Of a stretch of DNA of 64,000 nucleotides, positions 1-64,000 are shown piece by piece. A model generated the notes under the pieces. It had not been told where the DNA came from. It worked only from the letters and a program-made list of their open reading frames with translations, and did not search any database. How positions within the stretch are numbered: the stretch's first letter is position 1; each line of letters begins with the position of its first letter. The position numbers were made by a program, and so were the translations under genes. The DNA is from Nitrospirales bacterium (GTDB taxonomy: Bacteria; Nitrospirota; Nitrospiria; Nitrospirales; UBA8639), in the NCBI GenBank assembly GCA_965223295.1, contig CBDCWC010000001.1, positions 1 to 64,000 on the forward strand, in the 5' to 3' direction.

Positions 1-521
1 AAATCTGCAAATTGGTTGATGGCCCTATCAGTGCAGAAGTCGTCAGTATCGAATCCGGGGCCATGCTGAAGGAAGGTCGCGAATTAGCCAAAATTCATAA
101 CAATATCGTCGTCAAAGTTCCGCTCATTCCCGAAGGTCTCAAAGCCACGAAACAATTGGCCAGCGAGGGCATCCGCGTCAACGTCACCCTCTGTTTTTCA
201 CCGACTCAAGCGCTCCTGGCCGCCAAAGCCGGCGCCTGGTGCGTCTCGCCTTTTATCGGCCGGTTAGATGATATTAGTTCAGACGGCATGGAACTCATTG
301 ATCAAATCTTAACCATTTATAAAAATTACTATTTTCCCACCCAAGTGCTGGTAGCTAGTGTACGTCATCCGCAACATGTCGTCGAAGCCGCGCTACTGGG
401 CGGACATATTTGCACCATGCCTTATAGCGTCTTTCAGCAACTGGTGAAACACCCGCTGACCGATATTGGGTTACAAAAGTTTCTTTCTGATTGGGAAGCT
501 CGAAAGGGGTTAAAGAAATAA
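1..521 (+). CDS. tal: Transaldolase / fructose-6-phosphate aldolase (TalC/FsaA type), 5' truncated by the window edge
   Basis: Motifs [15 protein letters not shown] (Schiff-base Lys), [32 protein letters not shown]. The reading frame is open to base 1. Confidence 0.93.
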
Positions 522-544
522 CCTAGGCTAAATGTTCGAATACA

Positions 545-1235
545 TCAGACTTTCAATTCTTTACAAGCTTCTTCCCTTTTCGAAAAAACAGCATGAAACA
601 TTGGGCGGGTCAGTTTTCCGTAAACGTATTTTGCTGACTCGGATGATACGAGCCTAAAAGGACAGTCTTCCACGGGAGGATATATTCCGCTCCATGTGAA
701 AATTTTGGGCCGAGGCAAAGGCGGGACGTTTCCCATGACCTGGCAAGTTCGCAGATATTCATCGAATGCAATTTTCCCTAAAGCAATCACAACTCGCACC
801 CGTCGCAACAATCGTAGTTCTTCTTCTACATACGTACGGCAAGTTTCAAATTCTTCTTTAATGGGTTTGTTGCCAGGCGCGCACAGCGCACAGCCGCAGC
901 AACATAACAGTTCTTGAGGGCAAGACCATCTTCTCGATGAATGGATTCAGGTTGATTGGCAAACCCAAAGGCATGTAAGGCTTCATACAACCAATCTCCA
1001 CTCCGGTCTCGCGTAAACACCCGTCCCGTTCGGTTGCCTCCATGGGCTGCAGGCGCTAACCCCAGGACATATAGCTGAGCGTGGGGGTCGCCAAACCAGG
1101 AATAGGACGTCCCCAATACTCCCAATCTTGAAAACGTTTGACCTTTTCTCTTGCCACTTTCCGTCGATAGATCGTCAGGCGCTGGCAGGACGTACATTCC
1201 GATATTGTCTTTTGTAACAATATTAAGGATTTCAT
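545..1235 (-). CDS. Uracil-DNA glycosylase family 5 (UdgB-like), split by several frameshifts
   Basis: Pieces across ORFs 1056..1283, 826..1197, 858..1043 and 545..811 give CTSCQRL...[12 protein letters not shown]...[23 protein letters not shown] and [11 protein letters not shown] at 1235. Confidence 0.85.
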
Positions 1236-1486
1236 AACTGTTATCCTATAGGATTTCTGGCCCTCTCTGGAAGAAACCGGCATTTCTTCCTCACAGATAC
1301 GTGGTTATCTTTATCACTGTCGTAAAGAAGGAAACTGGGGAAACCAGCAATATTTGACAATGTTCCTAAAATTCGGCAGTCTATTAGTTGTAATGGAGGT
1401 TCCCAACCCATTCGCCCCCTCCAGGATAAACGGTAATAGCTCTTCTAGCTCTTCACATGGAAGTAGCGAAACATACGATCTCCCAC

Positions 1487-3879
1487 ATGTCACGTTGGAT
1501 TTCCTCCAGCAATAATCCTGTTGATAGTCCAAGCCTTTCGCCCTTGCCTTCCACACCTGAAAATCAATCATCAACTTTGGCTGTTTAGCCAACAGATTCA
1601 ACAACTTTTTTTCCCTCGCCCCATATGGAGTATTAGGCTCGCTCATCAATGGGGGAATTTTGGCAGCCCTGTTATGGACTGTCGTCCCTCGACTTTCTGT
1701 TGTCTCGTGGCTGATGGGGCTGTCTATCATTAACGGGATTTGGGCCATACTTCTCTATCGATATCATCAAGAAGCCCAATACCCCACCTCACTTGACCAA
1801 TGGGAAAATTGGTTCTTAGCTGGGAACCTTGCTTCAGGCTGCATTTTGGGGGGTCGGTGGGATTTTATTGTATCCTTCCACCTCAATTGGGCATGAAGTC
1901 CTCTTGATCTTTGTCTTGGGAGGAATGGTGGCCGCAGCCACCGCCTTGTATGCCTCCCATTTTTCTGCCTATCTCGCGTTTTCTCTCCCAGCTGCCATAC
2001 CGTTAACCCTGCTCTATTTTTCCCGAGGAGACACGTTGCACATCAGCATGGGCGGGATGGGACTCCCTTTTCGTCATTATTATGACCGTCACAGCGCGAC
2101 GAAACCACATCATGCTACTGAAATCTCTGACCCTTCACGAAGAAAATTCCAACTTGGTGGCAAATCTACTGCAAGCAAGGGATCGCGCTCAAGCACTCAA
2201 TAATTCCCTAAGCAAAGAAATCACCCAAAGAGCTGCCATAGAAGAGAAATTGCGGCGACATCAAGAACAGCTTGAAATATTAGTTGAAGCACGAACGGCT
2301 GCCCTACAAGCATCGGAGTCGCTTTATCGATTTGTGACGGAAAATATTTCTGATGTCATTTGGATGATGGACCTGGACGGCAATCGTATCACCTATGTGA
2401 GCCCCTCGGTGAAACAACTACGGGGGAATTCGGTAGAAGAAGTGATGGACATGTCGTTAGCGGAATGCTTGACCCCATCTTCTTTGGAAAAAGCTCAAGC
2501 TGCAATCACCAAGAATTGGACCGCCTAGCTAAGACTCCTGGGGCAGCAGGTTCCACCTCTACTCCTAGAACTGGAACATCTCTGCAAAGATGGCAGCACG
2601 GTTTGGGCTGAAGTACGTGCAAGTTTGTTGTTCGACAAAGATGGACGTCCTCAAGGATTCGCTGGAGTGACACGGGATATCACGGAACGGCGAAAAATCG
2701 ACCACGAAAAACGTCAACTAGAAGCGCAGCTCTTACGATCACAGAAAATGGATGCCATTGGCACACTCGCTGGAGGAATCGCCCACGATTTCAACAATCT
2801 TCTCACAAGTATTTTAGGAAATATCACGTTGACCGAACATATCATGACCTTGCCCCCTCTGGGTGAAACCTATCTCTCTCGGGCCGAACAAGCCACTTGG
2901 CGAGCTAAAGATCTCACGCAACAATTGCTGGCCTTTGCCAAAGGAGGGGATCCGATTAAACATCTGATTTCACTGAAGGACCTTATCAACGAATCCACCA
3001 GCTTTGCCCTATCAGGGTCTTCGGTCCTTTGTGAACCGCACCTTTCGGCAGATTTGTGGCCTATCGAGGCGGATCCGGGACAGGTTAGTCAAGTCATTCA
3101 CAACATTGTCATTAATGCAGTCCAGGCGATGCCTCAAGGAGGGAAGCTGACGATCCAAGCTGACAACATTTGGATGAGCGAATCTCCTACTCCCTCCCCT
3201 ATCCCTCTTCCTCCGGGTCCCTATGTCAACATCACATTGGCAGATGAAGGCATCGGCATTCCTAAGGAACAAGTGGATAGAATTTTTGATCCTTACTTTT
3301 CGACGAAACCAGAGGGGCAAGGGTTAGGCCTTGCATCAACCTACACCATTGTCAAAAAGCACAATGGACATATCAGTGTTGAATCACGATCCCAATGTTG
3401 GGACGATATTTTCACTCTATTTTCCAGCTTGTTCAACAGGGGCCAAACCTCTGAAACTTGCGGCCGTTCCACTTAAACACGGGCAGGGAACCATCCTTCT
3501 CATGGATGATGAACAACCCATTCGCCACGTGGCTCGGGAAATGCTTTCTCATTGCGGATATCAATGTGTCGTGGCAAAAGACGGCTATGAAACCATTGCG
3601 TTGTTCAAACAAGCTCTCGAGCAACACACCCCTTTTACGGCTGTGATTTTGGACTTGACCATTCCGGGAAGTTTAGGCGGCAAAGAAACCATCCTCCGCC
3701 TCCGCGAACTGGATCCGGAGGTCGTGGCCTTTGTCTCAAGCGGCTATTCAAATGACCCAATCCTGGCAAATTACCACACCTATGGATTTCAAGGAATCAT
3801 TAACAAGCCCTATTCACTCATTGGTCTCAGCGCCATTTTGCATCAAACCCTCAGCGCACGTACCTTATCCGTCTTCTGA
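1487..3879 (+). CDS. Membrane-bound hybrid sensor histidine kinase (TM sensor, PAS, HisKA, HATPase, receiver), split by multiple frameshifts
   Basis: Consecutive ORFs 1660..3879 give TM helices, a PAS domain (ENISDVIW...YVSPSV), H-box AGGIAHDFNNLL, FDPYFSTK/GLGL, and a receiver (LLMDDE, VILDLTIPG, KPY). The start position is approximate. Confidence 0.85.
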
Positions 3880-3992
3880 AGACCCTCTTTCCGATCTAGA
3901 AACTACCGAATTTTCTGATTCAGATATACACTAATATTGCCTGTCCTTCACTGAAATCTTCTGTTCCAGTTCAATTACTCAGTCGTCACGAT

Positions 3993-4145
3993 GGGTCTGT
4001 TGAAAAAAGCCAGCGGCGTTCCCTGCCTTCGCCGGAGCGGTTTCGCGCAGGCAAGCGGACTTTTTTGAACCGACCCGACGCTGTTGATCACCAAGGGCTT
4101 CCTGGCGAAATACGGCCTTTGATATCATCATTATTCAACAGTTCC
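3993..4145 (+). mobile_element. MITE-like element, copy 1 (most degenerate)
   Basis: Ends GGGTCTGTTGAAAAA and TTATTCAACAGTTCC form an imperfect inverted repeat. Flanks ACGAT/ATGAT (5-bp duplication, 1 mismatch). Similar to 40164..40338 and 63198..63387. Confidence 0.7.
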
Positions 4146-5484
4146 ATGATCATTCACGCCCCGCCTAGTCGATCCACACAAATCCTGAAGACGCTCATTC
4201 AGACTGGCTTGGATGCGGCTAGTTCCAGTAGAGGCAATCACATGTGCCATGATCCGAAAAGGTCACCAACTACACGTCAACACCATTCAATACAACCTCG
4301 CCGCCTATCGACGGGTCGTCTGCGTAGGTGCCGGAAAAGCATCAGCTCACATGGCTCGGGCACTGGAACAGGTCCTAGGGCCATTCTTAGAGGGTGGATT
4401 GGTGATTGTGAAAGACGGATACGAAAGAACCACTAAAAAAATAGAGATTGTGGAAGCAGGCCATCCCCTTCCCGATGCTCGCAGCATCTACACGACGAAA
4501 CACCTTCTGAACTGGGTACAATCCCTGAACAGACAAGACTTGCTGATCGTCCTTCTTTCGGGAGGCGCATCCAGCCTGCTCTGTGCTCCTGCTCACGGTC
4601 TGACGTTAGCTGAGAAACGACGCACGACCGACCTGCTCTTACAGTGTGGCGCCAGCATTCAAGAGTTCAACACCGTACGGAAACATCTATCTGCAGTCAA
4701 AGGAGGACAACTTGCCCAGGCTACTTCCGCCAAAATCTTGACCTTGATCCTCTCTGATGTCATTGGTGATGACATGAGTGCTATCGGCTCAGGCCCAACC
4801 GTCCCAGATGCTACGACGTTTCAGGAAGCCAAATCCATTCTGAAGCGTTATCACCTATGGACGAAAATTTCTCCAAATGTGCGGAAACATCTGGATCAAG
4901 GTCTTCTAGGTCGGCTTCCTGAAACTTGGAAACGAAAAAGAAACAACTCTCCGCGTCGACATTCAATCATCCTAGCCAACAACCACACGGCCATAACCGC
5001 GATTGCTCAAGAAGTAAAGCGGTTAGGACTTCACCCGTATATTCTTGGTTCTCCCTTGCTAGGCGAAGCCCATGATCTCGGAGCCATACTTGGAGCTCTG
5101 GCTACAGATATTCGTACGTTCGGTAATCCAGTGCGTCCTCCTGCTTGCCTAATGGCTGGTGGAGAGCCCACCGTCACGATGACAGGAAAAGGGAAGGGTG
5201 GAAGGGCGCAGGAATGTGTCCTAGCAGCAGCACAAGAACTTGCTGGACTCCCCAACGTGATTGTGGCAGGGTTTGGTACAGACGGCTCTGATGGCCCCAC
5301 GGAGGTTGCCGGAGCAATGGTTGATGGAAATACAATCAAACGGGCTAAAAAATTTGGCCTCGAACCCTTCAAGATGCTACGGGCAAATAATAGTTACACC
5401 TTTTTTCAACAAGTCGGCGGCCATATCATCACCGGCCCAACCCGCACCAACGTCAACGACATTTATTTCGCACTGGTATTGTAA
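4146..5484 (+). CDS. Glycerate 2-kinase (GckA/TtuD, MOFRL family), one frameshift near 4225
   Basis: Motifs VGAGKAS, AGHPLPD, LLSGGASSLL, SAVKGGQLA, LSDVIGDD, IGSGPT, GGEPTV, GTDGSDG, TGPTRTNVND. The N-terminus (MIIHAPP...) is in the frame of ORF 4065..4436. Confidence 0.9.
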
Positions 5485-5488
5485 TGAT

Positions 5489-5527
5489 TACTTTCCTCTC
5501 CTTTGTCAGGAGGGGCTAGGGGAGGTA
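5489..5527. repeat. REP-like palindromic element
   Basis: TACTTTCCTCTCCT-TTGTC-AGGAGGGGCTAGGGGAGGTA forms an imperfect hairpin between the glycerate kinase stop and the next start. Only one copy in this window. Confidence 0.45.
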
Positions 5528-5534
5528 GAAGACT

Positions 5535-5915
5535 TTGGACACCGCACAAAAGATGGTCCAAGAATTTCATGAACAATTTGACATTCATATTTCCACTACA
5601 CCATCGATTCCTAATGAAGCCGTAACAACCCTGAGAAATCGGCTCATTCAGGAGGAGTTCGAGGAGTTGCAAGAAGCGATGCAGGGGAAGGACCTACCAG
5701 CCATAGCGAAAGAATTAGCAGACCTTCTCTATGTAGTATATGGTACCGCGGTTTCTCTGGGAATCGATATGGATCCGGTTTTTAAGGAAGTCCATCGCTC
5801 CAACATGAGTAAGATCGGCGGCTACAAACGCGAAGACGGCAAATGGGTAAAACCTCCAACCTATTCCCCCGCATCCCTTGATGCAATCATCCGCACACAA
5901 ATGGAATCATGCTAA
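5535..5915 (+). CDS. MazG-like nucleoside triphosphate pyrophosphohydrolase (PRA-PH-like)
   Basis: LIQEEFEEL...KELADLLYVVYG, EVHRSNMSK and REDGKWVKP pattern. Confidence 0.85.
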   Translation: MDTAQKMVQEFHEQFDIHISTTPSIPNEAVTTLRNRLIQEEFEELQEAMQGKDLPAIAKELADLLYVVYGTAVSLGIDMDPVFKEVHRSNMSKIGGYKREDGKWVKPPTYSPASLDAIIRTQMESC

Positions 5916-6084
5916 ACTATGCTGTAATGAGAAAAATATCCAGGTGTTTTCGATGATTAATCCACAAAATCCTCTTCGTATTGCGGACCTCTTTATAGAG
6001 AAAACCCCATCCTTTCGAAGAGCTTTGATACCGATCAACAACTATTCACGTCGACACCGTCTCCATTTGAAACTCAAGATTCAA

Positions 6085-6128
6085 TTTCATGAAAGAATGA
6101 TTTGCCATTTTCATGAAAGAATGATTTG
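6085..6128. repeat. Tandem 20-bp direct repeat with palindromic core
   Basis: TTTCATGAAAGAATGATTTG at 6085..6104 and 6109..6128. Each begins with the palindrome TTTCATGAAA. Confidence 0.85.
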
Positions 6129-6272
6129 GTGCTGCCACAATACCTCATCCCCTCTGCATTCTTCCTCGTTGAATAGAACATTCGTTTTCTTGTTTTCTCA
6201 AAATCGATGGGTATCTTTTTGGTAGTTGAGCGTTTGGAAAATAAGCGACCTTACTCTAAGGAGGACTAGACG

Positions 6273-6863
6273 ATGCGACGATTGTTGAAGGGACTTTTTC
6301 TCGGATTACTCCTGTTGGCTTTAAGTGGGTGCGGGTATAACGACCTTCAGGGATTAGATGAAGCCACCAACGCCGCGTGGAGCGAAGTGTTGAACCAATA
6401 TCAGCGCCGAGCTGACCTCATTCCCAATCTTGTCGCTACGGTCAAAGGCTATGCTGAGCATGAGCAAGAAACGTTGGAGGGAGTCACGCAGGCCCGTTCG
6501 CAAGTGGCAGGCATCAAGCTGACTCCAGAAGCCCTCAAAGACCCCAGCTTATTTCAAAAATTTCAAGAAGCTCAGCAGGGGCTCACGTCGGCCTTATCTC
6601 GCTTAATGGTTGTCGTGGAAAAATATCCCGATCTGAAAGCCAATGAAAATTTCCGTGACCTCCAAAGTCAACTAGAAGGCACAGAGAATCGCATCACTGT
6701 TGCAAGGAAACGCTATATTGAGACCGTGGCTGAATATAATAAGGGTGTTCGATTCTTCCCCACAAATTTGACTGCTAAATATCTCTTGGGGCTTGAGGTC
6801 AAACCAAATTTCTCCGTTGCGGACGAAAAAGCCATTTCCACCCCTCCTGAGGTGAAGTTCTAA
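6273..6863 (+). CDS. lemA: LemA family lipoprotein
   Basis: Lipobox LSGC, then GYN, YQRRADLIPNLV, YPDLKANENF, QLEGTENRI. RBS AAGGAGG. Confidence 0.95.
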   Translation: MRRLLKGLFLGLLLLALSGCGYNDLQGLDEATNAAWSEVLNQYQRRADLIPNLVATVKGYAEHEQETLEGVTQARSQVAGIKLTPEALKDPSLFQKFQEAQQGLTSALSRLMVVVEKYPDLKANENFRDLQSQLEGTENRITVARKRYIETVAEYNKGVRFFPTNLTAKYLLGLEVKPNFSVADEKAISTPPEVKF

Positions 6864-6868
6864 GTATC

Positions 6869-7798
6869 TTGGAGAAAATTTTCACTATGCCGCCCATGTG
6901 GTTGCCAAGTCGGTGGCTTCACCGGCTGTGGTGGGGGGTCCTGAGCCTCTTACTCCTGATACCACCAGCATGGGCCTTGGACATCCCACCCCTCACCGGT
7001 CGAGTGGTAGACCGTGCCCATGTCCTTTCGCCTTCCACGATTGCTCAGCTCAGTTCAGCCCTTGAGGTACACGAGACTCAAACATCCAATCAAGTAGTCG
7101 TCCTCACCTTACCTTCGTTAGAAGGCCAACCCTTAGAAGAGTTTTCCCATCAAGTGGCCACGGCTTGGGCGCTCGGGAAAAAGGGAACGGACAATGGAGT
7201 CCTGTTCCTGATTGCGATGAAAGAGAAGAAACTTCGTATCGAAGTTGGGTATGGGCTAGAGGGAACGCTGACTGACGCCAAGAGCTCACGCATTATTCGT
7301 CATGAAGTCGTACCTCGTTTTCGGACAGGAGATTTCTCCGGAGGGATTACCGCAGGCACTCAAGCCATTCTCGCAACCATCGAGGGGACATACGTAAACA
7401 CCTCCCCCTCACCTGACATGTCAAGACAGGATCTCGGGACATGGGAGATTTTTGGGTTAGCCGTCGCACTGGGAACGATTTTCGGATTATTTCTAGGATC
7501 CCAACGACGCCTCAATGGAAGTATTATTGGCGGAATAATCGCCTTTGTCTTAGGTCTTCCTGCCACCTTATTAATCGCAGCTTTGGCAGCAGTCGTTGCA
7601 CCGATTCTTGTGAGCCTGCTATCCAATGCAGGGGGTCCTCCTTCTCGCGACCCCTTTGCTCGTGAATCGGGATTAGGTTGGCCCGGTCCCGGAGGCGGTC
7701 ATATCGGTGGATCAGGTGGTTTTGGGGGAGGGTTCGGGGGAGGCTTTGGTGGGGGGGGTGGCGGATTCGGCGGAGGCGGTGCCTCGGGAGGATGGTAA
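6869..7798 (+). CDS. TPM domain protein (YgcG-like) with TM segment and Gly-rich tail
   Basis: GRVVDRA, DNGVLFLIA, RIEVGYGLEGTLTD and the C-terminal GGGFGGGGASGGW. Follows lemA. The start may be ATG 6887. Confidence 0.92.
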   Translation: MEKIFTMPPMWLPSRWLHRLWWGVLSLLLLIPPAWALDIPPLTGRVVDRAHVLSPSTIAQLSSALEVHETQTSNQVVVLTLPSLEGQPLEEFSHQVATAWALGKKGTDNGVLFLIAMKEKKLRIEVGYGLEGTLTDAKSSRIIRHEVVPRFRTGDFSGGITAGTQAILATIEGTYVNTSPSPDMSRQDLGTWEIFGLAVALGTIFGLFLGSQRRLNGSIIGGIIAFVLGLPATLLIAALAAVVAPILVSLLSNAGGPPSRDPFARESGLGWPGPGGGHIGGSGGFGGGFGGGFGGGGGGFGGGGASGGW

Positions 7799-8446
7799 AT
7801 GACGTTTTCTGATCAAGACCAAGCACGTATTCGCCAAGCCGTGACGGAAGCGGAACGACAGACACGCGGGGAAATCGTGCCCATGGTGATTGAACGGTCA
7901 GCTCGTTATAGAGAAGCTCGATATCGCGCGGGAATTGCCTGTGCTTTTATAGTACTCAGTACTCTTTTGACTATCGAATGGGAATGGATGCCGTGGGGAT
8001 GGCATGCCACAAATGCCGGATGGCTTCTCCTCACTGTTGTGGGTGTGTATGGCTTGGGGTATTGGCTGGGAAGCTCTGTGCCGATTGTTCGGCTGCTCAC
8101 ATCTCAGGACCGCATGGCCTACAAAGTCAACGTGCGAGCCCACCAAGCCTTTTTAGAACATGGGCTTCATCGAACAGAACTGGGAACAGGAGTCCTGATT
8201 TTAGTTTCTTTGCTTGAGCACCGCATTGAAGTGTTAACCGATGATCCCATACTCACTCGGGTACCACAGCAGACTTGGGAGGATATGGTGACCCTCATTC
8301 AAGACGGGTTTCAAAAAGGTAAGCCTGTTGAATCTTTGTGTCAGGCCATTGCGACCTGTGGATCTGTGTTAGCTGAGGCATTTCCTGTAGAAAAAGGGGA
8401 GAAAAATCCAAACGAACTTCCCAACGAATTGATTCAAGATACTTAA
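7799..8446 (+). CDS. TPM domain membrane protein (third gene of the lemA module)
   Basis: AERQTRGEIVP, GLHRT..TGVLILVSLLEHRIEV, NPNELPN. Confidence 0.88.
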   Translation: MTFSDQDQARIRQAVTEAERQTRGEIVPMVIERSARYREARYRAGIACAFIVLSTLLTIEWEWMPWGWHATNAGWLLLTVVGVYGLGYWLGSSVPIVRLLTSQDRMAYKVNVRAHQAFLEHGLHRTELGTGVLILVSLLEHRIEVLTDDPILTRVPQQTWEDMVTLIQDGFQKGKPVESLCQAIATCGSVLAEAFPVEKGEKNPNELPNELIQDT

Positions 8447-8458
8447 TTCGTTTACCAA

Positions 8459-9322
8459 TTAATTTTTCTCTTGTGATTTCAGAGGTGCTTTGATCAGCAT
8501 ATTATCGATCAAACGAATATCACCGAGTCGAATGGCTCCCAATAAAACCATCTGCCCCTTCGCCGAAGTGCATGGCTCCAGAGTCTGTGCATCACAAACG
8601 GCAAGATACTCAACCTCGACTCCCTTAGACTTTTGAAGAATTTGGGTCATTTTCTTTCGAATCGTCCGAACCTGCCACGTTCCTGATTTAATCGACTGGA
8701 CACCCTTCCGTAAGGCCGCTGAAAGGCTTGCGGCTTGCTGCCGTTGGCTTGCTGAAAGATAACGATTTCGGGAACTGAACGCGAGACCATCCGATTCCCG
8801 AATCGTAGCACAGCGCACAATCTTGGTATTGATATTCAGATCCTGAACCAACTGTTGAATGACTAACAATTGTTGATAGTCTTTTTGACCAAAATAGACA
8901 TGGGTAGGACGAACGAGATTCAAGAGTTTTGTGACAACTGTCGCGACGCCTTCAAAATGCGTAGGACGTGCTTCCCCTTCCCAACGCCGGCTGAGAAGAC
9001 CAACTTTAACTGAAGTCTGAAAACTACTTGGATAGAACTCTGCACTTGGTGGCGAAAAAATCAGGTCGACTCCAGTCTCTCGACATAACTGTTGATCGCT
9101 GTTGATTGGTCGAGGATAGCGGCTTAAATCTTCGGCCGGGCCGAATTGTAGGGGGTTCACAAAGATGCTCACGATGACCGACGGACATTGTTTGCGTGCC
9201 CGACGGATGAGAGATAGATGTCCCTCATGCAACGCGCCCATTGTAGGCACAAATCCAATTGTTTGCTGAACCTGTTTACGGCGCCAGGCTTGCAGCCCAC
9301 GTATCGACCGAATGATACGCAT
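8459..9322 (-). CDS. panC: Pantoate--beta-alanine ligase
   Basis: GFVPTMGALHEGH, SIFVNPLQF, RPTHFEGV, FGQKDYQQ, RESDGLAFSSRN, RLIDN. Confidence 0.96.
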   Translation of the reverse strand: MRIIRSIRGLQAWRRKQVQQTIGFVPTMGALHEGHLSLIRRARKQCPSVIVSIFVNPLQFGPAEDLSRYPRPINSDQQLCRETGVDLIFSPPSAEFYPSSFQTSVKVGLLSRRWEGEARPTHFEGVATVVTKLLNLVRPTHVYFGQKDYQQLLVIQQLVQDLNINTKIVRCATIRESDGLAFSSRNRYLSASQRQQAASLSAALRKGVQSIKSGTWQVRTIRKKMTQILQKSKGVEVEYLAVCDAQTLEPCTSAKGQMVLLGAIRLGDIRLIDNMLIKAPLKSQEKN

Positions 9323-9327
9323 AGACT

Positions 9328-9885
9328 TTATGAAGAAGGGGGGATTGAACAAGCCGGACGAGCTTGATATTTCGATCCCGACTTGATTGAAAGTTTATTC
9401 ACACGACTGGAATCTTTCAGATTATCAAGAAGTTCCTGCATAGATCGATGCAAGACTGGATGCATATAATCCGAATCCAGCTCCACCAACGGTTCCAGAA
9501 CAAACCGCCGCTGGTGTAGACGCGGGTGAGGAATGGTTAAGCGTGGCTGGTCAATCTGCTGTTGACCAAACAGGAGAATATCAAAATCCATCGTGCGTGG
9601 GCCTTGTCGATTGTCTTTCCCGCGGCCCAGGCTACGTTCCGTTTCTTGTAGGATGTCAAAAAGACGAGTAGGACTTAAAGAGGTATTCAAACGCACAACG
9701 CCATTATAGAACCAGTGTTCCTTATGCTTCCCTTCAGGATCAACTGGTTCCGTTTCATAGTAAGACGACACTCCAGTCACCTGTGACAGAGGCAATAAAT
9801 TCATCAGCGCAATACCCCGATCACAAAACTCCTGGCGATCCCCTAGATTCGAACCGAATCCTATAAAAGTGGTTTCCTGGGACAT
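9328..9885 (-). CDS. folK: 2-amino-4-hydroxy-6-hydroxymethyldihydropteridine diphosphokinase
   Basis: IGFGSNLGD, SSYYETEP, GPRTMDFDILL, IPHPRLHQRRFVLEPL. Confidence 0.95.
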   Translation of the reverse strand: MSQETTFIGFGSNLGDRQEFCDRGIALMNLLPLSQVTGVSSYYETEPVDPEGKHKEHWFYNGVVRLNTSLSPTRLFDILQETERSLGRGKDNRQGPRTMDFDILLFGQQQIDQPRLTIPHPRLHQRRFVLEPLVELDSDYMHPVLHRSMQELLDNLKDSSRVNKLSIKSGSKYQARPACSIPPSS

Positions 9886-10040
9886 CAGAATAGATGGGCC
9901 GAAGTGACTCTGATCGACATATTCACACGAAAATTAAACTGCATCCCTCATAGACCTTGTTAACAAGAAGCTTTTTTTGAAACCGTCCTAGATGATTGTA
10001 GTTGAGGAAAATTAGCCTGTCGAGCTCAGGGAAGGAATGT

Positions 10041-10068
10041 GAGGACAGCCTGGTACTGGACTGTCCTC
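10041..10068 (-). terminator. Stem-loop downstream of the small-gene pair
   Basis: GAGGACAG...CTGTCCTC 8-bp inverted repeat about 20 bp past the stop of 10089..10337. The U-tract is weak. Confidence 0.4.
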
Positions 10069-10088
10069 GTCATAAAATAATGCCTGAT

Positions 10089-10337
10089 TTACCATAAGCT
10101 AGATTTTGCGCGAGACCGCTGCTTCGGCTCAGACGCAGTCCGTCTTATCTGGACAGCCGGTCGAGCAGGACGAATTTCTTGAAACGCTTCATTCCGTTTA
10201 TTGGCCATCGCCGCAGAAATACCTAAATATACTTTTCTGGCAGCTTCAGACCATTTCGGATCAAATGGCGCACCTTTGAATGCGGCTTCCGCACCTTTTT
10301 TTTCATCATGTGTCAGTGGTCGACTGTGTTTCTGCAT
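10089..10337 (-). CDS. Small hypothetical protein
   Basis: 82-aa ORF with RBS GGAGGAG. Its start overlaps the upstream stop (TAATG coupling). Core RPLTHDEKKGAEAAFKGAPFDPKWS. Confidence 0.7.
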   Translation of the reverse strand: MQKHSRPLTHDEKKGAEAAFKGAPFDPKWSEAARKVYLGISAAMANKRNEAFQEIRPARPAVQIRRTASEPKQRSRAKSSLW

Positions 10338-10522
10338 TATGCTCCTCCATTGACGGGTGGGTGAGTATCAATAATTGAATGGACCAGAGGTTGAGGTTCT
10401 TTCTCCGCCTGAAGACGTTTTCCACAATTCAAACAAGCAAAGTACAATATACTCAACCCGACTTCTAAGTCTACGGCTCGCTCCATAACCATTGAGCCTT
10501 GGCATTTTTCACAAATTTTCAT
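10337..10522 (-). CDS. Small zinc-ribbon-like protein
   Basis: CEKC...CLNC pair. RBS AAGGGG before ATG 10522. Confidence 0.7.
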   Translation of the reverse strand: MKICEKCQGSMVMERAVDLEVGLSILYFACLNCGKRLQAEKEPQPLVHSIIDTHPPVNGGA

Positions 10523-10562
10523 GGTGCCCCTTTTTGCAAGTGTTGATTGTCCTTTTGGTTTG

Positions 10563-10578
10563 AGCAAATGGTGTGCCT
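10563..10578 (-). promoter_or_regulatory. Putative sigma-54 promoter
   Basis: Minus strand AGGCACACCATTTGCT has exact GG-N10-GC spacing with GGCAC and TTGC, about 40 bp upstream of ATG 10522. Confidence 0.6.
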
Positions 10579-11050
10579 AACCCACTGGCACAAACAACTT
10601 GCACAATTCTTAGCAATTTCACGCTAACCAGCCAAAAGCAACCAAGGAAAACACATACCGCGACTCCTACAAAGTTGTGCAAAAGAATTTACTGTTAAAA
10701 TCATCGACAGCCACACCAGGCAGTAGGTAGCCGACAGTGAAAAATGATGATCTTTGCTGGAGTAAGAGAGAGTTGAAGCAGGAGGAAGGGTTAACGATCC
10801 CGACAATTTAGAAATCGACGAGTCGTATCATTGAGAGAAAAAGGTGAGGATCAAAAGAAGCATTGGCAAGAGGAAAACAAAAAGACCTCAAAAGACAAAA
10901 GAAGCCAACGAAAGATTGAACAAAGAACAGTAGGGGAAAAAACGAAGAAACGCCTGAGTCAGCAGATGCTAGACATGACCCCACAATAGATAGAGATATT
11001 GTGTTGTGGAAGGAGAGCTTTAGACTGCAGAAAGATACGAAGTTTTACCT

Positions 11051-11479
11051 TTAGGAAGACCCCATACTTACACGACCATTAAAGACCCCTCCCGTTTCTA
11101 CTGAGAGCCGAGGAGCACGCATTGTTCCATCAATCAAACCCGGAGCCAACAATTTGATCGATTCATTGGCCACCACATCTCCCTGAACATTCCCTTTACA
11201 AATCACCGCCCCTGCCTCAATCTTTGCCTTTACCACAGCCCGATCTCCGATGACTAACGTCCCTTTCGTATGGACCGTGCCTTCTAATCGTCCGTCTATT
11301 TGTACATTTCCCTCGTACCAAATTTCCCCTATACATTCCACACCAACACCAAAAAAGGCCACCACTTCCTTCTTGGCTTGAAGGACGGGAGTCGGAACTT
11401 GAAACGATTTTTGAGACCCCAAAGAGGTATCCATACTTTGCGTCGGCATCATGACATCCAGTTCACTTGCAACAGCCAT
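11051..11479 (-). CDS. Bactofilin (polymer-forming cytoskeletal protein)
   Basis: Repeating beta-helix pattern GNVQIDGRLEGTV..GTLVIG, VICKGNVQGDV, RLSVETGGVFNG. RBS GAGGAGG. Confidence 0.9.
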   Translation of the reverse strand: MAVASELDVMMPTQSMDTSLGSQKSFQVPTPVLQAKKEVVAFFGVGVECIGEIWYEGNVQIDGRLEGTVHTKGTLVIGDRAVVKAKIEAGAVICKGNVQGDVVANESIKLLAPGLIDGTMRAPRLSVETGGVFNGRVSMGSS

Positions 11480-11873
11480 AGAGTCTCCCTCCTCTTAGGT
11501 ATAAATTCCGCAATCAAATATTATCGCCTAGATGTTTCAAAATATGTGAATCATCTCAGTCGGTTCGTCCTAGCTTACCTGAGTTTTATCCTAAATCAAC
11601 CATTTTCCCACAGCAATCATGCTGGCAGGTCTATCGCTATTGTAGTCTGCACCAATAGTGAGATCTAAAGAATAAAGCCTTCACAAAGTTTTCTCTGCCT
11701 TCTACTTCCAAAGACATCGATACTATCAAAAAACTCTATCACCTGATTCTAACTACTCCACCCCCCCCCTCGAATGGGGAAGACCGACACCATAGGTGGA
11801 GGTGTTACAATGTCGCTTTCAACCACGTTCTTTTATATTTTCTAGCCGTTACCGAAAGCTGCCACTGTTATAC

Positions 11874-12545
11874 ATGAATTTCTCAAAGTTCCTCTTGCTC
11901 ATCCTGTTAGTCCTGGCCGACGGATGCACAACTCCTGAAACCCGCCGGATTCATCAGACTTTTGACACCTACATGCAAGCGATCCAAGATGATCAGGGCA
12001 TCCTGGCCTATTCTCTCATCGACCGACGAACGAGAAAGTATTGGGATGAGCTCTGCTACAAGGTCGTGTATGCGGAGAAAAAAGACTTTGTTGAGTTCGG
12101 GTTATTTGACAAAATGCAGGTCGTTCTTGCACGCCTCAATATTCCTGATACACACCTCATTAGCATGAATGGACAGGCCCTTTTTGAATATGCCGTGAAT
12201 CAGGGATGGGTAAAAAACGATTCAATACAGACTCTTGGCCTAGGAGAAATTGGGATCAATGGCGACTTTGCAAGCGGCAATGCCATTGCCCGTCCAGAAA
12301 CATCCTCATCGTACCAGTTTCATTTTTACAAAGAGGCTGAAGCTTGGAAGATTGATCTAACAGAACTGCTCAAGATGGCTGAAGCCGTATTGATTCACTA
12401 CCAAGAAGAAAGCGGAACAACTGAGGAAAACTTTATTTTTGAAATCGTGCACATGATTACTGGTAAACCAGTAGACCCGGAAACTATCTATATCGCCCCC
12501 GCTCGTTCTCTCAACAAGTCACTAAACCTACCGAAAGAAACATAA
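11874..12545 (+). CDS. Hypothetical lipoprotein
   Basis: MNFSKFLLLILLVLADGC signal/lipobox-like start within the 249-aa ORF. C-terminal FYKEAEAWKID resembles NTF2-like/lumazine-binding-like folds. Confidence 0.65.
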   Translation: MNFSKFLLLILLVLADGCTTPETRRIHQTFDTYMQAIQDDQGILAYSLIDRRTRKYWDELCYKVVYAEKKDFVEFGLFDKMQVVLARLNIPDTHLISMNGQALFEYAVNQGWVKNDSIQTLGLGEIGINGDFASGNAIARPETSSSYQFHFYKEAEAWKIDLTELLKMAEAVLIHYQEESGTTEENFIFEIVHMITGKPVDPETIYIAPARSLNKSLNLPKET

Positions 12546-12670
12546 GCGTTCTGGTTTTTTTGGCGCAGCCTCTTCCTCTACAAATCGTCAACAGATTTAA
12601 AAAGGTAACCTGAACACCAAGAACAGATTGATGAACATGAATCTCAAAAAATTGTAATATAGTGAAGTTA

Positions 12671-12745
<75 letters not shown>

Positions 12746-12953
12746 ATAACATTTGGCAGGAAGGACAAGGATCTCCGCTCGTTTATACCTTTCGTCATAT
12801 GATATCGTCAACTTAAAATCACGAAGTTCACCACATCAATCACCCACCTTTTCCCTACATTCCCTCCTTTGTTCGTCCATTGACATGGAAAGGAAGATCG
12901 CCTAATTTCCTAGCACAAGCTTCAGACAACATGTAGGAAATACTAGGAAGAAC

Positions 12954-13424
12954 ATGTCGATTGTTTTTGTCAGGACCGCATTTGTATGTATAGGAATCAT
13001 ATTCCTCACGACTTCTGTATATGCGAAATCTGACTTTCGTGTTGAAAAGGTCATTATTGCCAAAGGCGTGAACAATCGAAATCCTCAAGGGATTTTCACT
13101 CCACCAGCGTATTGTGAAAAAGATAAAAACGGCCAAGCCGCCATTCCTGTCGTCAAGGGCTCGAAAACTTCAAAAGTCTTTTTTTGGATCAAAGTGGCCT
13201 CAGCCAAGAGGGGAACCTTGCGGCATAGCTGGCATCACCAAGTTGACGGGACATGGAACAAAGTTTCGGAAGTGAATCTTTCGATTCGTCCTTCGGCAGG
13301 ATACCGAATGTGGAGTTTAAAATCTCTAAAACCTGAAGTACATAAAGGCGAATGGATGGTTGTGGTCGCCCCTTCCAATACACCCGAAGAGATTATTTGT
13401 ATCAGCCGATTTACGGTACAATAA
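12954..13424 (+). CDS. Secreted DUF2914-like Ig-fold protein
   Basis: Signal peptide ending VYA, then IAKGVNNRNP, LRHSWHH, YRMWSLK, GEWMVVV, RFTV. Confidence 0.7.
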   Translation: MSIVFVRTAFVCIGIIFLTTSVYAKSDFRVEKVIIAKGVNNRNPQGIFTPPAYCEKDKNGQAAIPVVKGSKTSKVFFWIKVASAKRGTLRHSWHHQVDGTWNKVSEVNLSIRPSAGYRMWSLKSLKPEVHKGEWMVVVAPSNTPEEIICISRFTVQ

Positions 13425-13520
13425 CCCATCTGTTGGCTTGTAGTGGATTATCTCACTTCCAGACCTCTCAGGGACTCTTGATCATTTTCTCCTGATGCAG
13501 GAATATTTTCTTTTGTTTTG

Positions 13521-14417
13521 ATGCCAGACTCTCCTTCCACAGATTCTGTGAGACTTCTTCCATCCCAACCAAGATTTGAGGCCTTTGCCAATCTTATTCG
13601 ACTTTGGAACCAAACGGGCACTCTTCTTTTGCTCTTTCCTACTTTGTGGTCATTGGTGCTGGCGTCGCATGGGTGGCCATCAATGAGGCTCCTTTTCATT
13701 TTTGTTGCTGGTTCATTTCTTATGCGCAGTGCCGGAGTCATTATGAATGACCTGGCTGATCGTCAATTCGATAGACGGGTCGAGCGCACACGCCACCGTC
13801 CACTTGCTTCAGGACAATTATGTCCTAAACATGCCCTGGGGTTATTAGCCCTCTTACTCACCTGTGCAGCAGGGCTATTATGGTTTCTCAATTCCCTTAC
13901 CTGGCTTCTGAGCCCCGTGGCCTTACTTTTAGCCGGGCTCTATCCCTTCTGTAAGCGGTTTCTACACATCCCACAATTCATTCTTGGCTTGGCATTTGGC
14001 TGGGGCGGGGTGATGGCTTGGGCTGCCGTCCGAAATGACTTAGAACCAGCAACCTGGATATTATTTGCGGCCACTGTTTGTTGGGCCATTGTCTATGACA
14101 CAATTTATGCGATACAAGACAAGGAAGATGATCTGAAAATTGGCGTAAAGTCTTCAGCTATTTTATTTGGAGCCTATACATGGCTGGGTGTTGGATCTGC
14201 GGCCTTCTTTATGCTGACTTTTTTATCCATCGCCGGTGAGGTAAGTAAGTTGGGGCTCCCGTACTTCTTGTGTATTATGTGCATTGCACTTCTTATGGGT
14301 TATCAAGTCATTCTTCTTCGATCAGAGATTACACCTAACCAAGCATTTACACTTTTTAAGCAACATTCTTGGACTGGAGTGATTGTCCTGGTAGGAATAT
14401 TCTTTGGGGTCCGTTAG
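13521..14417 (+). CDS. ubiA: 4-hydroxybenzoate polyprenyltransferase
   Basis: MRSAGVIMNDLADRQFDRRVERTRHRPLASG, YPFCKR, YDTIYAIQDKEDD and multiple TM helices. Confidence 0.92.
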   Translation: MPDSPSTDSVRLLPSQPRFEAFANLIRLWNQTGTLLLLFPTLWSLVLASHGWPSMRLLFIFVAGSFLMRSAGVIMNDLADRQFDRRVERTRHRPLASGQLCPKHALGLLALLLTCAAGLLWFLNSLTWLLSPVALLLAGLYPFCKRFLHIPQFILGLAFGWGGVMAWAAVRNDLEPATWILFAATVCWAIVYDTIYAIQDKEDDLKIGVKSSAILFGAYTWLGVGSAAFFMLTFLSIAGEVSKLGLPYFLCIMCIALLMGYQVILLRSEITPNQAFTLFKQHSWTGVIVLVGIFFGVR

Positions 14418-14494
14418 ATCTGGGGAGACCCTAGAAATACACGCAAAAGATGAAGACCTGGATAGGTAGGGAAAATAGGTGCGACTAAACTAAC

Positions 14495-15529
14495 TTATTC
14501 AGGTTCAGGAACGGGACCATCAGGAATTGGAGCCCGTAAGGTCCCCAAATAGTAGGTAAGGGCTCTCGCATCTCCATCAGAAGCCCCTAAATTTGGCATC
14601 CTTGTATGTTTTTTTATTGCCTGGGGATTTCGAATCCAACGATAGACCCATGTGGGATTTAAGCGAACACCCGCACGATCTAAAGCCGGGCCAACCAACC
14701 CGCCTACATCATTGAGACTATGACATCCATTACATCCATACGTATTGGTATAGAGTTTCTTCCCTAGTTCTACCTGCTGAGTTAAATCTTCTTCAGAAAT
14801 AGAAAGATCAGGACGCTCAATGCGGGTTTTCTTTGGACGCTTGGAAAAATTATCCACGGCCGCTTTTGCTTTTTCATATTTTTCGTTGGCAATAAGGAAA
14901 GTTTCTTCTTCAGGTAACTCAATGTCTTCTGGTTCGTATTCGTCAAGCTGCTCATCAGTTAACGTATCTTCATAAGCCGCCTGCTCGGCTTCCGCTTTTT
15001 CCACTGCTGCCTCATAGCTTGCTTTCGTCGTTTCCATTTCCTGCTGTGCAGTAGCTAAAGCCTCTTCTAACTCTTTTTTGCGGCCAGCCATATCAAAAGT
15101 CAATGACATCCCATGGAGAGTCCGGACATAACCTACAATATTCCAAATTTCTTCCTCGGACAGCGTATATTTAAACGTGGGCATTGTAGGGACTGCAAAG
15201 TAGTTCTCGTCATCCAACACTTCTGGATCTTCCCAATCCCGCATATCACGATAAACCGTATCGAATATTTCTTTGTCACTAAAGGTCGACATTTCTGCAT
15301 TCGAAGCTAAGTTTTTTGGTCTGGGGTCAGGCATGTGGTCCCAATTAAACCCTTCCCCTTGTTGACCAGATTCCCCATGACAATGACTGCAATAATGATG
15401 ATAAAGCTTTTTTCCTTTGGCCGTTCGTTCATCCCCTGCACAGCCAAAAAATAACAGCGTGGAGGCAAACCCCAATAGCGTCAAATGTAGTAAGGCTCTC
15501 GTCATTGTTCCTTTGGCCACCCGTTTCAT
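14495..15529 (-). CDS. Diheme cytochrome c lipoprotein with acidic coiled-coil linker
   Basis: Lipobox FFGC, CSHCH and CNGCH motifs with distal MP motifs. ATG overlaps the upstream TGA. Confidence 0.88.
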   Translation of the reverse strand: MKRVAKGTMTRALLHLTLLGFASTLLFFGCAGDERTAKGKKLYHHYCSHCHGESGQQGEGFNWDHMPDPRPKNLASNAEMSTFSDKEIFDTVYRDMRDWEDPEVLDDENYFAVPTMPTFKYTLSEEEIWNIVGYVRTLHGMSLTFDMAGRKKELEEALATAQQEMETTKASYEAAVEKAEAEQAAYEDTLTDEQLDEYEPEDIELPEEETFLIANEKYEKAKAAVDNFSKRPKKTRIERPDLSISEEDLTQQVELGKKLYTNTYGCNGCHSLNDVGGLVGPALDRAGVRLNPTWVYRWIRNPQAIKKHTRMPNLGASDGDARALTYYLGTLRAPIPDGPVPEPE

Positions 15530-16365
15530 GCTGATTGGCCCTTTCTCAGTTTCCGTACCACAACCCATTCAAAACCTGCAGCGAGAGCAAGGCCAAAAAT
15601 AACCCACCCGAAAATAGAATTATCTGCACTGGGCTCCGCCCGGATCGACCACCAAGAGGAAACCGCTTTCTGACTCCCTTTTTCTTTCACAAGACCACCA
15701 ACCACGGCCCCATCCCAGAAGGCGAAGGCGACACTTCTCCACTCACCTGGCTCTATTTGGACATCCTGCTCATCGTCTGTCTTGAGCGCCCGAGTAAACA
15801 CGACCTTCCAGACACCGCCCTCCCAGGAACCTGTTGCGTTGACATCTTGCTTGTCTTGAGTGGCCAAGGTCTTAAAGCCCTTCGCACTCATGTCCAAGGC
15901 CTTGCCATTTTCTTTTTTCCAAAACCAAATATTGACAGGGCCTCCTTCAACCTGAAGCATGGGTTGCCCATGAGCAAAATGGGCCTTCTTGTCGCCCACC
16001 ATAAATTCTACGGCTGCCGCATCTCCTGGATCTTCAGTCGGATCCTCATACTCCACTAAAATTGCCAGGTTCTGTCCATCATGCAATCCTTTGACCTTCA
16101 CCGATTTGACAGTGACCTCCTGAATACGTTCGGGCCAATGCACTTGGGGAGCTAACTTAAATTCTGACTCTGGCACGGAAGCCCACTGAGCAGAATTTGG
16201 GTCATTCGCAGGAAGACTGCCTTCAACCTGATACAATCTGACTGAGACACTTCCAACCGGTTCGCCTGCTGGTGGCGGGTCACTAGCGAATACACTAGTA
16301 AAACCGAGCATTCCAGATATTCCTACAAAAAGAACTGTCGAAAGGAATCTCAGTCTATTCAGCAT
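15526..16365 (-). CDS. Ethylbenzene dehydrogenase gamma-like (EbdC/NxrC-like, DOMON) heme-b protein with C-terminal anchor
   Basis: Signal peptide, DAAAVEF, HGQPM..GGPVNIWFWK, WKVVFTRAL, VAFAFWDG...KGSQKAVSSW and a C-terminal TM helix. Confidence 0.8.
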   Translation of the reverse strand: MLNRLRFLSTVLFVGISGMLGFTSVFASDPPPAGEPVGSVSVRLYQVEGSLPANDPNSAQWASVPESEFKLAPQVHWPERIQEVTVKSVKVKGLHDGQNLAILVEYEDPTEDPGDAAAVEFMVGDKKAHFAHGQPMLQVEGGPVNIWFWKKENGKALDMSAKGFKTLATQDKQDVNATGSWEGGVWKVVFTRALKTDDEQDVQIEPGEWRSVAFAFWDGAVVGGLVKEKGSQKAVSSWWSIRAEPSADNSIFGWVIFGLALAAGFEWVVVRKLRKGQSA

Positions 16366-16417
16366 ATTTGTTTCTCCACACATACACCGTTCTCAATTAA
16401 CGGACGAGCCACAGTTA

Positions 16418-17143
16418 TTATTCTTCTTCTTCCCACGTCCTGGGAGACTGATGTGCCCCATCATATTCGCCCATAATAATTTTCCAAATAAATTCATCTG
16501 GCAACTCCACTTCCCAGCGCGGCATAGCCGACTTCCAGGGCATGCCCTCTACGGGTAATCCAACACCACCTTTTTTGATCCGCCAGAATAAATAGGATTC
16601 CTGTAACTGAGCAATGGTCCCAGGATCGGCAAAATTTGCCGGAGGAGGATTGAACCCTGGTGCAGCAGGTCCCTTCCCGTCAAAATTCGCTCCATGACAA
16701 GGCGAACAATATGCTGCATAGAGTCCCTTCCCCATATTAATATTGGCTTCATTATTTTGATACGGATTTGCTAATCCCACAAATTCTCCAGGTGGGGCTG
16801 GGTGAATGGTTCTATTTTCTGCCGGAGGAAGATCACTGGGGGCTAAACGTGTATAGGTTTGCCAACCCACCAATAACGGGAAAAGCACCAACACGGCCAA
16901 TCGCGCCATCTGTCCAATCCCTGACTGCCCCTCCCCAGCTAAAAACCGAAAAACAGGTCCCATGAGGGCCTCTAACGAAGAAGCGCTCATCGTGCCATAA
17001 ATCATGATGCCACTTAATGTGAGGGCTAAATACAAATAGATCAAACTGGCTGGCAATGGGGCTGTGACTAACGGGAGAAGAAACTTCAGGAAGATAAACA
17101 TCCCGACCATCAAAATTGCCCCGCTCGCAATTGGACCTCTCAT
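16418..17143 (-). CDS. Membrane-anchored monoheme cytochrome c
   Basis: Three N-terminal TM helices, CSPCH, SYLFWRIKKGG, SAMPRW. Confidence 0.88.
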   Translation of the reverse strand: MRGPIASGAILMVGMFIFLKFLLPLVTAPLPASLIYLYLALTLSGIMIYGTMSASSLEALMGPVFRFLAGEGQSGIGQMARLAVLVLFPLLVGWQTYTRLAPSDLPPAENRTIHPAPPGEFVGLANPYQNNEANINMGKGLYAAYCSPCHGANFDGKGPAAPGFNPPPANFADPGTIAQLQESYLFWRIKKGGVGLPVEGMPWKSAMPRWEVELPDEFIWKIIMGEYDGAHQSPRTWEEEE

Positions 17144-17176
17144 ATTGTTCCTCCTGTGTTCCGGTTCCCCATCTTC

Positions 17177-17827
17177 CTATCGAGCAACCATTGCACGTTC
17201 TTCCTCCACCGATTCGACCGAATGGGAATCAGTAATTGAGGCAACCTCCACCTCTTCGGTCTCTTCCTCATCCGGTTCCATAATATCTTCAACTTTGACG
17301 CTGATTGGTTCCCCACTCATTTTTTGAAGGAACGCAATCACAGAATAAATTTCCGGCTTGGTCAGCCCAATGGGATCTTTATCAATATGCGGCATTCGTG
17401 CGGGATATTCTTCAGGTTTTGTCGCATGACGAAAATCCAAATAAATATAGGCCTGTGGCTTTGTCAGACTTTCATAAATAAATTCAGCAGAGAGCTTTGC
17501 CCCAATGCCATTTAAATCTGGACAACGAGCGGATTCACTTGGCCCAATGGAATGACACAATGCGCATTGGCCTTTACTGAAAAAGATTTTTTGCCCAATT
17601 GAAGCTAAATCGCTTGGAGTCTTTACTTCCGCCAGATCAAACGTTTCTATAGCTGGCGGGAGAGATGCCATTTGCGGAACCCCTAAGGCAATCAAGCTAA
17701 ACAACCCCAACACCATGGCCACAAACCCCAGAACACGAGTAAACATGCCTTTGATAAACAATAGGATAAGAATCCCGACACCAACGACGCACAGACCGAT
17801 TATTTGAAGTAACGCAACTTCACTCAT
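17177..17827 (-). CDS. Membrane-anchored monoheme cytochrome c
   Basis: Two TM helices, GQCALCH, RCPDL, RMP. Confidence 0.88.
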   Translation of the reverse strand: MSEVALLQIIGLCVVGVGILILLFIKGMFTRVLGFVAMVLGLFSLIALGVPQMASLPPAIETFDLAEVKTPSDLASIGQKIFFSKGQCALCHSIGPSESARCPDLNGIGAKLSAEFIYESLTKPQAYIYLDFRHATKPEEYPARMPHIDKDPIGLTKPEIYSVIAFLQKMSGEPISVKVEDIMEPDEEETEEVEVASITDSHSVESVEEERAMVAR

Positions 17828-17833
17828 GATGCC

Positions 17834-19711
17834 TCACTTATGGTTTTCGAGGACCCCAGATCCAGTAGTTTCAGTGGCACTTGGTGCTCCGCCAGCCATT
17901 GCTGGAGCGCCCCCAACAGGCAATGGTGCTTTGGCTTGCTGAGCTTTTGCCTTATCTCCCAATGTCGCTACCCAAAAGATAAATGCGACCAACAAACAAT
18001 AGACAAATGTATTGAGCGACATAAATGCCGCAGCATACCCCAGAGCTGGGGAATAGGCATACTCCGAGGTATCGCGCATAACCCCATAGATATGCCAGTG
18101 AACACGAGAAGAAGATCGTGCATATCCCATGAGAGACATCAAGAGAATAACCATCACGGCGTTCAGGACTAAACTGTATCCTGCGCGTATTGGCATTTGT
18201 CCCCAGACCATTTCAGTTGTTGTCTTTGCACTCTTCATTAACAATGCCGTTAACGGTGTAAACGTAATCATAATAAACAAGACAATGAGCACCTGGGCCA
18301 CGGAGAAGTAATTGATTCGGATAATGGCCGGGACGAAATAGCCCCACACACCCAGGACAATCACGGCAATTCCACCAATGACAAGCAGAGCCCCCATAAT
18401 AGCTTTTGCCGCTTTGGCCCATCCGGCCGTCTCCTGTTTCCCCGCACGCCAATACATAATAAAACTCATAAAGGTCACAAGAATCATGAGATTCGACACG
18501 GTCATCTTGGCCGACATTACCCCGAAGACTCCCAGCAGAGGGTGATGAGTCCCTCCCATTTTCTGGGCTTCTGCCAAACTTGCAACCAGAGAATGCGGAG
18601 TCATCCATACGCCGAGACAGAGTAAGAGAACGACGAGCATGGCCATAATAGGTTTCTTATAGGCGTTTTCAGACCCAGGTATCCTATAGGTAATACCCAT
18701 CCAGAAATAATAGTTGGCACCCAAAAAAAGAACACCAATTAACATCGCCTGGAGAATAAACAGCCATGCTAAAAATCCACCCATCAGAGTAATGCCCATT
18801 TGCTGGTTGTACTGATAGACCTCACGCATCAGCCAATAGCCAGCAAAGGGAAGGGGTAACATTCCAAATACTCCAATAAAGTTCCCGACGTAACCCATCC
18901 AGTCGTAATGCTCCCGCTCTTCACGTGAAACGGCTAGGAGATACCGGATCCCAGCATAGGCACCAACGATGAACCCGCCTAACACCACGTTGGCAATCAG
19001 GCGATGAATATTTACCGGCCACCAAGTGGGGTTATGCATGGCAGCCCATGCTCGTGTCCACGCGTCCCCATCAGCCACCACGACAGGACTGGCCTGGAAG
19101 GTAGCCCAAGAATTGGGAACAATCATAATGCCAATAGCAAACAGATTCAGAAGAAAGCCCAAAAATAAATGAAAGACTTTCTTATTCCCCTGCATATAAT
19201 CCCAACCGTACCAATACATATACAGAGTCGCGGTCTCAGCTAAGAACAGTAAGCAGTAGATGAGGAACGATGGGAAAAACATATCTGTCAAATAGGCCAT
19301 TAACTTTGGATATAAGCCAATGAGCAAAAACAACAGGATGCCCCCAAAAAGAGCTGTAGTGGCATAAGCCGAGGTGAGAAGTTTCGTAAACTCTTTGGCT
19401 AATTTGTCATAGCGAGCTTCTTTAGTTTTCCAGCCAACTAACTCGCAGACCCAACCAAAAATTGGCACGCCCAACACGAATCCGGCCAACAACAAATGTT
19501 GTTGGGCAACCACCCACACCAAGTTTCGGGCCCCAATACCCGGGACATCACGATACTCCACCGACATGGCTTTCGTATCTGCACCTGCTGCCATGGCAAT
19601 GACTGGAAGTAATAATACAGAAAGGAAACTCACCCACTTAAAAATAGAAGGCATTTTTTCCAGGAGACGCATCTGGCTGGATGATTCTATGTGGTTGGCC
19701 GCTTTCATCAT
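17834..19711 (-). CDS. Cytochrome bd-like oxidase subunit (CydA-like), copy A
   Basis: Polytopic membrane protein with CydA-type QQHLLLAGFVLGVP, AETATLYMYWYGW and NIHRLIAN. Extra histidines in MTPH, THHP and VHWH. Confidence 0.82.
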   Translation of the reverse strand: MMKAANHIESSSQMRLLEKMPSIFKWVSFLSVLLLPVIAMAAGADTKAMSVEYRDVPGIGARNLVWVVAQQHLLLAGFVLGVPIFGWVCELVGWKTKEARYDKLAKEFTKLLTSAYATTALFGGILLFLLIGLYPKLMAYLTDMFFPSFLIYCLLFLAETATLYMYWYGWDYMQGNKKVFHLFLGFLLNLFAIGIMIVPNSWATFQASPVVVADGDAWTRAWAAMHNPTWWPVNIHRLIANVVLGGFIVGAYAGIRYLLAVSREEREHYDWMGYVGNFIGVFGMLPLPFAGYWLMREVYQYNQQMGITLMGGFLAWLFILQAMLIGVLFLGANYYFWMGITYRIPGSENAYKKPIMAMLVVLLLCLGVWMTPHSLVASLAEAQKMGGTHHPLLGVFGVMSAKMTVSNLMILVTFMSFIMYWRAGKQETAGWAKAAKAIMGALLVIGGIAVIVLGVWGYFVPAIIRINYFSVAQVLIVLFIMITFTPLTALLMKSAKTTTEMVWGQMPIRAGYSLVLNAVMVILLMSLMGYARSSSRVHWHIYGVMRDTSEYAYSPALGYAAAFMSLNTFVYCLLVAFIFWVATLGDKAKAQQAKAPLPVGGAPAMAGGAPSATETTGSGVLENHK

Positions 19712-19814
19712 TAGGCCCCCTTCAGTCGGTCATTTTGAAGCATGAAAACTTGTTTCGCATACTTATAACGCATGCCATAATCCTCTTACTAGCCAAAATG
19801 TCTCGTCTTTTGTA

Positions 19815-20693
19815 TTATTTTTTCGTTTCAGGTTGAGCATCTTTAGTTTTCGGTTCTGCTGCCTTTTCATCTTTGGAATCTTTTGGCTCGTCACCCTTTT
19901 CTTCTTCAAGCTTTTTGACAACTAACTCAGCTTTGACCAAGACCTTCTCAGCTTCTTTTAAGACTTTTTTAGGCTCTACTTTCACTTCTTGAGTACCAGA
20001 GAAAATAAATTCATATTCTTCATGGGGATGAGGAGTTGATGGAGGCAATAAAGCCCAGAAAACGAAGACCAAGACCACGCCAGCACCCGTAAACGCAGTC
20101 AAGAGTAGCGGCTGATCTGCGGGAATGCGAAGACCATCCCAAAAACTTGCTCGTTCTTCCTCTGTTCCATCCAAAGGTTTGGCATTTCTCACAAATGGTT
20201 GAGTCAGCCATCCTAAGCCATATAGCCACCCCAAAATACAAAGAATCAGGACCGCTGAAGATACGGTTCCCCACATCACAAGTTCAATTGTTATTTGTTC
20301 AGCGACCGGTAGTGTCGGCCAGATACTCTCTTTGACGGAATGAATAATACTAGATGTGACAGATTTTGCCACCCCAGTTACACCCGAAACGATCATTTTG
20401 ATTAATGGCAACGCAATAGCAGAAAAAACCGCCCAGCGAAGCCAAAGGCTAGGGGCAAACCCAGGTTGAGGGTCAACTTTCAGACGATCAATAAATACCG
20501 TTCTGGCACAAAGACCTAAAGCCCAAATGTCTATTGGAATTGAAATAAGTAACAGGAGAAATAAGCCCGAACCCTCCCAAGGATGCATATGTGCGGCCAG
20601 CATCAAGAGAGCAAAGGCCAACTTAATAGGAAACCCGGTCCAAAATGTGGGCCAAAAAACAAGAAGGCCCAATTTAATATTCGACATCGTCAT
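19815..20693 (-). CDS. Hypothetical polytopic membrane protein in the respiratory cluster
   Basis: About five TM segments, PHPHEEY motif and a charged C-terminal tail. Closely linked to cytochrome b. Confidence 0.75.
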   Translation of the reverse strand: MTMSNIKLGLLVFWPTFWTGFPIKLAFALLMLAAHMHPWEGSGLFLLLLISIPIDIWALGLCARTVFIDRLKVDPQPGFAPSLWLRWAVFSAIALPLIKMIVSGVTGVAKSVTSSIIHSVKESIWPTLPVAEQITIELVMWGTVSSAVLILCILGWLYGLGWLTQPFVRNAKPLDGTEEERASFWDGLRIPADQPLLLTAFTGAGVVLVFVFWALLPPSTPHPHEEYEFIFSGTQEVKVEPKKVLKEAEKVLVKAELVVKKLEEEKGDEPKDSKDEKAAEPKTKDAQPETKK

Positions 20694-20699
20694 GAGCGT

Positions 20700-21812
20700 T
20701 TAATGTAAAAACTCTCGATTGATAATGGCTGAGACGGTAAACACCAAAATAATGACCATTATTAGAGTCCATCCAATAAGAGCGGCCGGGCGCTTAAAAA
20801 GATTTCGCTCAGGATTCGTATCGATAAAAGGAAGAGCGGCCAGGAAAGCCATAAACGCTCCAGGTATGGCTATAGCCCCAAGAAATTGCCCGAACTCTCC
20901 TCCAAACATTTTCAGGCGGAGTAGTTGAAAGAGAAAGAGAAAATACCATTCAGGCTCAGGATGATAGTCACCAGGATCGGGAGTCGCCTGCTCAAGTAAT
21001 ACAACAGGCTCAATAAACGCTAAAGAACAGATAATGAGAAACACAGTGGCCATCGCCACAATATCTTTCCAAATTTGACGCGGAAAGAAGTAATCCGTCT
21101 TAGCCTTGATCTCCTCCGGACTTCCTCTAAACGGTCCGGCAGGTCCCGCTTTTCTAAACAGGAAAATATGAAGGCCAGCTAATCCGGCTAATGCCGCTGG
21201 CAAGACCATCACATGTATGACAAAAAATCGACTGAGCGTCATCTGCCCAGGTGTAGGGCCACCCTTCAGAAATCTGGCCATAAAATCTCCCACAATGGGA
21301 GTTTTGTCCATAATTTCGACGCCAACGACTGTAGCCCAATAGGCTCGCTGATCCCATGGCAAGAGATATCCGGTAAATCCGAACCCCATCACAATTCCAA
21401 AAAGCGCCAGACCGACAAGCCATATCAATTCTCTAGGTTTCTTGTATGCTCCCCATAAAAAGACTTGTGACATGTGAGCAAACACCATCACAACCATAGC
21501 GGAAGAACCCCAGAAGTGGTAGCTCAAAAGAAACCAGCCGTAGTCCACTTCATGAATAATATACTGGGTACTGTCATAAGCATGATCGGTACTGGGAACG
21601 TAATAAAACATCAATAAAATCCCAGTGACCACTTGAAGAATGAAAATGAAAAGGAGGACTGAGCCGAAGGCATAGGCCCATCGAGACCCACCAGGGATCG
21701 GCTCGTTGAGCATTTTGGCCTGAATGGTTTTCAGACCAACCCGTTCATCAACAAACTCAACAACTTTTTCAAATGGATTGGGTTGATTGACGGGTTGAGA
21801 ATCCTGCTGCAT
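20700..21812 (-). CDS. petB: Cytochrome b of a Rieske/cytochrome b complex
   Basis: LQVVTGILL, YHFWGSS..AHMSQVF, GFTGYLLPWDQRAYWA, FFVIHV..LH, PEWYFLF. Own RBS (GAGGA) and ATG at 21812. Confidence 0.92.
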   Translation of the reverse strand: MQQDSQPVNQPNPFEKVVEFVDERVGLKTIQAKMLNEPIPGGSRWAYAFGSVLLFIFILQVVTGILLMFYYVPSTDHAYDSTQYIIHEVDYGWFLLSYHFWGSSAMVVMVFAHMSQVFLWGAYKKPRELIWLVGLALFGIVMGFGFTGYLLPWDQRAYWATVVGVEIMDKTPIVGDFMARFLKGGPTPGQMTLSRFFVIHVMVLPAALAGLAGLHIFLFRKAGPAGPFRGSPEEIKAKTDYFFPRQIWKDIVAMATVFLIICSLAFIEPVVLLEQATPDPGDYHPEPEWYFLFLFQLLRLKMFGGEFGQFLGAIAIPGAFMAFLAALPFIDTNPERNLFKRPAALIGWTLIMVIILVFTVSAIINREFLH

Positions 21813-21844
21813 GAAGGAATAGTCCTCGATTTTATGAAGGCTTG

Positions 21845-22797
21845 TTAAAGAAGTCGAATTTGATCTTTTCACGCCGGCCTTGTATTCGATATCAATAATC
21901 TTCACTTCTCCGGCGGCATCAACTTGCAGAGGCAGGACATCCAGGCCACGCGGGGCCGGGCCGTCAATGACTTTCCCTGCTTCATCATACAGACTCAGAT
22001 GACAAGGGCAGAGGAATACTCCATCCGGATTGCTCTTTGTTCTTCTCCACTTATATCCGCACCCTAGATGAGGGCACTTTCCAGAGAATCCGATATATGG
22101 TGAATTCGCTTTATTGACATGAATCACAGTCACCTTTATTATCGAAGAATCTTGCATCTTTCCCACCATACACCGCCTTTTGCACTTCAGGCGTGGCCTT
22201 TCACCACCCAGATATTCTTTTCAATCTGCTGTTCAGGCATAAAAGCTTCCTTGAAACCCCGCGTAAATTTAAACTGAAAGCCGATGTTTTCCTGTCTTAA
22301 CTTTCTTCACATTTCCCACGGAAAACCATGAATTATCAAACGGTTTAAACATGGGCTTCATCAAATATTTCAGCACAGGAAATGCCAGAGGAAGTGCAAT
22401 AAGGGTCCCGATGGCATGTGTCATATTGTTAAAAAATGTTCTGCGAGGGACACCCTGCTCTAGACAAGGGAGCGGGCACCAATATCTCACCCGGTTCAAC
22501 ATGAAGATTATCCTCAAGATGCGCAATTTCAACATCATGAATCGTGACATATTGATCACGATCAATTAATAGGAAATTGCGCTTGAACTCGTCCGGTGAG
22601 CAGCGAAGAACAATCTCTTCTTCACTCACAATCTGCTGAACTTGCCCAACAGGAATCTGTCGCTCAACACCCTGAGCTCCCCATTCCTTCACTACAACAT
22701 GACTAATTTCATGTGAAAGGGGATCAACAATGACCTTGGAAACCTTTCCAACTTCATGATCACCACATAGGGCTTTTGCCGTGAGCTTTGGTTGCAT
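21845..22797 (-). CDS. Rieske iron-sulfur protein with N-terminal PRC-barrel-like domain, split by frameshifts
   Basis: VGKVSKVIVDP..ISHVVV (PRC-like), RRTFF plus TM helix, CPHLGC and CPCHLS boxes, GPAPRGLD. Removing one A near 21868 gives the ending KDQIRLL-stop. Confidence 0.85.
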
Positions 22798-22831
22798 GCC
22801 TTACACGAATCCTCTAAATCTTCCTCATCAA

Positions 22832-23640
22832 TCAATACATTTTTATCGGTTTCGGCGTGGTCAACAGAAGCATCCTTTAGAGAGGCCAAGAATGCCACGA
22901 GAGCATCAATCTCCTCATCAAACATGAGGTCTCGGTACTTATCTGGCATTTTTCCCTTCTTGTATTGTTTATCAAATCCCTCTGCCTTCCACTTTTTGGG
23001 ATATAATATTTTTTCTTTTAAGTTGCTCAGGAGTCATGAGATTGCCAATATTGTCCATCACAGGACCTCGCTTTTTCCCACCTTGACCAAACAGTTTATG
23101 GCAGTTATAGCATTCTTGGAGCTCCCATTGTTCTTTCCCCAAGGCAACAAGGTCACCAGAAGCGGCTCCAGATGTACCAGTGTCTTCAACCACCTCCACT
23201 TTTGCCGCACCTCCGAGAGAAGCCAATTGTTTAGAAATGGACTTCGCCCGTTCGTCTAAAGCTTTTGCCCTAGCAATAAGCTCCTCGGCTTTACCTTGCT
23301 GCGATCTGGCTTTTCGCATTTTGAGAACTTTCTCAATTTTTCCAGCTTCAACACTAGGGTCGAATTGAGGAAGAATTGAGGCTCCGGCGATATACATTCC
23401 CGAAAGTAATACATAAAATACAATGAGCGCCCCAAGCGCTTTAAAGCCTTCCAAGCGCTTCATAGGAGGAGCATCAAGAAGGATAAACACAAATGCTCCC
23501 AACATAGCGTAGATGAAAAACATGATCTGAAAAACCTTGGGAAAGTGCGTCATCTGGGCCACAACAACCAAGATAACCCCAATGATAATTCCGATGACTG
23601 TTTTTTTCAGAACACTTTTCATGAAGCTTTGATTAGCCAT
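22832..23640 (-). CDS. Membrane-anchored monoheme cytochrome c, frameshifted near the 3' end
   Basis: Three TM helices, coiled coil and CYNCH. Continues in another frame as KMPDKYRDLMFDEEIDALVAFL. The end position is approximate. Confidence 0.82.
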
Positions 23641-23695
23641 ACGATTCCTTTTCTTCGAAATTCGTTCTCTCCAGCCTTACTCACCAGACAATGAG

Positions 23696-25405
23696 TTAAG
23701 AAGTCACGGTCTTTGGATTGGCCGGTTTAAGAGTGACCAGAATGGCAAAACTGACCACAGCATAGAACACGATCGTCACCCCTGTAATCCACCAAGCCGA
23801 GAACGACAATGTCGGAGTAAAGGCTTCAGAGGTGAAATCTGGAACAAGGTTGTATACATGGAAGTATTTTCTGGTGAGGGACCGAACGGTTCCCATCAAG
23901 CCCATTGTCCAAATTGCGCTAAATGCCAAGAAAATCAAGACAAATTGTGAGGCAAAATCTATTTTCCCCCAAATAATCGTTCCTTGTTTAATGGCACGGT
24001 TATACATGATGTAGTTCACGATAGTAAGAAAGACCAGCGTGAACGCCGCCGCATTTTTGGCTGGCATTAATGCCAATTCTTCGGCCCATTCTGGCAACTC
24101 AAGATCATGCGTCGCTAGGCCTTGGGTAGGAACAAACCCATGGGGAGTCATCCAAATAGCATCAGCCACCACAATCATGAGAAAACCGATTTTTATCATG
24201 GTGAAAGCAGAAACTGTGAAGTTTTTAAGTCCAGGCACCCTCCCCAGAACCATTGGAGCAATAACAATGGCTGCCAAGTATATAAGCGACTGCCACTCAG
24301 GTGGGGGAAACATTTTCCACGCCATCCCCATGACAGCCGGCATAACCAGCACAGCCAAGGCTACAAACCCAGAGATGCGAATCTGCTCCACGCCCTCAAT
24401 GCGCTTGAGACTTAACCAAATATAATAATTACTTGCGAGAAAGATGAGACCAATCATAGCCCCCTGCATTTCAAAAAACATCGACAATTGGTCAGCCATC
24501 ATGTAGGGGCAAATGGACGCATCATAGTCACAGAGTTCGTAGGCCAGGAGGTAGCCCATAAACGGCAGCAACAATAGCGCTCCCACTCCAATCATATTGC
24601 CCACAAACCCCATCCAATCATAGTACGATCGCTCTTCATCGGTTTTTGACCGCATGAACATATAGGCCGCAATTAGCCCTGCGATAAATCCTCCAAACGT
24701 CACATTCCCAACCAACCGATGAAGATTCAGCGGCATCCAACTATAGTTAGCCATTTTGTCCCACAAACCAGCATTCGTCACGAACTCCACAAGTGAGACC
24801 CCTTCTGCCGCTTTTGCGGGAGTATTCATAAACGCGGTCGGACCATCAATCACAAAAAGCGTGACCGTTCCTACAATATTCAAGAGAATCCCCAGAGCGA
24901 TATGACGCCCTTTTAAAGAACCTTTCATGGAATCCCAGGAATAGAAGTACGTATAGAGAATAATGGTCTCCATGATAAACAACACCGGATAGAAAACGGC
25001 GAATACCATGAAGAAATGCTGGATGAGCCAGGTCGAAAAGTCTGGGTAGGTACCCAGGAGCACAAAGATAAACAACCCACCGGTCAAAGCCGTCATACTG
25101 TAGAGAATGACCGTGACCTTAATGACTTCCTTGGCAAGACGGTCGTACTTTGGGTCGTTATTTTTGTACCCAAGCCACTCAGCCACCACCGCAAATATTG
25201 GAGCACCCAATATAAAGGCAGCAAATAAGATATGCAGATTGGCTACGACCCAGACTGCAGTGCGATTTCCCGTATATGGGAAATCCACCTGAGGAGCAGG
25301 AACCTCCTGTCCATACGCCAGTGCTGCCCCGCCAATGAGCAAGCCTAAAACCATCCATATACTTCGGTGTAAGGTTTTCAAGGGTCGTCCCCCTCCTTTA
25401 ATCAT
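23696..25405 (-). CDS. Cytochrome bd-like oxidase subunit (CydA-like), copy B
   Basis: ANLHILFAAFILGAP, METIILYTYFYSW, NLHRLVGN and YDWMGFVGN. Clearly paralogous to 17834..19711. Confidence 0.82.
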   Translation of the reverse strand: MIKGGGRPLKTLHRSIWMVLGLLIGGAALAYGQEVPAPQVDFPYTGNRTAVWVVANLHILFAAFILGAPIFAVVAEWLGYKNNDPKYDRLAKEVIKVTVILYSMTALTGGLFIFVLLGTYPDFSTWLIQHFFMVFAVFYPVLFIMETIILYTYFYSWDSMKGSLKGRHIALGILLNIVGTVTLFVIDGPTAFMNTPAKAAEGVSLVEFVTNAGLWDKMANYSWMPLNLHRLVGNVTFGGFIAGLIAAYMFMRSKTDEERSYYDWMGFVGNMIGVGALLLLPFMGYLLAYELCDYDASICPYMMADQLSMFFEMQGAMIGLIFLASNYYIWLSLKRIEGVEQIRISGFVALAVLVMPAVMGMAWKMFPPPEWQSLIYLAAIVIAPMVLGRVPGLKNFTVSAFTMIKIGFLMIVVADAIWMTPHGFVPTQGLATHDLELPEWAEELALMPAKNAAAFTLVFLTIVNYIMYNRAIKQGTIIWGKIDFASQFVLIFLAFSAIWTMGLMGTVRSLTRKYFHVYNLVPDFTSEAFTPTLSFSAWWITGVTIVFYAVVSFAILVTLKPANPKTVTS

Positions 25406-25438
25406 TCTTTCCGTCCTGGAGACAGCGCTTATGCGTGA

Positions 25439-25984
25439 TTAATGAGCCGCATCATCCGCAGGTGCATCCCCTGCTGGTGCAGCGGCTGGAGCAGAACCAG
25501 CTGTTCCCTGAGGAACCCATTTTTTCGCGGCCACATCATATTCCTTACCTTTGAGCCCAAAGGTCGCTTCGTAGGCAATCACTTTCCAGATTTCCTCTTC
25601 TGAAAGCTTGCTCTTCCAGGCTTTCATTTTCGTGCCTTTGACACCTTCACTAACTCGCCAAAACCATACTGCATCTGAATAGAGCTCCATTTGCTCAGTT
25701 CGTCGGAAGTCTCTGGCACCCGCCTTCACAGGCTTCCCATTTTTTCCATGGCAACTGGCGCAATTCACATCAATATTTTGCTGTCCGGTAAAAATGGCTT
25801 TCCCCTCCTCTAGGATTTCAGGATTATTCCAATAGCCATCCGGCATATGCTTGTCAGCATATTCAGGCGGAGCAGGCGGCGGGGGCTTCGGTGGGCCTTC
25901 TCCTCCACCACAAGCAGAAAATGACATCCCCATGACCGCTAACCCCATCACAAACAAGCTTCGAAGATTTCGGTATTCGTTCAT
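25439..25984 (-). CDS. Monoheme cytochrome c lipoprotein
   Basis: Lipobox FSAC, Pro-rich linker, CASCH, FWRVSEG..TKMKAW. RBS GAGGGGG. Confidence 0.9.
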   Translation of the reverse strand: MNEYRNLRSLFVMGLAVMGMSFSACGGGEGPPKPPPPAPPEYADKHMPDGYWNNPEILEEGKAIFTGQQNIDVNCASCHGKNGKPVKAGARDFRRTEQMELYSDAVWFWRVSEGVKGTKMKAWKSKLSEEEIWKVIAYEATFGLKGKEYDVAAKKWVPQGTAGSAPAAAPAGDAPADDAAH

Positions 25985-26510
25985 TGTTCCCCCTCGTGTA
26001 CGTGATTCCTAATACTAAGCCTGTTAAGCTTCCTGCTTTTTCTCAACTGTTACCAACAACGTTATCACTCCTTTGAGGACTACACTTCCTATGTTATCCC
26101 CTTCTGCAGAGGTCTTATTCTCTCTTAGCGGAATTCTAAAAAAGGCTTTTTACTAAACCGGCGGGGAAAATTCGAGGAAAAGATAAAAGAGGACAGGAAC
26201 TGATTTTATCCTCGACGGTCTAAGCCCTATCTGTTACCTAACTACATTTTCAAAAATTCAAAGGGTACCTCATCCTTTGATTGCCCTAACCTTCTTTCAT
26301 CTCCTTGGCCTTTCGACCCCGAAAAAAGACCTGGTTTTCTATCACAGACAAGCGGCGACCGTCAATCGAATCTTCGGTTTGGTGGATGAACGGACTCCCT
26401 AGAGGATGACTATTTTCCGAGGAACCACTTTTCCTAAAGGATTCTTGAATTGTGAGATATCAGACACTAAAAAAATACTGTAAAAACGAGGTAGGGACAG
26501 CTGGAAAGAA

Positions 26511-26855
26511 CTATGGCATTTTTGACTTCTGCCACTTTTGTGTCCAATCTTCCCAGGATCGACCAAATGCGGTGTCTTCTCCGCTGAATTCCACTTCAGC
26601 AATATCCTGATACTTTACTGTCATCGGCTCCGCCTGATTGGGGGGAAACAGCTTAACATATGGGTCAGGAATTCCCTCTTGGCGATCAAATACATAACCA
26701 ACAACCTGCTCTCCGGTTTTGAGGTGTAGGGTCACATCGCCTCGATAGTCACAGGCCCTATTAAGAGCCTCTTTCAGGTCAGACTCCGTATGAGTCGGCA
26801 GTCGATGCCCTTCCCAAGATGGTGGATGATTATCTGAGAGGTCTTGGTGACTCAC
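26511..26855 (-). CDS. Hypothetical protein, possibly Sm-like beta-barrel
   Basis: 114-aa ORF downstream of hpnH. DYRGDVTLHLKTGEQVVGYVFD and GEDTAFGRSWEDW look conserved. GTG start. Confidence 0.65.
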   Translation of the reverse strand: MSHQDLSDNHPPSWEGHRLPTHTESDLKEALNRACDYRGDVTLHLKTGEQVVGYVFDRQEGIPDPYVKLFPPNQAEPMTVKYQDIAEVEFSGEDTAFGRSWEDWTQKWQKSKMP

Positions 26856-26929
26856 GACCCAGGATTTTCTTCAGAGGTTTTGGCTAAGGTCGATAAAGAA
26901 GGAAGGCCGGACAATGACGAAAACAAGCG

Positions 26930-27946
26930 CTACACCGCATTAGGAAAGAGAGTGGCCTTCATCGTTCCCAAAAATCCACTCCAGGAACCGAAGGTGTCTT
27001 TAACCGCCGACGCTTCATAGCCACAATGCACCATACAATCTCGGCATTGCTCATGCCGCCCTGTCCCATAGCGTTCCCAGTCCGTCTCTTCCATGAGTTC
27101 TCGAAACGTCGACACGTATCCCTCTTGCAATAAATAACAAGGACGCTGCCAGCCAAAGATATTGTAGGTGGGATTTCCCCATGGCGTACATTCATAATCC
27201 CGCTTCCCCATGAGAAATTCTAGAAAGAGAGGCGACTGATTAAATTGCCACGTTCGCTTACGTTGCGTCAGCAATTGGGAAAACAACGACCGCGTCCGAT
27301 CCCGTTTCAGAAAACTTTGCTGGTCAGGAGCTTTATCGTAACTGTACCCAGGCGAAATCATCATGCCTTCAACGCCCAACTCCATCATTTCATCAAAGAA
27401 CTGGCGAACACGCCCCGGCTCGGCATCATCAAACAGCGTCGTATTAGTCGTCACCCGAAAACCTTTGGCAAGTGCAACGCGAATCGCTTTCACCGCCACA
27501 TCATAGACGCCATCCCGACAGACAGCATGGTCATGCTCTTCTTTCAGTCCATCCATGTGAATACTGAATGTCAGGTATTTTGAGGGTGTATAGTCTTGGA
27601 TTTTTCGTTCTAAAAGAATGGCGTTCGTACACAAATAGACATATTTTTTTTGCTCCACGAGTCCCTCGACAATAGCTGGCATTTCGGGATGAATGAGTGG
27701 CTCCCCTCCTGGAATACTCACGATTGGCGCTCCACATTCATCAGCCGCTGTCCAACATTGCTCAGGCGTTAGGCGTCTGTTCAGAATATGATCCGGATAT
27801 TGGATTTTCCCGCATCCTGCACATTCCAAATTGCACCGAAACAACGGCTCGAGCATCAGCACTAATGGATACCGCGGGACACCTCGAAGATGCTTCGAGA
27901 ACGCGTACTGCGACACCGTATACATCTGTGAAATAGGAACACCCAT
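26930..27946 (-). CDS. hpnH: Adenosylhopane synthase radical SAM protein
   Basis: YPLVLMLEPLFRCNLECAGCGKI, SIPGGEPLIH, LCTNA, CTPWGNPT, PCYLL, CRDCMVHCGYE. Confidence 0.95.
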   Translation of the reverse strand: MGVPISQMYTVSQYAFSKHLRGVPRYPLVLMLEPLFRCNLECAGCGKIQYPDHILNRRLTPEQCWTAADECGAPIVSIPGGEPLIHPEMPAIVEGLVEQKKYVYLCTNAILLERKIQDYTPSKYLTFSIHMDGLKEEHDHAVCRDGVYDVAVKAIRVALAKGFRVTTNTTLFDDAEPGRVRQFFDEMMELGVEGMMISPGYSYDKAPDQQSFLKRDRTRSLFSQLLTQRKRTWQFNQSPLFLEFLMGKRDYECTPWGNPTYNIFGWQRPCYLLQEGYVSTFRELMEETDWERYGTGRHEQCRDCMVHCGYEASAVKDTFGSWSGFLGTMKATLFPNAV

Positions 27947-28029
27947 TACGGCATTACTCCAAAACGCATAGCTTTCTGTTTATTGTATGACTTCTACAAG
28001 AAATGTGTATTTTTGAGAACCGCTACAAA

Positions 28030-28105
28030 TGGAGGCGCCGAGCGGGATCGAACCGCTGAATCGCAGTTTTGCAGACTGCTCCCTTAACCACTTGGGTACG
28101 GCGCC
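28030..28105 (-). tRNA. tRNA-Cys (GCA)
   Basis: Reverse complement GGCGCCGTACCCAAGTGGTTAAGGGAGCAGTCTGCAAAACTGCGATTCAGCGGTTCGATCCCGCTCGGCGCCTCCA. Anticodon GCA, CCA end. Confidence 0.97.
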
Positions 28106-28187
28106 TTCTCGGCTTCATTATACGAAGTCGCTTTTGTTTTGCACAACTGAGGGTACGATGGCTTCTACTTTCTAGGAAGTACCGAGA

Positions 28188-29372
28188 TTACCTGAGAGGT
28201 AAAACTGGAATGTCTCGTGAGGAATGCCTAGTGGAGGCTAAAGACAGATCCTCGATTGGAAGAACGTCAGGATCTGCCATAGACACCGAATTATTTGAAT
28301 TGTCAGACCCTTGCTCTTTTGCCATGGCTTCGACTTCTTCAATCAACGTATCCATTAATTCTTCTGAAGGTACACGTTTATAGAGTTTGCCCTTTTTGAA
28401 GACAATTCCAACCCCTTGGCCACCCGCTATACCAATATCAGCTTCCTTTCCTTCGCCGATACCATTGACGACACAGCCGAGAACGGACACCGTGATGGGG
28501 GTTTTAATATGCCCAAGTCGATGCTCTAATTCATTCGCCATTTTCACCACATCAATTTCGACGCGGCCACATGTAGGACACGCAATAACGTTGACTCCTC
28601 GATGCCTCAGTTCAAGCGACTTTAAGATTTCAAACCCCACTTTGACTTCTTCTACCGGGTCGGCTGCCAAAGAGACGCGTAAGGTGTCACCAATGCCCTG
28701 AGACAGGAGCCAGCCCAACCCCATGGCTGACTTAACGGCACCAGTCGTCGCTGTACCTGCTTCGGTAATACCGATATGCAAGGGATAGTTGGATTGCTGC
28801 GCGAATAACCAATAGGCGTCGATGGCCATGTGAACATCTGACGCCTTCAATGACACTTTCATATTGGTGAAGCCCACATCTTCCAAAGCATGGACGGCAT
28901 TCAGCGCAGATTCGGCCAACGCTTCGGCTGTCGGGTACCCATATTTGTCTAGGAGCGTTTTTTCTAGTGAACCTCCATTCACGCCAACTCTAAGAGGAAT
29001 GCCGTAATCATTGACGGCTTTAATCACCTCTTCAGTTTTCCACCAGGGGCCGACATTTCCCGGATTGATGCGAACACAATCGACGACTTCTGCTGCCTTT
29101 AATGCCAAACGATGATCAAAATGAATATCCGCAATAAGGGGCACCGTCATCTGGGCCTTAATTTTAGGAAGAGCCTGAGCAGCCTCCATGTCGGGAACAG
29201 CCACTCGTATGAGTTCACACCCCGCCTCTTCTAAGCGACGAATTTGTTCTAGGGTCCCTGGAATATCACTGGGATGAGGGATGGTCATGGACTGCACCGA
29301 AATCGGCGCATCGCCACCAATCTTGACCGGTCCCACCTGAATTTGACGGGTCTTTCGTCTAACAATATGCAT
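28188..29372 (-). CDS. ispG: (E)-4-hydroxy-3-methylbut-2-enyl-diphosphate synthase
   Basis: PISVQSMT, ADIHF, RINPGN, RVGVNGGSL, HIGITEAG, GIGDTLRVSL, CPTCGR, GCVVNG. Confidence 0.97.
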   Translation of the reverse strand: MHIVRRKTRQIQVGPVKIGGDAPISVQSMTIPHPSDIPGTLEQIRRLEEAGCELIRVAVPDMEAAQALPKIKAQMTVPLIADIHFDHRLALKAAEVVDCVRINPGNVGPWWKTEEVIKAVNDYGIPLRVGVNGGSLEKTLLDKYGYPTAEALAESALNAVHALEDVGFTNMKVSLKASDVHMAIDAYWLFAQQSNYPLHIGITEAGTATTGAVKSAMGLGWLLSQGIGDTLRVSLAADPVEEVKVGFEILKSLELRHRGVNVIACPTCGRVEIDVVKMANELEHRLGHIKTPITVSVLGCVVNGIGEGKEADIGIAGGQGVGIVFKKGKLYKRVPSEELMDTLIEEVEAMAKEQGSDNSNNSVSMADPDVLPIEDLSLASTRHSSRDIPVLPLR

Positions 29373-29378
29373 GTGAGG

Positions 29379-31277
29379 CTATGAGCGTAAAATGGTTTTC
29401 AGAGAGACTCGTTCAACGAGAGCTTTCGCTTGATCGTGAATGCCATCGGCCGTTAACCCATATTTTTCGCGAAGCAATTCTTGTGGACCTTGTTCAATAT
29501 ACCAATCCGGCAATCCGAGCACCTTCGTCGGCAAATCCCATCGTTCTTCCTCGGATAGAAACTCTAACACTGCCGAACCGAATCCTCCCATTCGACAGCC
29601 TTCTTCCACGGTGATGAGACATTTGACATTTTTCGTCACATCACGAATAAGGTCTTTATCCAAAGGTTTCACAAATCTCGCGTTAATGACCGCCGCAGAG
29701 ATTCCATTATCTTTCAGTTGTTCAGCCGCCTTGATGGCTTCCGACACCATCACGCCTATGGCCACAATGGCGACATCGGTTCCTTCAGCTAAGAGTTCCC
29801 CTTGCCCTATTTCCAGAGGAATTGGCTCGGGATCCAATGGCACTCCTAAGCTACTTCCACGAGGATAGCGCACCGCAACAGGCCCATCATGAACCAGCCC
29901 AGTTTGGACCATGTGCTGGACTTCATTTTCATCCTTGGGGGCCATCACAATCATATTGGGGACATGGCGAAGATACGCAAAATCAAAAGCCCCATGATGC
30001 GTCGTCCCGTCTTCAGCAACTAATCCACCTCGATCGATACAGAATGTCACAGGAAGATTCTGTGTAGCGACATCATGCACCACTTGATCATAAGCACGTT
30101 GTAAAAACGTAGAATACATACAAATGACCGGCCGCATCTGCTCTGCAGCCAACCCTGCAGCATAGGTCACGGCATGTTGTTCTGCAATTCCCACATCAAT
30201 CAACCGATCGGGGAATTCTTTCTGGAAACTCGACAGACCTGTGCCTTCACACATCGCGGCCGTGATCGCCACCACACGCTTATCTTTACGTGCCTGCCGT
30301 CTCAAGGTATCCGCGACAATTGCACTATAGGTTGGAGGCCCAGACTTCTTTACTGGCTGTCCCGTTTTAGAATCAAACGGCGAGCAGGCATGGAACCAGA
30401 CAGGATTGCTCATGGCCGGTTCAAAACCGAGTCCCTTTTTTGTAATGACATGCAAAAGCGTTGGCCCTTTGAGCTTCAGAACATTATCTAAGGTCGGCAA
30501 CAGATGCTCAAAATTATGGCCATCGATTGGGCCCACATAGCGAAAGCCCAACTCTTCGAATAAGAGGCCGGGAAGCAGGAATCCTTTGGCTAACTCTTCT
30601 GCTCGCATGGCAATCCGCTTCACGTTTTCACCGATTTGCGGAATGGTATCTAACAATTGTGAGGTTTCTTCACGAAATCTCGTGTAGAACTCCCCGGTAA
30701 ATGTGCGGTTTAAATATGCTGAGATTGCCCCGACGTTTTGAGAAATGGACATCTGATTATCATTCAAAATCACCACAATGTCCTTGCCCATATCCCCTGC
30801 ATGCTGGAGACCCTCTAATGTCATGCCGGACGTGAGCGCACCATCCCCTACCACACAGACAATTTTATTAGAACGGCCTAGCTTCTCACGGGCTTCCACA
30901 AAACCAACCGCAGCAGAAACTCCTGTGCCCGCATGTCCAGCATTAAAGGTGTCATACATGCTTTCTTCACGCTTACAGAACCCGCTCATGCCACCGAATT
31001 GGCGGATGGTGTGAAATTTTTCTCGTCGCCCCGTCAACAATTTATGCGCATAGGCTTGATTGCTGGTATCCCAAACGATTTTGTCCTTTGGCGTGTTCAG
31101 CAAATATTGTAAAGCCACAGTTAACTCCACCACACCAAGATTAGAAGCGAGATGGCCGCCAACCTTAGAGATAACTTCTATGATCAGTTCTCGAATTTCC
31201 TGGCAGAGTTCAGGAAATTGTTCGGGAGAGAGTTTCTTTAAATCTGTAGGACTTTCAATCCTTTTTAACAAGGACAT
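29379..31277 (-). CDS. dxs: 1-deoxy-D-xylulose-5-phosphate synthase
   Basis: GGHLASNLGVVELT, HKLLTGR, GDGALTSG, LNDNQMSI, YVGPIDGH, DVGIAEQHA, FLQRAYDQ. Confidence 0.97.
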   Translation of the reverse strand: MSLLKRIESPTDLKKLSPEQFPELCQEIRELIIEVISKVGGHLASNLGVVELTVALQYLLNTPKDKIVWDTSNQAYAHKLLTGRREKFHTIRQFGGMSGFCKREESMYDTFNAGHAGTGVSAAVGFVEAREKLGRSNKIVCVVGDGALTSGMTLEGLQHAGDMGKDIVVILNDNQMSISQNVGAISAYLNRTFTGEFYTRFREETSQLLDTIPQIGENVKRIAMRAEELAKGFLLPGLLFEELGFRYVGPIDGHNFEHLLPTLDNVLKLKGPTLLHVITKKGLGFEPAMSNPVWFHACSPFDSKTGQPVKKSGPPTYSAIVADTLRRQARKDKRVVAITAAMCEGTGLSSFQKEFPDRLIDVGIAEQHAVTYAAGLAAEQMRPVICMYSTFLQRAYDQVVHDVATQNLPVTFCIDRGGLVAEDGTTHHGAFDFAYLRHVPNMIVMAPKDENEVQHMVQTGLVHDGPVAVRYPRGSSLGVPLDPEPIPLEIGQGELLAEGTDVAIVAIGVMVSEAIKAAEQLKDNGISAAVINARFVKPLDKDLIRDVTKNVKCLITVEEGCRMGGFGSAVLEFLSEEERWDLPTKVLGLPDWYIEQGPQELLREKYGLTADGIHDQAKALVERVSLKTILRS

Positions 31278-31494
31278 AAGGCTTCCTTTCTTCTGGGCTA
31301 CAACTAACGCCGCCTTTTTGTCAGGGAATCATGAAGAACTTCAGAACCTAGGCATGAACACAACTAAAATCATCCCATAGCTGCCAAGAGGTGTCAAGCA
31401 CTCACTCTCGTACACATGCATTTGACCAATGAACAATTAGAATGAGCCAACAAGTCTGAGTTTGGTAGAGACCAGGCGAGAATTGTTCAAATAC

Positions 31495-33132
31495 TTACTG
31501 AACAATAATGATGCTGTATGACAAGCTAAGATCCCGCCCGCGGGCTGAATAAGCTGAGGCCTGCACATCACGAGTGAGACATTCCCGCCCGAAGGTTATC
31601 AAATGGTGAGCCACCATCGCGATTTGAAACACTGACTCGACATTACCCTCTTTTAACTCCCGCCGGGTCATGGTCCAAAATTCTTTTCGATAATCGCTAC
31701 AAATGCCCACCCGCCAAGCCGTACGTGCAAAAATTTCGACCGCTCGACGCAGATTCGCCCACGTCAACTGATCCAAGGGACGCGTCGGTCGCTTCCGGTG
31801 CAAATACGTTCTTTCGGCTTGCGCCGCATAGCGCGCGTAAATATTTCGTGGTTCGTACGCCTCACGGATGACACGCTTCCAATTCGCAACCACCTCATCG
31901 TAAGGTTGCAAATACTCGACGTTCGAATCACGCCCTTCTCCAGAATTCAGGCGATTGGCTTTTTGCAGCCGTTCGTAGAGTGGGGTATGCGGCAAAGCAA
32001 CTAGCAAGTTCGGTGTCACGATGGGAATCTGAGAAACCTTAATAAATTCGATAATCGCGTCAGTGGTCTCAGGCGTGTCCGTATCCAACCCAATGATAAT
32101 GCCCGCGGCGATTTCGATTCCGTAGCTATTCACCGTGTCCACGGCTTCAAGCATCGGCGTGCGAACGTTTTGCCTTTTACTCATAGCACGCAACGCATCC
32201 GGGTCCACAGTCTCGATGCCAATAAAGATATTGGTCATAAAGGCCTCACGCATGAGCTCTAGAATATCGGGATATTCCACCACATTGAACGTGAGTTCAC
32301 AGGAGAGGCGAACTGTATAATCCCGGCGCTTCTGCCATTCCACGAGATAGGGCAACAGTTCCCGCGCCGCTCGGGGGTTGGCAATAAAATTGTCATCTAC
32401 GAAATAAATCGAGGGTGTCCCACCGTCAGCAAGTTCATCCAATTCGGCCAAGATTTGCTCCGGCGTCTTGAGTCTTGGATTTCTCCCATAGAGCGCAGGG
32501 ATATCACAAAATTCGCAGGTAAAGGGACAGCCGCTGGAATACTGCACACAGCCGAGCAGGTACTGACGAACGTCTATGAGACGATAGGCCGGGGTCGGGA
32601 AATCTGTCATAGGAAGCCGATCAACCGTCCGAAAGACTATTTGTTGCTCGGGACGCGCTGGAGTCTCGTCAATCCGGCGGAACAAGTCCAGTGTCGCATC
32701 ACCCACTTCTCCACAATGCAAGAAATCGATGTCTTCATATTGTTCAGGTGCCGCCGAAACTGAGGGACCACCTAACACTGTCATCTTGCCTGCCGCATGT
32801 GCACGCTGGGCAATATCATGGATTTGATGGCGTTGGATGTGCATGCCCGATATCAGGACAGCATCAGCCCACGCCAATTCACTGTCACTTGTCGGACGAA
32901 TGTTCTCATCAATAAACTGGACTTCCCATTCTTGGGGCACCAACGCTGCAATGAGAAGAATTCCTTGTGGCGGCATAAAGGCCTTCACCGGCCCCATAAG
33001 AGGAAAGGCATGGTCAAACGTACCAAAGGCTTTGGTATAGGCCGGAAACACACAGAGTATGCGCCGAACATTTAACGGCCGAAACGTTCGAACCGTTGCT
33101 GTCGGTGTTAAGAGCGAACTAGATGAGGACAA
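31495..33132 (-). CDS. hpnP: Hopanoid C-2 methyltransferase (cobalamin-dependent radical SAM)
   Basis: RILCVFPAYTKAFGTF, AFMPPQG, ISGMHIQR, GGPSVS, GEVGDAT, QYSSGCPFTCEFCDIPALYGRNPRLKTPEQI, YFVDDNF and VAHHLI match alphaproteobacterial/cyanobacterial HpnP as recalled. Lies inside a hopanoid cluster. Confidence 0.85.
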   Translation of the reverse strand: MSSSSSLLTPTATVRTFRPLNVRRILCVFPAYTKAFGTFDHAFPLMGPVKAFMPPQGILLIAALVPQEWEVQFIDENIRPTSDSELAWADAVLISGMHIQRHQIHDIAQRAHAAGKMTVLGGPSVSAAPEQYEDIDFLHCGEVGDATLDLFRRIDETPARPEQQIVFRTVDRLPMTDFPTPAYRLIDVRQYLLGCVQYSSGCPFTCEFCDIPALYGRNPRLKTPEQILAELDELADGGTPSIYFVDDNFIANPRAARELLPYLVEWQKRRDYTVRLSCELTFNVVEYPDILELMREAFMTNIFIGIETVDPDALRAMSKRQNVRTPMLEAVDTVNSYGIEIAAGIIIGLDTDTPETTDAIIEFIKVSQIPIVTPNLLVALPHTPLYERLQKANRLNSGEGRDSNVEYLQPYDEVVANWKRVIREAYEPRNIYARYAAQAERTYLHRKRPTRPLDQLTWANLRRAVEIFARTAWRVGICSDYRKEFWTMTRRELKEGNVESVFQIAMVAHHLITFGRECLTRDVQASAYSARGRDLSLSYSIIIVQ

Positions 33133-33247
33133 ATTGATTTCTTTCTTTGGAGGGGCTGACCATCATAACATACCTCTTTCCTGCACAAAATAGGAGATTG
33201 GATTTTGCGATGGTATGTTTTCCACTATTCTTTGAGCATTTCAACCA

Positions 33248-35908
33248 TTAGGTTGCCGCATCTGGCGCTTTCGTCTGGCCACGATAGAGAAATGCAGGCA
33301 AGACCACTAAACACCCAATCAATGTCAATAAAATCCCTAGGCTCAACAATTGCCCCATACTCGCAATGCCCACATGCGAGGTATATGCGAGGTTACTGAA
33401 ACTCAACATTGTGGTCACACTACTGAAAAACACACCCCGGATGGTTCCGGACCGCAGAAACATTTCACAAGCTTCCGGCCTTCTGCGCATTCGCTCAACA
33501 ATATGGATACCGCTATCAGCCCCAAGCCCAAAAATTAATGGAAGCGCAATCACATTGGCATAGTTGAAGGGCATGTCAAAAATAACCGTATACCCTACCA
33601 GACAGAGTGCGGCCAGACTCAAAGGAAGAATCACTAATAGAATATCCCAAATGTTTCTAAGAACAAGCGCTAAGATCAGGACAATCACCAGAAGCGCGGA
33701 AACAAATGCTTGCTGAAATGCTCCGGCTACTTCATTGCCCCCATCTAAATAGATAGCAGGCAGCCCCGTGACCTGTGGAGCCATGCGACGAACATCGCTC
33801 ACAAACTCTTCCAAGGCTTCAACATTCCTCAAGTCCTTTTTAGGATAGACTTCCAAACGGTACGTTTCATTGGGACCCACCCAACGTTCAACTAGTTCTT
33901 GCGGCAAGTCTTTCTGAGTGATGAGCCCCATCGGCATCGCAATCGCTTGCTCAGATGTTTGGTCATTCGGAAAAGACCCCAACAAACTGTGGTCTAAACG
34001 ATCAAGCAGATTCTTCTGTACTTCTTTATCACTAGTGTTCAACTTCTCAACAAAATTTTTCAGTACATCTCTAAGATGGCCTGCAGAATGCTCAGAACCC
34101 AACCCTGTTTTCTGAATATAATCTTCTAGGGTCCTCAAAAAGGATTGGATTGCAGCCAGAGAGGCATCAGTGTCTGGAGAACCAGAGACTTTGGAATCCG
34201 ATCCTTGAGCAAGCATGCTATCCGCGAGCCCTGCAAGCAGCACAAACTTTTCAAATTGATCCGAGGGAGTAAAATCATTGATTGTCACAACCTTATCGAC
34301 TGACTCCAACGATCCAAGCCTTGAAACAGAATCATCAATCTCATCTTCAGAAGGCAAAAGAGTTAGGGACCAGGTTGCACCATTTCTGTCTTCCAGGAGA
34401 TCATCCATGGTTTGAACCGATTCCACGTTGGGGTCCCGTATATTGTGGGGATTCCAATCAAACAAAGCTTGAGGAAGTAACACGACAGATAAGAAAAAGA
34501 CCACAACCGTTCCCCACCGAATTTCCCGCCCGTGACGGATGGGAAATTGATAGACAGGCTCCAAACCCTCGCGAGAAGAAGGTGAACGAAAATCTTTTTT
34601 CGATAAGGGAAAGACCAATAAGATCGCTGGCAAGACCGTCAGTGACACGACCAAGCCAATGAACATACTCGTTCCTGATATCAATCCTAATTCCGACATA
34701 CCGGTGTAATTTGTTGGGACGAAGGTGTAGAAACCAAGTCCAGTGGTCACCGCGCACAACAGTAAGGCAGGACCAATTTCTTGCAGACTCTTTCTCATGG
34801 CCAAAAATGGCTCGTTCCCCAAGCTCAGGAGTTCCTGATAACGAAGACTCAGATGGATGGCATAGTCGACCGCCAGTCCAATAAAGAGCACGGCAAACGC
34901 TAAAGATAAGATATTGAGTTGGCCAACCACCGCTGTCGCAAACCCTGCACTTAATGCCAGTCCTACAAGTAACGTCAACAAGGTGATGATCATAAATCGC
35001 CATGAATGAAACGTCAGCGTCAGCGTGAGACAGACCATGATCAGCGACAGAATGGCGGCAATCCCTGCACGCTGGCTCACAACTTGGAGCTCTTCATGTG
35101 CTAGTGCCACTTCTCCAGTCAACCGGACCTGAACTCCAGAAATACCTGACACACCCGACTCTTGAATGACATCACGAATAACTTGAAGAGCAGTCTCGGC
35201 TGGCAGCATCTTTTGATAATCCAAATGAGGTTGCAACAAAATGAACCGCCGTGTCTGTGACGTTTGAAGATCTGGTTTCAGTAGGACGGAATGCCAGGCT
35301 AATACATAGTCCAAGCCAATCAGACTCGACTGAATGCCTTCTATCATTCTTCGAAAAAGTGCAGACAGAAGGGGTTCCTGCTCCCACTCCGATCGATCAT
35401 AGTGATTCGTTAACAGAGTAAACAGGCCATGGATATTCCGATTCCGCATCAACTCTTCAAAAAAGGGTCTTAACGTTGCCACTGATTCCGACAACCGTTC
35501 AAGTTCAGAAACCTCCAGATAGAACAGAGCATTTTTCTCGAAAAACGAACCTCCAAATGGCGCATACACTGACTTAATGTGTTCGGGTTTATTTCTTAAT
35601 CTGCCATCAAGCATTTTGACAGCGGCATGCGCCATCTCCGGAGTGCGAGCCTCGACAACCAAAACAATAGAGTCCGTGTTCTGAGGAAAAATCTTTTTAT
35701 AATGCTCTCGGGCTTCTTGGATCGGGACGTCAGCGGCCAGCATTTCAGTCGTATTCGTATTGATTCCCAGATACATAAATGCATAGAAAAAGGAAATCAC
35801 TGTTGCAAAGATTGCCAACGTCAGAACCCACCAGGTTCTCTGCTTCACAAAGTCAGCCACTCGACCAAGAACATGTGACAACCAATCAGGTGAAAGGGAC
35901 ATGGCCAT
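33248..35908 (-). CDS. hpnN: Hopanoid-associated MMPL/RND transporter
   Basis: Two RND halves, LTGEVALAHEEL, LNILSLAFAVLFIGLAVDYAIH, NYANVIALPLIFGLGADSGIH, GIASMGQLL. Confidence 0.9.
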   Translation of the reverse strand: MAMSLSPDWLSHVLGRVADFVKQRTWWVLTLAIFATVISFFYAFMYLGINTNTTEMLAADVPIQEAREHYKKIFPQNTDSIVLVVEARTPEMAHAAVKMLDGRLRNKPEHIKSVYAPFGGSFFEKNALFYLEVSELERLSESVATLRPFFEELMRNRNIHGLFTLLTNHYDRSEWEQEPLLSALFRRMIEGIQSSLIGLDYVLAWHSVLLKPDLQTSQTRRFILLQPHLDYQKMLPAETALQVIRDVIQESGVSGISGVQVRLTGEVALAHEELQVVSQRAGIAAILSLIMVCLTLTLTFHSWRFMIITLLTLLVGLALSAGFATAVVGQLNILSLAFAVLFIGLAVDYAIHLSLRYQELLSLGNEPFLAMRKSLQEIGPALLLCAVTTGLGFYTFVPTNYTGMSELGLISGTSMFIGLVVSLTVLPAILLVFPLSKKDFRSPSSREGLEPVYQFPIRHGREIRWGTVVVFFLSVVLLPQALFDWNPHNIRDPNVESVQTMDDLLEDRNGATWSLTLLPSEDEIDDSVSRLGSLESVDKVVTINDFTPSDQFEKFVLLAGLADSMLAQGSDSKVSGSPDTDASLAAIQSFLRTLEDYIQKTGLGSEHSAGHLRDVLKNFVEKLNTSDKEVQKNLLDRLDHSLLGSFPNDQTSEQAIAMPMGLITQKDLPQELVERWVGPNETYRLEVYPKKDLRNVEALEEFVSDVRRMAPQVTGLPAIYLDGGNEVAGAFQQAFVSALLVIVLILALVLRNIWDILLVILPLSLAALCLVGYTVIFDMPFNYANVIALPLIFGLGADSGIHIVERMRRRPEACEMFLRSGTIRGVFFSSVTTMLSFSNLAYTSHVGIASMGQLLSLGILLTLIGCLVVLPAFLYRGQTKAPDAAT

Positions 35909-36149
35909 TAGATGGGTTGCATTTGAAGATAGAAGTGAAGCGCTAATACTTGCTGAAATGAATAAGAGAAAAGATTCTGATGTCGCGTCTACAGCTATGA
36001 CGATAACTTTTCATCAAAGTCACGACATAGACGCTACCGAAACGAGCAGAGATAACAACCTAAAGAAAGACTCCGTGCGCTTTTCACCATGTCATGAATG
36101 ATGAGTTGAAAAATAGTGCAAGGGGTTAGAGCTTGTCCCTCTTTCCTCT

Positions 36150-36923
36150 TTATGGCTCATGGAAGTCAGAAACAGGGATCTGTTGCAATAGCATTTCCGC
36201 TTCGGGTACATGAATGCGCTTCCAAATCCATTGTTTCTTTCGGGGAGGTATATGAAGAACCTGCATGAATTCTTTTCTTGCCTCCAGAGTTTGACCATGT
36301 TTTAAATACCACTTACCAAGATCCAAGTGGGCAGGAGCATACCGCGCATCAAGAGAAATAGTTTTTTTGAGATACTCGCGTGCCTTCTCTGAGTCTCCCC
36401 CTAAAAACCAGGGCAGCCTCTCATACATCACCCCTAACATATAATTCCCCAACACATGATTTTCATCAATTTCCAAGACTCGATTCGCATGATACTGTAA
36501 TGTCCCTAAGGCACGTATTGCGGCGACCCAGCCTTCCAATTGAGCGGCCTTACCAAAATTGGCTGCAAACAGAAAATGTCCCGTCGCCGAAGATTCATCC
36601 AACTCCAGAGCTTTTTTGGCCAATCGAGCTCCCTCTTGAAGAGAGGCTATTTGTTTCTCCCGATCAACATACAACCCGTAGCCGACATCCAAATACAGAT
36701 GAGCCAAATGCCGTAACTCTTCGGGGTCATTGGATTTCGCTTTACCTTGAGATACGAGCTGCTGGAGCTCTTGGACCACACCCTCTGCCGTATCTGGCTC
36801 TGTTAGTTCTCCTGCAACACTCCAAAAAGGCCATCCGAAGATGGGAACAACAAAAACACAAAATAGAGCAAAAACCACTTTTTCCATGACAATCAAACAC
36901 CCGACAATATCATCAAGCTTCAA
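36150..36923 (-). CDS. Exported TPR protein resembling TatT/TPAT T-components
   Basis: Signal-like N-terminus, helical repeats and LGVMYERLPWFLGGDSEKAREYLKK. ATG overlaps the Omp85 stop. Confidence 0.65.
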   Translation of the reverse strand: MKLDDIVGCLIVMEKVVFALFCVFVVPIFGWPFWSVAGELTEPDTAEGVVQELQQLVSQGKAKSNDPEELRHLAHLYLDVGYGLYVDREKQIASLQEGARLAKKALELDESSATGHFLFAANFGKAAQLEGWVAAIRALGTLQYHANRVLEIDENHVLGNYMLGVMYERLPWFLGGDSEKAREYLKKTISLDARYAPAHLDLGKWYLKHGQTLEARKEFMQVLHIPPRKKQWIWKRIHVPEAEMLLQQIPVSDFHEP

Positions 36924-38131
36924 AAGGGATAATCCAATCCAGCAAAGATAGCCCCGCCTTCCCGGCTATATCCCCAATCAACGCGGCTGACTAAGTTAGG
37001 CCGCACAATTCCACGGAATCCCACCCCCGGCGTGACCTCCCATTCGTTAAATTGCCGGAAAGAAAAGTCTTGATAGGTACGACCCATATCGACAAAGGGA
37101 GTGAGCTCAAACTCCACATTGACATTCAATATCTTCACCTGTAAGAGATGAATACGCTCCTCAACATTGAACACAACCATGTGTTTATCAATGAACCGAT
37201 CCTGACCATAACCTCGTAGGTTATTTTCTCCTCCCAACGAACTTTGCTCAAAAAAAGGAATGCCATCTCCAAAACTTAGTTGCAATCGCCCTCGAACCAA
37301 AAAAATATACCGCTTCGACGGACTAGGGAAAAACCGTCTTGCATCCACGCCATAACGAAAATAGAATTGGTCATCAATGATCTCTCGTCGGTCAAAATTC
37401 TGTGCCAACTCTCCAAACGCTTCAATCCGCGTTCCTGCCGTAGGGGCAATAAGGTTATCCCGAGAATCATATTGAAAAACTAAGCGATGGGCCAATATCG
37501 TCGCACCATCGATTCCAGGTGTATTGGAAAACTCCTCTTGGGAAAACGGTTCATCATCAACACCTCCAGGCTGAATTTGCACATCACGAAATCGTTGATT
37601 CACCGACAGCCGGGTCACATCATTGAGATGAATCCCGAAATTCCAATGGACCAAAATTTCACGGCCGGTATAATTAGATTCATCGGACTCCGGGGTAATT
37701 TGGCCTAAGCCAAAAAAACGTCTTGTGGCATTTTTAAAAAATTGCGCTCCAATATCTACGAAAAACAAACCCTCGATAAACCCTGGGTCTTGATAGCGTA
37801 ACTTAAATTTACGTTCAATCTCTTCCGTATACGAACCCACCGCTTTTAACCGCTTTCCACCTGACCAATATTGAAAATAATTTAATGTCCCCCTGAGTCC
37901 CAAAAATGAGTTATGAATAAGCATGGGCGCCAAGACTGAGCGGAGATTGCCTTCCTCATCTGAATCCAACACAGGCACAATGATCCCAAAGTCTCTCCCG
38001 TCGTTTTTGGAAGTGGAAATCGCTGGAACGACAAAAAATGATTTTTCAGCGGAGGCGATGGAGGGAATGATACTTCCCGCTAACGCCAGGCAGACCACCG
38101 CCGCCCAGCACGAGGCACGGAAAAGCACCAT
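36920..38131 (-). CDS. Omp85 (BamA/TamA-family) outer-membrane beta-barrel without obvious POTRA domains
   Basis: Signal peptide ending ASA, YDSRDN..PTAG, LGGENNLRGY..DRF (VRGY-like motif), PGVGFR, RVDWGY and terminal YPF. Confidence 0.85.
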   Translation of the reverse strand: MVLFRASCWAAVVCLALAGSIIPSIASAEKSFFVVPAISTSKNDGRDFGIIVPVLDSDEEGNLRSVLAPMLIHNSFLGLRGTLNYFQYWSGGKRLKAVGSYTEEIERKFKLRYQDPGFIEGLFFVDIGAQFFKNATRRFFGLGQITPESDESNYTGREILVHWNFGIHLNDVTRLSVNQRFRDVQIQPGGVDDEPFSQEEFSNTPGIDGATILAHRLVFQYDSRDNLIAPTAGTRIEAFGELAQNFDRREIIDDQFYFRYGVDARRFFPSPSKRYIFLVRGRLQLSFGDGIPFFEQSSLGGENNLRGYGQDRFIDKHMVVFNVEERIHLLQVKILNVNVEFELTPFVDMGRTYQDFSFRQFNEWEVTPGVGFRGIVRPNLVSRVDWGYSREGGAIFAGLDYPF

Positions 38132-38143
38132 CAAACGAGTTCC

Positions 38144-38830
38144 CTACGAAGAAGCGGCAAGGTCAGACTTCGAACGAAGCTTGTCGAGTAACCCTTCGAA
38201 TGAAGAAGATTTGATAATTCTGGAAAATTGTCCTCGATAATTTTTTGTCAAACTGACGCCGTCAATAATCACATCATAGACTCCCCATTTCTCATTTTTC
38301 TTGAGAAGGCGATAATCTAGCGGGATTTGAACTTTCGACGAAACAACTTTTGTCTGCACTTCAGCAAACTTGCCTTTCAACCGTTCCTTCAGATATTCCA
38401 CTTGCTCTCCAGAATACCCATCGATATTCCCAGCATAGGATTGGGATAAAAATTGCTGAAATAGGCCCACAAATTCTTGCTGTGTTTCAGTGCTTAATTT
38501 TTTCCATTTAGCCGCAAGAGTGCGTTTGGCCATTTCTTCATAATCAAATCGCTGCCCAATGATTGCCTCCAATTTCTCTCGACGCTCGACCTCTCGCCCT
38601 GGGACTTTCAAGTCTTCATCTCCAAGAACAGACAAAACCTGGTCGATCGTCTCTTTCACGGCTTCCGTTGGACCACTCGCGGCCCACGCCAAAGGCAAAC
38701 AAAGGCAGAAGATAACTACGCAAGCTAAAGCGACTATATACGGACGTCTATACGCCGCTTCCCTCATTTGCCCTAATTGATCCCTAACCCCTTGCATTGT
38801 TCTGACCGTAATAGCTCCTAATACTACCAT
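38144..38830 (-). CDS. mlaC: MlaC/HpnM-family periplasmic lipid-binding protein
   Basis: FDYEEMAKRTL..W, EFVGLF, LDYRL..WGVYDVIIDGVSLTKNYRGQF. The true start may be further downstream. Confidence 0.9.
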   Translation of the reverse strand: MVVLGAITVRTMQGVRDQLGQMREAAYRRPYIVALACVVIFCLCLPLAWAASGPTEAVKETIDQVLSVLGDEDLKVPGREVERREKLEAIIGQRFDYEEMAKRTLAAKWKKLSTETQQEFVGLFQQFLSQSYAGNIDGYSGEQVEYLKERLKGKFAEVQTKVVSSKVQIPLDYRLLKKNEKWGVYDVIIDGVSLTKNYRGQFSRIIKSSSFEGLLDKLRSKSDLAASS

Positions 38831-38854
38831 ACCCCCTCCAACGATTAAGACACC

Positions 38855-39298
38855 TTATTCAACATTACCATGGATAAATTGGCTAATGACTTGTTCCAAA
38901 TCTATCCCAGATTCGGTGTCCATAATGGTTCCTCCTTTAGATAAGGGCTCCCCAGCTCCTCCTGGAGAAAGACCCATAAACTTTTCCCCAATAATGCCAC
39001 GCGTCTTAATGGAGGCAATCGCATCATTATACACCGTAATCCCATCTTCAATCGCTAAGACGACCTGAGCTTGATCTTCTTTTAAAACAATAGACTTCAC
39101 ACGACCAACTTCCACGCCCGCAATTTCAACAGACGCGCCTTTTTTCAAGCCAGAACTCGAAGAAAAATCAGCCGTGAGCTCATAATAATCTCCACCGACC
39201 AACTCCAATTTGCCCAATTTGATCGCCAGATATCCAAGGCAAAGAATTCCCACAAGCACAAATAGCCCGACGACGAACTCTAATTTGCCACGTTCCAT
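38855..39298 (-). CDS. mlaD: MlaD MCE-domain protein
   Basis: EFVVGLFVL, GLKKGASVEIAGVEVGRV, ASIKTRGIIGEKF, TESGIDLEQ. Confidence 0.94.
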   Translation of the reverse strand: MERGKLEFVVGLFVLVGILCLGYLAIKLGKLELVGGDYYELTADFSSSSGLKKGASVEIAGVEVGRVKSIVLKEDQAQVVLAIEDGITVYNDAIASIKTRGIIGEKFMGLSPGGAGEPLSKGGTIMDTESGIDLEQVISQFIHGNVE

Positions 39299-39395
39299 GA
39301 TAGCAGTTCCTGGAAAGAGAATTGGTTTGTCATTGGCCTCCATGACATGAAAGAAGCATCAAGGACCTCTCATGTTATCATACAAGGCTTTCAAC

Positions 39396-40160
39396 TTATC
39401 GCGTGGGCACAGCATTCGGAATTGAAATAAATTCACGGACCAAAGGATCTGACAATCGTTGAAATTCGGCTGAGCGCTCCATTGCAAGGATTTTACCATT
39501 CTTCAGCATGGCGACCCAATCAGAAATGGGAAAGATTTTAGGAATTTCATGACTGACCATAATCCCCGTGAACTCAAAAGTGTTATGCATGGCTAAAATC
39601 AAATCATGAATAGCATGGGCCATTAGCGGATCTAACCCCGTGGTCGGCTCATCAAACAAAATGATTTCTGGACCCATCACTAACGCCCTGGCCAAGCCGG
39701 CACGCTTTTTCATCCCGCCACTCAGCTCAGCAGGAAACTTGTGGCCCATTTCCCCCAATCCCACCCGTTCTAACATCTCCGGCACAGCCTGCTGTACTTC
39801 AGATTCCGAAACCAATCGTTTCTCTCGCAAAGGAAAGGCAACATTATCAAACACATTCATCGAATCAAACAGGGCAGCGGACTGAAATAACATGGCAAAT
39901 TTCTTTCGAATTTCATTCAATTCTTGATCATGAATTTTGGTCAAATCCACCCCATCCACCAACACGTGCCCATGGTCGGGACGCATCAGCCCAATCATGT
40001 GTTTTAACAACACGCTTTTTCCTTCTCCACTTGGGCCAATGATAGTGGTAATCTCTCCCTTGGGAATGCCTAAATCCACACCCTGCAGAACAGGTTGGCC
40101 CCCAAGCGTTTTGTCAACATCCTTCAACTGAATAATACGCGACGAATCCATATCAATCAT
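39396..40160 (-). CDS. mlaF: MlaF ABC ATPase
   Basis: GPSGEGKS, FQSAALFDSM, ELSGGMKKRAGLARAL, FDEPTTGLDP. Confidence 0.94.
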   Translation of the reverse strand: MIDMDSSRIIQLKDVDKTLGGQPVLQGVDLGIPKGEITTIIGPSGEGKSVLLKHMIGLMRPDHGHVLVDGVDLTKIHDQELNEIRKKFAMLFQSAALFDSMNVFDNVAFPLREKRLVSESEVQQAVPEMLERVGLGEMGHKFPAELSGGMKKRAGLARALVMGPEIILFDEPTTGLDPLMAHAIHDLILAMHNTFEFTGIMVSHEIPKIFPISDWVAMLKNGKILAMERSAEFQRLSDPLVREFISIPNAVPTR

Positions 40161-40163
40161 GTT

Positions 40164-40338
40164 GGGGCTGTTGAAAAAAGCCCCCGCCTACTCCGCCGAA
40201 GTAACTCGATAGGCTACGAAGGCCAGGAATGGCTGCGGCCTCGCTGGATGCACTTTTTTGAACCGCCCCGAAGCTGTTGGTATCCGACGTGATCATGACC
40301 AAATTTGCCTCTGGTGTTTTGTATTATTCAACACTCCC
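40164..40338 (+). mobile_element. MITE-like element, copy 2
   Basis: Ends GGGGCTGTTGAAAAA and TTATTCAACACTCCC. Perfect 5-bp flanking duplication ATGTT (40159..40163 and 40339..40343). The right half is nearly identical to copy 3. Confidence 0.85.
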
Positions 40339-40348
40339 ATGTTGGTTC

Positions 40349-41116
40349 TTACAGGAGAACTGAAGTTAAAAAATAATCCCAGACTAAAATGAGGACCGAG
40401 GCCAGAACGACAGACTCTGTCGTGGCTTTTCCCAGTCCTTCAGCACTCATTCTCGTATAGTAGCCTTTATAACAACAGACCCAACTGATAATCAGGCCGA
40501 AACTAATTGACTTTAATATTCCCCCATAGACATCTTTCCATACCACAGCCGATTCAATCGAACTCCAATATGCCCCTCCGCCCACTCCCAACAACTTCAC
40601 GCCCACAACATAACCCCCGCCAATTCCCACAACATCAAACAGGGCCACAAGAAGCGGAACAGAAATCAGTGCCGCCACTATTTTCGGTGTAATGAGATAT
40701 TGAAGAGAATTGACGGCCATGGTTTCTAATGCGTCAATTTGCTCCGTAATTCGCATGATACCAATTTCTGCGGTCATGGCCGATCCAGCCCGAGCTGTAA
40801 CCATCAGCGAGGCCAGCACTGGGCCCAATTCGCGGATCATACTCAACGCCACAGCCGACCCTAATAGTCCCTCGGATCCAAATTTTCTCAAGGAATAGTA
40901 CCCTTGTAGCGCTAACACCATTCCGGTAAACAGAGCCGTCAAAATAACCACAAATGTTGACTTAAAGCCTATAAAATGAATTTGCTTAACGATTTGATGC
41001 AATCGCAACGGCGGCCGCAATAGCCACCCAAAGGCTCGCAACAGAAACAGCAACATGGCTCCCATTTCTTCAATCCGAGCGATGACTCGGGCTCCTAGTG
41101 CTTGAATCATGTTCAT
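40349..41116 (-). CDS. mlaE: MlaE ABC permease
   Basis: FTGMVLALQ, RELGPVL, RAGSAMTAEIGIMRITEQIDALETM, GKATTESVV. Confidence 0.95.
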   Translation of the reverse strand: MNMIQALGARVIARIEEMGAMLLFLLRAFGWLLRPPLRLHQIVKQIHFIGFKSTFVVILTALFTGMVLALQGYYSLRKFGSEGLLGSAVALSMIRELGPVLASLMVTARAGSAMTAEIGIMRITEQIDALETMAVNSLQYLITPKIVAALISVPLLVALFDVVGIGGGYVVGVKLLGVGGGAYWSSIESAVVWKDVYGGILKSISFGLIISWVCCYKGYYTRMSAEGLGKATTESVVLASVLILVWDYFLTSVLL

Positions 41117-41119
41117 AGG

Positions 41120-41893
41120 CTATGACCTGTTCAGTAAAGAAGCTGAAGATTCTGGCATAGTCGAAACCGTAGAGAAAAAGGCTTCAAAAAATATCGTGAG
41201 CTGTCGGGAGGCTTGCTTCGAATGCCGGTACACATTCAAGAAGCCTTTCCATGACTTCGGTGTCGATAAGATGCGCGCCACTCCCGCGACCCAGCCTGAT
41301 GGCGCCAGAAAGAGATTAAAGTCTACCGGCAAATCATCATTGACGCCATCTGAAATGGCCCGCACAATCAAAAATGGCAAGTCATGACCTTGAGCTATTT
41401 GCCCAATGGCCGCACTTTCCATATCAACCGCCACCGCCCCCGACCGAATTCCTACTGAATATTTCTCTGCTGAATGAATGAGCACACGATCCACACATGT
41501 AAATTTTCCAGTTCGTAGAACCCCGTGCCCATGCCAAGGAATGGTCAAGGCCGTTTTGACCCAATCAGAATGGCACATGATTGGTTGCGACGGAAGGGAG
41601 TGAGGGGAAGAAGAGGTCTCAAAAACTTCTTGCCCAATTACTAGAGAGCCGATAGGGGCAGTGTCATCGACGCCGCCAGCAAAGCCTGCAGAGATTAAGA
41701 CATCCCATGATTGAGCATCAACTAGCTGCTGGGTACTTATGCGGGCTTTAACAGGTCCTATGCCTGACTGAATCACTAGAACATTGAGCCCTTGCCCATG
41801 ATAGGTAATGGCACGAGGCCCATTGTGGGAAACGGAGTGAGTAGCTGGAAGAGCGCGGACAACGGCATGAAATTCTATTCTGGTTGCCGTCAC
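41120..41893 (-). CDS. hpnG: Purine nucleoside phosphorylase-family protein, HpnG-like
   Basis: SGIGP, SAGFAGG, AVDMESAA, VRAISD. Immediately downstream of shc. The true start is slightly uncertain. Confidence 0.75.
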   Translation of the reverse strand: MTATRIEFHAVVRALPATHSVSHNGPRAITYHGQGLNVLVIQSGIGPVKARISTQQLVDAQSWDVLISAGFAGGVDDTAPIGSLVIGQEVFETSSSPHSLPSQPIMCHSDWVKTALTIPWHGHGVLRTGKFTCVDRVLIHSAEKYSVGIRSGAVAVDMESAAIGQIAQGHDLPFLIVRAISDGVNDDLPVDFNLFLAPSGWVAGVARILSTPKSWKGFLNVYRHSKQASRQLTIFFEAFFSTVSTMPESSASLLNRS

Positions 41894-41965
41894 TATCGCG
41901 ATTCTGGTCAGAATCGGCTCCTGCTGTCATTTCTAGAGGAAAAATCTGAAAAATAGAGTGAAGAC

Positions 41966-44134
41966 TTACCGCAATTTGCGTTGCTGTCTTGAAATTTGGG
42001 CCTTTTTGCGCAATTGATCGGCTCTGGCTTCTCCAGTCACTTTGACATTCCGGTACATACCTAAGGCCCAAATGGGGAAATATTTGAAATAGCCATGATA
42101 CCGCAGATAAAAAACCCGAGGGAAACCTGTACCAGTGTGAAACGGTTCATCCCAGACTCCATCTTCACGCTGATGGCGAATAAGCCAGTTCACTCCGCGA
42201 ACCACACTGAGAGAATCGGCTTCGCCCGCTTGAAGCAACGCCATGAGCGCCCAAGCCGTTTGTGACGCGGCACTCTCTCCCTGACCTGCCGTCTCAACAT
42301 CGGCATAGGACTCACAAGACTCGCCCCAACCCCCGTCAGAATTCTGAACAGACTCAAGCCAGGAGACAGATTTTTGAATCCATGGTGCTGTCATATCTAC
42401 GCCAATGGCCCGCAGTCCAGAGAGAACACACCACGTCCCATAAATATAATTCACACCCCAACGCCCGTACCAACTTCCATTGGATTCCTGCTCCATGCGC
42501 AAAAACTCAAGAGCAGGACCAACAGCCGGATGAGACTGGTCATAGCCTAAGGTACCTAACATTTCCAAACAGCGCCCAGTCAAATCTGCTGTACTAGGAT
42601 CCAACAAAGCTTGATGGTCAGCAAAAGGAATTTTATTGAAAATAAGCTTATTATTATCTTTATCGTAGGCCCCCCAACCCCCATCTGACCCTTGCATCGC
42701 CAATGCCCATCGAAATGCACGTTGCAGCTCCCCATCAAAGTCAGGCGTTTCAGCTTGATGAATTTTCGCCATGGCCGTGACCACCGCAGCCGTATCGTCC
42801 ACATCTGGATACCAATCGTTTTCATATTGAAAGCTCCATCCCCCTGGCTTTGCTTCAGGTGAGGATACAACCCAGTCACCCACCTTTTGAGTTTGCCGAG
42901 ATCGAAGCCACGCATCGGCCTTTGTTAAGGCCATATGGTTGAGGGGGATACCGCTTTCAATCAGCGCATGCATGGTTAAGGCCGTATCCCATACAGGAGA
43001 ATGGCATGGTTGTATATGCCACATACTCGGCGCAGAACTATTGACAGGACTTGAAGAGATCCCGAGCTGCTCAATTTCATCTAGCGCTTTTTGAATAAGC
43101 GGATGGTCTGTGGCATACCCAAGCGACCTCAGGGCAAAGATCGAATAGGCCATCGCCGGAAAGATGGCTCCAAGTCCACCTTCGCCATCCATTCGATCAA
43201 TCATCCAGCGCTCTGCCCCTTTCAAGGCTTTCTTTCTGAGAGATTTGATCGGATAGGACTCATAGAGCCGGAGGAGACTGTCCACCCACACAAAGAAATT
43301 TCGCCAGCTGAGAAATGTCGAATCACGGTGCAAGGGTGGCACTTGCGAAAAATCTTCCGGTCCCAAGGGTTTGACAAAGAGTTCTTCGATTCCCTGTTCT
43401 CGAGGAATGGCGCAAAGCGGGCGATGAGCAAAAACAATGAGTAGCGGAATAATGACGGCACGAGACCAATACGACACGGCATAGAGGTTAAAGTAAAACC
43501 ACTGTGGTGCAAGAAAAATTTCCGGTGGCATACACGGAAGCCCACGCCAATCATACTGACCAAACAATGCCAATATGATTTTTGTGAATACATTCGTTTG
43601 CGCGACACCCCCTCTCTGTAAGATGAGTTCCCTGGCTCGCTGCATCACAGGTTCATCAGCACTCACCCCGGACAATTTTAGAGCAAAATATGCTCTGACC
43701 GTGGCACTCGTATCAGCAGGTCCACCCGAATAAATTGGCCATCCCCCATCATCCATTTGCGTATGAAGAAGATAACAGACCAATTTTCGTTCTCGCTCAG
43801 GATCTACCATACCCAGAAACCGACGGAGCATGACATAATCCGATGTCAGCGTTGTATCGGCTTCTAATTCCTCTACCCAAAAACCCTGGTCGGCATTCTG
43901 CCGATTCAGGAGCCCCTGTTCACCTTTCTGTAGAGCCGATTCCAACGACTCCATATGGCCAAGCTGTGCGCTACGTTGTGAGGCAGTTTCCGGAGTCGCC
44001 ACCGGATGAGGATTATGAGATACCAGCTTTAGAGAGGGCGTCGCCTTCCTGGCAGGTTGCGGACGAAATTTTGGTACGACAGTGCCAAAAAAGTTTCCTG
44101 TCACCCGAACGAAAAACTGCTTCAGCAACTTCAT
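41966..44134 (-). CDS. shc: Squalene-hopene cyclase
   Basis: Catalytic YPDVDDTA, QW repeats (QMDDGGW, QGSDGGW, QNSDGGWGE), SPVWDT, GSWYGRWGVNY, TGTGFPRVFYL. Confidence 0.97.
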   Translation of the reverse strand: MKLLKQFFVRVTGNFFGTVVPKFRPQPARKATPSLKLVSHNPHPVATPETASQRSAQLGHMESLESALQKGEQGLLNRQNADQGFWVEELEADTTLTSDYVMLRRFLGMVDPERERKLVCYLLHTQMDDGGWPIYSGGPADTSATVRAYFALKLSGVSADEPVMQRARELILQRGGVAQTNVFTKIILALFGQYDWRGLPCMPPEIFLAPQWFYFNLYAVSYWSRAVIIPLLIVFAHRPLCAIPREQGIEELFVKPLGPEDFSQVPPLHRDSTFLSWRNFFVWVDSLLRLYESYPIKSLRKKALKGAERWMIDRMDGEGGLGAIFPAMAYSIFALRSLGYATDHPLIQKALDEIEQLGISSSPVNSSAPSMWHIQPCHSPVWDTALTMHALIESGIPLNHMALTKADAWLRSRQTQKVGDWVVSSPEAKPGGWSFQYENDWYPDVDDTAAVVTAMAKIHQAETPDFDGELQRAFRWALAMQGSDGGWGAYDKDNNKLIFNKIPFADHQALLDPSTADLTGRCLEMLGTLGYDQSHPAVGPALEFLRMEQESNGSWYGRWGVNYIYGTWCVLSGLRAIGVDMTAPWIQKSVSWLESVQNSDGGWGESCESYADVETAGQGESAASQTAWALMALLQAGEADSLSVVRGVNWLIRHQREDGVWDEPFHTGTGFPRVFYLRYHGYFKYFPIWALGMYRNVKVTGEARADQLRKKAQISRQQRKLR

Positions 44135-44220
44135 GCGTGCATACCTTTAGGTCTTCAGACTTGCGCAGGTAAATTTTTCAAGGGGAAACACTGCGAAAAG
44201 AAATACGCTCAAGATACAAC

Positions 44221-44244
44221 AAGGCCCAGCCTAAACTGGGCCTT
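44221..44244 (-). terminator. Putative intrinsic terminator
   Basis: Perfect 9-bp stem AAGGCCCAG/CTGGGCCTT with a 6-nt loop, about 70 bp past the stop of 44315..45622. Confidence 0.5.
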
Positions 44245-44314
44245 ATACCGATATCGGTCGCAGGCTGTCAAGATTAGACTTGGCAACTTGCTAGGTTGTA
44301 CCACAAATTCAAGC

Positions 44315-45622
44315 TTATGTCGAAAGTAACACGATCTTTTCCCGATGCTTCGTCACTTGGCGGGTTCCGTTCCGGGTATCGAACACAACCGGAGCATGGT
44401 CAACAACCATTTGGTAATCAAACGCTGAATGGGCAGTCAAGATGAGAGCGCAGGCACTTTGCTCCAAGAGTTCTGAGGTAAGAGATTGCACTTTGTATTG
44501 CTGATCACCTATGAGCAAAGAAGGAGTGTAGGGATCAACATATTGCAAATCGGCCCCTTCTTTTTGAAGCAATTCCATCACTTTAGTCGCTGGAGACTCG
44601 CGGGGATCTTCAATATCGGCTTTGTACGTCACGCCTAGCACCAATACCGTTGACCCTTTCAGGCATTTCCCCATATTGTTCAACACTCGCTGCAATTTGG
44701 TGACAACAAAATAGGGCATGTTTTCGTTAATTTCTCCAGCCAATTCAATAAACCGGGTATGGACATCATATTCCTTTGACTTCCAAGCTAAATAATAAGG
44801 ATCCAAAGGGATACAATGCCCCCCAACGCCTGGACCTGGATAAAACGGCATAAACCCAAAATTTTTGGTCGCGGCCGCATCAATGACTTCATAAACATTG
44901 ATGTCCATGCGTTCACACAACACGGTCAATTCATTGACCAATGCAATATTCACGGACCGAAACACATTTTCAAACACCTTCGCCATTTCAGCGACTCGCG
45001 GAGAACTGAGAGGAAACACTTTTACAATGGATTGTTCGTAAAATAATTTAGAAACCTCCCGGCAACCGTCCGTCACGCCACCGACTAATTTGAAGGTATT
45101 GTGGGTCTTAAAATCCGCATTTCCTGGGTCAACTCGTTCCGGTGAAAACGCCACAAACAAATCCTTGCCCACCGTGAGGCCTTTCGCCGTCAAAGCCGGC
45201 AAAATGACTTCTTCGGTGGTACCCGGGTAGGTCGTACTCTCGAGGACCACTAGCATGTTGGGATGAGAGTAATTCGCTAGATGTCCGAGTACCTTCACAA
45301 TTGCAGAAATATCCGGTTCCTTATTCCGAGTGAGGGGAGTGGGTACACAAATCAAAATGATATCGCATTGCTGCAAAACCGAAAAATCCGTTGTGGCAAT
45401 CAATAATTTTTTATCCACAACTTCTTGTAGTTCCGCGTCAACAACATCCAGAATGTAGTTGTTCGCTTGGTTGACCATTTCAACCTTCGCTTCTACTTCA
45501 TCAACCCCAAAAACATGATAACCCGTTTTGGCTTGAAGAACAGCCAACGGCAGTCCGACATAGCCCAAACCTACAACCCCAATTTTTGCTGAACGATTTT
45601 GAATTTTTTCTCGAATATCCAC
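44315..45622 (-). CDS. UDP-N-acetylhexosamine 6-dehydrogenase (WbpA/WecC family)
   Basis: GLGYVGLPLA, ICVPTP, ESTTYPGTT, FSPERVDPG, GPGVGGHCIPLDP, YKADIEDPRESP. Confidence 0.93.
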   Translation of the reverse strand: MDIREKIQNRSAKIGVVGLGYVGLPLAVLQAKTGYHVFGVDEVEAKVEMVNQANNYILDVVDAELQEVVDKKLLIATTDFSVLQQCDIILICVPTPLTRNKEPDISAIVKVLGHLANYSHPNMLVVLESTTYPGTTEEVILPALTAKGLTVGKDLFVAFSPERVDPGNADFKTHNTFKLVGGVTDGCREVSKLFYEQSIVKVFPLSSPRVAEMAKVFENVFRSVNIALVNELTVLCERMDINVYEVIDAAATKNFGFMPFYPGPGVGGHCIPLDPYYLAWKSKEYDVHTRFIELAGEINENMPYFVVTKLQRVLNNMGKCLKGSTVLVLGVTYKADIEDPRESPATKVMELLQKEGADLQYVDPYTPSLLIGDQQYKVQSLTSELLEQSACALILTAHSAFDYQMVVDHAPVVFDTRNGTRQVTKHREKIVLLST

Positions 45623-45732
45623 GCGCGTGCTCCTCTTGAGACTGGTCCCTAATAATTCCCCTTGGTCTCTATCGGGGACAACCCAACTCTTCTTGAGTGA
45701 TTTTCTGTCATAAATTGTATCTGAGTGAAAAC

Positions 45733-46185
45733 TTACAGCGAGACATCATTCGTCACATTCGTCAAAACTTTCTGATCATCAATCGTCCACACATCACACG
45801 TGGCATCACCATCAATATTCCCAATTGCCACAGCCGTAAAACCCGTAGGGCCCGCCACATCTAAGTCTGAAGCCGTGCACCCCGGAGGCAATGTTCCGAG
45901 GGTCGCCGAACCTAATTCATAATAGTATCGTTGCGAAGAACCACTGACGCCAAATCCAATGGCATTAAAGTCATCAATGTATCCATTGTTTTCTGCGAAG
46001 TACGAAATTTCAGCTGTGTGCAGTGCGACCAAATTGCTTTTGGCTTCTGTTTGTTTCGCTCTCGCTTGATATTTCAAGAAATTGGGAATCGCAATCGTGG
46101 CCAAGATGCCAATAATCGCAACAACGATCATGAGCTCTGTCAAACTAAACCCTCTTTGATTGTGAAGTACGCATCGAAATTTCAT
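45733..46185 (-). CDS. Type IVa pilin
   Basis: Prepilin cleavage QRG|FSLTELMIVVAIIGILATIAIPNF with E5. Two C-terminal Cys. RBS GGAGG. Confidence 0.92.
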   Translation of the reverse strand: MKFRCVLHNQRGFSLTELMIVVAIIGILATIAIPNFLKYQARAKQTEAKSNLVALHTAEISYFAENNGYIDDFNAIGFGVSGSSQRYYYELGSATLGTLPPGCTASDLDVAGPTGFTAVAIGNIDGDATCDVWTIDDQKVLTNVTNDVSL

Positions 46186-46245
46186 AAGTGAACCTCCCCG
46201 GAAGTGTTCCCTTCCAATGATATAGTTGCTTTTTGCCTTCTGGGA

Positions 46246-46261
46246 AGCATACACCTGGCCT
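46246..46261 (-). promoter_or_regulatory. Possible sigma-54 promoter of the pilin gene
   Basis: Minus strand AGGCCAGGTGTATGCT has GG-N10-GC spacing, about 60 bp upstream of the ATG. Only a partial consensus match. Confidence 0.35.
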
Positions 46262-46536
46262 ACTCAAGAGACCAGGGTACGATTCAGCAACTATCCTCCA
46301 CAAAATTCACAGAACGAACAGTAATGGAAATTAATGTACCATAACGGCACTTCTAAGAAAAAATTTCAAACAACGGACCCTTGACACCCAGTATCTTTCA
46401 GACATTTCTCATCGTCAGAAAATGGTTAATCTTAAGGAACAGGGTACACCAGCAACGGTCTGCTCTTACGGTCTATGATCAGACATGAACACGCCAGTCG
46501 CGCAAGACAATTATAAACAAGGACAGAATACCTTGC

Positions 46537-48330
46537 TTACGGAGTGAAGGTAGATTGCTGAGAAAGCGTTGGGATTGGCTCCCCAAATCCAGTATCTCGA
46601 AATCGCTGTTTGAGGGCTTCATTTGTGGAATCCAATTGTATCGATTGAATCCAAGCTTCCCGTGCCTTTTCATGCTTCTCTTGGAGTAAAAAGATTTCTC
46701 CAAGATGTTCATAAATGACAGGATCATCCGAAACCAAGGTCGCAGCCCGTTGCATCATTTCAAGGGCTTCGTCAATTTGCCCATTTTTATATAACGCCCA
46801 GCCTAAACTATCCACGTAATAGCCATTATGAGGCTTTAAGGCCACCGCTCGTTGAGTCAAGGACACCGCTTCTTCGGGGTTAATCCCTCGGTCAGCATAA
46901 CTATACCCCAGATAATTCAATGCATCTGCATGTTCGGGATTCAGCTTTAAGGCCTGCTCCATTGCACGTACCACTTCATCAAATTGGTTCAGTTTGTCGT
47001 AAGCGGTTCCTAAATTAAAATGTAGTTCAGCATTGGAAGGATCTTGGTGAATGCCCTCTTTCAAGCAAGCCTTGGCTTGCTCATATTGCTCCATTTGAAA
47101 ATAGGTCAACCCTAACAACAAATAGGGTTCAGGACGCTTCGGATTTAACTTGACGGCTTCATCTAAATAGGACACGGCCTCATCATTCTTTTTCAGACGA
47201 TAAGACACGAACCCCAGATGAAGGAGGCTATCAAAGAACGTTGGGTCGATGGCTAAATTTGCTTGGTACGTCTGACTGGCCTTCTCATAGTCTTTCATTT
47301 CTTCATAGAGCAGCCCTAAAAAATCCCGGACACGTAGTTCATTAGGTCGATCACGTAAAACGGCCTGCAATTCCTCCACCGCTGCAGCGAAGTTCCCCTG
47401 TTCTCCGTAAATTTGAGCCTTCCGAACTTGCGCGTGAAGGTCACCAGGATTTTGTTCAAGGATATAATCTAAATGCTCGGTGGCTTGATCGGACTTTTTC
47501 TCAGCCGCAAATAACCGGACCAGCCGCAAACGAAATTCCCTGTGGTGCGGATTGACATCCTTCAAAAAAGATTCGAGCAAATCTATCGCCCGCTGAGAAT
47601 TTTCAGTTTCTTCTAACAATTCAATTAACTGCCCATAGGCCCTTTCAAAAGACTTATTCTGAGCTATAGCTTGCTCAAAATGACCTATCGCTTTTGGTTT
47701 TTCATCCTCTTCATTCGCAATAATTCCTAAATAATAATGCGCCTCTGACGAATTCGACACATGCCCCAAAAGATCCCGAAACACAACTTCTGCCTGTGCA
47801 TAATTTTTCTCTGTTAACAAAAGGGTTCCATGAGAAATATAGAGCCGTTCTTCAGAAGGAAAGCGTCTCTCCCCTTGTTCTAAGACCTGGAGAGCCAATT
47901 CCTGCTCCTCGGCGCCGGAGAAAATTTTTGCCAGATCGACAAACATGGGGACTGTGTCAATTTCTTGAAGAGGAATTTGCCTGGCCACGTCGACTGCCGC
48001 CGTCATCTGCGCCAAGGCAAAATGCAGTTTAGCAATACGAAACTTCAGGAAGATTGAGTCAGAGTCGAAGGTTAACCCAGCCCGATAGGCTTCTAAAGCC
48101 TGAGCCCCATCATTGTTGAGTTCGGCCAGGGACCCCTGAAGGAAATGAAAATAGGCTTGCGGATGCGTAGTTTCCTGAATCGTGGAGGAATGTTCCTGCC
48201 CTTGAACGCTCAACTGCGGAGCCGTCCCGCATGACAGGATTAACAGTGGAATACCTAACAAACAAGTTCGGATCTGACCCAGCCAACGAGGAAACCTATT
48301 CATAGAATCTACCGAAGGAATATGTTGCAT
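46537..48330 (-). CDS. TPR-repeat lipoprotein
   Basis: Lipobox ILSC, many TPRs, and C-terminal ALNYLGYSYAD / YVDSLGWALYK / IYEHLGEI. Confidence 0.88.
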   Translation of the reverse strand: MQHIPSVDSMNRFPRWLGQIRTCLLGIPLLILSCGTAPQLSVQGQEHSSTIQETTHPQAYFHFLQGSLAELNNDGAQALEAYRAGLTFDSDSIFLKFRIAKLHFALAQMTAAVDVARQIPLQEIDTVPMFVDLAKIFSGAEEQELALQVLEQGERRFPSEERLYISHGTLLLTEKNYAQAEVVFRDLLGHVSNSSEAHYYLGIIANEEDEKPKAIGHFEQAIAQNKSFERAYGQLIELLEETENSQRAIDLLESFLKDVNPHHREFRLRLVRLFAAEKKSDQATEHLDYILEQNPGDLHAQVRKAQIYGEQGNFAAAVEELQAVLRDRPNELRVRDFLGLLYEEMKDYEKASQTYQANLAIDPTFFDSLLHLGFVSYRLKKNDEAVSYLDEAVKLNPKRPEPYLLLGLTYFQMEQYEQAKACLKEGIHQDPSNAELHFNLGTAYDKLNQFDEVVRAMEQALKLNPEHADALNYLGYSYADRGINPEEAVSLTQRAVALKPHNGYYVDSLGWALYKNGQIDEALEMMQRAATLVSDDPVIYEHLGEIFLLQEKHEKAREAWIQSIQLDSTNEALKQRFRDTGFGEPIPTLSQQSTFTP

Positions 48331-48374
48331 AGAACAATCCGCCTCTCTATGTCGTTTCCATGAAACCCATAAGT

Positions 48375-49721
48375 CTATACTATACCAGACCGTGATTCTA
48401 AATTATGAAATTTTGCATAGTTGTCATGAAATTGAAGTAAAACTTCCCCAATGGGGCCATTGCGATGTTTTCGAACCAGAATTCTGGCGATACCTTTTTC
48501 CTCAGTATCCGGCTCATAGACCTCTTCCCGATAAATAAACATGACCACATCGGCATCTTGCTCAATAGCCCCAGACTCTCGAAGATCGGCCAAGACGGGA
48601 ACAGGCGGCTTCCGGTTTTCTACGGCTCGGCTCAACTGCGAAAGCGCCACAACAGGGACATTCAATTCTTTTGCCAAGCCTTTTAAGGCCCGGGAAATAT
48701 CGGAAATTTCCTGTTGACGAGATTCAGACGTATTCCGCCCTTCCATCAATTGCAAATAATCAACAATCAGGAGATCCAAGCCATGTTCAGCCTTCAGCCG
48801 TCGGGCCTTTCCACGCATCTGTTGGACACTCAGATTACCCGAATCATCAATAAAGATCTTCGCATCTTGCAGTTGACTGGCTGCTCCCGTTAAGGCTTCC
48901 CAATCAGCTCCTTTGAGTTGTCCGGTTCTCACCGCATGTGAGTCGAGTCGAGCGAGTGAGCTCAGCATACGTAACACAAGTTGCTCCCCGGACATCTCCA
49001 GGCTGAAAATCCCAACAACCGCGTTGGCGCGCAAAGCCGCATGCTCGGCCATGCCCAAGGCCAAACTCGTCTTCCCCATACTCGGTCTACCGGCAATGAT
49101 AATTAAATCAGAAGGTTGCAGACCGGCCGTCAAATTATCGATATCAAAGCCTGTGGGCACCCCGGTAATTTTTTCTTGCCGGCTATAGAGACGATCAACA
49201 ATTTCAATACTTCCTTGGAGAAGAGTCCTCACCGGAACAAACGTTGCCCCTAAATGCCCTTGAGCCAATCGAAATATTTCACGTTCCGCGACCTCAAGCA
49301 ATTCGTCGGTTTTGGTCGTCCCTTCGTACGCTTTCATCACCACATCCGTGGCCGTTCGAACCAGCCCACGAAGCAAAGATTTTTCCCGAACAATCTGACA
49401 ATGGTAGCGAATATTTGCAGCACTGGGTACAGCCTGCACTAGTTCCGCAATATAAGAGGCACCGCCGACTTGCTCCAATTCCCCAGTCCCTCGTAAATAA
49501 TCAGTCAGCGTAATCTGATCAATAGGCTGATTGCGATCAGACAAGCCCTCCATGCTTCGATACACTAATTGGTTAGCGGTTCGATAAAAATCATTTTCAG
49601 ATAAAATTTCCAGAGAACGATTGAGCGCTGCATTATCCAAAAGAATCGCACCCAAAACGGATTGTTCGGCCTCAAGGTTTTGAGGAGGGACTCGAACTCC
49701 TGATATTTCAGAAATCGCCAT
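48375..49721 (-). CDS. dnaB: Replicative DNA helicase
   Basis: PPQNLEAEQSVLG, AGRPSMGKT, FSLEMS, VDYLQLM, LSQLSR, LRESGAIEQDAD, KHRNGP. No intein. Confidence 0.97.
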   Translation of the reverse strand: MAISEISGVRVPPQNLEAEQSVLGAILLDNAALNRSLEILSENDFYRTANQLVYRSMEGLSDRNQPIDQITLTDYLRGTGELEQVGGASYIAELVQAVPSAANIRYHCQIVREKSLLRGLVRTATDVVMKAYEGTTKTDELLEVAEREIFRLAQGHLGATFVPVRTLLQGSIEIVDRLYSRQEKITGVPTGFDIDNLTAGLQPSDLIIIAGRPSMGKTSLALGMAEHAALRANAVVGIFSLEMSGEQLVLRMLSSLARLDSHAVRTGQLKGADWEALTGAASQLQDAKIFIDDSGNLSVQQMRGKARRLKAEHGLDLLIVDYLQLMEGRNTSESRQQEISDISRALKGLAKELNVPVVALSQLSRAVENRKPPVPVLADLRESGAIEQDADVVMFIYREEVYEPDTEEKGIARILVRKHRNGPIGEVLLQFHDNYAKFHNLESRSGIV

Positions 49722-51033
49722 ATATGTCCCCCCGTAACCGTTGAGGCAATTCTTCGGCAGTCACACGGTTTTGCCGTGGTTTCGAAGAAGAATTTGAGAA
49801 TTCTAATAAATGCATGGACGCCGGAGCACCTTTCGTTTGTTCATAGAGAATCACACGTGAAAATTCACGCCGCCTGGCTATTTGAATCGCAGAAGTTCGC
49901 ATAGACTTTTGGGGCCGCTCTATACGTTCTTCAATCACCGCGATACCCATCGTTCGTAAGGTCTGAGCCAAGGCAAATGATTCAGCGGTCTGAGGGCCAG
50001 CCGTTAACAAGAGCACAGATCCTATACCGTGGTTTCCTAAGTAGCCGCTACGCTCTAAGGCTGAAAAGACACGGTCCAAATCTAACCCAAATCCAATGGC
50101 CGGCAGTTCTCGGCCAAACCGTCCCACGAGATGATTGTACCGACCGCCTCCTCCGATCTCACTGCCTAGGGCGGAGGTAAAAACATCAAAGACCACGCCA
50201 TCATAATAGTCAAACCCGCGAAGTTCCCCAAGATCTAAGAGTACGTGCTGTTGCACACCGGTGATCGCCAATTGTTGAAAGACTTGCTCCAAACGATGTA
50301 ACGGCTTCATCAATTGTGCATCGTGCCCTGCCACACGCTTTCCCCATTCCAAGACATCATACTGCCCACAGCGCTCTGGAACCTCAAGAATATTTCTAAC
50401 CACTTTCCGGGACAGACGTTCTGTCGTGAGAATCTGTTCTAATCGCGGTAAATCTTTATGAGCTGCGGCCAATTCCGCCTGTTTTCTTCCTTTCTGGGAC
50501 AATCCAGAACGAGACAACAAGGCCTTAAAAAACCCTGCATGCCCTAAAGAAATTTTCCATTCAGGCAAACCCACCGCTTTGAATAATCCTGCCAGCATCG
50601 TCACCATCTCGGCATCACCCAGTGCTGTGTCATTGCCGACCAACTCAACACCGACCTGAAAGACCTCCCGATCCCGCCCACGATGTTCCAATTCATAGCG
50701 AAACACGGTCGTTCGATAGGAAAAACGCATGGGCACCACATCTCCGCCTAATCCCATGGCCACCATCCTGGCAATTTGAGCCGTCGCATCCGGACGCAGG
50801 ACAAGCATGCGTCCAGAAGTCCAATCAGCAAACTTGTAGCACTTTTCTAAAATTTCTGAAGAAAGCCCCACGGACAAGACATCAAGATATTCAAACGTCG
50901 GGAGAATGATTTCCTGATAGCCCCACGTGGCGAGGTAGGCCAACAATTGATCTTCTAACTCCCGCACGCGTTGAGCCGTTTGGGGCAAGAGAGTCGCAGT
51001 GCCAATAGGGATAAGGGAACGGGCGGGTTTCAT
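49708..51033 (-). CDS. hisZ: ATP phosphoribosyltransferase regulatory subunit
   Basis: PTFEY, VLRPDATAQIAR, QVGVELVG, DLGELRGFDYYDGVVF, GGGRYNHL..FG, AIGFGL. Confidence 0.9.
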   Translation of the reverse strand: MKPARSLIPIGTATLLPQTAQRVRELEDQLLAYLATWGYQEIILPTFEYLDVLSVGLSSEILEKCYKFADWTSGRMLVLRPDATAQIARMVAMGLGGDVVPMRFSYRTTVFRYELEHRGRDREVFQVGVELVGNDTALGDAEMVTMLAGLFKAVGLPEWKISLGHAGFFKALLSRSGLSQKGRKQAELAAAHKDLPRLEQILTTERLSRKVVRNILEVPERCGQYDVLEWGKRVAGHDAQLMKPLHRLEQVFQQLAITGVQQHVLLDLGELRGFDYYDGVVFDVFTSALGSEIGGGGRYNHLVGRFGRELPAIGFGLDLDRVFSALERSGYLGNHGIGSVLLLTAGPQTAESFALAQTLRTMGIAVIEERIERPQKSMRTSAIQIARRREFSRVILYEQTKGAPASMHLLEFSNSSSKPRQNRVTAEELPQRLRGDIYGDF

Positions 51034-51115
51034 GAAACCTATAGAGAAGGCTCTAATACAGCTGGCCAGGGGGAAGCTTGCCAGCTAAGGGCCAGTGTAG
51101 GGAAAAGAGACGACA

Positions 51116-52699
51116 CTAACCCAAATCAACCATACGAACGGATAAGATATCTGGCTCTTGTTTTAAAAGGTCAATCACGGCAGTAGCCAATGGCGCGTCT
51201 AAGCCAATGATCAGCAGCGCTGATTCTCCACGCTCGACCCGAGAGCATTGCATACGGGCAATATTCACTTCATGTTTACCCAAAACCTGCCCGACCATTC
51301 CGATCACGCCAGGACGATCCACATTGTCAATCAAAATCATCTGACCTTCGCAGACCACTTCCACTTGAAATTGATTAATTTCCACAATCCGTGGTTCTTG
51401 TCGATGAAACAGCGTGCCCGCCAACACATGAGTCTTTGGACCAGCTTCCACTTTCAGCCGGATCAAACTGGTAAAGTCACCCGCATCGGTACTTTTCACT
51501 TCCTTCACTTCAATACCACGCTCTTTGGCGACAATAGGCGCATTCACAAAATTAATGACATCTTCCAAGATGGGAGAAAGCAATCCCTTCAAAATAGCAA
51601 CCGTAATAGGAGCAACGCCAAGCTGGGATACCTCGCCGACATATTCAACTGTGACAGACTTTAAGCCCCCCTCTAACAATTGAGCCTGAAAACTCCCCAG
51701 ACGTTCAGCCAAGTTCAAATAGGGCTGCAGTTGAGGCAAGACTTCAGGTGCCACCGAGGGAACATTCACAGCACCCCGCGCAATACCTCTCTTAAAATAA
51801 TCCACAAATTGTTCGGCGATCCCAATGGCGACATTTTCTTGGGCTTCTTCTGTTGACGCCCCAATATGGGGGGTACAGGTAAAATTCGGCAAACTGAGAA
51901 GAACATGCTTGGGATCAACAGGCTCTTTTTCAAAGACATCGAATGCTGCCGCTGCCACTTTTCCAGTTTTCAAAGCTTCACAGAGATCCTGTTCATGAAT
52001 GATGCCACCCCTGGCACAATTCACAATCATGACACCATCTTTCATTTTGCCCATTGCTTCAGCATTTATGATCCCTCGCGTTTCGTTCGTCAAAGGGGTG
52101 TGAACCGAGATGACATCGGCCCGGTGAAACAATTCATCAAGCTCCACTACTTCGATGCCCATTCGCTTAGCCCGATCAGCCGCTAAATATGGGTCATAGC
52201 CAATGACATTCATTGACCAACCTTGAGCCAGCTTCGCTACATACGACCCTATTTGCCCCATACCGACCAATCCCAAGGTTTTATTGTACAATTCACTCCC
52301 CATAAACTTACTCTTTTCCCATTTGCCTTCTTTCATCGATTGAGTGGCTTGAGGAATTTTCCGGCTCATCGCAGCAATCATCGACATGGTATGTTCGGCC
52401 GTCGTGATGGTGTTTCCACCAGGCGTATTCATGACAACGATGCCCCGACGTGTCGCCGCTTCCGTGTCGACATTGTCCAGCCCTGTTCCAGCACGACCTA
52501 CAATACGGAGACGCCCTCCGGCGTCAATCACCTCTTTCGTGACCTTCGTGGCCGAGCGTACGATTAACGCTTCATAGTTAGGAATTTCCTGCAACAACTC
52601 TTCCTTGGACAATTTGGTCTTCACCGCAACGGAAAACCCTGCACGCTCTAAAACTTCCACTCCCTTAGAAGAAAGACTGTCACTTACTAAAATATTCAT
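51116..52699 (-). CDS. serA: D-3-phosphoglycerate dehydrogenase
   Basis: RAGTGLDNVD, NTPGGN, GMGQIG, NCARGG, TPHIGAST and ASB/ACT C-terminus (DRPGVIG). Confidence 0.96.
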   Translation of the reverse strand: MNILVSDSLSSKGVEVLERAGFSVAVKTKLSKEELLQEIPNYEALIVRSATKVTKEVIDAGGRLRIVGRAGTGLDNVDTEAATRRGIVVMNTPGGNTITTAEHTMSMIAAMSRKIPQATQSMKEGKWEKSKFMGSELYNKTLGLVGMGQIGSYVAKLAQGWSMNVIGYDPYLAADRAKRMGIEVVELDELFHRADVISVHTPLTNETRGIINAEAMGKMKDGVMIVNCARGGIIHEQDLCEALKTGKVAAAAFDVFEKEPVDPKHVLLSLPNFTCTPHIGASTEEAQENVAIGIAEQFVDYFKRGIARGAVNVPSVAPEVLPQLQPYLNLAERLGSFQAQLLEGGLKSVTVEYVGEVSQLGVAPITVAILKGLLSPILEDVINFVNAPIVAKERGIEVKEVKSTDAGDFTSLIRLKVEAGPKTHVLAGTLFHRQEPRIVEINQFQVEVVCEGQMILIDNVDRPGVIGMVGQVLGKHEVNIARMQCSRVERGESALLIIGLDAPLATAVIDLLKQEPDILSVRMVDLG

Positions 52700-52753
52700 A
52701 AGGTCACTCCGTTATAGCAAGAATCAAGAGGCTCAACTATTCATGTATGATGA

Positions 52754-53839
52754 TTAGGCGTGGCGTTTTTCGAAATCAGCCATATAGGCAATCAACGCAT
52801 CCACACCCGCTTCTGGCATCGCATTATAAATACTGGCTCGCATACCCCCAACCGAACGATGGCCTTTGAGTGTCGTTAATCCCTCTGAAACCGCTCCAGA
52901 CAAAAACTCTTTATCTAAATCCGCATTGGCTAAAATAAATGGGACATTCATCCAAGAGCGGGAGGCTCGTTCAACCGAATTGCTATAGAAGCTGGACGCA
53001 TCAATCGCTGCATACAGTTTCGTTGCCTTGCGTTCGTTAATAGCGGCCATCGCCGACACACCGCCTTTCGCTTTCAACCATTTAAAGACTAAACCCGCCA
53101 AATATATTCCATATGTCGGAGGAGTATTCAGCATCGAATCGGCATCAGCCTGCTTGGCATAATCAAACACACTTGGCGTGATGGGAAGAGCATCTCCAAT
53201 AAGATCATCTCTCACAATCACAAGTGTCACACCCGCCGGGCCTATGTTCTTCTGCGCACCGGCATAAATGAGACCAAATCGGCTCACATCAATGGGACGC
53301 GATAAAATCGTTGAAGAAAAGTCTGCGACTAAGGGCACATTCCCTGTTTTGGGAACCCAATGAAACTCCAACCCTCCTATGGTCTCGTTGGGGGTATAAT
53401 GCACATAGGCGGCATCCTTATTTAATGACCAGCTCTCAAATGCTGGGATGCTGGCAAATTTTTGGCTTTCTGAAGAGGCTGCAAGATTCACGGTGCAATA
53501 CTTTTTGGCCTCGCTGATGGCTTTTTTGCCCCATTCGCCCGTTAAAACATAATCTGCCTTCGTTTTTCCGCGTAATAGATTCATGGGAATCGTCGCAAAT
53601 TGCGAGGTCGCGCCACCCTGGAGGAAGAGCACCTTATAATTCGTGGGCACCTTCAATAACTCACGTAGATCTTGTTCAGCGTCAGCCGCCACCGAGACAA
53701 ACTCTTTCCCCCTGTGACTCATCTCCATAATTGACGCGCCGGCTCCATGCCAATCTGGCAATTCTTCTTGAGCTTGCTTCAAAACCTCTTCCGGCAGCAT
53801 CGCCGGCCCCGCACTAAAGTTATACACACGTGACTTCAT
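52754..53839 (-). CDS. serC: Phosphoserine aminotransferase
   Basis: [57 protein letters not shown]. Confidence 0.96.
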
Positions 53840-54002
53840 GAGACTCGGTACTCCAATCGTAAAAATTAGGGGCGCAGGAGGTAGGAAAATCATCAGACAC
53901 CGCGCCGAAAAGGTCGATACGCTAGCATAGGGTCCTGAACCAGTCAAGAAAGTACGGGTCCTTGTCATTCCAATTCATGATGCCCTACAATTGGTCGCAT
54001 TC

Positions 54003-54347
54003 ATGGAAAACTTACCTGAAAATTCAACCAGTTCTGAAATTTCCGACGCACCCATCGACAAAACCGTTAAGCCAAAATCTGGCCTTCGACTACAACTTCG
54101 AGGTGAAGGAAATTACTACAAGGGGATCCTTCATATTGGCGATACCCTCATTCCAATCAGTGATGACATTCTTGAAGAACTCCGAGCCAAAACGTCCCTC
54201 CCACCCAATGACTTTTTCCAGCTTTTCGTCGAAAAAGTAGGCTATTCTTCCTACCTGCAAGAACAAATTCACCAGGAAGTCAAGAATACAGGAGGTCCAA
54301 CTCCCCAAATTTCTGCCATTCAGCAAACCCTCAGGGCCGACTCATGA
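54003..54347 (+). CDS. Hypothetical protein
   Basis: 114-aa ORF divergent from serC with protein-like composition. No family recognised. Confidence 0.6.
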   Translation: MENLPENSTSSEISDAPIDKTVKPKSGLRLQLRGEGNYYKGILHIGDTLIPISDDILEELRAKTSLPPNDFFQLFVEKVGYSSYLQEQIHQEVKNTGGPTPQISAIQQTLRADS

Positions 54348-54744
54348 TTTCCTCCTGACATTCAAGATTCTCCGACGTACATCCAAAGTCTCGACGCTCC
54401 TTCGGCCCTAGCGCCAGAATTTACCTCAGAAACCCCATGTCGGCTTACTCTGGCTTTCTTTTAATAGCGCGAAAGTCTCATCCTTTGCTCCCTCAAAAAC
54501 ATGCTCTTCGGCTATTTCAAGAATCTTTAAGAGATTTACTCAGGTTTCCATTCCCAAAAACCGATGCGTAAAAATGAAGGACCCATAGGTGTTCTTCAGT
54601 ATACTCGTCGGCTGATTTTTTACAGCTCGTGGAAGCCGAAGAAGGATGAATCCACGTCGCTGGTCCGGTCCAATGAAGGACAAGCACATGAACCTTTTTC
54701 TAACAAAATTTATTACCCCACAGACTTTGGGAAAGGATGAAACG

Positions 54745-55440
54745 ATGAGGAAGCACTTACAACTGCCTATTTTCCTTTTGGGATTATTGATAATGTTCTC
54801 TGGTTGTGCAGAAAACGACCCGTATCGGAACACAAAAATTGGATCAGCCATTGGCGGGGTCGTGGGAGCTGGTGCTGGCGCGGCCATCGATAAGAAAAAA
54901 CGCGCACGTGGAGCGGCGATTGGGGCAGCGGTCGGGATTTTGGCTGGAGGAGGCGTCGGTCTCTATATGGACAAGCAGGCTAAGGATATTGAAAAAGCCT
55001 TGGCTGAAGAATTGGCTCAGCACGACGTGGAACTCCGGAAGCTTCCCGACAATGGATTAGAAGTGGATCTGAAAGGGGAATCGACATTCGCCACGAACAG
55101 CACAACCGTCAAACCAGGGTTTCAAACCGCCCTCACGAAACTCGGCAACGTCATGACCCAATACGATAGCACCATCGTGCATGTGATTGGCCATACAGAC
55201 GCCCAAGGAAGTGACACCTACAATCAGGAATTATCAGAAAAGCGTGCGTCGTCGGTCGCGACTCTTCTCAATTCATCTGGAGTCCACCCGACTCGCTTAT
55301 TTGCAGAAGGGCGGGGGGAAGCACAACCACGAGCGAATAATGGAACAGCTGAAGGCCGAAGCCTGAATCGCCGGGTGGAAATTTATCTCAAGCCCGTCGT
55401 CGAGGGACAAGAAGCGGAGGCGTTAAAAACTCCTGAATAA
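54745..55440 (+). CDS. OmpA-family lipoprotein with glycine zipper (YiaD-like)
   Basis: Lipobox FSGC, Gly zipper, YMDKQ, IGHTDAQG..YNQELSEKRA, NRRVEI. Confidence 0.93.
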   Translation: MRKHLQLPIFLLGLLIMFSGCAENDPYRNTKIGSAIGGVVGAGAGAAIDKKKRARGAAIGAAVGILAGGGVGLYMDKQAKDIEKALAEELAQHDVELRKLPDNGLEVDLKGESTFATNSTTVKPGFQTALTKLGNVMTQYDSTIVHVIGHTDAQGSDTYNQELSEKRASSVATLLNSSGVHPTRLFAEGRGEAQPRANNGTAEGRSLNRRVEIYLKPVVEGQEAEALKTPE

Positions 55441-55527
55441 GCCTTATTCGGTTGAACGAAAATGGCTGGCGACAGTAGAGAAGGTGCCTGGGAAATGCCG
55501 TGAATGTCAGTGCGAATTCTGGATGAC

Positions 55528-56577
55528 CTACCCGAACAATTTGTCCATAAAATTAATGATGCGCATTTTTCGATCAGGGTCTTTTTCCAAAGACAAAGCT
55601 TTCTGGTAATGCTCAACCGCTAACTCTGGCTTGCGCTTTTCTTCATAAATACGTCCCACCCCAAAGGTCGCGTGGGCATCTTCCGGATTCGCGACCAAGG
55701 CTTTACTAAAATAATCCATGGCAAAGTCATTTTGCCCTTTTTCATAGAGAAACCAGCCGATAGCCGTGGCAGCAGGAGCAAAATGAGGATTAACCCTCAG
55801 CGCTTCCTCATATTGACGTTTGGCCAAATCGACCCGGCCTTTCTGTTCATAGATTCCACCTAACGCAAAAAGGATTTCTTCATCATCAGGATTCAGGGCA
55901 ACAGCTTTTTTGTATTCCTGGATTGCCGAATCTAATTTGCCCTGTTCAGCGAGCGCACAAGCTAAATTGGTATGCCCAACAGCCTCATCAGGACGAAGTT
56001 TTAAGACTTCCCGATAGTGAGGGATAGCCATTTCTAACTGCCCTTGTTCCTGATACACCACACCAAGCTTAAGCCGCGCCGCTACATACAAAGGATCTCG
56101 CTTAATGGCCTCATTGAATGCTTTTATGGTTTGATCCATGCGTCCTTGCCGCTGATAGATTTGAGCCAGGAAAAAATGCGGGTACGGAGACTGAGGCGCT
56201 AGGGTGACCGCTCGTTGAAAACAGGCAAAGGCATCATCCAAGAGCCCTGCTTGTGTATGTAAAATCCCCTCAAATAACGCAAGGTGAGGTGAATCAGCAT
56301 GCTCCTCTCTCAGACGCTCAACCCATTCTCGAACATGCTGGGATTGCACTTCATCACCCAGAGCTTGAGAATAAACTCTCCAGGCTTGAGCAAAATCCCC
56401 TCGCAATAAACAGACAACATTCAACGCAAAAAACGGCAAGGGCCCGCAATCGTTTTGTTCTGACCAACGAGAGGCCTCATCATACACTGCCTCCCATTGT
56501 CCAGCGGCGATAGCTGATTCGACCTTCGATTGATTACCAGACGTCACCAGAACAGTCCAATCTTCTCGGTCATACAT
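55528..56577 (-). CDS. TPR-repeat protein
   Basis: About seven canonical TPRs. The start overlaps the thyX stop. Confidence 0.88.
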   Translation of the reverse strand: MYDREDWTVLVTSGNQSKVESAIAAGQWEAVYDEASRWSEQNDCGPLPFFALNVVCLLRGDFAQAWRVYSQALGDEVQSQHVREWVERLREEHADSPHLALFEGILHTQAGLLDDAFACFQRAVTLAPQSPYPHFFLAQIYQRQGRMDQTIKAFNEAIKRDPLYVAARLKLGVVYQEQGQLEMAIPHYREVLKLRPDEAVGHTNLACALAEQGKLDSAIQEYKKAVALNPDDEEILFALGGIYEQKGRVDLAKRQYEEALRVNPHFAPAATAIGWFLYEKGQNDFAMDYFSKALVANPEDAHATFGVGRIYEEKRKPELAVEHYQKALSLEKDPDRKMRIINFMDKLFG

Positions 56578-58067
56578 TATCGAGTCAGAGTGTCTTCAAT
56601 ACCAGGGGAGGTGGCCTCGATTAAACTCCCAAGATACGGATGACGTTGGAGCATTTGTTGTTTCATTTCCCAAGCCACGGTGCGATACGACCAATGCCCT
56701 TTGACTCCTGAACGCAATTTGGAAATATATTCCACCTCAGCAAAATCCATCTTAAACAAACAACGAACTCGAAACCCAAAAGGAATCGCATACAAAGCGG
56801 CTTCTTGATTATCAGTCCGCAACCGCTCGACATCCTGCTGCACGGCATCCATTGCGAGCCGATATTCTTTCTCGACCCCGGCCTCAGATAACAGAGGAGG
56901 AATATCATAACCATGGATTGTCGTGAAATTTTGTTGCACTTGCTGGCACCGCCGATGTCGATGCATATCCCTCCAGCCGCCTATATCCATCAACACATCA
57001 AAAATAAAGGCATAGCCTGACCGAAATTCCTTGGCCAGGTCATCATACGGCCCCCGGCTTTTGATCGCTGCATCGACCACCGCTTGTTTCTCTTTTTCCG
57101 ACCAATCATTCACCCATTCCAAGATCAATCGATATGGCGCCTGACTCACACGATAGACAAACGTGGTCACCAATTCGTCCAACGGGGCATGGGGTTCAAG
57201 CAGATCTACAGATTGCGTATGGCCCTTCCATGATTGAGGATTATCCAGTCCAGATTTTTTCAGCATACCCTTCACTTGGCGAAGCACATCGCGATACACC
57301 GCACTTTGATAGTCATTGGAAGCTGCGTAGCGCGCCAATGTCGGAGCCATCGATTCAAGTTGTGCAGACGATTCCTCCTGTAAATCTGCCCAAACGCTTG
57401 AAGGCTTTCGGGCACAGGCGTCCTTCAGGTCCTCCCCAATGCCTAACAACTCAGGAAGTTGGGACGATAGCAATCGGGTCATTTGCTTTTCCAATGTGCG
57501 AATACTCACCACTTGTCCCACATTAGTCTTGGCAGCCAACGGCAGCAAATAGCGAATGACATCATAGGTCCGAGCGCCAATCGTCCGATCATAATCTCCT
57601 GGCTTCATGCTATCTGGACGAGGATACCGCTCCGTTAAATGCTCATGAAGCGGCTCTTTTAACAGTCGATAAATATTATAGAGGCTGCCTAAAATACCCC
57701 GGTACACTGCTTCCGTTTCACTATTCGCAATTTCACTCGGCACATAGCAGCCTGCAGCGGCAAAGTTTTGATACCGGCTGGATTTGGCCTGGCCATCCCA
57801 CAAGGGTTCATCTTCCAAGCGAATAGCGGCCAACTCGGAAATATTCTCAAAACAAATCGTCACATGGCCCAGATCTGCAATCGACCCATGACCATAGGCA
57901 AAATAAAATTGCTCCCAAAATTTTTCTGAGGAATGCGCATGTACCCACTTCAAACTTTCTTCGATTGAATCCGGCGACCGGCTATACCGCGCTAAGGCAT
58001 AGGCTGATTTCTCCGGCGGCATCGGCGCCAGCGCAATCACTTGTCGATCTCTTCGTTCATCACTCAT
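56577..58067 (-). CDS. thyX: FAD-dependent thymidylate synthase, long tandem-domain type
   Basis: ARYSRS, YGHGSIAD, AKSSRYQ, RYLLP, RDMHRHR, GHWSYR. About twice the length of a single-domain ThyX. Confidence 0.8.
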   Translation of the reverse strand: MSDERRDRQVIALAPMPPEKSAYALARYSRSPDSIEESLKWVHAHSSEKFWEQFYFAYGHGSIADLGHVTICFENISELAAIRLEDEPLWDGQAKSSRYQNFAAAGCYVPSEIANSETEAVYRGILGSLYNIYRLLKEPLHEHLTERYPRPDSMKPGDYDRTIGARTYDVIRYLLPLAAKTNVGQVVSIRTLEKQMTRLLSSQLPELLGIGEDLKDACARKPSSVWADLQEESSAQLESMAPTLARYAASNDYQSAVYRDVLRQVKGMLKKSGLDNPQSWKGHTQSVDLLEPHAPLDELVTTFVYRVSQAPYRLILEWVNDWSEKEKQAVVDAAIKSRGPYDDLAKEFRSGYAFIFDVLMDIGGWRDMHRHRRCQQVQQNFTTIHGYDIPPLLSEAGVEKEYRLAMDAVQQDVERLRTDNQEAALYAIPFGFRVRCLFKMDFAEVEYISKLRSGVKGHWSYRTVAWEMKQQMLQRHPYLGSLIEATSPGIEDTLTR

Positions 58068-58241
58068 AGCTACATCGTCCCTAAATTTACGCCGAGAAAA
58101 GAAGGCCTGCACTATAGACAGAGCAAGGCATACATCTCAAGTTCAATTTCTCTTCAACCGATGGCTAGATGAAAAAGCCTTGAAACATCGAGGGCTCCTT
58201 GATTACACTCTGCTAACCCTTACGGATTTTTCTCCACCTTC

Positions 58242-59612
58242 ATGAACATTCCTGACCGTCAATCCATACATGGCCAGTGGTCCTCCCGCTGGACCTTTAT
58301 TTTAGCCGCCACCGGCGCCGCTGTTGGCCTTGGGCAATATCTGGAAGTTTCCCTTATCTCACAGGTCAAAACGGCGGCAGCGCATTTGTCTTGATTTATA
58401 TCATTTGTGTAGCCGCATTAGGCATTCCGCTTATGATGGCGGAAATTCTTTTAGGCCGCCGCGGCCGATCCACGCCCATCCGCTCGATGCAGATTTTGGC
58501 CAGAAGAAAACCACGCAGGGCAATGGTGGCAAATTATCGGATGGGCCGGCACAATCGCCGGCGTGATGATCCTTTCCTATTACAGCGTGATCGGGGGATG
58601 GACTCTGGCCTATATCTTTAAGTCCATCGCCGGGACATTTAGCGGAGCGACTGGCGAGTTTGCAGCCTCAACGTTTGACACGTTTGTGGGAAGCGCAGGC
58701 AGTTTGTTTCTCTGGCACACGGTCTTCATGTTCATCACCATGGCTATCGTGGCGGGCGGCGTGCAAGGAGGCTTGGAAAAAGCCGTTCAGTTCCTCATGC
58801 CCATGTTATTTTTCTTGCTGCTGCTCATGGTGGGCTACAGCATGACCACCGGCTATTTCGGAAAAGGCCTGGCATTTCTCTTTACGCCCGACTTCAGCAA
58901 ACTCACCGGGGCCAGCATGCTCTCGGCCATGGGCCAAGCCTTTTTTAGCTTGAGTTTAGGCATGGGCACCATCATGATCTACGGATCCTATGTCCCGAAA
59001 GAGACGTCCATTGCCAGCACATCGGTCATGATTGCCATCGCGGATACCGGCGTGGCCCTGCTGGCCGGCATGGCCATCTTTCCCATTGTGTTCGCGAACA
59101 ATCTTGAGCCGGCCTCCGGACCTGGGTTGATTTTTCAAACCTTACCTGTCGCGTTCGGCAACATGACTGGCGGAACAATTTTTGGTTCACTGTTCTTTAT
59201 TCTGTTGCTCGTGGCCGCCTGGACTTCGTCCATTTCTCTCATTGAACCCTTCGTCACCTGGCTCATTGAAACCTTTGGCCTCTCACGTGTGACCGCATCG
59301 GTCTATTCAGGCATCGCCACATGGATGTTAGGACTCGGTACCGTTTGGTCATTTAATCTTTGGGCTGACCTGTAAAATTTTTTGGACTCACGTTTTTTGA
59401 TCTCCTGGATTTCATCACGTCGAATCTCATGCTCCCGTTAGGAGGTATCCTCATTGCCATCTTCGCCGGCTGGCTCATGACCGCAGAGAGCACTAAAGCC
59501 GAACTCCACATTGCCAATCCACACCCTTTATGCCTCCTGGCAAGCACTGGTCCGCTACATCGCCCCGGTCGCTGTCTTCATCGTCCTTCTCAACGCCATC
59601 GGCCTTCTCTAA
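58242..59612 (+). CDS. Sodium-dependent transporter (NSS/SNF family), split by frameshifts
   Basis: WSSRWTFILAATGAAVGLG/NIWKFP, NGGSAF, QAFFSLSLG, GPGLIFQTLP, TSSISLIE, MLPLGG. Confidence 0.88.
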
Positions 59613-59904
59613 CTCACCCACCTGATGCAGCCTTGAGACCCGGCCCATCTTAACGCGTTCTTACAATCGGCCTCTTCTCCACCCCTGACTTCCAGTTCAA
59701 GATCCTGGAGCCGACAGATCCTCTTGGCCCCGTTCCCCAGCCACATCCCCACAAAAGCGCGATAGGCCGCTTAAAATTCCTATTTCCTCATGAGGGCGAA
59801 AAAGATCCGAAGGCATTGACCTTCTTATTTTAAGGAATTCAAGGAGTGCTTCAGCAAGTCGAGAAGGTAGGAGAGATAGTGTCAAGTATCGAGTGTTGTC
59901 GATT

Positions 59905-61014
59905 TTATAGTGGAAAGAAGCGCTTCAAGCCGTTTATGGGTTTTTCGATAATGTACCAGGAGCCCGTGGCTATTAGAATGGAAACACTACTAAAGAGGAG
60001 AAAGCGTACCCATTCGATATTTACTATCTCAGACATTAGGGCCATCAGGCCAATAGAGTGAAGCAAGTCTGGAACAAATAAATGATTAATGTACATCCCA
60101 TAACTAATACACCCAAGATATATCAGGATTGGTTGATTGAGTAAGAATCCTACTGGTCCGACAAATCCTCCTGTTGCTCTTCCTATCACCCAGACAAATA
60201 GTAAGCCGGCTCCTAGTTCACCAAGAACGAATTCAATCGAGGATGAGGCATTAAGCATTTTGGAAACGAATACAACACCTAAGATGAGCATCCCTGCGAC
60301 AAAACTGAGGCTGAGTATTTTGTGAAACTGGCGTCTATCTAGCTCGACCTTTCTAGACAGGAGGGCCAAGAGGCCACCAATTCCTAAGGTGTCCAAATGT
60401 GATGGCATTAACATACTTCCTTGAAAATGGGTAAGCCCAGATCCAAGCATCAGCAGACGGAAAAGTGGGCCCATCAGAACAGCGAGTAACACTGCATGAA
60501 AGAGAAAAGCCTTGGGCACAAACAATATAACGAGTGGCCAAAAAAGATAAAACTGCTCTTCGACCGCTAAAGTCCAGAAATGTTTTGCGGTGACAAACCC
60601 ATCTTGAAGCGCAAAGTGGATGTTTTGAAGATACGTTAGGAACCACCATGGTTGAGGAAAAGAATCGGTTGCAAGAGAAAATATGAGTATAATAAGAACG
60701 AGATAATAGATGGGCATGAGCCGCATTGCCCGTCGAATGAAAAAATGAAAAATGATGGTTTTAGATGGCTTGACAGATTGTTCAATCTTGTCGCGACCCC
60801 CAAGAAGAATCCCGGTGATGAGAAATCCGCTTAAAACGAAGAACAAACGGACACCTAAATCTCCAAGAGGGACTGTAGATCGAAAAAAATTCTGCTCATC
60901 CAAGAAATGTTGCATGAAAACTCCTAAGGCAGCCAATGCCCTCAAGCTATCTAGTTGAGGCATGTATGCCATAGGCATATCAGCTGCCAAGGACTGTTGG
61001 TCCTGTCCATGCAT
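59905..61014 (-). CDS. Acyltransferase family 3 (OafA/YrhL-like)
   Basis: LDSLRALA, GVRLFFVLSGFLIT, FFIRRAMRLMP, HFWTLAVEEQFY, ISYGMY..H, WYIIEKP. Confidence 0.93.
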   Translation of the reverse strand: MHGQDQQSLAADMPMAYMPQLDSLRALAALGVFMQHFLDEQNFFRSTVPLGDLGVRLFFVLSGFLITGILLGGRDKIEQSVKPSKTIIFHFFIRRAMRLMPIYYLVLIILIFSLATDSFPQPWWFLTYLQNIHFALQDGFVTAKHFWTLAVEEQFYLFWPLVILFVPKAFLFHAVLLAVLMGPLFRLLMLGSGLTHFQGSMLMPSHLDTLGIGGLLALLSRKVELDRRQFHKILSLSFVAGMLILGVVFVSKMLNASSSIEFVLGELGAGLLFVWVIGRATGGFVGPVGFLLNQPILIYLGCISYGMYINHLFVPDLLHSIGLMALMSEIVNIEWVRFLLFSSVSILIATGSWYIIEKPINGLKRFFPL

Positions 61015-61344
61015 GTCGCTAGTAAGTATAAGATGTTATGAGGGGGCAGGATGAATATATAAAAGAAACGGGGATGGTAGCTAGAAAAACCCTTTTTGAA
61101 AATGAGGAAGATTCATTAGGGTGAGTCTGTATCATTGATGTTCTTCTCTATTGTCATATTTTCGAAAGAGAACTTCGAGTGCTTATTCATGCACCTATTT
61201 TATTTAGTCCACTCTCGGGTCGAATCCACAACCACAACACTCCACCAGAGAAGGCTACATTTTTGTCAGTTTCTCAGTAGCCTAACCACACAAAAAAGGC
61301 CTTCCGATATTCCTGATCACCTAAATCTGCTGACCCTTCCATTC

Positions 61345-61656
61345 GACCGCATCGGTCTATCCCGTCTTAAATACAAGGCCATTAGGATTTGCCACGATCT
61401 TGTCATTTAATCTCTGGGCTAATGTCACACTTTTGGGACTCGCGCTTTTTGATCTCCTCGATTTCATAACGTCAAGTTTTGTGCTGCCCTCGGGCGATAT
61501 TCTTATTATCGTTTAAGCCGGTTGACTTGCACCCACGGGAAGCACCTGAGCCGCACGTTAAATCGCCAACATCACGATCTATTATTCCTAACAACCCTTG
61601 TTTGTTTATTGCTCCAGTGGCGGTCTTTATCATAATTCTCAACGTGATCGGCAATC
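61345..61656 (+). pseudogene. Decayed copy of the 3' end of the NSS transporter gene
   Basis: GACCGCATCGGTCTAT is identical at 59291 and 61345. GTCATTTAATCT.TGGGCT, TTTTTGATCTCCT.GATTTCAT.ACGTC and IAPVAVFI.LN.IG are shared with 59340..59610. Contains internal stops. Confidence 0.8.
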
Positions 61657-61920
61657 TGCAGGAGAAAAGGCCTGAGCGCCATTTCTCCCAATCCTTTCTA
61701 GGACTAGAACGATTCTGGTCATACCATCGATCTCAATCTTTGTTGGAAAGTAATATGACTTTTCTCTTTCGATTAATACTCGTCATAGCACGTTCTCTGT
61801 TTTTTTCTCATGACGAATAATTTGAACAATCAAGTCACCCCAACACCTGCCGATAGTTCTCTACAGCACAGCACTTGTGTCGTGTCCTATCAACCTTTCA
61901 TCATCATAAGGAATCGTCCT

Positions 61921-62118
61921 ATGTCACAAATTGGTATCCTCAATGCTGCAAATGCGGTCGCTCAACTCTCACTTCCTCTTATTGATGCCTCTACACTTTC
62001 CACGAAAGGGAAAACACCAGCGCCATCTATCGACGCTGTGCAAAATCTAAAAGATACGGTGTCTATTTCATTAGGTGCACAGGCAAAGAGCGCACGAGAA
62101 AACGCTCCTCTCGCCTAG
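61921..62118 (+). CDS. Small hypothetical protein
   Basis: 65 aa, RBS AAGGA, DTVSIS motif near the C-terminus, followed by a hairpin. Confidence 0.5.
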   Translation: MSQIGILNAANAVAQLSLPLIDASTLSTKGKTPAPSIDAVQNLKDTVSISLGAQAKSARENAPLA

Positions 62119-62155
62119 TAGCCATCACCTATATTCATACGATATAAATCTTCTG

Positions 62156-62190
62156 TGAGACGACATGGCTGTTATTGCCATGTCATCTCA
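62156..62190. terminator. Stem-loop between convergent genes
   Basis: TGAGACGACATGGC / GCCATGTCATCTCA, a 14-bp stem with one mismatch. Confidence 0.5.
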
Positions 62191-62367
62191 CCTGATAGAC
62201 GCCTCCCATTCGGCATTCCGCAGGAATACAAATAGCGATATCTGCTTGAGCACAAAGAGCTGCCTCCCACCACAGACTTACGTTCAATCCACCTAATATA
62301 GCCAGGTTAGAGTCTTTTGCCATCACAATAGGTCCTCATCAAAAGACGAAACCTATCGTACTAACGT

Positions 62368-63180
62368 TTAGGTTTCACTGTAGAACAGAAGTTGGACGCC
62401 AATAATGATGACAGCGCCCGCCCAGAGGATTTTGAGCAAAGATCGATTTTTTTGAGTCTGTCCGAGCGTGGGTGCTAGCGCAGGACCATGTATCCATTCC
62501 CCGGCAAACCAGGCAAACCCTCCGGCCAAGGCCAAAGTACCCATGATATTGTGGTGCATTTGAATTTGATGGCCCGCAGGATGGGGGCCATGCATATGAA
62601 TATACAACATCAGACCACCGATGAGCGCAAATCCTGGCAACAACGCGCTCCAAAACCACTGAGACAACTTTCCCGCTTGCCGCAACCATTCAACCGATCC
62701 CACACTCACCGCTAAGAGACCAAAAATTTTGTGTTGCAGCATTTCTGGATCTTTGCCTGAGAGCGTTTCGGCTAAGGTCCAGGAGCCAATCGGCCAGGCT
62801 TCATGATCGCTCCAGATGAGCAGAAAAATGCCAAATCCTACCAATGAAACCGGCAATAACCATCGCAACCAGGCCAGCGCCATCCACCCCATTGCCGTGC
62901 GCAATTCGGTCAGCCCAACTACAATAACCCCTAACCCTGCCAACGCATGATTGAACTCTGAATAGGCAATCCCTTCGACTGATCCCTCCCATTGTCCGGA
63001 AACCATGATATGCCCGTGACCAAGGTCGGATTGATGAGTATGGGCGTCCTGTTTGGCGAAACTTATCGATGTGAATATCAAGATGAGGCTTGCAGACAGG
63101 AGCGGTAGGCAACTCAAAGGATTAAGGGCATTCCTCACAAAAACCCCATACACTCCAAATGATGCAAAACGATGTGCCAT
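62368..63180 (-). CDS. His-rich polytopic membrane protein
   Basis: Signal-like segment, HTHQSDLGHGH, then about six TM helices carrying FNH, SDH, LQH, IHMH and QMHH. Confidence 0.75.
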   Translation of the reverse strand: MAHRFASFGVYGVFVRNALNPLSCLPLLSASLILIFTSISFAKQDAHTHQSDLGHGHIMVSGQWEGSVEGIAYSEFNHALAGLGVIVVGLTELRTAMGWMALAWLRWLLPVSLVGFGIFLLIWSDHEAWPIGSWTLAETLSGKDPEMLQHKIFGLLAVSVGSVEWLRQAGKLSQWFWSALLPGFALIGGLMLYIHMHGPHPAGHQIQMHHNIMGTLALAGGFAWFAGEWIHGPALAPTLGQTQKNRSLLKILWAGAVIIIGVQLLFYSET

Positions 63181-63197
63181 GATTCCACATGCATCAG

Positions 63198-63387
63198 GGG
63201 AGTGTTGAATAATACAAAACACCAAAGGCAACTTTGCTCATGATAACGTCGGATACCAAAAGTGTCGGGGCGGGTCAAAAAAGTCCATCCAGCAAGGCCG
63301 CAGCCATTTTTGCGCGCGGAGCGTACTGGTACTACCTGAGCACGGAAAAATGGCGAGAACGTCGCTGGTGGCTTTTTTCAACGCCCT
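63198..63387 (-). mobile_element. MITE-like element, copy 3 (longest)
   Basis: Ends GGGAGTGTTGAATAA and TTTTTTCAACGCCCT. Perfect 5-bp flanking duplication ATCAG (63193..63197 and 63388..63392). Reverse-complement homolog of copy 2. Confidence 0.85.
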
Positions 63388-63388
63388 A

Positions 63389-64000
63389 TCAGGGTGAAAA
63401 GAACGACACACCCAGATTGAACAACCACGCATTCAACCCAATGTTGCGATTGCCGATTCCAGAATTCGAAATGTGGTGAAATCGAAAACCGGCCGTGATG
63501 GCCCAGTTTTCTGAGATGAAATACGAGACGCCAGGACCTGTTTGCAAAATAAAATTAAACTGTGTGCTTTGCTCGGGAATTCGTGGAGCCAGATCGGTCC
63601 ACAACATTCCTGCTCCCCCATCCCAAAAAGGCATCCACCGACCAAAGGATAAGAAATTATATTTCACGACTAATGATCCGCCAAACGCCGAGGCACTAAA
63701 AGGTTCATAGTAGTGCGCAGCCATTGGTTCAATAAGCAGCTCCACATTTCCCGCCACCACACCGCTGCCAAGTTCATCAGTGAAGACCTGCCCTAATTGT
63801 GGCAAGAGATATATGGCTCGTCGATTGGATGAGGGCGCATTCTGAAATATATTACTCCCTTTCCAAAAACCTCCCAACAGGCCATATTCCAATGTACCTT
63901 TCGTTACCCGCGTTCGGGCGTCAATTTTCTCTGCCGAGGCCGTCGCCCCCATAAGAAGAATGCCCAAAAGAACAGCTACCCATGCGAATTGCAGTTTCTT
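63389..64000 (-). CDS. PagL-like lipid A 3-O-deacylase / acyloxyacyl hydrolase beta-barrel, probably 5' truncated
   Basis: STQFNFILQTGPG and RFHHISNSGIGNRNIGLN (HxSN catalytic motif), with a signal peptide ending ASA. Confidence 0.82.
   Translation of the reverse strand, partial: KKLQFAWVAVLLGILLMGATASAEKIDARTRVTKGTLEYGLLGGFWKGSNIFQNAPSSNRRAIYLLPQLGQVFTDELGSGVVAGNVELLIEPMAAHYYEPFSASAFGGSLVVKYNFLSFGRWMPFWDGGAGMLWTDLAPRIPEQSTQFNFILQTGPGVSYFISENWAITAGFRFHHISNSGIGNRNIGLNAWLFNLGVSFFSP

Follow-up and report, generated by a model that had tools for sequence, protein, structure and literature searches.

The window, a 64,000-nucleotide stretch of DNA from a Nitrospirales bacterium, carries an intact hpnP gene (31495–33132, minus strand). 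As judged from sequence, its product belongs to the HpnP clade of B12-binding radical SAM methyltransferases, and the gene quite probably encodes a true hopanoid C-2 methyltransferase. We base this reading on the domain architecture, an intact CxxxCxxC motif, the HpnP motifs, the position in the HpnP clade and the hopanoid cluster of the host, which includes shc and hpnH. The open reading frame starts with TTG and translates into 545 residues with zero internal stops. Pfam assigns B12-binding to residues 46–146, Radical_SAM to 198–364 and DUF4070 to 383–520, and the radical SAM cysteines are Cys202, Cys206 and Cys209. The protein contains the strings FMPPQG, SGMHIQR, GDAT, CPFTCEFC and LYGRNPRLKTPEQI, so the reading frame and the Pfam domains confirm the original prediction of an intact B12-binding radical SAM gene with HpnP-type strings. 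All seven tested HpnP motifs are found in the window protein and in HpnP from Bradyrhizobium diazoefficiens, Methylobacterium and Acidobacteriaceae, and six of the seven in Chlorogloeopsis; HpnP-like proteins hold two of the seven each. An NCBIfam profile search of the window protein returned no HpnP model, and a PDB sequence search found no solved HpnP structure (best matches, E ~1e-8); a fold alone would in any case not reveal which position is methylated.

To place the protein, we compared identities, profile scores and trees. The window HpnP is 53.7% identical to HpnP of B. diazoefficiens (the blr2995 orthologue of another strain, L143) and 52.7% to that of Chlorogloeopsis fritschii, and these two are 57.5% identical to each other. 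Identity is 52–57% to the named alphaproteobacterial, cyanobacterial and acidobacterial loci, well above the <34% of non-HpnP proteins. A working threshold of ~55% refers to R. palustris HpnP (PMC12583986), whereas the 53–54% of the window protein, slightly lower, is measured against other validated-type HpnPs. Four HpnP-like plasmid proteins reach 34–36% and HpnR ~26%. The HpnR model TIGR04367 (cut-off 650) gives 62 bits, and the HpnJ model TIGR03471 (cut-off 577.6) gives 45.7 bits. Trees were calculated with FastTree on 96 rows and with IQ-TREE (LG+G4) on 57 of those rows, the latter leaving out HpnR, long-branch representatives and near-duplicates; the search for representatives gave mostly fragments and HpnP-like proteins, which served only as outgroups in the 96-row tree. 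In the IQ-TREE result, the HpnP group stands apart from the four HpnP-like outgroup rows with support of 100/100. The Nitrospirales HpnPs form one clade (96/39 to 99/94) within an early-diverging, mainly Planctomycetota/Verrucomicrobiota (PVC-associated) branch (94/99). The branch of Alphaproteobacteria, Cyanobacteria and Acidobacteria (99/96) is sister to it, and Nitrospirales HpnP is not nested inside. Nesting in this validated branch is not a membership criterion in the available text of Hoshino et al. (2023; PMC10697835), and a place outside it limits the functional certainty for Nitrospirales HpnP. Trees, identity gap and motifs bear out the predicted HpnP type, with the HpnR and HpnJ models far below their cut-offs. 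In the 96-row tree, HpnP of locus L100, whose record is titled Bordetella parapertussis (MAG), groups tightly with Bradyrhizobium; this record is likely a mislabelled or contaminated bin.

It is very unlikely that the window gene encodes a generic HpnP-like B12 radical SAM protein without a link to hopanoids. B12-binding, Radical_SAM and DUF4070 are domains of both HpnP and HpnP-like proteins, according to the part of PMC10697835 that describes them. The database names of the matches are mostly generic, and 12 of 20 orthologue loci examined in other genomes, all outside the subclade that carries the insert described below, lie in unrelated, variable surroundings without shc, hpnH, hpnN or dxs nearby. 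Against this stand the identity gap (at least 52% versus at most 36%, with one intermediate, G178, at 45%), the motif split, the tree position and the adjacency of hpnN.

The minus-strand order in the window is shc, HpnG-like, mlaE/F/D/C-like, Omp85, TPR, hpnN, hpnP, dxs, ispG and hpnH, and profile matches confirm the predicted position of hpnP between hpnN and dxs in a cluster with shc and hpnH. The squalene–hopene cyclase gene shc (41966–44134) has a DVDD motif and scores 764 bits with TIGR01507. The HpnG-like phosphorylase/nucleosidase gene (41120–41893) scores 115 bits with TIGR03468, below the cut-off of 187. Profile matches identify lipid transport genes of the MlaC/HpnM-like, MlaD, MlaF-like and MlaE types (38144–41116) and, below cut-off, an Omp85-family outer membrane protein (36920–38134). 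The gene for a TPR-repeat protein (36150–36923; Pfam) and dxs (29379–31277; profile match) are, from the loci of relatives, core genes that flank an optional insert upstream and downstream. Within this insert, hpnP adjoins hpnN (33248–35908), a hopanoid RND-type transporter gene with 853 bits to TIGR03480 (cut-off 752). Beyond dxs lie ispG of the MEP pathway (28188–29372; profile match) and the adenosyl-hopene transferase gene hpnH (26930–27946; TIGR03470, 544 bits, cut-off 225). The spacers flanking hpnP are an ordinary 115 and 217 bp, and a scan for promoters and terminators gave counts at chance level (8 versus 6.9 and 5 versus 4.9). No RNA data set is listed among the sequencing runs that hold the gene, which does not bear on its expression. 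The Omp85, MlaC/HpnM-like, MlaD, MlaF-like and MlaE genes (36920–41116, minus strand) are kept between shc and dxs genus-wide and possibly form an HpnN-independent hopanoid transport route. Elsewhere in the window, the minus-strand region 14495–25984 holds two cytochrome bd-like subunit I genes, a Rieske/cytochrome b fusion, c-type cytochromes and a DMSO-reductase-type heme b subunit, and resembles a region with a bd-like oxidase known from Nitrospirales. A dispersed, MITE/REP-like intergenic repeat of ~85–190 bp occurs at 3985–4157, 40154–40345 and 63198–63394, with well over 100 genome matches at 73–94% identity.

Regarding the host, the cluster-mates of the window HpnH carry the names Nitrospirales or Nitrospirota, as do the six named loci closest to the window HpnP; named loci lie at 81–89% identity. 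The assembly has two NxrA-type genes, 97–98% identical to the protein of a relative, for which the score with the solved NxrA 7B04 is 1574 bits. The predicted Nitrospirales host is thus borne out by HpnH, the named loci and the NxrA-type genes. RpoB places the host's genus in a family separate from the order's largest family (inter-family mean identity 78.6%). Since marine lineage IV belongs to a GTDB family other than that of lineages I/II, as reported in PMC10579370, the host probably belongs to the lineage-IV type. Contig C1 (64,829 bp), of which the window makes up almost all, runs collinear with 1.631–1.715 Mb (1631138–1715373) of the main contig C3; over 63.4 kb, the mean identity is 91.7%. 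C3 holds ~18 kb extra at the position matching 12.7 kb in the window. From this comparison, C1 most likely represents a co-binned sister population or species of the main contig.

A recent horizontal acquisition of hpnP, or a chimeric or contaminant contig, can be given hardly any weight. The GC content of hpnP, 51.6%, falls at the 94th percentile of 1355 genome ORFs (48.1 ± 2.6%; GC3, 95th percentile), and the assembly holds the window contig (64.8 kb) as a redundant sister copy. However, the main contig carries hpnP with 96% amino-acid identity in unchanged gene order, and public sequencing-run contigs from two studies bridge both the dxs–hpnP and the hpnP–hpnN junction at roughly 85–92% identity. 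Because the C3 copy is collinear and these contigs span both junctions, the arrangement is not chimeric. In addition, hpnP has typical codon usage (46th percentile among genome ORFs) and lies directly upstream of dxs in 12 other genomes. The impression by eye of a GC-richer gene is mildly true, but it does not stand as a signal of acquisition given the codon usage. The horizontal acquisition suggested from GC and the spacers is, as a recent event, ruled out by the typical codon usage and the orthologues that 12 relatives have at this site.

To analyze the site itself, we compared loci across the genus. Eight of the 20 orthologue loci have hpnN–hpnP–dxs in a hopanoid cluster; by coordinates, hpnP is also beside dxs in G230, G244 and G188, and an hpnP fragment adjoins dxs in G214. 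We also compared another 20 dxs loci from the genus; in 16, the TPR gene stands directly beside dxs and the site is empty. The other four show shc2–hpnN without hpnP (G110), hpnN with a remnant of shc2 (G236), the hpnP fragment (G214) and omp85 beside dxs (G152). The full shc2–hpnN–hpnP arrangement is found in G148 and G202, where shc2 passes TIGR01507. This second cyclase gene is the first gene of the insert in G148, G202 and G110 (L044:6992–8995, L046:11035–12834 and L214:5149–7149) and is 43% identical to core Shc and 47–49% to Bradyrhizobium-type Shc. A remnant of shc2 was looked for in the TPR–hpnN spacer of the window and not found. The transporter gene hpnN is itself patchy, with a match in 18 of 50 genomes of the genus. 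Because full, partial, remnant and empty sites occur among relatives, the unit amounts to an optional insert of three genes, (shc2)–hpnN–hpnP, between TPR and dxs that decays piecemeal, and the window has lost shc2. In a 58-row RpoB tree, which we read as having no root of its own and with the other family as outgroup, only one subclade of 19 genomes carries the insert, with cluster-type hpnP in 12 of 19 and hpnR in none, whereas the sister subclade has cluster-type hpnP in 0/19 and hpnR in 11/19. Since the genomes are kin, this split is one event and not a statistical association.

We regard it as rather unlikely that the product of the window gene, though a hopanoid methylase of the HpnP clade, differs in outcome: methylation at another position (e.g. 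as an HpnR stand-in), preference for the product of shc2, or effective silence. Confirmed C-2 methylation is limited to Alphaproteobacteria, Cyanobacteria and Acidobacteria, and early-diverging HpnP homologues are described as 'not experimentally confirmed' and possibly divergent in function, both in the portion of PMC10697835 that treats function; some hpnP-positive species have no detectable 2-methyl product in the account of PMC12583986. The Nitrospirales sub-branch is without a validated member, a point missed by the original prediction, and this favours a different outcome. So do the opposed distributions of hpnP and hpnR in the two subclades, the second shc in the insert of G148, G202 and G110, and the divergence of HpnP, ~3.5 times faster than that of RpoB within the insert-bearing group. 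However, the hpnP/hpnR complementarity is a single subclade split among kin, and hpnP and hpnR occur together in G194, G234, G214, G177, G274, G354 and G363, which fits two positions of methylation. Six of these genomes (G194, G234, G177, G274, G354 and G363) are, from gene content, candidate makers of 2,3-dimethyl hopanoids. A preference for the shc2 product is further opposed by the window genome, which has lost shc2 with hpnP still intact, and by shc2 itself, which scores above the ordinary cut-off for a hopene cyclase and retains its DxDD motif.

C-2 methylation is the outcome that we prefer. The squalene–hopene cyclase gene shc is present in the host and in 5/5 tested hpnP-bearing genomes of the other family, and the suggested 2-methylhopanoid production is supported, as a potential, by the clade and by the hopanoid cluster with shc and hpnH. 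In class-B radical SAM enzymes, the [4Fe-4S] cluster cleaves SAM to give a 5'-deoxyadenosyl radical. By such chemistry, the radical would take a hydrogen from C-2 of ring A, methylcobalamin would supply the methyl group, and a second SAM would re-methylate the cobalamin. The expected products would be 2-methyl-diploptene and 2-methyl-BHPs, which the adjacent HpnN may export.

The methylase activity would depend on a scavenged cobamide. Among ring-synthesis markers in the window's genome, CbiC/CobH was not found and CbiF/CobM was found only below cut-off; both are present in one of five genomes tested (G045). The genome does have a cluster with a BtuB-like receptor and BtuCDF-like ABC genes (all below cut-off), a cob(I)yrinate adenosyltransferase and CobQ. 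Thus, the host appears from its genes to salvage B12 and not to make it. This gene content agrees with PMC10579370, in which marine Nitrospirales are reported to be B12 auxotrophs, and a passage of PMC12583986 citing Elling 2020 describes Nitrobacter methylation as dependent on external cobamide. The proposed cobalamin dependence is supported by this combination of missing ring-synthesis markers and present uptake and salvage genes.

Outside the order, the closest relatives of insert hpnP are Planctomycetota/Verrucomicrobiota proteins, and an older horizontal origin with movement between Nitrospirales families is likely. First, HpnP of G194, G234 and G208, which belong to the host's genus, is 92–93% identical to that of the other family, while RpoB is only 79% identical. 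Because a single clade for all HpnPs of the genus is rejected (p-AU 0.0008, for a grouping that is taxonomic but was chosen after the first tree), hpnP has crossed between families. Second, the HpnP/RpoB distance ratio for the insert type is 0.82 between families; inside the insert group it is 3.55, and inside the other family 1.14. Finally, the best tree nests insert-type HpnP among sequences of the other family (99/98), which favours an old inter-family transfer of insert-type hpnP; a tree that keeps the other family's sequences monophyletic, as expected under descent from a common ancestor, is not rejected (p-AU 0.096). The insert would have been acquired long ago by an ancestor within the host's genus and then lost piecemeal.

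The hpnP survey called for by the original prediction covered a sample of 401 Nitrospirales genomes at E<=1e-60. Fifty matched: 29 with close orthologues (identity ~80% or higher, including two fragments), two with divergent proteins (55% and 45%) and 19 with HpnP-like proteins (32–39%). Close orthologues occur in 19 of 50 genomes of the host's genus, and the other large family has them in 10 of 260. In a phylum-wide sample at E<=1e-120, 9/401 genomes matched, with none among the 285 outside the two families. The divergent HpnP-related Nitrospirales proteins, at 45–46% and 55%, are L037 (G178:C13:57166–58725), G194:C3:10842–12395 and L036 (G221). The common hopanoid methylase gene of the order is hpnR, found in 168/401 genomes and in 81/102 of the largest genus; it was not found in the window's genome. 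PMC10579370 reports hpnR for N. marina and relatives, and the accessible supplement to that paper names hpnR only, with 0 matches to hpnP. Our literature search found no paper on hpnP distribution in Nitrospirales or on the insert; Elling 2020/2022, Lawrence 2026 and bioRxiv supplements lay outside its scope and may cover them. The 29/401 distribution, the optional insert with empty sites, the near-complementarity with hpnR and the inter-family transfer were not found in the literature searched.

2-Methylhopanes are contested as a biomarker; at issue is who carries a functional HpnP and how long this has been so. In the current argument, phyla beyond Cyanobacteria, Alphaproteobacteria and Rokubacteria are set aside as sporadic. 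The finding that hpnP is common in one genus and lies in a core hopanoid cluster is good circumstantial support that the early-diverging branch acts on hopanoids, and the window gene is a sensible candidate for the benchmark experiment urged in passages of PMC10697835 and PMC12324291. We consider it quite unlikely that the two main Nitrospirales families owe an active C-2 methylase to their common ancestor, which would make nitrite oxidisers an old source of 2-methylhopanoids. If so, aerobic, B12-scavenging marine or sediment nitrite oxidisers of the lineage-IV type would be a non-cyanobacterial, non-alphaproteobacterial source, the 'cyanobacterial before 750 Ma' reading would be weaker, and the 2-methylhopane spikes of anoxic events would have a second possible nitrifier source.

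Among known systems, the nearest are MBA3964629.1, 87% identical (430/493) to the window HpnP, and TSA00055.1. They are the Nitrospirae entries in the HpnP trees (135 sequences) of the PMC10697835 supplements, where they adjoin Planctomycetes MBI3268233.1 and Verrucomicrobia; R. palustris TIE-1 HpnP is also in the tree. Both fall in the same clade as the window protein, and MBA3964629.1 nests among sequences of the host's genus. The novelty in this lineage claimed by the original prediction, which was to fall if hpnP had already been reported there, does not survive these two entries. The window hpnP is a new example in a lineage already known to carry the gene, and the gain is incremental, with hpnR far commoner in the order. 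In PMC10697835, as far as its accessible parts go, the Nitrospirae rows appear only in supplementary trees and alignments and such phyla are treated as sporadic, whereas hpnP is present here in 19/50 genomes of one genus. The same parts report no SC–HpnP synteny, whereas the window hpnP lies inside a shc–hpnH cluster. A claim that hpnP–shc synteny is new is ruled out by Bradyrhizobium (blr2995 versus blr3004); a cyclase match lies within ~10 kb of hpnP in 39/80 named loci, mostly Bradyrhizobium. Deletion of blr2995 in B. diazoefficiens abolishes 2-methyl hopanoids, as described in the relevant section of PMC4620461. HpnP of B. diazoefficiens and of R. palustris TIE-1 shares the same three domains and motifs with the window protein but belongs to the sister branch, and the window gene differs in its hpnN neighbour and in having a predicted activity. 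HpnR (TIGR04367), the C-3 methylase, is also a B12 radical SAM methylase of hopanoid ring A, at the low identity given above. Lastly, the uncharacterised HpnP-like B12/radical SAM/DUF4070 proteins have the same architecture as the window HpnP but lack five of the seven motifs and form a separate clade.
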